From contig RBNJ01000306.1 in NCBI GenBank assembly GCA_003990765.1, positions 1-33,555 on the forward strand: a stretch of DNA of 33,555 nt. The letters run 5' to 3'. The notes beneath the pieces are model-generated. The model made no database searches. It was given only the letters and a program-made list of their open reading frames with translations, and was not told the origin of the DNA. Source of the stretch: Jimgerdemannia flammicorona (Eukaryota). The translations under genes and the position numbers were made by a program. Below, piece by piece: positions 1-33,555 of the stretch (positions are counted from its first letter, which is position 1; the number at the start of each line of letters is the position of its first letter).

Positions 1-31
<31 letters not shown>
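1..31 (+). repeat. Poly(A) run, cut by the window edge; possibly the tail of a non-LTR insertion into the adjacent LTR
   Basis: 31 consecutive A abutting an internal position of the family-A LTR; the left end and any TSD lie outside the window. Confidence 0.5.
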
Positions 32-33
<2 letters not shown>

Positions 34-364
34 ACCCAAGAAGGAGAACCGCTAAATTGCCAGACTATCACACCCAGAAATTGCATAATTTTGGAGATCG
101 TCATGCTACACAAATTATTGTGGCATTCTCAGTTGACCCAAGAAGGAAACCCATTTGCACACAAATCGCCGCTACACCCAGAGAATGGTCCCAATAAGGA
201 AATCGCTTGCAGATATCCAGCTTTGACTATTATAACACTAAACACCAAGGACCTCAGGAATCTTAGAATATTTTGTTACTTTTTGACAAAGTAACTGGGG
301 GCTCAAGCCAAACTACATCAACCCCCAACCTTGTAATCTGCCTCCATTGAGCCAGCATGTTACA
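31..364 (+). repeat. 3' part of a family-A LTR (3' LTR or solo LTR), opposite orientation, inserted in the RT of E1
   Basis: Reverse complement of the sequence starting at 8063 and at 33110; ends ...GAGCCAGCATGTTACA with canonical CA; no PBS follows, E1 RT sequence resumes directly. Confidence 0.9.
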
Positions 365-3300
365 ATAGCATACTCTCTATATTGATATGGTGGAAAGTTA
401 TTATATATTATAGTAAATATATCTTTGAATTCTTCTCTCAATTTTTGTATCTGTTGTTGCTAAACCTCTGTTAGAGTTATCTCAATGTTGATGGCTATAA
501 TTGCTGAGTCTTCCTCTCTAGTGTCATCAGTCTCACAAGAGATAACTTGCTGTTTCTCAAGAATTCAAAGACTTCTTTCTCATAGATATTTATCAGTGGT
601 TCAAAGTACCCCAGTGTTATTTTTTTGAAAATTATTACTACTTTGAATCCCAAATTTCTGATAGAGATGTGAATTGGTTACATCTGATTATGAATTCATT
701 CTTTAGCTAAAAAGAGGTGATACCTTTCTTGAAGTCTGATTGAAGGCTCAAATATCAGATTATTGATATCTTCTAATAGATATATGCTTAGGCTTCTTTG
801 TTGATAAGACTGGAGGACAACATCATCTCTTGCTAAAATGGGGTAATAGAAGTGTAGTTTCATTTGACAGAACTGAGCTACTGTTGTTAGGTGAACTTTA
901 ATAGATAGTTGGATTCTATTGGTACTTCCAAAGTCTCCTTGTTCTCTCTTGGTATTGCTGAGTTGGTCTACTTCTTAGATAGTTAGTTGTGATATCTTGA
1001 TGAATAGAATCTGACAGACAGCTTCCAAGAGATTAAATCTTGGTGATTTCTGCTGCTGTTGCAGATGATAACCTTCAGTGGGTCTTGATAATCTTGGTCA
1101 ATAACTCCTCTTTCTACTGTAACTCCTTTGGCTGCCAGAGATGATCTTGATGCCAGTTAACTATAGTTTCCAGATAGTATAGCAAGTGCAATTTGAAGAT
1201 CAAAGGTCCTTGTAGTTCTTGGATATAGCATTGTCTGATAGAGAAGACAGAGATTATATCCAACTGATCCTTCTATTTGTGCAAAGAGATTTGTGCCTGA
1301 GGTGATAATAACTTAACTTGAATGACTGGCTAAGTCTTCAAGAATAGGACCCCCATAGTTGCTTTTGTAAATGAGAGCTCTATACATTCTGACTTGAATA
1401 ATGGCCAATATACTCCAGTCTTTGGGTTTCTTGTATAATTGAATCCTGTTTTTCCAAGTAGATCCAGGACTTCTATGAAGGCAAAGGTAAGATTGACTGC
1501 TTTGTTGTCTTAGTAAGAGTAGCAATACTAACAAATGATTGCAAGTAGTTCTAATAGCAGATCCCAAATAGAGGTCTTACTCTTGGCTTTGCAGTCTTCT
1601 TTATAGTTGATCTGTTTGTATTTTTGATAGGCCTAGTGAATTTAGGATTTTTGCAGAATAGGATCCTTTCTCGTAACTTAGCTCTTATAGACATCATTAC
1701 TGAGGTGAATACTTCAATATTTATATCAATAATAGATAAAGGTCTTTTTACAATTATAGTGTCCTTGTTTGACAAATTACTTATTCTGCTACTTGACTTT
1801 CTTACTTATAGAGTATTATCTTCAATATTTATCATAAGTAGATAGAGGAATCTGAAGAGCTCAGATGATAGTGTAGACATTTTTGTTATCTCCTTCAATT
1901 GTGAGAGTTTTCAGAGATTGGTGAGAGAGGACCTTCTGTTCTTCCTTATGGGTTTTCTTGAATAACTTTGTGGTTAGTGGTTGTGTTTGTATCAGTACTA
2001 GAGCTTATTTGAACTTATCTTTATCTTCTATTGGTGATATTGGAATCTTCTTGAGATCAAGAATTCAACAGTTAATACAATTATCTCTTGATGAGTGGAA
2101 ATAGTTATAGTATTCATATATTCCTAAGTAAAAAGCTCACATGATTCTGTTTTCCTTCAGAGATAGTAGTGGTTGTATAGATGGTTCTACAAACTTGAGT
2201 ATTGCTTCTTCACTAATAATCTATTCAATACTTTCCTCTAGGTCATCAGTGTCAACAACTCCAACAAAATCATCTTCTTGACCACTTTCAGAGTCTTGGG
2301 GGGCATCAAAATCACTTTCTTATTCTTGCAAGAAATTGGCTTCACTTTCATCTTCTATAGAGGTAGGTATATATATCTCCATGTTCTTACTATTCTGTTT
2401 CAGAGGTCTGACTTACTTTTCTTGAGAATCCCCTCAATTCATTTGGTATCTTGTATTTCTGTCTATAGAAGATGAAGACTAGGAGCTTTTTCTTGATGTC
2501 TACATTAGTATAAACTCAGTATAACCAATTAGTTCCTAAGGTGAGATCTTAAGAGATTACTGGGGTTACTACAGCTTGTAGTATATTGAGATAGACTTTT
2601 TCAACTTAAATAGATATGTCTCTAACTAGTCTAAGAGAGATAGATACTGATCCATCTGCCATGATGACTCTTACTTTAGTTCCTTTATCAATTCTCTATC
2701 CAATCCTCTCTAGCATTTGCTAGATAATAATACAAACTGCTGCTCTAATATCAATAAGGATTCTGGCATTTTCACTATATATTTTTCCTTTAGTAAGACT
2801 TATAGATTGATGTTCTTGGCACTGATTTTCATAGACTGCATAGATTGTGCTGGGCTCTAGTATATATAGTCCTTAAATAGGAATTCTCTTAGTATCTTCT
2901 TTGGCTTTCTTTTGGAATTTTTGCCTAACTTCTGGTAAATTTTTGAGGACTTGTTTGAATGTAAGACCTACATTCTATATACAGATATATTCCAAAAGAG
3001 ATGCTGCTTCATGGGGTCTACTATTTCTTTGATGTCTGGATCCCTTATAGTTAGTTCTCTCATTTCTATTGGGTATTTTATCAGCTAGAGATTCTATGCT
3101 CATATACTCATCTTCTTTAAGATCAGGTAAGGAAGCACTTTTTGATATCCTTGAAGACCCAGCCTTTAGTTCAGAGGTGTCTCTTCTGACTTACTTGTCA
3201 TTTTCCTGAAGAGTGTCTGAGGAGAGGTAGTCATATCTTGGGTGCTTGCCTGTGGATACTCTGACTGGCAGTAGTAGTGAAAGAGAGGTCCTAGAAGGTC

Positions 3301-5340
3301 TTTTCTATTCTCTAGTCTATGTGGGGACAACATCTCAAGTCACCTTAGAAGAGAAGGTTTCATAGTAGGTATCCTCTTAATCATGAAGCCAGATAGCTTT
3401 CTCCTCTATTTCTCAAGTCACTTTATCTCTTTAAATGAGATTAATATTTCTGTCAATAGGTGGGGTTTCTTTTTTGGGCAGAATCTCTGAATATGGCCTT
3501 GGTTTCCACAGTTGAAATATATTGAGGCATAAGTACTTTTTGATAGGCATGTAGTTGTAGCTAGTAGGGTCTGAGTGGAACTTCTATTGACTTACTGCTG
3601 GTAGTCTGATCTACTATTATAGTAATAATCTTGCTATCTTCCTCTTTATTTCTTTAGCTGAGTGAGTGCAATGGCCAAATTCTACATTTGCTTGGTGAGT
3701 ACTATTATAGAGTCTTCTTGAACTCTTAGTGAGGACTACTACTATTACTACCTATACTGGGTTAGAATTGAGGGTGGGGGTCTGATCTTATAGTTGACCA
3801 ACTGTTCTCTTAGATAGATATTCTCTTATTCTATGGTCATTTTATAGATTCTTGAAATTTCAGCTTGAGTAGGTTCTTGATGGTCTTGAATCTGCTGAGA
3901 TGATCTATAGTCTACTTTCTAGCATTCTTGTACTCCAGTAACTTGCTGCTTAATGTTTCAGTAACTTATCTTGATAACTTGTCTCTAAAGATCTGGAAAT
4001 ATTCCATTGAGGAAGGTAGTTGAGACCAGGTCTAGTTGGACTGTAGGTTGTAAGTTTGCCTTGATCATCTGGACTTAAATGGGTAGAAAGCCTTGGCAGT
4101 TTTATTGGTAGTTTGGCTCTTATAGGTCAAGGCTTCTTGTACTTCTTGTTGATGCTTGAGATTATTGAACTGAGTACATAATCAGATCTTATAGATATTA
4201 TATCTGTCTGCATCATCTCCATTTGCTCAAATATTGTTAACTTGTTCTATTATATAGATTTCTCCTCCAATTTGTCTTGCTTAGTTATACTTCTATAGGG
4301 CAGGACCTCTTAGGAGTAATTCTATAATCCTGAGCTTTCTCTGGGCATTCCATTGTTTGGCAGCTACTTATACTTTGATTTCTCCAAGAATTTCCTTAAT
4401 ATCTTCACTGTCTATACTATGGAATTTCTGAAGATAGCTTATCTCTGGTTTGTTTTTGCTGTCTGAGTCTGGTTCTGGAGTAGAGTTTCTTAATGATGCT
4501 TGAGATGGAGATAGTAGAGGTGCTTAGTGAACTAGTGGTACTGGTAGAGAACAGTGTCTTGGTGAAGGTATAGAGAGTCTGGCCCTTTTAATTAAAGCAG
4601 ATATAGAGGTTCTTAATAGTAGTAGTTCTCTGATTGAGTGATAATGATTACTAAATACTGAGGTTCTAAGAGGGCTTGAGCTTCTTATTTCTTGTGAGTA
4701 GTAATAGAGTATATAAGATCAAGGGACTGAGGTTCTGACAACTGGGATAGGACTGATGTAGCCAATGTTCAATTCATCTGCCCCTTGTTATTGTGAAGTA
4801 GTGGGGTTCTATTCATCTTACCAAGGGTCTGTATTACTGTCCAAGTAACAGTGAAGGTTGAATTCACCTCTTAGTTGGTCTGGTTGGCTTCTCTAATCTT
4901 CATCTTCCTCTAGTTCTGGAAGATAGAGATGGTAATCTTCTTCTCCTTCAGATGTTTTAAAGTATACTTGATTTAGTAGAGTTACTTAGGTGATAACAAT
5001 AGTAATATAATCACTTCTGTCTGAATTACTCCTGTAGATTGGGGTCTGGTATTCTTCAGAGAAGTCTTCTGTAGGTTCTGGACTTTGGGTAGAAATGAGC
5101 TCAGGTTGTTCTCTAAGTCTTCTTCATTCCCTAAAGGTTAAAATATAGTCTGGATTACTTCTTCTTTCTGATTTAGTTGTCTGGTTGCTGGTTCTGAACA
5201 GAGTGAGAGCTGTCCTAACAATGGTGTGAGCTTCTCCTTCTAAAGAAGGCAGTTGTTGATTCTGGTCTTGTTGCTGGCTATTTTCTCCTGAATTCTCCAC
5301 TATAAATGGCTATAGAGTTCTTGAGCCAAATGGTCAAGTC
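365..5340 (-). pseudogene. E1 gag-pol pseudogene (many stops and frameshifts; internal deletion at the RT N-terminus)
   Basis: Manual minus-strand translation shows capsid-like, CCHC, aspartic protease, dUTPase and RT-start motifs; REEFKDIFT is joined almost directly to the FPxxNIESML motif, so the intervening RT start is missing. Confidence 0.8.
918..1316 (-). pseudogene. dut: dUTPase domain of E1 (between protease and RT)
   Basis: GSVGYNL..LASRSSLAAKGVTVERGVIDQDY..VCQILF..REQGDFGST matches trimeric dUTPase motifs 1-5. Confidence 0.85.
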
Positions 5341-5351
5341 TTTAGAAAACT

Positions 5352-5369
5352 TTCCCAGTTGAGCCCCTA
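5352..5369 (-). promoter_or_regulatory. Primer-binding site of E1, tRNA-Pro type
   Basis: Minus strand TAGGGGCTCAACTGGGAA, 2 mismatches from the element A PBS; resembles the tRNA-Pro PBS TGGGGGCTCGTCCGGGAT of MLV. Confidence 0.8.
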
Positions 5370-5372
5370 AAA

Positions 5373-7386
5373 TATTATATGTGATATGTATGTCTTGCTT
5401 GCAGAATATACTGCTAAATATACCACTTGGTTATCTTATATACTATTTATCTTTTTATCTGATAGCATTCTGACTAAATGTTTAGTTTAACTACTGTTTA
5501 ATTTGTTTATATTTCTCATATTAAGTTGGAGTTTACATGTTGTGAGTCATTGGTCACATGACTAGACATTTGGAATAATAGAAGATAAAGATACATATGT
5601 CATGAATTCTGATATATTGATGGTTATTCTGGTGTTCTTAGCAATGTTTCCTAGTAAGTTAGTAATCTTATATCTTGAATTTTGTATAATCTGAGATATT
5701 GTATCCAATTTCTGTAGTTGCAGTTCTTAACTGATTGTATCCTTTTGTGATGATTTTCATATTGATAACAGTTCATATCTTGAATTTTATAATGATTTTT
5801 ATATTAATTTCTGAGGTAGTAAGAGTAATCTCTTAACTCTTAGAGGCAGTGTGTTTCTCTGTAAATCCTTTTTACATTAAACTATCTGACTGAGGTTTAT
5901 TCACTCTTGTCTTTTGGAGGTATTTATATATATTTCTACTATACCCTAGTGGTAAGGTCTAGATATACTATTGGTTTGCCAGTGGTAGTATACTAGTAGC
6001 AAAGACTATACTAATAGGATATAGTTGGAATACTCTTGTTCTGTACTACTGGTAAAGAATGTTTAGGTAATGGGGGGGCTATTCTATATTTAGCTAAACT
6101 ATAATATACTTGTATGAAGAGTAGTACTAACTAAATCAGATAAGACTAAAATACCTTCTGTTCTACTGGTAAAGAATATTGATCACTGCCTTAAAAGGTA
6201 TAGTATCCTTCACCAGTAGTAAGCAAATCACCTTATTGGATTTTGACTTCATTATATTGCTCTTCAAAGAGAGAAATCACTAGCTAAGAGATGAGAATAT
6301 AGAATAGTAGCCAATCATCTTCAATGATATTTTCTAACTCCTGCACAGCTTGAAGGCAGACTGAAGACTGGTAGATTTGTTATTGTCTTCTTCTTGGGAT
6401 TCATCAGGTTGGGCATCTTGAGGTACCATGGCAGTTTCAATAAGAGTCTTAGTGTTCTTCTTCTTAGAAAGAAGATTCTGGGATTTCTTGGTTCAGTTTC
6501 TATATAATATGATATGACATATAACTGATAGAGTGATGGGGGGTTGTGGTAGCTCCTGCAGGTACTTTGACAGTTATGGGTGGTCCTTTGAAGATTTCTA
6601 TAAGACTCATCAGATAGCTTTAATAGTTGTCTCAAAGAGGAGTAATATGGAACCCTGGTAAATAAAGTTCAATTTGTTGACTTCCTACAATAACATAATT
6701 GCTTCTGATGTATGTAATTGGCAATTTCAGCTTCTACATAATTGACTTCTTTAGTGATAAGATAGACTATATTTCTAGTGGTAACTCTTTATAAGTAAGC
6801 TATAGCCTAGGGTGTATGATAGAAGATTTGGTAATTACAAAGAGCTCTCTTGATCAGCTGGTTGGTGGTTAATAGTTTAGCAATGAGGCCTTCCTAGTCA
6901 TCTTCTTGAGTTTCATTGCAGAGGCTATATATAATTTCATAGTTATGCCATAGAGTCATTTGGTTAGTAGAGTTCTTAAGTAACTTAGTCATTATATATG
7001 AAATATCCAAGGACATTAGTATAGAAGTTCAGATACTTAGTGGTGTCAGGACACCAGATAGCCATTTTGATAGCTTCAAAAACAAAACTCTTAGACTTAG
7101 TAAAGAAGTACTATGACAGGAGATCTGTTAAAGTAGCAGAAAGGAGACATTGTGTTCTTGTTTGTTCTGATTCTTCTTGATATACTGGGTCTAGATTCTT
7201 GAAATAATGTGGTTTTCATTTTAGCTCAGATTATTATTACTCTTTTTAATCAGATCACCTGATGGATTAGATAAATTATTAGATAATATCATCTGGTTAT
7301 CATATCAGTTGTTATCTGATCAAAGTAATCACAAGGTCTGTTGTTATTGCTTCCTTATTCCAGTGTTGTCAGTTATATATATCACA
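5373..7386 (-). repeat. ~2 kb 5' LTR of E1 (left boundary 5373 or 5380)
   Basis: Adjacent to the PBS; inverted termini TGTGATATGTAT (5380) and ATATATATCACA (7386); shares the block GACTGAGGTTTATT(C/T)ACTCTT(G/A)TCT followed by TATTTATATA-like sequence (minus-strand AATAAA and TATA) with LTR A (~5888-5932 vs ~8620-8660). Partner LTR not in the window. Confidence 0.65.
6284..7150 (-). pseudogene. Possible decayed ORF of unknown function in the U3 of the E1 LTR
   Basis: A/C-rich leader AACAAACAAGAACACA-ATG at 7150; coding-like pieces ending QAVQELENIIEDDWLLFYILIS*; needs several frameshifts and stops. Confidence 0.35.
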
Positions 7387-8062
7387 ATATATATATATGT
7401 AAATAATAAATTGTAATTTAAAAATAATTACATATAAACTATATAAAGAACTATAGAATTAATTAAGTAGTAAAACTAAGAAATAAAAAAATAAACAAAT
7501 TTCTTTTTTATAATAAATTAAAACAATACAAAGTCAATTCTTTTATATACTTAATATATATATAATAACTATATCAATACTATAATAAAAATTAGGAATA
7601 ATAGTTTTTTTTTTTTTTTTAGAATATTATAATTATATAATAAAATATATATATATTTTATATTTTTTTAAACTATAATATATTTTACTAAACTAAATTA
7701 ATTTAATATAATAAAATATAACTCTTTACATATAAATATATATATCTCTACAGTTAAAGAAATTCAAAATAGTATCTAAGTTAATAATATTTTCCATTAA
7801 TAAATAATTTAATATTTATATTTCTTTTATAGTTATTAAAGTAGAAAATGCTTTTATATTTTAATAATAAAAATTAAATAAAATTTTAAATATATTAAAA
7901 ATGTATATATTTTAAATAAAAAAAGAAATTATAATAATAGAAATAATTTGGATAAATAAATATTATTTATTTATCTAACTTATCCAATTCCAGATAAATA
8001 GAAAATCTTATTACTTAATGATTTATAATAAACTATCTCTTTTATATTAATAATTAGTATAT
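7387..8062. other. Extremely AT-rich low-complexity spacer between two LTRs
   Basis: Almost only A/T, with (TA)n runs and a T tract at ~7605-7620; sharp boundaries at both LTR termini. Confidence 0.85.
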
Positions 8063-8939
8063 TGCAATATATCTGGCTCAATAGAGGTAAATTACAAGGT
8101 TGGAGATTGATGTAGTTTGGCTTGAGCCTCTAGTTACTTCATCAAAAGTAACAAAATATTCTAAGATTCCTGAGGTTCTTGTTGGTGTTTAGTAGTATAA
8201 TAGTCAAAGCTGGATGTCTGCAAGTAGTTTTCTTATTGAGACAGTTCTCTGAGTATAGTGGCAATTTGTATATAAATGGGTTTCCTTCTTGAGTCAATCT
8301 GAGAATTGGTAGAATTTCATATATAGTATTACAATCTCTGTGTGTAATGGTCTGGTGATTTAGCAGTTCTTCTTCTTAGGTGGCAATCTTCAAAAGTATG
8401 TGATTTCTGCATAATGATCTCTATATAGTATGATGATCTCTATGTAGTATAACAGTCTCTATATAGTATGATAATCTCCAAAAGTATGTGATTTCTGGCA
8501 GATAACTTGATTTGGCTCACTGGAAATAGAGAATGGCATAGGTTCTTCCTGAGATAGTCCACTGGAAATTATACTACCAATACTCAATCTTTAGAGACTT
8601 CTTTAGTATTTGTATTTCAGACTGAGGTTTATTTACTCTTATCTCTGAAGTATTTTATATATTGTAGTTGCTATCTAGTTGCTATGTGACTAACTGTAGA
8701 TTTGCTACTTATGGCAAGTTGTGCAGATTCAGTACAAGTGTACAGGTCTAGCACAGGTGTATAGGTCCTGCACAGATATACCTTATCTGGTAGTCTGGCT
8801 ATTTATATAGTTTTCCACAACAATAGTTGCTGTATCTGGTTACTATGCTATATGTTCATGTCATCTTGGCTAAGTTACTAATTGTTTACATCATCTGGCT
8901 AAGGTATAATTTGGGTAGTATTTTTTTTAATATGTTATA
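8063..8939 (-). repeat. 3' LTR of element A (~877 bp)
   Basis: Direct repeat of 33110-33555; termini TGCAATATA and TATGTTATA are both transition-decayed forms of TGTAACATG/CATGTTACA; 19-bp tandem repeats at ~8415-8480. Confidence 0.85.
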
Positions 8940-8975
8940 TCAGCCTCCACTAAAGGATAGTCTATCCTCAGACTG
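8940..8975 (-). promoter_or_regulatory. PPT-equivalent region and preceding GAGGA(C/T) hairpin of element A
   Basis: Minus strand AGTCT-GAGGAT-AGACT-ATCCTTTAGTGGAGGCTGA immediately before the LTR; the purine tract is weak. Confidence 0.5.
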
Positions 8976-8979
8976 CCCT

Positions 8980-9403
8980 TTAGTCATCATTCCAGTATGA
9001 GTATGCATCTTCTGCATCAATACCTATTCCATCATCTTCATTATCTGTACCATGGTTGCTCCATTGTAAGGATTCTTCTTTTTTTTCTGGAAATAGAATT
9101 TCAACAGTATTGATAATGCTCAGGTAGGTGGCTAGATTCATTCCTCATATATTATACAAGAGAATTGTACTTATATCAGGGCTGCAGGGTTTCATTTATA
9201 AAGGGTATAAAGTCTGTCTGCAGCAGTGACATCTCTTCTTGATAGTCCTTTGGTGTTTCTGATATATATTTGTTTGGAGACTGGGAGGTTCTGAAATTGT
9301 TCTCTAATTGCATAATGGGCCTGAAGTTGGTGGACCTATAGCAATCATCTGGCCAGAACAAGATTCTCTTGATGGATCTGGATCTTTCAGAGAGTGTTTC
9401 CAT
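8980..9403 (-). pseudogene. Possible extra ORF (~140 codons, acidic C-terminus) between integrase and 3' LTR of element A
   Basis: METLSERSRSIKRILFWPDD...TDNEDDGIGIDAEDAYSYWNDD*; requires two stops and one frameshift. Confidence 0.4.
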
Positions 9404-9479
9404 TGACTTCTGGAAATTGGGGTAGGGGAACTGGTAGTAATTGAAATGAGCTGAGGATAAGAGTCTGAAGGTGGTTGTC

Positions 9480-11029
9480 AACTCTCTGAATCATGATGTG
9501 GGGAAAGATATATCTTGAGGTGATTGATGTGTACTGGTGTCCTCAGGGTTCATCTATTCATACTTCTTAAATAGGTGCTAGTTCCTCTGATGTTGTGTAC
9601 AAGATAAGGTCCTTCCTATTTAGGCCCCAGTTTGGTGGCAAAATTGGTTTCAATCATACTTCTCCAAACTAGTACTTGATCTCCAAACTTGATTTCCTGA
9701 TCCTTCTGTTTCTGATTAAAGTACTTCTTTTGTCTTTCTTGAGCTTTGATAATCTGACTTTGGGCTTAATTATGTAACTGTTCTGTCTTCTTGAGAAGGT
9801 CTCCAAAATTCTCATGCTCAGCAGTTCTGGTTTTCTTAGCAAACATCATTTTGAATGGCTTTTATTTGATGGAGGCAGCAGGAGTGTTCCAGATTTCCCA
9901 TAGGGTCTCAGATAAGCAGAGGTCCCAGTTAGTAAGATTGACTTGGGCAAGTTCTTTCTTAATGGTCTGGTTCATTCTTTCTGTTATACCATTGATCTGA
10001 GGGTAGTATGATGTGTTCTATTTGAGGTGGATCTTGTGAATTTAGGTATAACTTATAATTATGTTATTGATGAATTCTGTGCCTTGGTCAGAGATAAGTT
10101 CTTCTAGGGGTCCATATCTGAGTGTGAGTCTATGGAGAAGGCCTACAATAATTAAGACATCTGCAATTTCCATTGGGAAAGTCTTGGGCCACTTTGTCAG
10201 ATATTCTACAAATACAAGAATGTATTTATTTCTTCTTGGTATAACTGATAGGGGTCTAATTATGTCTACTCCCCATCTCTGAAAGATGTTGTCTAGTGGT
10301 GCAATTGATTACAATGGTGCTTGGTAGTTCTTCCTTCCTTAGTACTTCTGGCAGGTATTACATTTTTTGAGTATGTTCTGAACTTATGTTCTGAGGTTGG
10401 ACCAATGTTAGTATATTGTTTGCAACCTCTCTTCTATATTCACCTATCCCTGGTGAGCTTTCTGATGTTCTTTTAGATGAGATCTTCTTGTGCCTTGATG
10501 GTCTGAGGAGCTTCCTTTAGGGTGTAGTTTCTCAGAACACCCTTCTTCTGGTTCATTGGAGTTAATGGAAAAGTACATCAACATTGTTGAGAGCTTTCTC
10601 TGCTTTGGGAATGATGGTGATTTGTAATCCTGAAGAATAAGGATCCAGCAGGCTAGGATTCCAGTGAGTTCCTTACAGTTGAAAAGTTATTTGAGGGCTG
10701 TATGGTCTGTTATCAGGGCAAACTTTTTTCCAATGAGATAATGCTTGAACAGAGTGACCAACTATATTACTGCAAGGTATTCCAGTTTAGTGCTACTATA
10801 GTTTATCTATTGCTGATTGATAGCTCTGCTTGTATAAGCTATCACATGGTGTTGTTGATTGGATCCTTCTTGGGCTACTGCTCTAAGGCCATCTTTAGAA
10901 GCATCTATATTCAAGATGAATAGCTTCTGTAGATTGGGGTACACAAGGATTGGTACTGTAGTTATATGGTTCTTGAGTTCTTTGAAGGCCTTTTCTTGTA
11001 ATTTTGTCTATTTGAATGGTACTCCTTTC

Positions 11030-11031
<2 letters not shown>
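9480..11031 (-). pseudogene. Element A pol 3' part: connection/RNase H and integrase with GPY/F motif
   Basis: ILNIDASKDGLRAVAQ (RNase H); QRWGVDII, EELISDQGTEF, YPQINGITERMNQTIK (integrase DDE core); KLGPK*EGPY; no chromodomain seen. Confidence 0.9.
11016..11031. repeat. LINE target-site duplication, left copy
   Basis: ATGGTACTCCTTTCTT, identical to 16906-16921. Confidence 0.95.
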
Positions 11032-11060
<29 letters not shown>

Positions 11061-11139
11061 GTCAGTTGGACTCCATCCTTTATTAATACTCCTGTCTATC
11101 CTCTATATAAAACACAGTGCCCTACTCCTATCTGATCCC

Positions 11140-14100
11140 CCTAGGGGGTCCCCCTCCCCTCACCCCTTTCTGATGAAAGACCACTTTGTCACCCACTATT
11201 GCCACCCACCCGCCACTCTATTTACAGATCCCCTCCACCTGCCAGCAATGTTGCCCACCCTGGAGACCCCAACCAATCCACCACCTAGTCATTAGATCTT
11301 CCACCAAAGCCTCCCACCTCAACAACTTCTCCTGTATCCCTAATTGTTGCTCTTCCTCAAAAACAAAGAGCCAATGCCCAGCCAAACCAACCTACACCAC
11401 TATAACCCACCCTAATATGAGCCACTCATTGTCTACACCTCCCACCAGTCTAGATCTCAAATCCACCCAGCGACCCCTCTCATCATCCAGCTTCCTTCCT
11501 ACACCCAGCTGGTCTCCTATAGCTATCCAAAAGTCCCCCAACACCTCACATTCTCCCAGCCAATGTTCTGGCATCTGCATAACTCCTCCAGTATGCCCTA
11601 CATCATAATACTCCTCACAATCCAATTGACCACCAACCACCAGATGCCCAGCACGGAAATTCAACATAATATTCCTCCACAGCATTCTCCACCAAACTAC
11701 CTAGAACTTAGGAGGAAGCCATATCTGCACCTCAGCACTCTAGGACCAGATTCCCACCCAGTCCCACTCCTCACCAATCTCCACTGTCTGCCAGCTCTTC
11801 AGCCAAAGGTCCTGGCCAAGTCTCCACTGACACTCCACTCCATCACCAATTTCAAAATCAGCAAGCAGAGACCCCCCTAGAAGCAGTTGGTCTCATCGCC
11901 ATATAGCAGGGCCCCACACCACCTCCCCCTCATTGCTACACCAGTGCAGACCTATCTGGTGCACTCCATCCACCACTCCCCACCAGAAGCCCCTATATCT
12001 TATCTGGCAGCTTCCATTCAGACCCACCAGAGAGAGAAAATCGCCTGAGGACCCTTGAGGGGAGAATCTCTTCTCCCACACCTTCTGCATCAATGGTACC
12101 CAATCTCCTCCCTGCAGCTCCACCACCCTTCTCAACCACCAGGCATATAGACAGTGTGGCCACTTAGGGAAATCTACCAGACCTAGGCCTCCCCTAATTC
12201 CTGGCTCCACCAGAGTATCCCAACTGACCTGGGACCTTCTACCTGTCCAAATCCAATCCCTAGCCAGTTTCATCAGCCTCTTCACCACCCAGGCAGGAAA
12301 GTCTAATTGATATGCCACATACCTCAGCTTGGGGAACCAGTAAACATTCAATATTGAAACCCTCCCTATCAGAGAGATGTGACAACCACTCCAACCTTGA
12401 AGAGTCTCCCCCCATACAGCCACCCTCCTCTCTCACCATACTTGGGATAAGACAGATCTATATATAGAGAGAAAGATACCAAGATACCACACCACCTCTC
12501 CTGTGGGGACAATTGTTCCAATGACATCCCCTCCCACTAGCCCATTTCCCAACACTATTGTCTCACACTTATGTCAGTTGAGTTTTGCTCCAGAGTGTGC
12601 CTCATACCATTCCACTGTTTCTTTAAGCGCCTCTACATCCACCACTGATCCAAGTCCAACTACCATATCATCTGCAAAAGCCCCCACCTTCCACACTATA
12701 CCATATACAGAGAGCCCTGCCACCTTCCTCTGGATTCTATTGATCAAAGGTTCTAGTGAAAGTGCATAAAGAATAGGAGACAGTGGGTCACCCTGGGAGA
12801 CTCCTCTTCCCAAGTGAAATGCCAAACCCCTATGACCATTGCACATTTGCACTACCCTACTGCCTTCTAACAACTTCAACTTAGAAGCCCTAAACTGTTG
12901 TGGAACACCAATTCTATCCAGTACCTTACCTAGCCATACCTGCTGAACATGGTCATAGGTCTTCTCCTGGTCCAGAAATACCAGCCTACCATCCAGACCA
13001 CATGTCTGGACCCCTTCTATGATGCCATGCACCCAGGCAGTCTCATCTCTGATGAGTCTCCCTCCTACAACTCCTCACCCAGCACCTGTTGAGCAACCTT
13101 CTGTAGCCTTGCAACAATCACCTTAGTAACCAACTTCCTGTCCATGTCCAGAAGCATGATCAGCCTCCAGTTCTTCCATTCCTCCCTTCTACCCTTGTCT
13201 TTAAACAATAAGGCCACCAGCCCTAGGTCTTGCTCACCAACCAACTCGCTATTCAGAAGAACATGGTCACAGAGGGCAGCCATCTCTCCTAACACTTCAG
13301 GGACCTTTGCTATCTTCTTCCAGAAGTCCCAAGGCAACCCATCCTCCCCAGGTGCCATCCCAATCTTAGTTGCTGCAAGGACCCCCTGGATCTCCTCCTC
13401 TTGGACTGGTGAGATCAGATCACCCAGTCTCTCTACCTGTGGCAGCTCCTACTCTTCCAGAGCATCACCAATTGCCTCTTCCTCTACACCCCCTTCTTCC
13501 TCACTCCACAGCCCCTGCCAACTCTCCTTCAATACCCCCAAGATCTGTTGTATACCATATATCATATCCCCTCCAGTATCCAAGATGCCATCCCACTGAT
13601 GTCGCACTCTTCTAGCTTTGAGGAGCATAGACAAGTATCTAGTAGGCCACTCCCCCTCCTCTATTGCCTGCCACTGTAGCCTGACAGCCATCTCTCACAT
13701 ATGAATCTCTTCCTCCTCCCTCAACACCTGTTGCAGTTTGACAACCTTCAATTTTGCCCACTCTAACCTCCAATCATCTATCTCCACAGAGGAAAGCAAG
13801 TCTGCCCATTCCATCTACAATCTCATCAGCCTATTTGAAGCACACCATATGTGCCTTCTCCTCTGTCTCCCAGCCTCCCTACCAGCTCTACTCCAATAAA
13901 TCCTTGCAGCCTCCTTCAACTATATCCACCAGACAACCATAGACAAACCCTCATGCCTCTATATCAGAATCTTCTCCTGAACATCCTCCACCCATGAGTC
14001 CCACAACCCCTTCTGAGCCAGCAGGGAGGAGTTAAGGTGGTAATGTCCAGGTCCATCTCCACTCCCCCCAAACTGCCCCTGCCCCAACTGGCCCCAGTGA

Positions 14101-14770
14101 TTGGACCACAGGCACTACTCCACCTCCAAAGTCTTCCAAACATCAGCACCCCAGCATTTAGCCATCAGTATCCAGTCAATCCTTGTACCTAAGCCATTCA
14201 CCCAATGTATATAGACCCTGGTATTGCCCCACGATGTTCTGCCCATATCCCCTAAGGCACTAAGATTCTCCATCTCCTCCCATGCCTCCAGGCCACCACT
14301 CCTCCCACCTACATTTCTCCCTCCATCAGTTCTATCAAGATGCAGATCCTGAACCATATTAAAATCTCTACCCAGAATATCCACTCCTTTCTCCAAGAGA
14401 ATACCCTCCTCCAGCAACTCCTCAATCTATATAATCCTCTCACCCCTTACTGCTGGACAGTAACAGGAGCCAACCCTCACCGATTCTCACCCAGGCCGAA
14501 TCCAATCTTCCCAGACCAATCTGTCACCCCAGTTCCTGATTCCCCCCAGGTCTCCTCTACCCTTCTTCACCAGAATCACCACTTTGCCAAATCAAGCAGT
14601 AGCCCCACCCCATTCTCTAGTCCACTCTACTCAATTATCCTCATTCTCACACCAGACATCCTGCAGTAAGAAGAGTTCAGTCTCCAATCTCTTGAGCCAA
14701 GTAAAAATTGTTCTTACACTACCCAGAACCCCTTAACCCATTCACATTCAAAGAAAAAATATCAGTTGTA
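11140..14770 (-). pseudogene. LINE ORF2: AP endonuclease, reverse transcriptase, C-terminal Cys/His motif (disrupted)
   Basis: SLNVNGLRG, LLQD, ILGRDFN, RIDWIL (APE); APGEDGLP, NWRLIMLLDMDRKL, FLDQEKTYDHV, GVSQGDPLSPILY, AFADD (RT); CEEY..EHWLGEC. Confidence 0.92.
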
Positions 14771-14800
14771 CTGTTTATATGAAATAATGATAGATATCAC

Positions 14801-16836
14801 TCACATCCTCTACAGGTCCACATTCAACTCCTCCTGTGCCAAGTCCAGGTCTCATTCAGCTGCAAGTTCTTTCTTCTCAGCCTCCTGTGCCTCCAACCCT
14901 CCCAGTAGTTCAGCCATCACCCCATCCTCTCTCTCCTCAAAGTCCTTATGATACACCAGACAGGCCTCTCATCAGAGCTGCAAACCATGATGCTCTGCCC
15001 AACAGTAGGCAGCCCTCTCACAAGCAACAACTGCCAACTCCTCCTCTCACACCCTATCAACCTCATATCCCTCCTCCTCCATGAAAATCACCAGAATCTC
15101 CACCTTCAGTGCCTCTACCACCCCATTGCCATGCAAAATCCTTGCCCACTGCTCCTCAGGCATCACATACAGGTCCACCTCTCCCAACTTCTCAGCCACG
15201 AGGTTATCCATCACCTTACTCATCCACAGCAGGTTCCCCACTTCCTTCCCTCCTGGAGTCCCTGGCTGCCCTGCATCCAACATTGTGGTATCAGCTCCCA
15301 CACTGGCAGCCTCATCCCACTCCTCCTCAGGGACATCCACCAGCTTGTCCTTGCCAACCACCACTACCTGGCCCCCTCTCTTCACATCTGGGACCCCAAA
15401 GTGCACCTGCTTGGCCCCCTGCATCAGCACATCCTCTGTTGGCCCTCTCTTCACAACCAGGCCCCTCCTGATAAAGGGGGGGGGGGTGGAATCCATATCC
15501 TACTCCCAGACTTCAAATGTGCAATCTGCAAAGAGGTCCTTGCTCAGATCCTTCCCACCTCCTTCCTTGTTAGCCTCCACCTCCCCTTCTCTTTTACTAG
15601 TCCAGACACTGGCTTCGATACCCCCAGACACCTCAGCCCCATCGACCTTCTTCTTCGCCCCTTCTTTTATACTTGCCCATAGCTCCCTCTGCCTCCTGCA
15701 CCCCTGGGCCCACTTTCACTGCCTCTTATCAGTGTGAATATGCTTCCCATCCACAATCTCCAGATATGTTGACTCCTCAAACACTCGCCAGGCCTTCTTC
15801 CTCCTCTCAACTGCACCACTCAGCTCCTCTAGAGCGTCCAATAAGTCCTCCTCCTCCTCATCACTCCCTTTCACCCTCGACACCTTACAGATAAAGGCCC
15901 CCCACATTAGCACCAATAGCCAGTCACCCACCTTCCTGGTGGCCTCTTTTCCTGCCAGCCAAATCCTGACATCAATATCACCTATCCTGAATGTGGTCCC
16001 CTCCCACATCTGGAAGCCAATGTCCACCACCTCACCATACTCCACCATCACCTCCTCCACCCTCCTCCTAGTCTCCTTCTTCATTACTGTTGGCACCCCC
16101 TTCACCAGAAGCTACACCACTCTGGGGTCCCACCTCAAGCACTGCACCATGGGGACCACCACTTTCCCCACCACTATGCCAGCTTTCAGAGCCTCGTCTA
16201 GTAGTCCTGCCTCCTCAAAGCCCACCTCAACACCCTCCAGCCCCTTTAGGAACTTCACTGATGCTGCCCCAGCCATCTGCTTCAAAATCAGCCCCAGAAC
16301 CATCCTTGCCATCACCACCAAGCCTCAAAAGCACAGAGTGGCTGCAAACTCTGAGATCAATTTCTTGAGTAACAGGGCCACCGCAGGTCAGTTACACCAT
16401 CTGCCAGGTCCCCCTTCTCCATTGGGACCCCCTGCCACACCTGGCCATCAGCAGTCACATCTCTTTTTTTTTTCTGATCCCCCATCACAATCCCATCAAC
16501 AGTCATACCCTTAGCCACAGCCCCTCCTGCCCCTATGCTTCCATCTCCACCCTGAGGGCCACTCCCCCTCCTGATGCTAGCCTTGCCCTTCCCCTCAGCA
16601 GTGCCAGCCCTGGTTCCAGTAGACCAACCACCTGCCCTCACCTTGTCAGCAAAGCTGGTAGAGCCAGGCCTTCCTCCAGCTCCACCTAATATCAGTCCTC
16701 CTCCAGAGCCTCTGCCACCCTTTGATCCTCCAAAATCCCCCATCCCCAAACCATACCCTCTCCCCACATGCTGCCAGCTGAAAGCCCCAGGTCCACCCAA
16801 CCCAGTATACCCATTAGAACTCTTGCTTGATGACAT
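14801..16836 (-). pseudogene. LINE ORF1 (Gly-rich N-terminus, RRM-like core, acidic C-terminus), disrupted
   Basis: ATG at 16836; ORF fragments 16112-16321, 15716-16105 and 15047-15496 share one frame; KGVP..VMVEYGEVVDI resembles L1/Tx1 ORF1 RRM regions. Confidence 0.75.
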
Positions 16837-16905
16837 GTTTATAATACCTTTCCTCTGAGTTGTATTGAAAAACTGCTGCTTGAAGTTTGTGTAACATGAT
16901 TTGTG

Positions 16906-16921
16906 ATGGTACTCCTTTCTT
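16906..16921. repeat. LINE target-site duplication, right copy
   Basis: ATGGTACTCCTTTCTT, identical to 11016-11031. Confidence 0.95.
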
Positions 16922-17341
16922 GAGAAGGATTCAGATTGGGGTGGCAATTTGAGCAAAATCCTTAATAAACCTTCTGTAGTAGGATACCAGCATCAGTAAT
17001 GATAATATTTCCTTTGTGGTATTGAGTAGTGGCCAATTGTTGATCTTTTCAGTTCTCTTTGGGTCTGCATGGATTTCTACTTTTGAAACTATGAATCCAA
17101 GGAATTCAAGTTTCTGTTTTCCAAAGTAGCATTTCTTTATATTCAGTCTCAAGTGGTTTTTGTAGGTGAGCTTGAAGAATTCCTCTAGGTAGTATAGGTA
17201 TTCTTTAAAATTTACTGAATAGATGTTGGAATTATCCATATATACAATCAGGCAGTGGTGGATCAAGGGGGCATAGACTGAATTCATCATTCTCTGAAAG
17301 GTGGGGGTGTATTGCAAAGTCCAAAGGACATTCAGAGGTAT
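16922..17341 (-). pseudogene. Element A RT core fragment stranded between the LINE and element C
   Basis: SFGLCN, PTFQRMMN, VYMDN (YxDD decayed), KKCYF, LEFLGFIVS, SYYRRFIKDFAQIA. Confidence 0.92.
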
Positions 17342-17821
17342 TGTAAGAGGGTTGCTTTTTTGAGTAACCATTACATAGTTCTGGGAGAGTTTTCTGAAAG
17401 TTCTGGATATTCTGGAAGACTGTTTTCTTATGGTCAAGATCAATTTCATATGGAGTACATCCTCTATACTTATTGATTTCAAGTTTGGGTTGACATCTCA
17501 ACCAAAGACCTTTTTCGAACTAGTTCTGGATGTTCAGGATTTTCCATATTTCAGGAAGTTCAAGAAACTAAGATCAGCTTAGTTGCATTGGCATATCACT
17601 GCAGACAATACCCAATTAGGAAATTTCGTGATAGGGTTAGGAGTGAGACCTAACAGAGAGCAGATTTACTTAAGAGTAGTTTGTGGGTTATCAAATAGGT
17701 TTATTCGCTATTCATGATATTGCTATACTAGGAGTAGTTGTGTGAAGGGATATTGTGGGGAAGTGCTCAGGAGTTGTGTTCAGATTGTTCAAGTCTGAGA
17801 TTCTGAGGTCTGGAGGAGAGG

Positions 17822-17957
17822 GTATTTATACTAGTGAAAGGCTATCTGGACTATACTAGATATAGATATAGCACTTAAGTACTTTGCTGAGTCAGAATGC
17901 AGTCACATAGTACAAGTGTGATCTGATATATCAAGAGATCAACTGACTGCTGAGTCA
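17822..17957 (-). promoter_or_regulatory. Putative LTR promoter of element C: two AP-1/Gcn4-type sites and a TATA box
   Basis: TGAGTCA at 17888-17894 and 17951-17957; minus-strand TATAAATA at ~17823-17830; AATAAA at ~17700-17705; all present in the other LTR. Confidence 0.55.
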
Positions 17958-18019
17958 GTTCACAGTCACATCATACAAGACTAATCTAACTATACTATGA
18001 CTGCTAAGCTATTTATGAT

Positions 18020-19106
18020 TTAGGCACTGTCTGGGTAGTCTTCAATGATATCACCATCGATGACATTATCTCTGATGAAGTGGTTATCCAGGAAAAGTGG
18101 TTCATGGATTACTTCTCCTTATTGACTGAGGTAGTAATATATTGGGACTTCATCACCATCCCACAGGATGGCATCATCTGTCTCATATGCTGGATAAGGT
18201 GTTGGTGGGTGAAGGAGCAGTGCATCATCTTCGCTTTCATCAGTTTTGCTATCTGCATACCTTCTATAGGTTACAGCACTATGAGTCACAGGATTGTAGT
18301 AAGCTGGTGCCTGTGGTTCATGTCACTCATACTCAGTTGGTGGAGTGGTTGGTTCAATCTCAAGAGTTGTCTGGAGGTATAGGTTGTGTTCTCCAGTCTC
18401 TTCATTATAGTTGAAGTAATCAGAGGTGAATGTGGATTGGTATTTATGCCAGTGGTCATTGTCCCAATAAGTCTCATATACTGTTATGAATTGTTGTAAG
18501 TTCATCAGCAAGGTTGGTGGTGTGATCAGGGTTGGCAGAGATCCTTGGCTTGAGGTCATGTTGGTGTCAGAGGGATTGTTGTCTTCTGCTTCATCTTCAT
18601 CAAAGTGGATTATATCATAGATATCCTTTATGATGTATCTGACTTGGGACATTTGCAGGATATGATCATTGGGGTGGGGGAAGGTTCTGTCTGTGGTTTT
18701 GACATACTCGAGGTACTTGTGGTTGAGTTCTTGTATCATATTGTCGATTTGGCCATAGGACAGGGTAGCAACCATTTCGGCTATAGTAACTCGGAGGCAG
18801 GGAATAACAGTGCTATATTCATAGAAGAGTTCTCAATGTTTGCGGGCAATGAGTTTCTGGTGTTGAGACATCTGGGTAATGTTTGTATCATGGTGGTGTT
18901 CGACCATGTCTTCCAGGAGATGTCCAATCTGGTAGTAGCTTGAGATTTGTCCAATCTGGTGGGCCTTGTTCAGCATGTTGAGAGCATTCCATTGGGCTTC
19001 CATAAAGTAGAGGGGTGCTAGGCTATGGATATTCATGAGGGGCAGAGGGGGTGTGGCTCAGTTGACAATGGCATTCCAAATGTCAGTGCAGATATGGTGT
19101 GATCAT
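18020..19106 (-). pseudogene. LTR-embedded ORF of unknown function, 3' LTR copy
   Basis: ORFs 18833-19036 and 18323-18775 are in the same frame and continue to TAA at 18020-18022; the 5' end is frameshifted by the 11-bp deletion. Confidence 0.7.
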
Positions 19107-19326
19107 GTTTGTATGTTTGGAAGTTGTGGTTGTTGTTTGTTTTGGTTCTCTGTTTCGATGTGTCTCAGTACTCGGTATATATGTATTTGTTCCTGATTGG
19201 TAAGATTCTGTTCATGTGAATCTTGTGTTCTGTGACTTCATGTTAACTCAGCATTGTGTACTGTGACTTTGGTTTGACTCAGCTTCATGATCAAGCAGGT
19301 GATTTCCAGATTTGTTTGGAGGTCAC

Positions 19327-19409
19327 GTGTGATTTTAGTGGCTTGTTCAGAGGGTGATGTGTGATTTCAGTGGCTTGTTCATAAGGTGATGTGTGATTTC
19401 GGTGGCTTG
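19327..19409. repeat. 32-bp tandem repeat (~2.6 copies) at the U3 end of LTR C; also at ~27920-28002
   Basis: Unit GTGTGATTT(T/C)AGTGGCTTGTTCAGAGGGTGAT, head to tail with no spacers. Confidence 0.85.
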
Positions 19410-19426
19410 GAGGTTGTGCACTTACA

Positions 19427-19443
19427 ACTCTCCCCTTCTTAGC
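19427..19443 (-). promoter_or_regulatory. Polypurine tract of element C
   Basis: Minus strand GCTAAGAAGGGGAGAGT directly before TGTAAG of the 3' LTR. Confidence 0.9.
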
Positions 19444-19848
19444 TTTTGATGTCCTTGTCGGGACCTTCCAATTTTGTTCTAGTGTTGTTACACTGTTTGA
19501 GAGGTCAATAGTCCAGTGAAGTCCATTTATCTCAAAAAGTGGCATGCTCATAGTACAGTTGCCTAACACATTGGATTCATATATTAAAGGGTCATGTGTT
19601 CAATGCTGTATGCCAGAAGTGATTCTGATGTCATTCACTGCTGGAGAATTTCCTCTAAGGAATCTTCTTAAATGTCTATACCTCATTTCCCATCAGTGAT
19701 ACAGGGAGAATAGGCTGGCTTTCAGTTTTGCTATTTTTTCCAGAGAGTCAGTATTCTTGTCTTGTTTTGCTGAGTTCTTGATTTTTGATAATTATAGTGT
19801 TTGGGAGGATAATATATAGTATGTATGGATAGGTGCAGAGTATTTGGT

Positions 19849-20015
19849 TTAGTTGTTCAAGGAATCATATTTCTGAACTAAGTCAGTAGCATTCTGGAGG
19901 TTGGTCTTAGGTTTCCAGTTTGCATCATGGATTGGATAATCTTTCCATTTAACAAGGTACTCAGGGTGGTTCTTGTGGCCATGTTTGTTGAGGATTTGTT
20001 CAACTTCATACTCTT
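19849..20015 (-). pseudogene. Chromodomain at the integrase C-terminus of element C
   Basis: EYEVEQILNKH..EYLVKWKDYPIHDANWKPKTNL retains the aromatic Y/W/Y residues. Confidence 0.92.
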
Positions 20016-23000
20016 CTTGGTCATTAATAATGACAGGTGCAGGTGGTTTCATGTTTCAGTTAGGGAATAGTTCATCATCATTCTCATCATATCACTTGAG
20101 ACATTGGATATTGAAGACTGGATAAACTTAATAGTGTCTGGTAGTGACAATTTGTAGGAGGTTAGAGAGACTTATGCATGACTTCAAATGGTCCAATGAA
20201 CTTGCTGTTCAGCTTTGTAGATGGACTGTGCTTGAGGTTATCAACTCGGTATTCTCTGATATCCAGTAGACCTTTTTCTCCAATATCAAAGGTTTCTTCT
20301 CAGCAGTGTTGGTTAACATACTGTGACTGTTGTTCTTGAGCTCATGATAAATTCTCGATGGCAATCTGGCTTAGATTGCGCATTCAGAGTAAGAATTCTT
20401 CAATAGCTTTGACTGTGGAGGGTTCTTCAGTGGTTCAGATAAGTGTCAAAGGAGTGTTTGGGTTTTGTTCAGTGTTGGCGAAGAATGGGGTCATTCCCAG
20501 GGAGGCTTGCTTGCTGTTGTTATAAGCAAACTCAACTGTGGTCAGGTGTTCATGCCAATCATCTTGTCTGTAGAAAACATAGTTTCTTAGCATTTATTCT
20601 AGAGTTTGGTTCATTCTTTCAGTTTGGCCATCAGTTTCTGGATGAAAGGCTATGGATAGTGCAAGTTTTGTTCCAAGGTGTGCATGGAGGGCTTTCCAAA
20701 AATGGCTGGTAAATTTTGGGTCTCAGTCACTAACAATGATCTTAGGAAGACTATGATAGTGGAAGATATTGTCAAATAAGAGTGTGGCTATGTCTGGTGC
20801 TGTTGCAGTAGTGGTAGTAGGCACAAAGTAGACTTGTTTGCTGAGGTAATCTACAAAGACAACAATTGCATCTTTTCTATTCTTGGTTCAGAGTAGTTAT
20901 ACAATGAAGTCCATAGAGATTTGTTCCCAATTTGCAGATGATACTGGGATAGAGTGAAGTAAGCTGGGTTTTGCTAGTGTTGAGGACTTGTTTTGTTGGC
21001 AGGTATCACAGGAAGTGATATAGGTTTTGAGCTGATCTGCCATGCAGGACCAATAGAAGTTTTGGGAGATAACTTCATAGCATTTGTTGAATCCTAAATA
21101 TCCAGCTATAGGTGCATTATGACATTCAAATAGGATAGTCCTTTGGAGTTCTCAGTTGTTTAGGACATACAGTCTGTCCTTATAGTAGATAGTATTGTCC
21201 TTCAGTTGGTATTAGTGATACTGTGTATGCTTGTTGGCATCATCACTGTTCAGGATTTCTCAAAGTACTTGAGCTTCCTTTTCATCAGCACATACTGTGA
21301 TAATTTATTCTATGATGGAGTTTGTAACCAAGGTGAGAGTTTGGATAACTTCTTCGATTGGTGGTCTGGAGATTACATCAGCAACAATATTTTCCTTGCC
21401 AGGGCAGTACTGGATTTTGTAGTCAAAGTTGGTGAGGACTTTCATCCATCTGGCTTGCTTTCGAGAAAGGGTAGCCTGTGTCTTGATATTAACTAATGAT
21501 TTGTGGTCAGTCAATATAGTGAAGTGTACTCCTTCTAAGTATGGTCACCATTTGATCAGGGTGTCTACAATAGCTAACATTTCCTTTTCATAGGTTACAT
21601 AGTTGATTTCGGCATCATTGAACTTGCGGGAGTGATAGGCCACAGGGTGTCCTTCTTGCATGAGTACTGCTCGAAGGGCTAGGTCAGAGGCATTAGTAGT
21701 GACTTCATATGGTAGGGCAGGGTTTGCTGCTCAAAGTACTGGAGTGGTTATCAAGGCATCCTTCAGTGCTTAAAAGGCAGTATCTTGCTCGGGTCCCCAA
21801 TTTACAAGATTGTTGAAGTCTTTCTCTTGTTTCATGGTCCAGAGTTATTCTTGTTTCTTGCTGTGCTTGGTCATTTGGGTGAGGGTGGTAGCAATTTTAG
21901 CAAAGTTGGCAACAAATTGCTTGTAATAGTTTGCTAATCCCAGGAATGACTGGAGATCTTTCAGCTTCTTGAGTCTGGGCCAATCTTTGATTGCAGAGAT
22001 TTTGCTGAGGTCCACTTTAATTCTATTTGGAGTGACAATGTGTCCAAGAAATTGAATTTCTTTCAGGAGAAATTCACACTTGCTGAGTTTTGCAAAGAGT
22101 CAGTTTTCTCAGAGTTTCAGTAGTACTAGTTCAAGGTGTTCAAGATGTTCTGCCAGCATTTTGCTGAAGACTAGGATGTCGTCAATGTAGACAACAACGA
22201 ATTTGTCCAGATATGGGTGCAGGATAATATTCATCAGGGTCTGGAAGGTTGCATGAGCATTAGTTAAGCCAAAGGGCATAAACAGGAACTCAAAGTGTTC
22301 ATAGTGAGTTTGGAAGGCTGTCTTGTAGATGTCTTCTTCTTTCATGGCAATTTGCCAGTAATCATTTCGCAGGTCAAAGGAGCTCATGAATTGCAGGTTG
22401 GTAAGTCTATCGAATATTTCATCATTCCTCAGTAGTAGGCAACAGTTCTTGATAGTCTGTTCATTGAGATCACAGTAGTCAATGCACATTTGCAGGTTTC
22501 CTCCTTTCTTGACAACAAATAGGACTGGTATACCATAAGATGATATGCTGGGTCTGATGAATCCTTGTTCTAGGAGTTCATCAATTTCTTTCTTGAGTAC
22601 ATTGATTTCTCTTGGAGACATGTGGTAGATTGACTTGAAGGCTGGTTTTGCATCTGGGATAGTCTTGATGGTATGGTCTACTACTCATTTAAGAGGTAGG
22701 CCTTTTGGGAGCTTCTTTGGGATATGTCTCGAAATTTCTGGAGTAGTGGTCTGACACAACTGTCAACTTTGAAAAAATCTTCTCCAGAGTTCTTGGGTTC
22801 TCCTTTGGATGGGTGGATGGAGATGGCAAAGAGAGGGCATTTCTTGGTCAATTTCTTGAGTTGTAGCTTGTTAATGTGGGTGATCTTTGGTCCAGGGTCA
22901 CTAGAATTAAGTAGGTCCTTTTCACCTTGCAGTTTGAAGTTGTGGCATCCTTTCTTAATGGTCAGAGAATGGTTTACCCAATCAATCATGGGGTTCTCTT

Positions 23001-23504
23001 GTTTCAACCATAGGGTTCTAAGGATGATTTTGTTATCAGGGAGTGGTATGATCTGGAGGGTAATATGTACTCAGTAGTTACCAATTCAGAAGGGTAGATT
23101 GTGGACTTCTTTGCTAATGATATGTGAGGTTCCATCAGCTGTGGCAACTGCTTGAGTTTGTTGTACTGGAGAGGTAAAAACCTTGAGTCTGTTGGCTATT
23201 TCCTCATTGATAAAGTTGCCTAAGGCACCACTGTCTATCATAATCTTGACAGATGCTCGGTTAATGAAAGCTTTAAGTGTAAGCAGTTTGTCTGATCCAA
23301 TGGTGGTGATTTCAGTTGTAGGGGCTTTCCTTCTGTTGGTTCTTCTTTGTCCCAGTTCATTGACACAAGAGAAGCAATCATCAATCATTCGGGAAGAGTA
23401 CATTCCAATGCCATGAGGGCATCAGCCACTTGGTATATATCTGTCTTTGATCTTCTTGTAGAATTGTTCTTTTTTGCTCATAGTAGGTTGGGCTGGGGCC
23501 TTGT

Positions 23505-23910
23505 TCGATGAGCCAAATCCTTTGGATCCTTGGATGGTAGGTAGTAGTTCAGGGACCTCTTTGACTGTCAGGGTTGATTCCATTTTTTCAAATAGAATCT
23601 GGGCAATGCAGAAACCAATAGGGATCTTGAAGGGTGTCCAACTGTGGTTTCAGATGAGGACAATAATTTCGCCTATATAATCTTCATCAATGACTCCTCC
23701 TCCTACTGAGAGTCCTTTCAATGCTAGGCTGCTGCATATTCTTCCAACATGTCCTTCAGGAATTTGGATACTGATTCCTGTGTAGACTTCCTTGACTTCT
23801 TGGTTGGAAACTGTAGCTTCTTCAGCTGCATACAGGTCATATCCAGCTGCTTTTTGACTTCTTTTGGTTGGGACCTTGGCAGTTTGCCTTAACTTGACAA
23901 AGTCTAGTGT
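23505..23910 (-). pseudogene. dut: dUTPase domain of element C (between nucleocapsid and protease)
   Basis: AAGYDLYA, TGISIQIPEGHVGRI, SSLALKG, GGVIDEDYIGEI, IAQILF, GSKGFGSS. Confidence 0.92.
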
Positions 23911-25905
23911 TCTGGTGATTAGGTTGTTGAGGTGGTGCAGAGTAGTAACAGTTGCTCATGTTGTTGTTCGGGGTTTTCAGTTAGGGCAGGTGCTGGCCAT
24001 GTGTCCTGTCTTTCAGCAATAGAAGCATGCTCCACTTCTTCAAAGTTCATTCCTTTCGCCTTCAGTGAGTTTCTTGAAGGTACTTGGTTGGGTGGGTTCA
24101 TGATTTCTGGGTGTCCAAGAGGTGGATGTGGAGGGAGTATGGGATGCTTCATGCTTGGGTTTGTCTTTCTTGGTCCAAGTCTTTTCCTTGTTGTTGAATT
24201 GCCTTTGGGGCAGAATCGGTCCAGCTGATAGGATTTGCTTGACCATAGTCTTGATTCTTACCAGGCACTATTGTTAGTGATCACAACCAACCAGGCAGCC
24301 TTGTACTCAAATTTTTCTAGTAAGCCATTCAGGCAGTGCATCAGATAAATGGTCTGCTCTTGTACCATTTTGTGCTTCATCATTGACATTGTATCCTAGG
24401 CCAACAGTGTTCAGGAGTGACTCAAGTTTTGTACAGAAGGTTTTGAATTCTTCTTTGCCATATACATCAAATTTAAGGTTGTGGAGTTTTACTCGAGATT
24501 CAGCAATCATGGTTTTACTGCAGTATTGAGCAATCATGAGTTGTTTGAGTCCAGGGGCTGCAGGATGAGCTCCATATCCTGGGGCATTGTTTGCTGTATT
24601 CTGAGCAACTACTGTAGGTCGGGTATCCCATGTGAGGGGTTTTTCAGAAAGGGTTTACCTCCATTCTTCAGCAGGTCCTTGGAAGAATGTAACAACTTGG
24701 TGGACATAGGCTGTAGTGGTAGCAAAGAGTTGTTCCAGAGTGTAGTCTTGATTGTATGTCAGAACACAGTCAGCAACTTGCTCATTGGTCCATTGATTGG
24801 CTTTGAAGTTAGTATCAACTACACTAATAAAGCTTTGGACTTCTTGTATAGTACCATTCAAGGTAGGTAGGCTCAGATTTTTGGTAGATCAGGTCTGTTC
24901 AGCTAAGGCAGTAATGGTTGCTGCCATTATTGCTACCTGGGCTGTGAGGTTTAGAATCTGTTGGTTCACTATGTTGTTTGCTAGAAGTGGTTGGACTGCT
25001 GGTAGTGGTGTTACTGGTACTACTTGAGGTACTGGTGCAGAGTGTGATGGGGTTCTTTGGATCTGTATAAGTTGCTGGAGTAGTAGTTGTGGGTCTGGAG
25101 TGAGGGCTTGATAGATAACTGTTTGTTGCTGTATAGGTATATTCTGTCCTGATGGAGGTACTTCTCCTTCAGTGGTATATCCAGGATCAAATTCACTGAG
25201 ATACTCCTCCTCCTCTTCGGTTTGGTCCCTGTGTAATCAGTGTCAAAGTAGATGGAATAGTTGTATATCTGATTTCAGATGGACTTAATTCAAAGTCAAG
25301 TTCAGGTTTATTGTTGGTTTCAGGTTCAGGTAGAGCTGTAGCAGGGCCTGCTTCAGGTTCGAGGTCAGGTAGTTGATGAAGGGTTTCTCTTGCTTCTTCT
25401 TTAAGAATATGGTGGGCCTTGCTGTTCTGGAATTGGTAGTATAATGTAGTCTTGGTCCTGGTATAGTGAAAGTCAGTAGAGTTGAGCCACTTGGCTACAG
25501 AGGCTTGGGCTTCATGAGGGACTAAGGCTAGAAAGATTACTGCTGGCTGTCTTAGGTCACTTGTATTTGTGGAGCTGACAAAACTCTTGTTGAGGAGAGT
25601 AAAGAAGGCTTCAATAAGACCTTCTTCATCTTGACTTACTGGGTGTAGTGCAAGGAGTTCAGTGAATAGGGTTTTGTCTATTTGCTGATTTAACTGGAGT
25701 ATTTCTTTCTTCAAATGAAGTTTGTTCCACTTGATGTAGGTGTGGAGGTCAATTTGTCCTTATATGTCAGGTTCAATTCTCTCCAGATTGTCAGATAGTT
25801 CAGGATAAATTCCAGTTCAGAGGTTGGGCTTTATACCAACTTGTAGGAATTCTCAGAAGAGTTTGTAGTGGGGTGAGGAAGCATCTTGAAGCAGATTTGT
25901 ATTGT

Positions 25906-25920
25906 AAACTGCTGCTACCA
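25906..25920 (-). promoter_or_regulatory. Primer-binding site of element C, initiator tRNA-Met type
   Basis: Minus strand TGGTAGCAGCAGTTT begins 3 nt after the 5' LTR; TGGTAGC matches the 3' end of eukaryotic tRNAi-Met. Confidence 0.8.
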
Positions 25921-26601
25921 AGTTGTAAGAGGGTTGCTTTTTTGGGTATCCATTATATAGTTCTAGGAGCATTTTCTGAAAGTTCTGGATATCCTGAAAG
26001 ACCGTTTTCTTATGGTCAAGATCAATTTCATATGGAGTATGTCCTCTATGCTTATTGATTTCAAGTTTGGGTTGATGTCTCAACCAAAGTCCTTTTTCAG
26101 ACCAGTTCTGAATGTTCAGGATTTTCCATATTTCAGGAAGTTCAAGAAACAAAGACCAGCTTAGTTGAATTGGCGTATCATGGCAGACAATACCCAATTA
26201 GGAAATTTCGTGATGGGATTAGGAGTGGGACCTAACAGGGAGCAGATTTACTTAAGAGTGGTTTGTAGGTTATTAAATAGATTTATTCGCTATTCATGAT
26301 ATTGCTATACTAGGAGTAGTTGTAAAAAGGGATATTGTGGGGAAGTGCTCAGGAGTTGTGTTCAGATTGTTCAAGTCTGATATTCTGAGGTCTGGGGGAG
26401 GGTGTATTTATACTAGTGAGGGGCTATCTGGACTATACTAGATATGGGTGTAGTACTTAAGAACTTTGCTGAGTCAGAATGCAGTTACATAGTACAAGTG
26501 TGATCTGATATATCAAGAGATCGACTGACTGCTGAGTCAGTTCACAGTCATATCGTACAAGACTAATCTAACTATACTATGACTGCTAAGCTATTTATGA
26601 T

Positions 26602-27699
26602 TTAGGCACTATCTGGGTAGTCTTCGATGACATCACCATCGATAACATCATCTCTGATGAAGTGATCATCCAGGAAGAGTGGTTTGTAGATTACTTCTCC
26701 TTGTTGGCTGAGGTAGTAATATATTGGGACTTCATCACCATCCTACAGGATGGCATCATCTGTCTCATATGCTGGATAAGGTGTTGGTGGGCAAAGGAGC
26801 AGTGCATCATCTTCACTTTCATTGGTTTCGCTATCTGCATACCTTTTATAGGTTACAGCACTATGAGTCATGGGGTTGTAGTAAGCTGGAGGCTGTGGTT
26901 CATGTCACTTGTACTCAGGTGGTGGAGTGGTTTGTTCAATCTCAAGGGTTGTCTGGAGGTATAGGTTATGTTCCCCAGTCTCTTCATTGTAGTTGAAGTA
27001 ATCAGAAGTGAATGTGAGTTGGTATTCATACCAGTGGTCATTGTCCCAATAAGTCTCGTATGCTGTTATGAATTGTTGTAAGTTCATCGGCAAGGTTGGT
27101 AGTGTGATCAGGGTTGGCAGAGATCCTTGGCTTGAGGTCATGTTGGCATCAGAGGGATCATTGTCTTCTGCTTCGTCTTCATTGAAGTGGATTATATCTT
27201 AGACATCCTTCATGGCATATCCGACTTGGGGCATTTGCAGGATATAATCATTGGGGTGGGAGAAGGTTCTGTCTGTGGTTTCAATGTACTCAAGGTACTT
27301 GTGGTTGAGTTCTTGTATCATGTCATTGATTTGGCCATAGGACAGGATATCAACCATTTCGGCTATAGTAACTCAGAGGTGGGGAATAACAGTGCTATAT
27401 TCATAGAAGAGTTCTCAGTATTTGCTGGCAATGAGTTTCTGGTGTTGAGACATCTGGGTAATGTCTGTATTGTGGTAGTGTTCAACCATGTCTTCCAGGA
27501 GGCGGCCAATCTGGTAGTAGCTTGAGATTTGTCCAATCCAGTGGGCCTCGTTCAGCATGTTCAGAGCATTCCATCAGGCTTCCATAAAGTAGAGGGGTGC
27601 TAGGCTATGGATATTCATGAGGGGCAGAGGGGGTGTAACTTGGTTGACAATGGCATTCCAAATGTCAGTGCGGATACAGTTATAGATCTTGGTAGTCAT
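26602..27699 (-). pseudogene. LTR-embedded ORF of unknown function, 5' LTR copy (365 codons plus stop)
   Basis: ATG 27699 to TAA 26602 is 1098 nt in one frame: MTTKIYNCIRTDIWNAIVNQVTPPLPLMNIHSLAPLYF...GDVIEDYPDSA*; internal stops are mostly TGA or TAG. Confidence 0.72.
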
Positions 27700-27874
27700 G
27701 TTTGTATGTTTGGAAGTTGGGGTTGTTGTTTGTTGTGGTTCTCTGTTTCAATGCATCTCAGTGCTTGGTATATATGCATTTGGTCCTGATTGGTAAGATT
27801 CTGTTTATGGGAATCTTGTGTTCTATGACTTCATATTGACTCAGCTTTGTGTGCTGTGACTTTGGTTTGACTCA
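27700..27874 (-). promoter_or_regulatory. Putative promoter of the LTR-embedded ORF
   Basis: TGACTCA at 27837-27843 and 27868-27874, minus-strand CCAAT ~27789-27793, TATATA 27769-27774, A/C-rich leader ending ACAAAC-ATG. Confidence 0.55.
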
Positions 27875-28944
27875 GCTTTATGATCAAGCAGGTGATTTCC
27901 AGATTTGTTTGGAGGTTGTGTGTGATTTCAGTGGCTTGTTCAGAGGGTGATGTGTGATTTTGGTTGCTTGTTCAGAGGGTGATATGTGATTTTGGTGGCT
28001 TGGAGGTTGTGAGCTTACAGGTATTCAAACAGTTTTTCTAGAGCAAAGAAGGCTGGCTTTTGATGTCCTTGGAGTCTATGGGGATCTCATGGAATCCTGC
28101 AAAAAGGTTTATATTGCTAAAGTACATATCTGGCATCTTGTAACTAATCCAAAAGGTCATTGATTCTGGGCAAAGAATAGGCATCCTTTTTAGTGACTGA
28201 ATTGAGTTTCCTGTAATCTATATAGAGTCTCCATCCTCCTTTCTTTGGCACAATAAGTATAGGGCTGGCCCAAGGGCTGGTAGATGGTCGAATAACTCCA
28301 TTGTCTAAGAGTTCTTGAATGTGCTCCTTTTTGAATATTCTTAAGTAATGGGATATTCTATAGGATTTCTGTCAGATGGGTGTTACTTTTCCTGAATTTA
28401 TACTGTGGTGATATGATGGGTTATATGGCAGGTTGCTATAATCAGTAGTGAAGATATCTTGAATTTGTTGAGGTTTCCCTGGTTGTTGCCATTGTTGAGG
28501 TGTCAATTCATCTCCAATGTTGGTGGAAGGCTTCACTGTCTCTTCAATCACAGAGGGGCCTTTCCTTTCTTCTGGGACCTTTTGCTGTTTCCCAATAAGT
28601 TTAGTTCATAAACTTCCCAATGAGTTCAGTTGAGAAAAGGCATCTGGTGCCCTATGATGGTTCCTTTTGGTAAGATGATGGTTACCCAACTTTAGTTGGT
28701 TGCTTAGGAGTGCACTGGATTCATCTTGTTAGGGAATGTGTGTCTTTCTATATCCGAGTGTGAGATATCTTCATTGGGTTCAAAGAAAAGATTCCTGGGG
28801 TCGGGAGGTGCAATGATTTCGAAGATAGTTTGTTCTCCAGGCTCCAGAATGAGATTCTTGTGCAGTTTGACTGGTTGGCAGTACACTTGCTGGGAAACAT
28901 TTCTCTTGAGGTGGTTGACTTGAAGGAGATGTACTTCCTTCTTG

Positions 28945-29075
28945 TCTGATCTACCAAATCCTTTGGCTTGTCTTGTTCCTTCAGTTAGTTTAGAGACTTC
29001 TTGTAATTGTGGCATCTTGACCTTCATGAAGACTGCTTGGATGATCTTCTGTCCTCTAATGATTTGGTACCTATA

Positions 29076-29118
<43 letters not shown>

Positions 29119-29415
29119 ATTTGGTACCATTCTGTACTACTATTGTATAGAATGATCTTGATTTCACCTGTATATCCTGGATCAATGGTTCCTCCTTCTA
29201 CAGTTATTCCTTATCTGGCAAGTCCACACCTTGAGGTCAATTGGATGTAAGCTCCTTGGGGTAGTTGCATGGCTAGTCCAGTTCTAATCATGAATGTTTT
29301 TCCAGGCTTAATAGATTCATCCTCCAGACTGTGAAGATCATATCCTATATCTTCTGAGTGTGCTTTGGTCAGGGGATTGGCCTTGGGATGTAATAGGGCA
29401 TACTAGGCAACATCC
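28945..29415 (-). pseudogene. dut: dUTPase domain of element A (between protease and RT), interrupted by a poly(A) insertion
   Basis: DIGYDLHS, RTGLAMQLPQG, TSRCGLA, GGTIDPGYTGEI, IIQAVF, TRQAKGFGRS. Confidence 0.92.
29072..29114 (+). mobile_element. Tail-only retro-insertion: TATATAT plus poly(A), flanked by a 14-bp TSD
   Basis: AATGATTTGGTACC at 29058-29071 and 29115-29128; removing the insert restores the dUTPase frame. Confidence 0.9.
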
Positions 29416-32400
29416 TTGCTAAGTTCAGCCTGTCCTTGGGCTGAGGCTCTACTGGTAAAGAGCCTCCAGGCTCTGAGATTGAGGTGTGGCCACCTGGCTC
29501 CAGTGGAGGGGTCTCAGAGGTAGTTGATTCCTCTTCTTCCTGTTGGGTCTAGGGCTTCCATAAAGTTGGTGGCATCTTCTACCCATCCTTAGTAGATTGC
29601 ATATCTGATAAGAGCTAGGATATCTTCTCCTAAATTATAGATCTTGAGAGTCCTTCTTCCAGGCTTTTTGGTTTGGCATTTTCAGATCTGGCTTCAGTTA
29701 TCTTCTCTTTTCAAAGTGTGGATTGCAATATCATGACTGAGATGGATCTTCTGATGTCTGCAGTCTCAGCAGTCTGGGTGTCTTCTATGATTGCAATATC
29801 CCATTATATGGAAATGATGTTCCTGGTTATTGATCTCTTGTTGTCTTGGGAATTGGTACCCATCTTGGTCATAAGTTGGTGGAAGAGTAGACAAGGGGTA
29901 TACTTCTGTCTGGGTGAAGAGGCCTTATCCTCTGAATTGGCTTTGCAAATGGTGATATCTTCTTGGAAGGGAGTTAACTGTGCAACTGTGTTTGGGGGTT
30001 CTGGTCTCTGGGGTCTCTGTCTCTCCTGTTGATCTAGTAGATGACACTGATAGCAGTAGTCTTGAGAAGAGTGGAAGACCATTTGGTGTGGACATCTTCC
30101 TAGCTAAAAAACCTTTTCCTGGTGAGTTTTGTTTTTGGAGATAATGGCGATTATACTGGGTCCTTCTTCTATATTTCAAGAGTCATTGTCTTCCAGTAGT
30201 ATCTAGTCAGGGTCATCCCAGAGAATGAGTTCAGGGACTTCTTCCTCTTTGGGTACTTCTTGTTTAGAAACTTCTTGGTTAGGAACTTCTTCTTCCTCAG
30301 ATGATTCTTGTTTCCAAATTGCTTGTACTTCTGCAGCTTCAGATACAGATGTTTCAGGAGTATGTCTGCATTTTTTCTTCTTCTTTCTGCATTCAGAGCA
30401 GGCTGTATCAGGCGAATTCCTTTTCCCAATAATCTTGGAGGAGTACTCAGGGCACTTGTGTCTCTTGAGACAGGTGGGGCATCCTTTGATTTCTCCTGCA
30501 ATGGCTCTGATGGTAATAGGGACAGTGTTCTTGGTCTATATTGTCTTCTGGTCTATCATCCACTAGGTTTATTTGGGGGTTGAGTCTGGGATCATTTCCA
30601 TCTTCAGATTCTGTAGTAGACTCTTCACTGCGGACATATTCTTCCTGAATAGTGACCTTCTTCTTCTTCTTTGACTAGAAATCTTAACTCTGTACTTCTT
30701 GTCTCAGTAGTCAAACTTGAGTACTTGTTGTCCAATATCAACAACTGCATTCATTTCCTTCATCCAGTTAGTGCTAAGAATTATGTCATAGGTAACAGCT
30801 TCAGTGACAACAGCTTTTGGGATAGAGAACTAAATGTGTCCAAGAGAGATGGTGATATTTCATACTTCTCCAAGAAGTTGAGTTCAGGCTCTATCTGCTA
30901 CTATGATGCTGAGGTTGGATGGTCCATCAATGGGCCATTGGAGGGTGTCCAGGAATCATTTGGTAATGACACAGATAGCTGTTTCTGTATTTATGAGGAT
31001 ATTCACTTTTTGTCCTCCAATATCTCTATGTAAGTAGATGCTGATATACCTTTCAGCTGCTTGGACTGAGATGGAAACTGGTTCTTGCTGTAGGATTGGA
31101 ACTCAGCCAGTGCTAGACCTGGTGGTTCTCAGCAATTTTTTTCGAACTCCAGCTGGTGTCAGTTACAGGAACTGCAGGAGAGGGACTTCCATCTTGGCCT
31201 CTTGAATCTTCTGCCAGGCTTCATTGTAGATGTCTCTAGGCATGGTATTTGGAGTGTACTTCTTCTTGGGCTTTGGAGCAGCATGTTCCCATCCTTCTTG
31301 TTTCATTTCTTCATCCTCTAGTAGTAGCTCATTTGTCTCAGAGACAAAAGGTGAAGAATTCCAGAGAGGTGGTTCTACTTGTTCCTCTTCATGTTCTTTA
31401 TCTTCCTCTTGGATGATTCTTCTGCTAATATTTCTGAATGGTCTTCCTATAGGTCTCTTTCTTTTCTCTGCTAGATAGACTATTTTCCAAGTAGTAACCT
31501 TAGTAGAGTACAAGTCTAGATCACTGTAGTCTTCACTATTGCTTGCTTCCTCAAAATCTTCAACAGGATGAGCTTCAGTCTTTTTATACTGAGTGTCATT
31601 TCTTTGGTTTGATGATTCTGAGTCCCTTTGGTCACTTCTTTTATTGTCACATTCAGTGGTATAGTGTCTGAATTGTCCACAGTAGAAGCATTAGACTTGG
31701 GCTCTGTCTCAGACAGACTATCTTCTTTCTTCTTGCTGGTATTTCCTGTTATCTCTTGGTAGATAACCTTGGCTCCTCTGTGGTGGGTATCCTCTGTTGT
31801 CTTGGTAGCTCCAATTTTCACGTGTAGTGAGTTTTTCAATCTGTCCAACCAATTGGTCCAACTTGGAGCTGAGGTCTTAGATTTTGCTTCTGTTCTTCTT
31901 TCCTTCTTTATCTGGTCTTCTTTCTTCAGATCTTTCTTGTCCTTAAAGGAGTCCTTGTAGGGCTTTGACCAGGATGTCTTCTTTATCTTCTTTCTTATTA
32001 TGATCACTCCTGATAGTTTCTTGTCTAAAATCAAAGAATCCTTGGGCTGCATCTACTTACTCTTCAGACCTTCCGATGCCTAGGGTGTGGACATGCTGAG
32101 CAATGTTTGGGGAAATCCCATTCATGAAGATCATTGGACCTATAATGTCCTAGTTGGTGGTATTGAACCTTGTAGCATGCATTCTCTTCTGGATCCTTGT
32201 GAAGAAGGCTCTGGGAAATTATCTAAGATTCATCTTCATCCTCATGATAGATTCTTGAGCCTTGTGGTGGGGTTCATTTCCTGCATACTTTTCAATAAAC
32301 CAGTGGACCATAGTCACATATTCTAGCTCATAAGATAGTACTGCTTATATCTGTCTTGCCAGTTCTGAATTCAGATTATTTGCTGTTTGGTTGAAAATTC

Positions 32401-33089
32401 CTCTGGCTGGTTGTCTGAGCTGGGCCTTGTAGATGGCAATTTTTCTTTTATCTAAAAGGTTCCTCAGGGCTGTGATTCCTTCAATTCCATCAAGGAATTC
32501 TCTGGGATCTTCCTCTGGGTATCCTGCAAATATTGGCAATTAGGTGGCCATTTTATTATCACTTTCTTCTGATTCTGGTTCTGGTCCAGATTCTGATTCT
32601 AATTCACTTTCTGAGCTATCACTGGAGATGGGGGTGCTTGGATATCCTGAGGATGGTGTTCTGAACCTTGGATGAAGTAGAATGAGCCTAGGTATTCTTG
32701 TAGGATCTATTTCCAATTCTGCAAGGGCTTATGGTAAAGGTTCTATTGGTGAGATTGATGGGACTGGTATGGGGTGCCTGGCTGTAAGATCTTGGGCTTG
32801 TATAGTAAGATCTCCTAGTTCTTGTGCAAGTTCTTCAAAATCTCCAACAGAGACACCTGTATGGTCTCGTTGATTTGGTTGGGAATTTCAGGCTGGCCTG
32901 GCTTCTGGTTCTGATTGGGAACCTTCTGATGCTGGGTAGTTGGCAAGTCTTGATGTGATTACTTCTCTTTCTGTCCAGATGCTGGTAATAACTGGCTCTC
33001 CTATTGTGGCAGAGATTGGTGTTGTATCAAACATATCCAGTTTGACTGTGGGTTCTTGTGAGCTGAAAAGTCATGTCAATTTTGAAATC

Positions 33090-33107
33090 TTCCCAGTTGA
33101 GTCCCCA
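33090..33107 (-). promoter_or_regulatory. Primer-binding site of element A, tRNA-Pro type
   Basis: Minus strand TGGGGACTCAACTGGGAA begins 2 nt after the LTR end. Confidence 0.85.
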
Positions 33108-33109
33108 AA

Positions 33110-33555
33110 TATAATATACCTGGCTCAATGGAGGCAAATTACAAGGTTGGGAGTTGATGTAGTTTGGCTTGAGCCCCCAGTTAATTTATTAAAAGTAATA
33201 AAATATTCTAAGATTCCTGAGGTCCTTGTTGGTGTTTAGTGATATAATAGTCAAAGCTGGATGTCTGTAAGCAGTTTCCTTATTGGGACAGTTCTCTGGG
33301 TGTAGTGGCAATTTATGTGTAAATGGGTTTCCTTCTTGGATCAATCTGGGAATTGGTAGAATTTCGTATATAATATGACAATCTCTATATATGACAGTCT
33401 GGTATTTTGGCAGTTCTTCTTCTTGGGTGGTAATCTTCAAAAGTATGTGATTTCTGCATGATGATCTCTGTATAGCACAATGATCTCTATATAGCATGAC
33501 AGTCTCTGTATAGTATGACAATCTCTAAAAGTATGTAATTTCTGGTGGATAACTC
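33110..33555 (-). repeat. 5' LTR of element A (runs off the window)
   Basis: Collinear with 8063-~8505, including the 19-bp tandem repeats; adjacent to the PBS. Confidence 0.92.

Follow-up and report, generated by a model that had tools for sequence, protein, structure and literature searches.

A nine-base word shared at the second-strand cut of two poly(A)-tailed insertions in Jimgerdemannia flammicorona: coincidence or cleavage preference

The choice and the making of the second-strand cut are among the least understood steps of LINE retrotransposition. L1 elements show a loose TTTT/AA preference (slashes mark cuts throughout) and leave target duplications of variable length, and to our knowledge no conserved word occurs at their top-strand cut. 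Some APE-type LINEs have narrower targets, such as Tx1L of Xenopus, which inserts inside another transposon, Tx1D. PMC4640811 assigns most target-specific APE LINEs to the Tx1 and R1 clades and describes many Tx1-clade families (Keno etc.) that insert at one defined sequence. For R1, the 28S rDNA-specific APE-type element of arthropods, PMC2718515 describes a constant top-strand cut, 14 bases downstream of the nick in the bottom strand; duplications measure 14 bp whether the copy is full-length or truncated, microhomology or extra bases are confined to the duplication's end, and off-target insertions resemble the 28S site. Dispersed APE LINEs can also be selective: in L1Tc/NARTc and ingi/RIME of trypanosomes a conserved pattern precedes the insertions at a constant spacing, duplications are of fixed length, and the pattern is attributed to the endonuclease of the element (PMC5814959, citing Bringaud 2006).

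Here we analyse 33,555 nucleotides of the Jimgerdemannia flammicorona genome (contig RBNJ01000306.1 of assembly GCA_003990765.1, positions 1 to 33,555), a stretch referred to as the window. It holds two retro-insertions, each flanked by an exact target duplication and each restoring a gypsy reading frame when excised; the larger is a LINE with identifiable domains, and the smaller consists of little besides a poly(A) tail. The original prediction held that the two targets carry an identical 9-mer at equal distance from the nick, and the sequence confirms it. In element orientation both empty sites read pyrimidine run/AA-N7-GTACC/ATTC, with the pyrimidines before the nick, AA after it and the word GTACCATTC across the second cut, just as had been described. 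The features concerned are the following.

1-31, plus strand: third poly(A) insertion, only its tail in view, cut by the window edge, inside a gypsy-LTR-like repeat (R)
183-191, minus strand: GGACCATTC, an 8/9 match to the word, in repeat R directly after CCTTATT
11014-11022, minus strand: GTACCATTC, site 1, across the presumed top-strand cut GTACC/ATTC
11018-11031, minus strand: LINE target duplication, 3'-side copy, AAGAAAGGAGTACC in element orientation (to 11016 with a shared AT)
11032-16907, minus strand: decayed L1-like LINE, 5.9 kb, with exact target duplication and poly(A)
11032-11057, minus strand: LINE tail, pure poly(A) (plus-strand T28 at 11030-11057)
11058-16907, minus strand: LINE body, apparently near full-length, with a 5' UTR of ~75 nt, ORF1, and ORF2 with APE and RT
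16908-16921, minus strand: LINE target duplication, 5'-side copy (to 16906 with the shared AT)
24851-24859, plus strand: third exact copy of GTACCATTC, unoccupied, antisense to N-G-T of a gag-like ORF
29058-29071, plus strand: duplication of the tail-only insert, 5'-side copy, AATGATTTGGTACC
29072-29116, plus strand: tail-only retro-insertion of 45 bases, TATATAT+A38, with exact 14-bp duplication
29115-29128, plus strand: duplication of the tail-only insert, 3'-side copy, its first two A shared with the tail
29124-29132, plus strand: GTACCATTC, site 2, in a different gypsy copy, where it runs antisense to E-W-Y of the dUTPase domain

The LINE is flanked by an exact 14-bp duplication, GGTACTCCTTTCTT at 11018-11031 repeated at 16908-16921, which grows to 16 bases (AAGAAAGGAGTACCAT) with the shared AT included; the last two T of the T28 run may belong to it as well. 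Its empty site is CCTTCTC/AAGAAAGGAGTACC/ATTCAAA in element orientation, and once the element is excised the gypsy pol reading is continuous again (...FAQIATPI*ILLKKGVPFK*TKLQEKAFKEL...). In-frame stops, 24 in number and each a TGA or TAG codon, and three frame changes interrupt the decayed body, whose sense strand contains 37% G. Positions 12577-13074 of the minus strand match RVT_1 (E = 4.9e-12), as expected of a non-LTR-type RT. The APE fragment of the window, itself decayed, gave no Pfam match on its own, and the domain was identified through an intact relative, L001, residues 18-221 of whose ORF2 match Exo_endo_phos (E = 1.3e-14); L001 ORF2 also matches RVT_1 (E = 9.3e-27). The two LINEs are 67% identical in DNA and 56-71% identical in ORF2 amino acids. 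A tblastn search with L001 ORF1 and ORF2 covers window positions 16785-12496, window ORF2 aligns to L001 ORF2 residues 6-581 at 56-63%, and a further protein, P0004, covers 12744-11794 at 77%. No Pfam domain was matched by ORF1 (~670 aa, Gly-rich at its start). Among solved structures human L1 ORF2p matches best (E = 6e-35), the nearest named proteins are plant L1-like ones with zf-RVT and RNase H, and the Protein Atlas returned generic APE/RT clusters that carry no clade information. With RT, APE, poly(A) and a staggered-cut duplication all present, the element is an APE-type, L1-like non-LTR retrotransposon.

Further copies were sought by several routes. A metagenome scan with a two-row alignment of the C-terminal part of ORF2 (P0004 and the window) gave 585 pattern matches and no relative, and a scan with an RT alignment gave two loci, L001 and L002, the latter consisting of the RT only, without a junction. 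Neither alignment found a relative in viral contigs, nor did the scan of prokaryote genome contigs. A protein search with the ORF spanning the 5' junction of the LINE, which other copies might share by read-through from their flanks, produced 1698 candidates, none of which scored. Finally, no look-alike by DNA (two stretches) or by P0004 protein was found among the annotations of 348 windows of the genome, so the family is not obviously abundant. Strand-biased editing between the window LINE and L001 was also considered; G>A changes numbered 134 against 123 A>G, and C>T 83 against 53 T>C, counts that are not decisive at 67% identity.

The tail-only insert has the empty site GTCCTCT/AATGATTTGGTACC/ATTCTG, and its excision restores the pol frame of a gypsy copy (...GEIKIILYNSSTEWYQIIRGQKI..., dUTPase). 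The TATA before its tail matches the 3' end of the LINE, CTATA(A)n, over four bases. As had been cautioned, nick placement beside A runs is uncertain, and each duplication could measure anything from 12 to 14 bases. The apparent cut spacing is 14 bases at both sites (n = 2), 12-14 given the ambiguity of the tails, and 10-16 at site 1 if TACCAT belongs to the LINE. Beyond these two, no poly(A)-plus-duplication event was found in the window, one 10-mer being at chance level. The inverted arms, word-N7-T28 ... A38-N7-word, agree at 87.5% over 48 bases; an 18-kb element with terminal inverted repeats was considered and rejected, because both arms come with direct duplications of their own and the frames return on excision.

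The account that we favour, with confidence just short of even, is that coincidence and ordinary microhomology explain the shared word. Both inserts would then have arisen by ordinary target-primed reverse transcription (TPRT), carried out, in a fungal genome rich in gypsy elements, by LINE machinery of the L1 type that primes on poly(A). The bottom strand would have been nicked at ...YTT/RAG (apparently CTTTCTT/GAGAAGG for the LINE and AATCATT/AGAGGAC for the tail-only insert), the T-ended primer would pair with the poly(A) tail, and the top strand would be cut, or joined, about 14 bases downstream. For the LINE, nearly the whole RNA would have been copied and its 5' end probably joined by 2-6 bases of microhomology, of which AT is certain and TACCAT follows if the 5' end of L001 is the guide; at the other site reverse transcription would have halted after a few bases, leaving TATATAT+A38. 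On this account GTACCATTC at +10 to +18 would be a chance match between two unrelated gypsy coding sequences. The scarcity of events (two with duplications in the window) and of family members agrees with coincidence. What sits less easily with it is that both duplications measure 14 bases with the same 12-14 ambiguity, that the two events, with their pure tails and exact duplications, appear young and that their common TATA(A)n end fits one machinery; furthermore, six bases of microhomology would be unusually long for a full-length 5' junction.

How improbable the match is depends on what is counted. GTACCATTC occurs exactly three times in the window against 0.24 expected, a number reached in none of 100 shuffles. 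When 300,000 pairs of oriented sites were drawn at random from the restored host (the window with the inserts removed), the probability that a pair shares nine or more consecutive identical bases at equal offset between -20 and +40 was P = 3.5e-4, rising to 2.8e-3 once a shift of up to three is allowed. Such a value is small for a single pair, which weighs against coincidence, but per-pair chances of this order yield matches once very many windows have been read. The contexts of the three copies are unrelated: at site 1 the word encodes, in sense, V-P-F of the gypsy pol motif LLKKGVPFKW, and the others are antisense to E-W-Y and to N-G-T. Site 1 lies after a gypsy RT region and site 2 inside a gypsy dUTPase region, and the flank homology expected of a repeated-gene target was not found between them. 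The two targets had been placed in opposite orientation in unrelated parts of a single element A; orientation and unrelatedness stand, whereas the supposed single element is in fact several different gypsy copies. The seven bases between the nick AA and the word agree at one position, a further point for coincidence. One-mismatch forms are not enriched either (10 occur where 7.19 are expected, and 17 of 100 shuffles give at least 10), and no old tails precede the seven one-mismatch variants inspected.

Two of the three exact copies are occupied at an identical offset, and this speaks for a word that is read. The empty one at 24851-24859, already pointed out in the original prediction, can be counted either way, as it lacks a pyrimidine run/AA 14 bases upstream. 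A host feature such as a bound protein or DNA shape, making GTACCATTC spots fragile or accessible, so that both strands break there and any LINE can use the breaks, would account for the coincidence itself and nothing more; given the unoccupied copy, the lack of enriched near-variants, and the surroundings of the word, where neither structure nor repeat was detected, we regard it as very improbable.

Of the poly(A) junctions in the window, three altogether, two carry the word. The third, at 1-31, is not followed by the motif, as had been noted before, and neither is its probable empty site, reconstructed from two R copies as GAAGA/TTACC(A)CCCAAGAAG, where the nick is atypical. This favours coincidence, although another family may be its source. 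The relative L001 bears on the same question, as it sits in the gypsy LTR family to which repeat R belongs. Its 5' junction is ambiguous among three plausible alignments of its flank to R. Two of them give CCTTCTT/GGGTCAAC or CCTTCTT/GGGTAA, without motif, and agree with coincidence. The third, the gap-poor alignment chosen by MAFFT, maps the junction to the GGACCATTC spot at 183-191, at CCTT(A/C)TT followed by GGGACCATTC in R, which would make a third motif-like site and counts against coincidence.

That the LINE machinery fixes the top-strand cut by the word GTACC/ATTC, about 14 bases from the nick and before or regardless of much RNA copying, is a bolder proposal that we hold tentatively, as somewhat doubtful. 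A cut set by the word would explain the duplication length and flank that the full-length element has in common with the aborted, tail-only product. The word could be read by ORF2p or, more boldly, by the 5' end of the LINE RNA (TACCAUCAC...) pairing as a guide, and the home target of the family may be the gypsy LTR site GGGACC/ATTC, where L001 sits.

In the protein form of this proposal, which is the idea of the original prediction and which we judge unlikely, the APE or another DNA-binding part of ORF2 reads GTACC/ATTC and sets the cut about 14 bases from the Y-run/AA nick, so that all products, even an aborted tail, carry an equal duplication length and flank. Possibly the family is specific for a repeated target, the gypsy LTR site ...CCTTATTGGGACC/ATTCTC that holds L001, and the two window sites are look-alike off-targets, as with R1 outside the 28S gene. 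The same word, offset and duplication length in non-homologous contexts (P = 3.5e-4) argue for a protein reader. If the L001 LINE starts with ACTCAC (ATCAC in the window), its flank ends in ...CTACC, and the R copy most similar to that flank continues with ATTCTC after GGGACC. The R copy at L001 would, however, need CCACT where all three R copies of the window have GGG or GAG, and other R modules yield no motif. Precedents for selective targeting exist in R1 (PMC2718515), the Tx1/R1 clades (PMC4640811) and L1Tc/NARTc (PMC5814959), but the literature searched gave no APE LINE that reads a second-cut word while ignoring the bases between. Moreover, there are two cases only, the tail-only insert is tied to the family by four bases (TATA), and two insertions 18 kb apart are on their face unlikely for a low-copy family.

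Pairing of nucleic acids could also place the junction. L001 has TACCACTCAC at the place homologous to TACC/ATCAC in the window, and part of the 'duplication' can therefore be LINE sequence. On this comparison the TACCA that closes the window duplication may belong to the LINE's own 5' end, hence microhomology, and the last four to six bases of the 5'-side copy (TACC, or TACCAT with AT) may derive from the LINE instead of the target. Such microhomology belongs equally to the coincidence account. Taken further, the 5' end of the LINE RNA (~TACCAUCACAAAU) resembles the target (TACCATTCAAAT, site 1) and would guide the junction: this, and perhaps the top-strand cut, would form where the 3' end of the cDNA or the RNA's 5' end pairs with the target, and pairing sites 10-16 bases from the nick would yield finished insertions. 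The site-1 target past the junction (TACCAT-T-CAAAT) does resemble the LINE 5' end (TACCAT-CA-CAAAT), and in the module-0 alignment the L001 LINE start ACCACTCAC lies opposite ACCATTCTC in R (7/9). The tail-only insert, however, has no LINE 5' sequence, and TATATAT, the end of its cDNA, is unable to pair with GTACCATTC; pairing therefore covers site 1 and leaves the coincidence unexplained, unless the target is already paired with the RNA 5' end when reverse transcription begins, for which we know of no precedent in APE LINEs. Annealing of the cDNA end to the cut top strand is, according to PMC2718515, the accepted model of R1/R2 5' junctions. The family 5' end is deduced from a single relative only 67% identical. 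We consider guidance by pairing quite improbable.

The shared 9-mer is thus real and unlikely for one pair, and we cannot tell a protein preference from coincidence, because only two cases and one ambiguous relative are at hand. Were a dispersed LINE family to read a word at its second cut, the cut site would be fixed early and by sequence, aborted tail-only products would bear the identical mark, and a simple substrate for biochemistry would follow. Should coincidence hold, the locus is a tidy, ordinary L1-type insertion pair in a gypsy graveyard, and the lesson is that a 9-mer common to two cases is not enough.

Among known systems, the nearest likeness is to L1 of humans and other mammals together with its products in trans (Alu, processed pseudogenes and severely 5'-truncated copies), which likewise combine an ORF2 with APE and RT, poly(A) and a T-ended primer, and which share with this locus duplications of about 14 bases, full-length as well as near tail-only products, and microhomology at 5' junctions. 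Unlike L1, the two events described here share nine bases at the top-strand cut, and the window LINE differs further in an ORF1 without Pfam match and a G-rich sense strand. R1 targets one repeated gene, whose flanks are homologous throughout, whereas here the flanks are unrelated beyond the word and the pyrimidine run. In contrast to targets of the Tx1L type, the two in the window do not represent a single repeat; the likeness lies in the APE type. For L1Tc/ingi the positions that are conserved, as established from many copies, fall upstream of the first nick, whereas the word described here is at the second cut and in two copies.

The two retro-insertions that share a 9-base word lie in eukaryotic repeat DNA of about 40% GC. 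Several decayed Ty3/gypsy copies, in minus-strand orientation, make up the window and carry RT, integrase and dUTPase domains; two of the RTs differ from each other, dUTPase is present twice, and two copies (17341-19426 and 25923-28019) are 91% alike. A block at 11-17 kb with 50% GC and strong strand skew corresponds to a minus-strand LINE. The segment at 7001-8000 is very AT-rich (18% GC), contains a T16 run at 7605-7620 and adjoins an LTR-like repeat. The insertions and their surroundings comprise:

16907, minus: 5' end of the LINE, laid out in its own orientation as 5' UTR (~75 nt), ORF1, ORF2 (APE and RT), 3' UTR and tail
11018-11031 and 16908-16921: target duplication of the LINE, GGTACTCCTTTCTT
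29072-29116: tail-only insert, TATATAT followed by A38
29058-29071 and 29115-29128: duplication of the tail-only insert, AATGATTTGGTACC
23653-23955 and 28707-29210, minus: dUTPase domains of two different gypsy copies (Pfam E = 1.3e-18 and 1.1e-7)

The LINE copy is dead, and its reading frames contain three frame changes and 24 in-frame stops, which are TGA or TAG in every case and never TAA. Relatives were found neither in a first metagenome scan nor in viral or prokaryote collections; a second metagenome scan yielded two, the contig L001 and a second locus, L002. L001 (4546 nt) is 66-68% identical to the window LINE at the DNA level, with an intact ORF1 of 671 aa, homologous to that of the window, and an ORF2 intact over its first 776 aa and open to the contig end. 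Because this LINE is intact, its family may still be active in its organism. Among the window stops, 9 of 20 stand opposite Trp, 4 opposite Arg and 1 opposite Gln in the L001 ORFs, and 3 of 3 opposite Trp in P0004, a 317-aa JGI protein of 77-82% identity; such a pattern fits decay by C>T/G>A transitions. The 3' UTR ends in ...GACTATA, followed by a pure tail of 26-28 A, and the flanking repeat reaches 16 bases when the common AT is counted. The A28 tail and the target duplications are still exact despite the decay of the LINE. Its start (16886-16907, minus) resembles a short tandem duplication (ATCACAAATCATG / TTACACAAACTTC), present as a single unit in L001.

Few close proteins exist for this LINE in a large protein database; two further relatives, P0001 and P0014, are 50% identical to the window RT piece and 60% identical to L001 ORF2, respectively. 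Remoter relatives combine APE, RVT_1 and zf-RVT, and those with names are plant L1-like. The window RT piece matches RVT_1, L001 ORF2 carries Exo_endo_phos and RVT_1 domains, and the best match of the latter among solved structures is human L1 ORF2p (E = 6e-35), with R2 far behind (~1e-13). On account of these matches, the window LINE is an L1-superclade APE LINE.

Excision of each insert together with one duplication copy restores the gypsy pol reading, as ...YYRRFIKDFAQIATPI*ILLKKGVPFK*TKLQEKAFKELK... at the LINE target (site 1) and as ...GGTIDPGYTGEIKIILYNSSTEWYQIIRGQKIIQAVF..., in a dUTPase domain, at the target of the tail-only insert (site 2); the insertion boundaries are therefore right. 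In element orientation the empty sites read CCTTCTC/AAGAAAGGAGTACC/ATTCAAA and GTCCTCT/AATGATTTGGTACC/ATTCTGT, and the duplication ends at both between GTACC and ATTC. The original prediction of pyrimidines before the nick, AA after it and the same 9-mer at the same offset (11014-11022, minus; 29124-29132, plus) is borne out, with 1 of 7 positions identical between AA and word. It had also put the sites in unrelated parts of one host element; the contexts are indeed unrelated, whereas several gypsy copies take the place of the single element. The word encodes VPF in sense at site 1, and is antisense to EWY at site 2 and to NGT in an unoccupied copy at 24851-24859, so the three occurrences, in different coding contexts, are not homologous. 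That two sites have a common word is thus confirmed as an observation. A mechanical search of the window for A-runs with an upstream-repeated word returned both known events and one 10-mer at chance level. The two events also form a 44-48-base inverted repeat around 18 kb (11014-11057 against 29085-29132; word-N7-T28 ... A38-N7-word; 87.5% identity), at which recombination could take place; no trace of an inversion was seen.

The word occurs three times in the window against 0.24 expected, a count reached in 0 of 100 shuffles. Variants with one mismatch show no enrichment: 10 are present where 7.19 are expected, and 17 of 100 shuffles give at least that number. A decayed tail precedes 0 of 7 near-variants. 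When 300,000 pairs of oriented positions were drawn at random from the host with both inserts removed, at least 9 identical bases in a row within -20..+40 had P = 3.5e-4 at the same offset and 2.8e-3 when the offsets could differ by as much as 3; for the single pair alone, a word shared by chance is unlikely. The pair was picked from a scan over very many windows, and the weight of the match therefore hangs on the frequency of word-specific dispersed LINEs, which, if truly specific, seem to be rare. A chance match, combined with ordinary microhomology at site 1, requires the 3.5e-4 event and draws on the low prior for dispersed 9-base specificity and on the unproven origin of both events in one low-copy family; we give it just under an even chance.

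Both insertions are most likely TPRT events. The bottom strand would be nicked after ...CTT or ...ATT, poly(A) primed at the nick, the top strand broken ~14 bases downstream and the duplication produced by fill-in, the tail-only insert being a putative early abort; just four bases are common to its TATA(A)n end and the CTATA(A)n of the LINE. A protein that recognises the word where the second strand is cut, possibly at off-targets of a site-specific family, would best account for the equal duplication length and flank of the aborted product. This reading has a precedent in the fixed +14 cut of R1, as described in PMC2718515, and is on balance rather unlikely. A host or DNA-structure effect is highly improbable.

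The 5' junction of the LINE can be compared with that of L001 through a repeat, R, which, from its position, is probably a gypsy LTR:

8066-8507, 33113-33554 and 34-367 (the last inverted): copies of R
8112-8215, 33159-33262 and 316-223 (minus): counterparts in R of L001:1-103
34-328 (minus), 8206-8400 and 33253-33450: parts of R that hold its three degenerate internal modules, TCTG(G)GTGT..GGC.A...CCTT(A/C)TT-GGG
1-31: poly(A) tail at the window edge, abutting the inverted R copy

The first 103 bases of L001 are homologous to R (up to 96% identity over 47 bases), which points to the same or a sister organism as the source of L001 and places its LINE, too, in a gypsy LTR. Beyond AGCTGGA it matches R poorly and reads ACTTCTGCGTGCGGCAACACCTTCTT-CCACTACCACTCAC-GTTACACAAATC..., and the window junction reads AAGAAAGGAGTACC-ATCACAAATCAT-GTTACACAAAC.... 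Since L001 has TACCA(C)TCAC where the window has TACC/ATCAC, the final 4-6 bases of the upstream duplication may belong to the 5' end of the LINE; the 5' junction would then have formed at a microhomology of up to 6 bases, as PMC2718515 describes for R1/R2 junctions. A reading in which the 5' end of the LINE itself pairs with the target and so guides join or cut would account for site 1 and perhaps L001. [quoted passage not shown]

R holds three modules ending CCTT(A/C)TT-GGG. MAFFT and plain collinearity place the CCTTCTT of L001 on the first, which is followed by GGGACCATTC (word 8 of 9, 183-191, minus) in one copy and by G(A/G)GACAGTTC in the other two. Local alignment with cheap gaps fits it to the second or third (P against shuffles 0.003, 0.05 and 0.27 per R copy), where GGGTCAAC or GGGTAA follows and the word is absent. 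Depending on the alignment chosen, L001, a contig without the 3' junction, either adds a third site resembling the motif or counts as a counter-example.

For the tail at 1-31, the empty site as read from the two R copies that have no interruption is ...TTTTGAAGA/TTACC(A)CCCAAGAAG...; it contains no GTACCATTC, in keeping with the earlier claim of a motif-less flank. The nick deduced on the primer strand, …GGGTAA/TCTTC, offers no T for pairing with poly(A) and is atypical for L1-type priming. Because this primer end would not pair, the tail is the product either of another family or of an atypical event. It speaks mildly against a general word rule and, as a motif-less third event in the window, favours coincidence. 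A real word preference of any kind is somewhat less likely than not, and the shared word is a lead rather than a result. The third or first R module has been touched by two retro-insertions, the poly(A) at 1-31 and, in a related copy, the L001 LINE.

L1 shows the same mechanics as the window events and has a loose TTTT/AA preference and 5' junctions with microhomology of the Zingler type. R2 employs a 5'-RNA-bound subunit. Keyword searches of the literature found no report of an APE LINE for which the second cut is the sole place where a word is read, which does not show absence. APE LINEs with a specific target fall mostly into the Tx1 and R1 clades (PMC4640811), and R2 second-strand cleavage is the subject of PMC6895275 and PMC13486585. 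The likeness to R1 lies in the idea of a fixed cut, and that to L1Tc/NARTc in a conserved pattern at dispersed sites, as described in PMC5814959, citing Bringaud 2006.

Follow-up and report, generated by a model that had tools for sequence, protein, structure and literature searches.

The stretch of Jimgerdemannia flammicorona DNA analysed here (the window, 33,555 nt) contains a Ty3/Gypsy chromovirus whose two long terminal repeats (LTRs) each carry a 365-codon open reading frame (ORF) in sense orientation, now broken by stop codons. We consider it probable, at about three chances in four, that this frame is the decayed relic of a real, family-specific, LTR-resident protein-coding gene of the progenitor element. 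The reading is carried by the number and distribution of stop codons in the frame, by a codon periodicity that is absent from the flanking LTR sequence, and by two open relatives in the protein databases. The LTR ORF is an orphan extra ORF of a retrotransposon, a kind of gene already known; its residence in the LTR is what is new.

A chromovirus insertion with 2.1-kb LTRs

The window is a nest of Ty3/Gypsy elements, and comparison of the window with itself returned a single long pair of direct repeats, at 17341-19426 and 25923-28019. These repeats bound element C, all features of which lie on the minus strand. Its 5' LTR spans 25924-28019 (2096 bp) and its 3' LTR 17342-19426 (2085 bp), both with the ends TGTAAG...CTTACA. 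A 5-bp target-site duplication, ATACC, is present at 28020-28024, with its partner at 17337-17341. The TGG-type primer-binding site TGGTAGCAGCAG is located at 25909-25920, 3 nt past the 5' LTR, and a polypurine tract at 19428-19440 adjoins the 3' LTR. Pfam searches and the list of open reading frames delimited a decayed internal region at 19849-25759, which includes gag-like ORFs. Pfam matches within it were to dUTPase (23650-23955), protease (23086-23421), reverse transcriptase (RT; RVT_1, 22109-22684), the integrase zinc domain (Integrase_H2C2, 20897-21151) and a chromodomain (Chromo, 19849-20055, E 7e-14). Element C is a complete but dead minus-strand chromovirus insertion: paired LTRs, TG...CA ends, the duplication, the protease-RT-integrase order and the C-terminal chromodomain are all present. 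It was inserted within the reverse transcriptase of an older, distantly related element that also bears a dUTPase.

Aligned over 2097 columns, the two LTRs are 90.8% identical; apart from one 11-bp indel, all differences are substitutions, 181 in number, of which 154 are transitions. A database protein of 537 aa (P0021) holds dUTPase, protease and RT in one open frame and is 87-90% identical to the decayed pol of element C; less decayed members of the family therefore exist.

A broken 365-codon frame in both LTRs

The frame occupies positions 321-1418 of the 2096 LTR positions in each LTR, in sense orientation and outside the internal region, and its start, 320 nt into the LTR, is downstream of in-frame stops. 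Copy 1, in the 5' LTR, spans 26602-27699 on the minus strand (365 codons plus the stop), from the ATG at 27699 to the TAA at 26602-26604, and is interrupted by six internal stops, at codons 42, 95, 109, 167, 265 and 319. Copy 2, in the 3' LTR, spans 18020-19106 on the minus strand, from the ATG at 19106 to the TAA at 18020-18022, and has four internal stops, at codons 20, 95, 265 and 333. It also lacks 11 bases equivalent to 27681-27691 (codons 3-7). An earlier note on this DNA, made from its letters, had described a sense frame in both 2.1-kb LTRs running from ATG 27699 to TAA 26602, and these coordinates were reproduced. Its start and stop positions for the second copy, 18020-19106, likewise match ours, but the 11-bp deletion had been missed, and because of this deletion the interval is not one continuous frame. 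Both copies in the window are dead.

Of the eight stop sites, only two (codons 95 and 265, both TGA) occur in both LTRs and the other six are private to one, in agreement with the earlier description of mostly private stops and shared stops of the TGA type. At each stop site in the window, one or more of the other copies or natural relatives have a sense codon; of the shared sites, codon 95 is sense in the relative P0003 and codon 265 in the relative P0002.

Position of the frame within the LTR

Read in sense, the LTR presents two tandem arrays, CCAAT, TATATA, the ORF, TATAAATA (26412) and AATAAA (26287). The first array, at the 5' end of the LTR (27905-28002), consists of 3.1 copies of a 32-nt unit, and its copy number varies among related contigs; the second (27816-27879) consists of 2.1 copies of a 31-nt unit. 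CCAAT (27793) and TATATA (27774), within 27769-27793, lie 75-94 nt upstream of the ATG in both LTRs and form a candidate promoter for the ORF; the 75 nt between TATATA and the start ATG at 27699 contain no other ATG. Downstream of the ORF, TATAAA (26407-26412, within TATAAATA) is kept in both LTRs and is a candidate promoter for the genomic RNA, and the sole AATAAA of the LTR (26282-26287), 125 nt further on, is a candidate poly(A) signal. These promoter and poly(A) motifs are short, and from base composition each is expected by chance about once per LTR. That the ORF has a promoter of its own is a tentative possibility, with the odds against it.

If the genomic RNA starts after 26412, as a conventional layout would have it, the ORF, which lies upstream of both TATAAATA and AATAAA, would be inside U3 and would reach the genomic RNA only via the 3' LTR. 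The borders of U3, R and U5 are here drawn from motif positions, and the placement in U3 is to be read as putative. An alternative, which we judge unlikely, is that transcription of the genomic RNA begins upstream, at the CCAAT/TATA-like site, in which case the ORF would not be a U3 gene but the first cistron in an R region of about 1.5 kb, like a Tekay 5' additional ORF moved into the LTR. The position of the arrays favours this alternative: they lie 42-228 nt upstream of TATATA (27774), as against about 1.4-1.6 kb upstream of TATAAA (26412), and repeated LTR enhancers are usually close to the promoter. It would, however, require both an R region of about 1.5 kb and, in the 5' LTR, read-through of an AATAAA lying 1.5 kb past the cap; the R regions known to us are far shorter than this. 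The canonical TATAAATA followed 125 nt on by the only AATAAA also fits the usual U3-R-U5 order; these are all arguments from motifs. On the other side, 5' additional ORFs (aORFs) upstream of gag, largely disordered, are known from chromoviruses, as described in the available portion of PMC11728184. The choice between the two layouts touches the anatomy of the LTR only, and either is compatible with a real gene.

Natural relatives of the ORF protein

A word-indexed search of 5.8 billion proteins gave two matches, one each in the near and the shorter length class. When 1.84 billion representatives were searched exhaustively with a profile, these two, P0002 and P0003, were again the only real relatives returned. 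A further match in the profile search, P0005 (E 2e-4), is a repeat protein aligned over 39 profile positions and was rejected as spurious.

P0003 is a 'hypothetical protein' of 128 aa from a 1180-nt contig. It is 81% identical to residues 1-128, begins at the same start methionine, is open, and has sense residues at window stops 42, 95 and 109. P0002 (247 aa, from a 998-nt contig) shows 58% identity and 78% positives against residues 115-364 of the 5' copy, and 62% identity against the 3' copy. It is open, aligns with two in-frame gaps, each of 2 residues, terminates at the stop of the window ORF, and has sense residues at window stops 167, 265 and 319. P0002 begins at a methionine aligned with Met115, and conservation in this more distant lineage is therefore seen for the part downstream of the N-terminal third. 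No full-length intact ORF was found among the window copies and the two open relatives, which cover residues 1-128 and 115-365 separately.

Neutral divergence was simulated by mutating the C-terminal segments of the window copies to 60% identity in 6000 runs. The simulated segments acquired 4.1-5.4 new stops, and 0.5-1.5% of runs acquired none, a figure to be read with the ascertainment bias that protein databases contain only frames called open by a gene caller. Simulated positives averaged 0.71 and reached at most 0.776 over the 6000 runs, against 0.78 observed for P0002. Scans of metagenome contigs and viral contigs for the DNA of the ORF relatives found none, and the clusters looked up for them were singletons.

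The LTR family in public sequencing runs

Words of the LTR were present in 11 public runs, none of them listed as RNA, with small shares of 0.05-0.16; seven of the runs are soil metagenomes and four come from two organisms. This is an abundant family: in four runs, 3719, 403, 307 and 697 short contigs fell on the LTR at 80% likeness, their depth being neither a copy count nor a ranking of gene parts. Taken together, the contigs of these four runs cover the ORF from end to end, and none of the 10 joints listed removes ORF sequence; the listed joints are confined to 26173-26532 and to the tandem-array stretch 27831-27984. Contigs ending at 28019 continue into the polypurine tract of the family, which confirms the LTR border, and in contigs of runs X6 and X2 the same tract that adjoins the 3' LTR of element C is joined to the LTR start.

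At the downstream end of the ORF, contigs that match the LTR just downstream of it continue into more diverged last codons, with the stop at the same position. The last residues of such contigs in runs X1 and X2, read by hand, are those of P0002; one X2 contig has a premature stop. The P0002-type variant is therefore LTR-borne, at least at the 3' junction.

Among the 40 substitution sites listed, of 566, codon 167 was the only stop site of the window. The sense letter of the 3' LTR accounted there for 488.5 of a depth of 997 in X1, 74.9 of 120.6 in X6, 13 of 13 in X8 and 27.2 of 35.6 in X2. Of the 12 indels listed, out of 26, eight fell within 26354-26598, and three lay inside the ORF as one-base losses or gains within four bases of each other. 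Contig depth in X8, which may be an RNA run, peaked over 26128-26309 and was low over the ORF, a profile that, since depth cannot rank gene parts, carries no reading of expression.

These contigs bear on a second alternative, namely capture: the frame would come from a host gene or from part of another mobile element, would have been coding at its source, and would be carried passively in the LTR without serving the retrotransposon. As could be the case for a captured gene, the protein is an orphan and has no TE domain, and gene capture by LTR retrotransposons is documented in the portion of PMC7264820 at hand. The same text, however, describes transduced genes in one or a few copies, as against thousands of contigs here. 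Between lineages that are 58% identical the frame has stayed open with conservative changes, and, provided that P0002 is borne by an LTR, which the joined contigs suggest, an open and conserved frame implies selection while in the LTR. The 1.84 billion representatives contained no relative outside TEs, and the base composition of the ORF is like that of the rest of the element. Passive capture is thus quite unlikely, and a gene of the retrotransposon family itself is the preferred reading.

Stop codons, periodicity and CpG decay

On the sense strand, A and C are in excess over T and G (A 0.33, C 0.27, G 0.17, T 0.23), a composition that could by itself help to keep a frame open. It nevertheless predicts 18.3 stops per 365 codons. 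In 2000 dinucleotide-preserving shuffles, the lowest stop count of any frame averaged 19.7 and never fell below 10, whereas the two ORF copies have 6 and 4. Of the other two sense frames, one has 16 stops in each LTR along this span (15 of them shared) and the other has 37 in each (27 shared). The stops of the ORF frame are mostly private and those of the other frames mostly shared, and therefore only this frame was open at insertion.

Composition also differs among the three codon positions of the ORF (chi-square 77, p 1e-14), both in codons 1-114 (p 3e-4) and in codons 115-365 (p 2e-12). This periodicity is comparable to that of the RT and dUTPase fragments of the element, and it is absent from the parts of the LTR that flank the ORF (p 0.6 and 0.9). 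A frame open by chance is very improbable, since periodicity, private stops and open relatives are all contrary to it. A real gene on the opposite strand, in the antisense frame in register with the ORF, can hardly be credited: that frame has few stops (6 and 5 in the 5' and 3' copies, where the other antisense frames have 23-24), but its count is low because three sense codons are rare in the sense frame, five of its six stop sites are common to both LTRs and were therefore present before insertion, and both database relatives are read in the sense frame.

The state of CpG sites bears on the two shared stops. Both LTRs retain 4 of the CpG sites of the pair, a further 23 survive in one LTR only, and another 23 appear as TG/CA pairs. 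Loss amounts to about 0.74 per LTR, a nearly saturated decay, so that two parallel TGA stops at former CpG codons are expected rather than surprising. The proposal of the earlier note that the shared TGA stops arose by parallel CpG decay is plausible at this rate of loss. Its other proposal, that the ancestral frame was open, is borne out by the agreement of stop depletion, private stops, periodicity and open relatives. There is good support for an ancestral frame that was open and coding, the ancestral state at the two shared stops resting on the two relatives. A CpA bias in the LTR differences that resembled RIP was set aside, as it is largely explained by the 23 TG/CA pairs from double CpG decay.

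Predicted properties of the protein

From its length and composition, the product is predicted to be a soluble, strongly acidic protein of about 41 kDa. Its pI is 4.05-4.5, with 55-60 Asp and Glu against 13-15 Lys and Arg, and cysteine is almost absent. Acidity is marked in residues 171-365, which contain 41 Asp and Glu against 5 Lys and Arg, together with 27 aromatic residues and 18 prolines, as expected from the acidic, proline-rich C-terminus described before. The His/Tyr/Ile-rich N-terminus described with it is in part peculiar to the window copy, since some of its His and Tyr residues differ at the same sites in P0003. A Kyte-Doolittle profile showed no hydrophobic segment (the highest mean over 19 residues was 1.19), in line with the earlier remark that a transmembrane segment is lacking.

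AlphaFold modelled the whole protein with a pLDDT of 31.7, too low for a fold search, and the N-terminal 128 residues with a pLDDT of 52.4 and a pTM of 0.48, the latter as helices (DSSP on the models). The Atlas model of P0002 has a pLDDT of 0.39. On these models, the N-terminal ~165 residues are predicted to be helical, and the C-terminal ~200 residues are modelled at low confidence.

The earlier note had recognised no motif in the protein, and likewise no match was obtained in Pfam, in PDB sequences (best E 0.68) or with Foldseek against the PDB using the N-terminal model (best E 2.4). At E values up to 1, Pfam gave only RFC1 (E 0.14), a match without meaning; a known TE domain, which the earlier note had named as a refuting result, was not among the Pfam families matched. 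Atlas gave no usable match to the ORF protein, and Rfam no family at the gathering score. Similarity was also not detected between the ORF and its own gag-pol or the other elements of the window (best tblastn E 0.41, self-matches aside). As far as can be predicted from its sequence, the protein is not env-like, is not a zinc-finger protein and is not a known TE domain. A PPxY-like motif (PPAY) in the 5' copy was discarded, as both the 3' copy and P0002 lack it.

Comparison with known accessory genes

In MMTV, the U3 of the LTR contains the sag gene, a sense ORF some 320-365 codons long; its product is a type II membrane glycoprotein of a vertebrate retrovirus, made from spliced RNAs. The LTR ORF resembles sag as a sense ORF of similar length within the LTR, its position in U3 being putative here. 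Unlike Sag, the predicted protein has no hydrophobic segment and shows no similarity to it, and the carrier is a chromovirus. Foamy virus tas/bet, HIV nef and HTLV pX, which encode accessory or regulatory proteins, lie at the genome's 3' end and extend in part into U3, and some retroviral regulatory proteins have acidic activator tails. These genes begin in the internal region and only overlap U3, whereas the LTR ORF starts 320 nt inside the LTR, past in-frame stops, and no similarity to them was found. Exact-phrase searches for ORFs located in LTRs, which can miss papers and were made in literature outside subscription journals, led to retroviral examples, mostly MMTV, and to no LTR retrotransposon.

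Extra ORFs of plant LTR retrotransposons are common, heterogeneous and mostly without known domains, according to the sections available of the literature on them. Those sections place the extra ORFs in the internal region and present no demonstrated function for them. In the excerpted text of PMC6317226, an extra ORF is defined by at least 250 codons outside the polyprotein; the LTR frame has 365 codons, broken in both window copies, and its open stretches in the relatives are 128 and 247 residues. Tekay-clade chromoviruses have conserved, largely disordered 5' aORFs upstream of gag, as far as the part of PMC11728184 at hand describes them. The earlier remark that a gene in U3 is not a standard chromovirus feature is sound as regards the position in the LTR, which is unusual, but extra ORFs as such are known from chromoviruses, the Tekay 5' aORFs of PMC11728184 (in the same part) being an example.

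Like the aORFs and eORFs described in the accessible portions of PMC11728184, PMC6317226 and PMC7264820, the LTR ORF is specific to its family, is additional to gag-pol, has a few hundred codons, lacks a domain and has a biased composition. Those ORFs are in the internal region, whereas this one lies wholly within the LTR, so that each element has two copies of it and any solo LTR has one. The 5' aORF protein of sunflower Tekay is described, in the text at hand, as having a nuclear localisation signal; the LTR ORF protein has few basic residues and, by eye, no basic cluster. No sequence similarity of Tekay 5' aORFs to the LTR ORF was detected in the profile search of 1.84 billion representatives.

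A functional analogy may be drawn with VANC of the VANDAL DNA transposons, which binds short repeated motifs. The points of analogy are the tandem arrays at the LTR start and the heavy, methylation-type decay of the copies. VANC is an accessory protein that shields its own family from silencing in a sequence-specific manner, according to the excerpt available of PMC11728184. It differs from the present case in transposon class and shares no sequence similarity with the ORF protein. Pfam, PDB sequences and Foldseek against the PDB (with low-confidence models) gave no sequence or fold similarity to Tas, Tax or VANC.

A possible mode of action

Under the preferred reading of an LTR-resident gene, the window copies would have been broken after insertion, chiefly by transitions of the cytosine-to-thymine type (154 of the 181 LTR differences are transitions). 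The acidic, aromatic-rich tail and the repeated arrays suggest, as a guess, a trans-acting regulator. The product might act in trans on its own family, by activating LTR transcription or by blocking silencing, and possibly through the 31-32-nt tandem arrays at the LTR start. Two routes of expression can be envisaged. Transcription might begin at the CCAAT/TATA-like promoter upstream of the ATG and terminate at AATAAA, so that every LTR would be a transcription unit complete in itself; or a subgenomic RNA might reach the ORF copy in the 3' LTR. A regulatory function of the ORF product is rather unlikely. The fullest version of the proposal, in which the LTR is an autonomous gene (enhancer-like arrays, CCAAT/TATA, a 50-nt leader, the ORF and poly(A)) whose product activates in trans or counters methylation and whose solo LTRs, left behind by recombination, serve as helper genes to the entire family, is decidedly unlikely. 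Were it true, the ORF would be an LTR-resident counterpart, in a chromovirus, of VANC or of the retroviral trans-activators.

A gene resident in the LTR would be inherited through the copying of U3/R, doubled in each element and retained by solo LTRs. Solo LTRs, usually regarded as inert promoters, could supply a helper function in trans should the protein act as a regulator of its own family. One LTR with its one ORF would also be a compact test system for orphan, disordered TE proteins.

The carrier is of some interest on its own account, as a dUTPase-bearing chromovirus whose nearest named RT relatives belong to streptophyte algae and plants (Closterium, Chara and Asteraceae, at 45-55% identity). 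Among green plants, the aromatic cage state of the chromodomain is confined to non-seed plants and algae in the portion of PMC6317226 that treats it. In the chromodomain of element C, aromatic residues are retained at the cage positions, as judged by eye.

dUTPase domains in element C and in the element that it interrupts

Element C, the decayed minus-strand Ty3/Gypsy chromovirus of the window, has inserted into an older element and splits the latter's reverse transcriptase; a 5-bp duplication is present at the insertion site. The two halves of the older reverse transcriptase flank element C at 17183-17343 and 28123-29210, and the proteins of the two elements are 34-47% identical. Both elements carry a dUTPase domain on the minus strand upstream of the protease, located at 23650-23955 in element C (Pfam E = 1e-18) and at 28704-29210 in the older element (Pfam E = 1e-7). 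In P0021, a JGI pol relative of the element C family, dUTPase, protease and reverse transcriptase are joined in that order in a single open frame. The nearest named reverse transcriptase relatives come from streptophyte algae and plants. One paper (PMC2864245) describes dUTPase solely for fungal elements, and a plant-wide survey contains no occurrence of the word (PMC6317226). Chromoviruses with a dUTPase in a green-lineage host may be undescribed.

Met115 and the tandem arrays of the LTR

Codon 115 of the LTR ORF, the broken 365-codon sense frame found in each LTR of element C, encodes methionine (window position 27357) in all four aligned sequences, namely the two window copies and the relatives P0002 and P0003. 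The open 247-residue relative P0002 starts exactly at this residue. Met115 could be an internal start, or the gene could be shorter in the more distant lineage to which P0002 belongs; alternatively, the contig of P0002 may just be cut off at this point. At the start of the LTR, related contigs of four runs skip 31-146 bases inside the tandem arrays, between 27831 and 27984, indicating that repeat number differs between LTR copies.

Other repeats and base composition

Self-comparison of the window identified three copies of another repeat, at 8066-8507, 33113-33554 and 34-367, which are probably LTRs of another family. Two are direct copies with 87.6% identity, the right-hand one being truncated by the end of the window, and the third is inverted (79-82% identity). 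A search of these three copies for relatives of the LTR ORF found none. Across 11001-17000, GC content is 0.48-0.54 and GC skew very strongly negative (-0.35 to -0.54), whereas the remaining window has a GC content of 0.33-0.43 and positive skew. This block contains a reverse transcriptase fragment on the minus strand (12574-13074) and numerous long frames without a Pfam match. GC content is just 18% over the 1 kb at 7001-8000.
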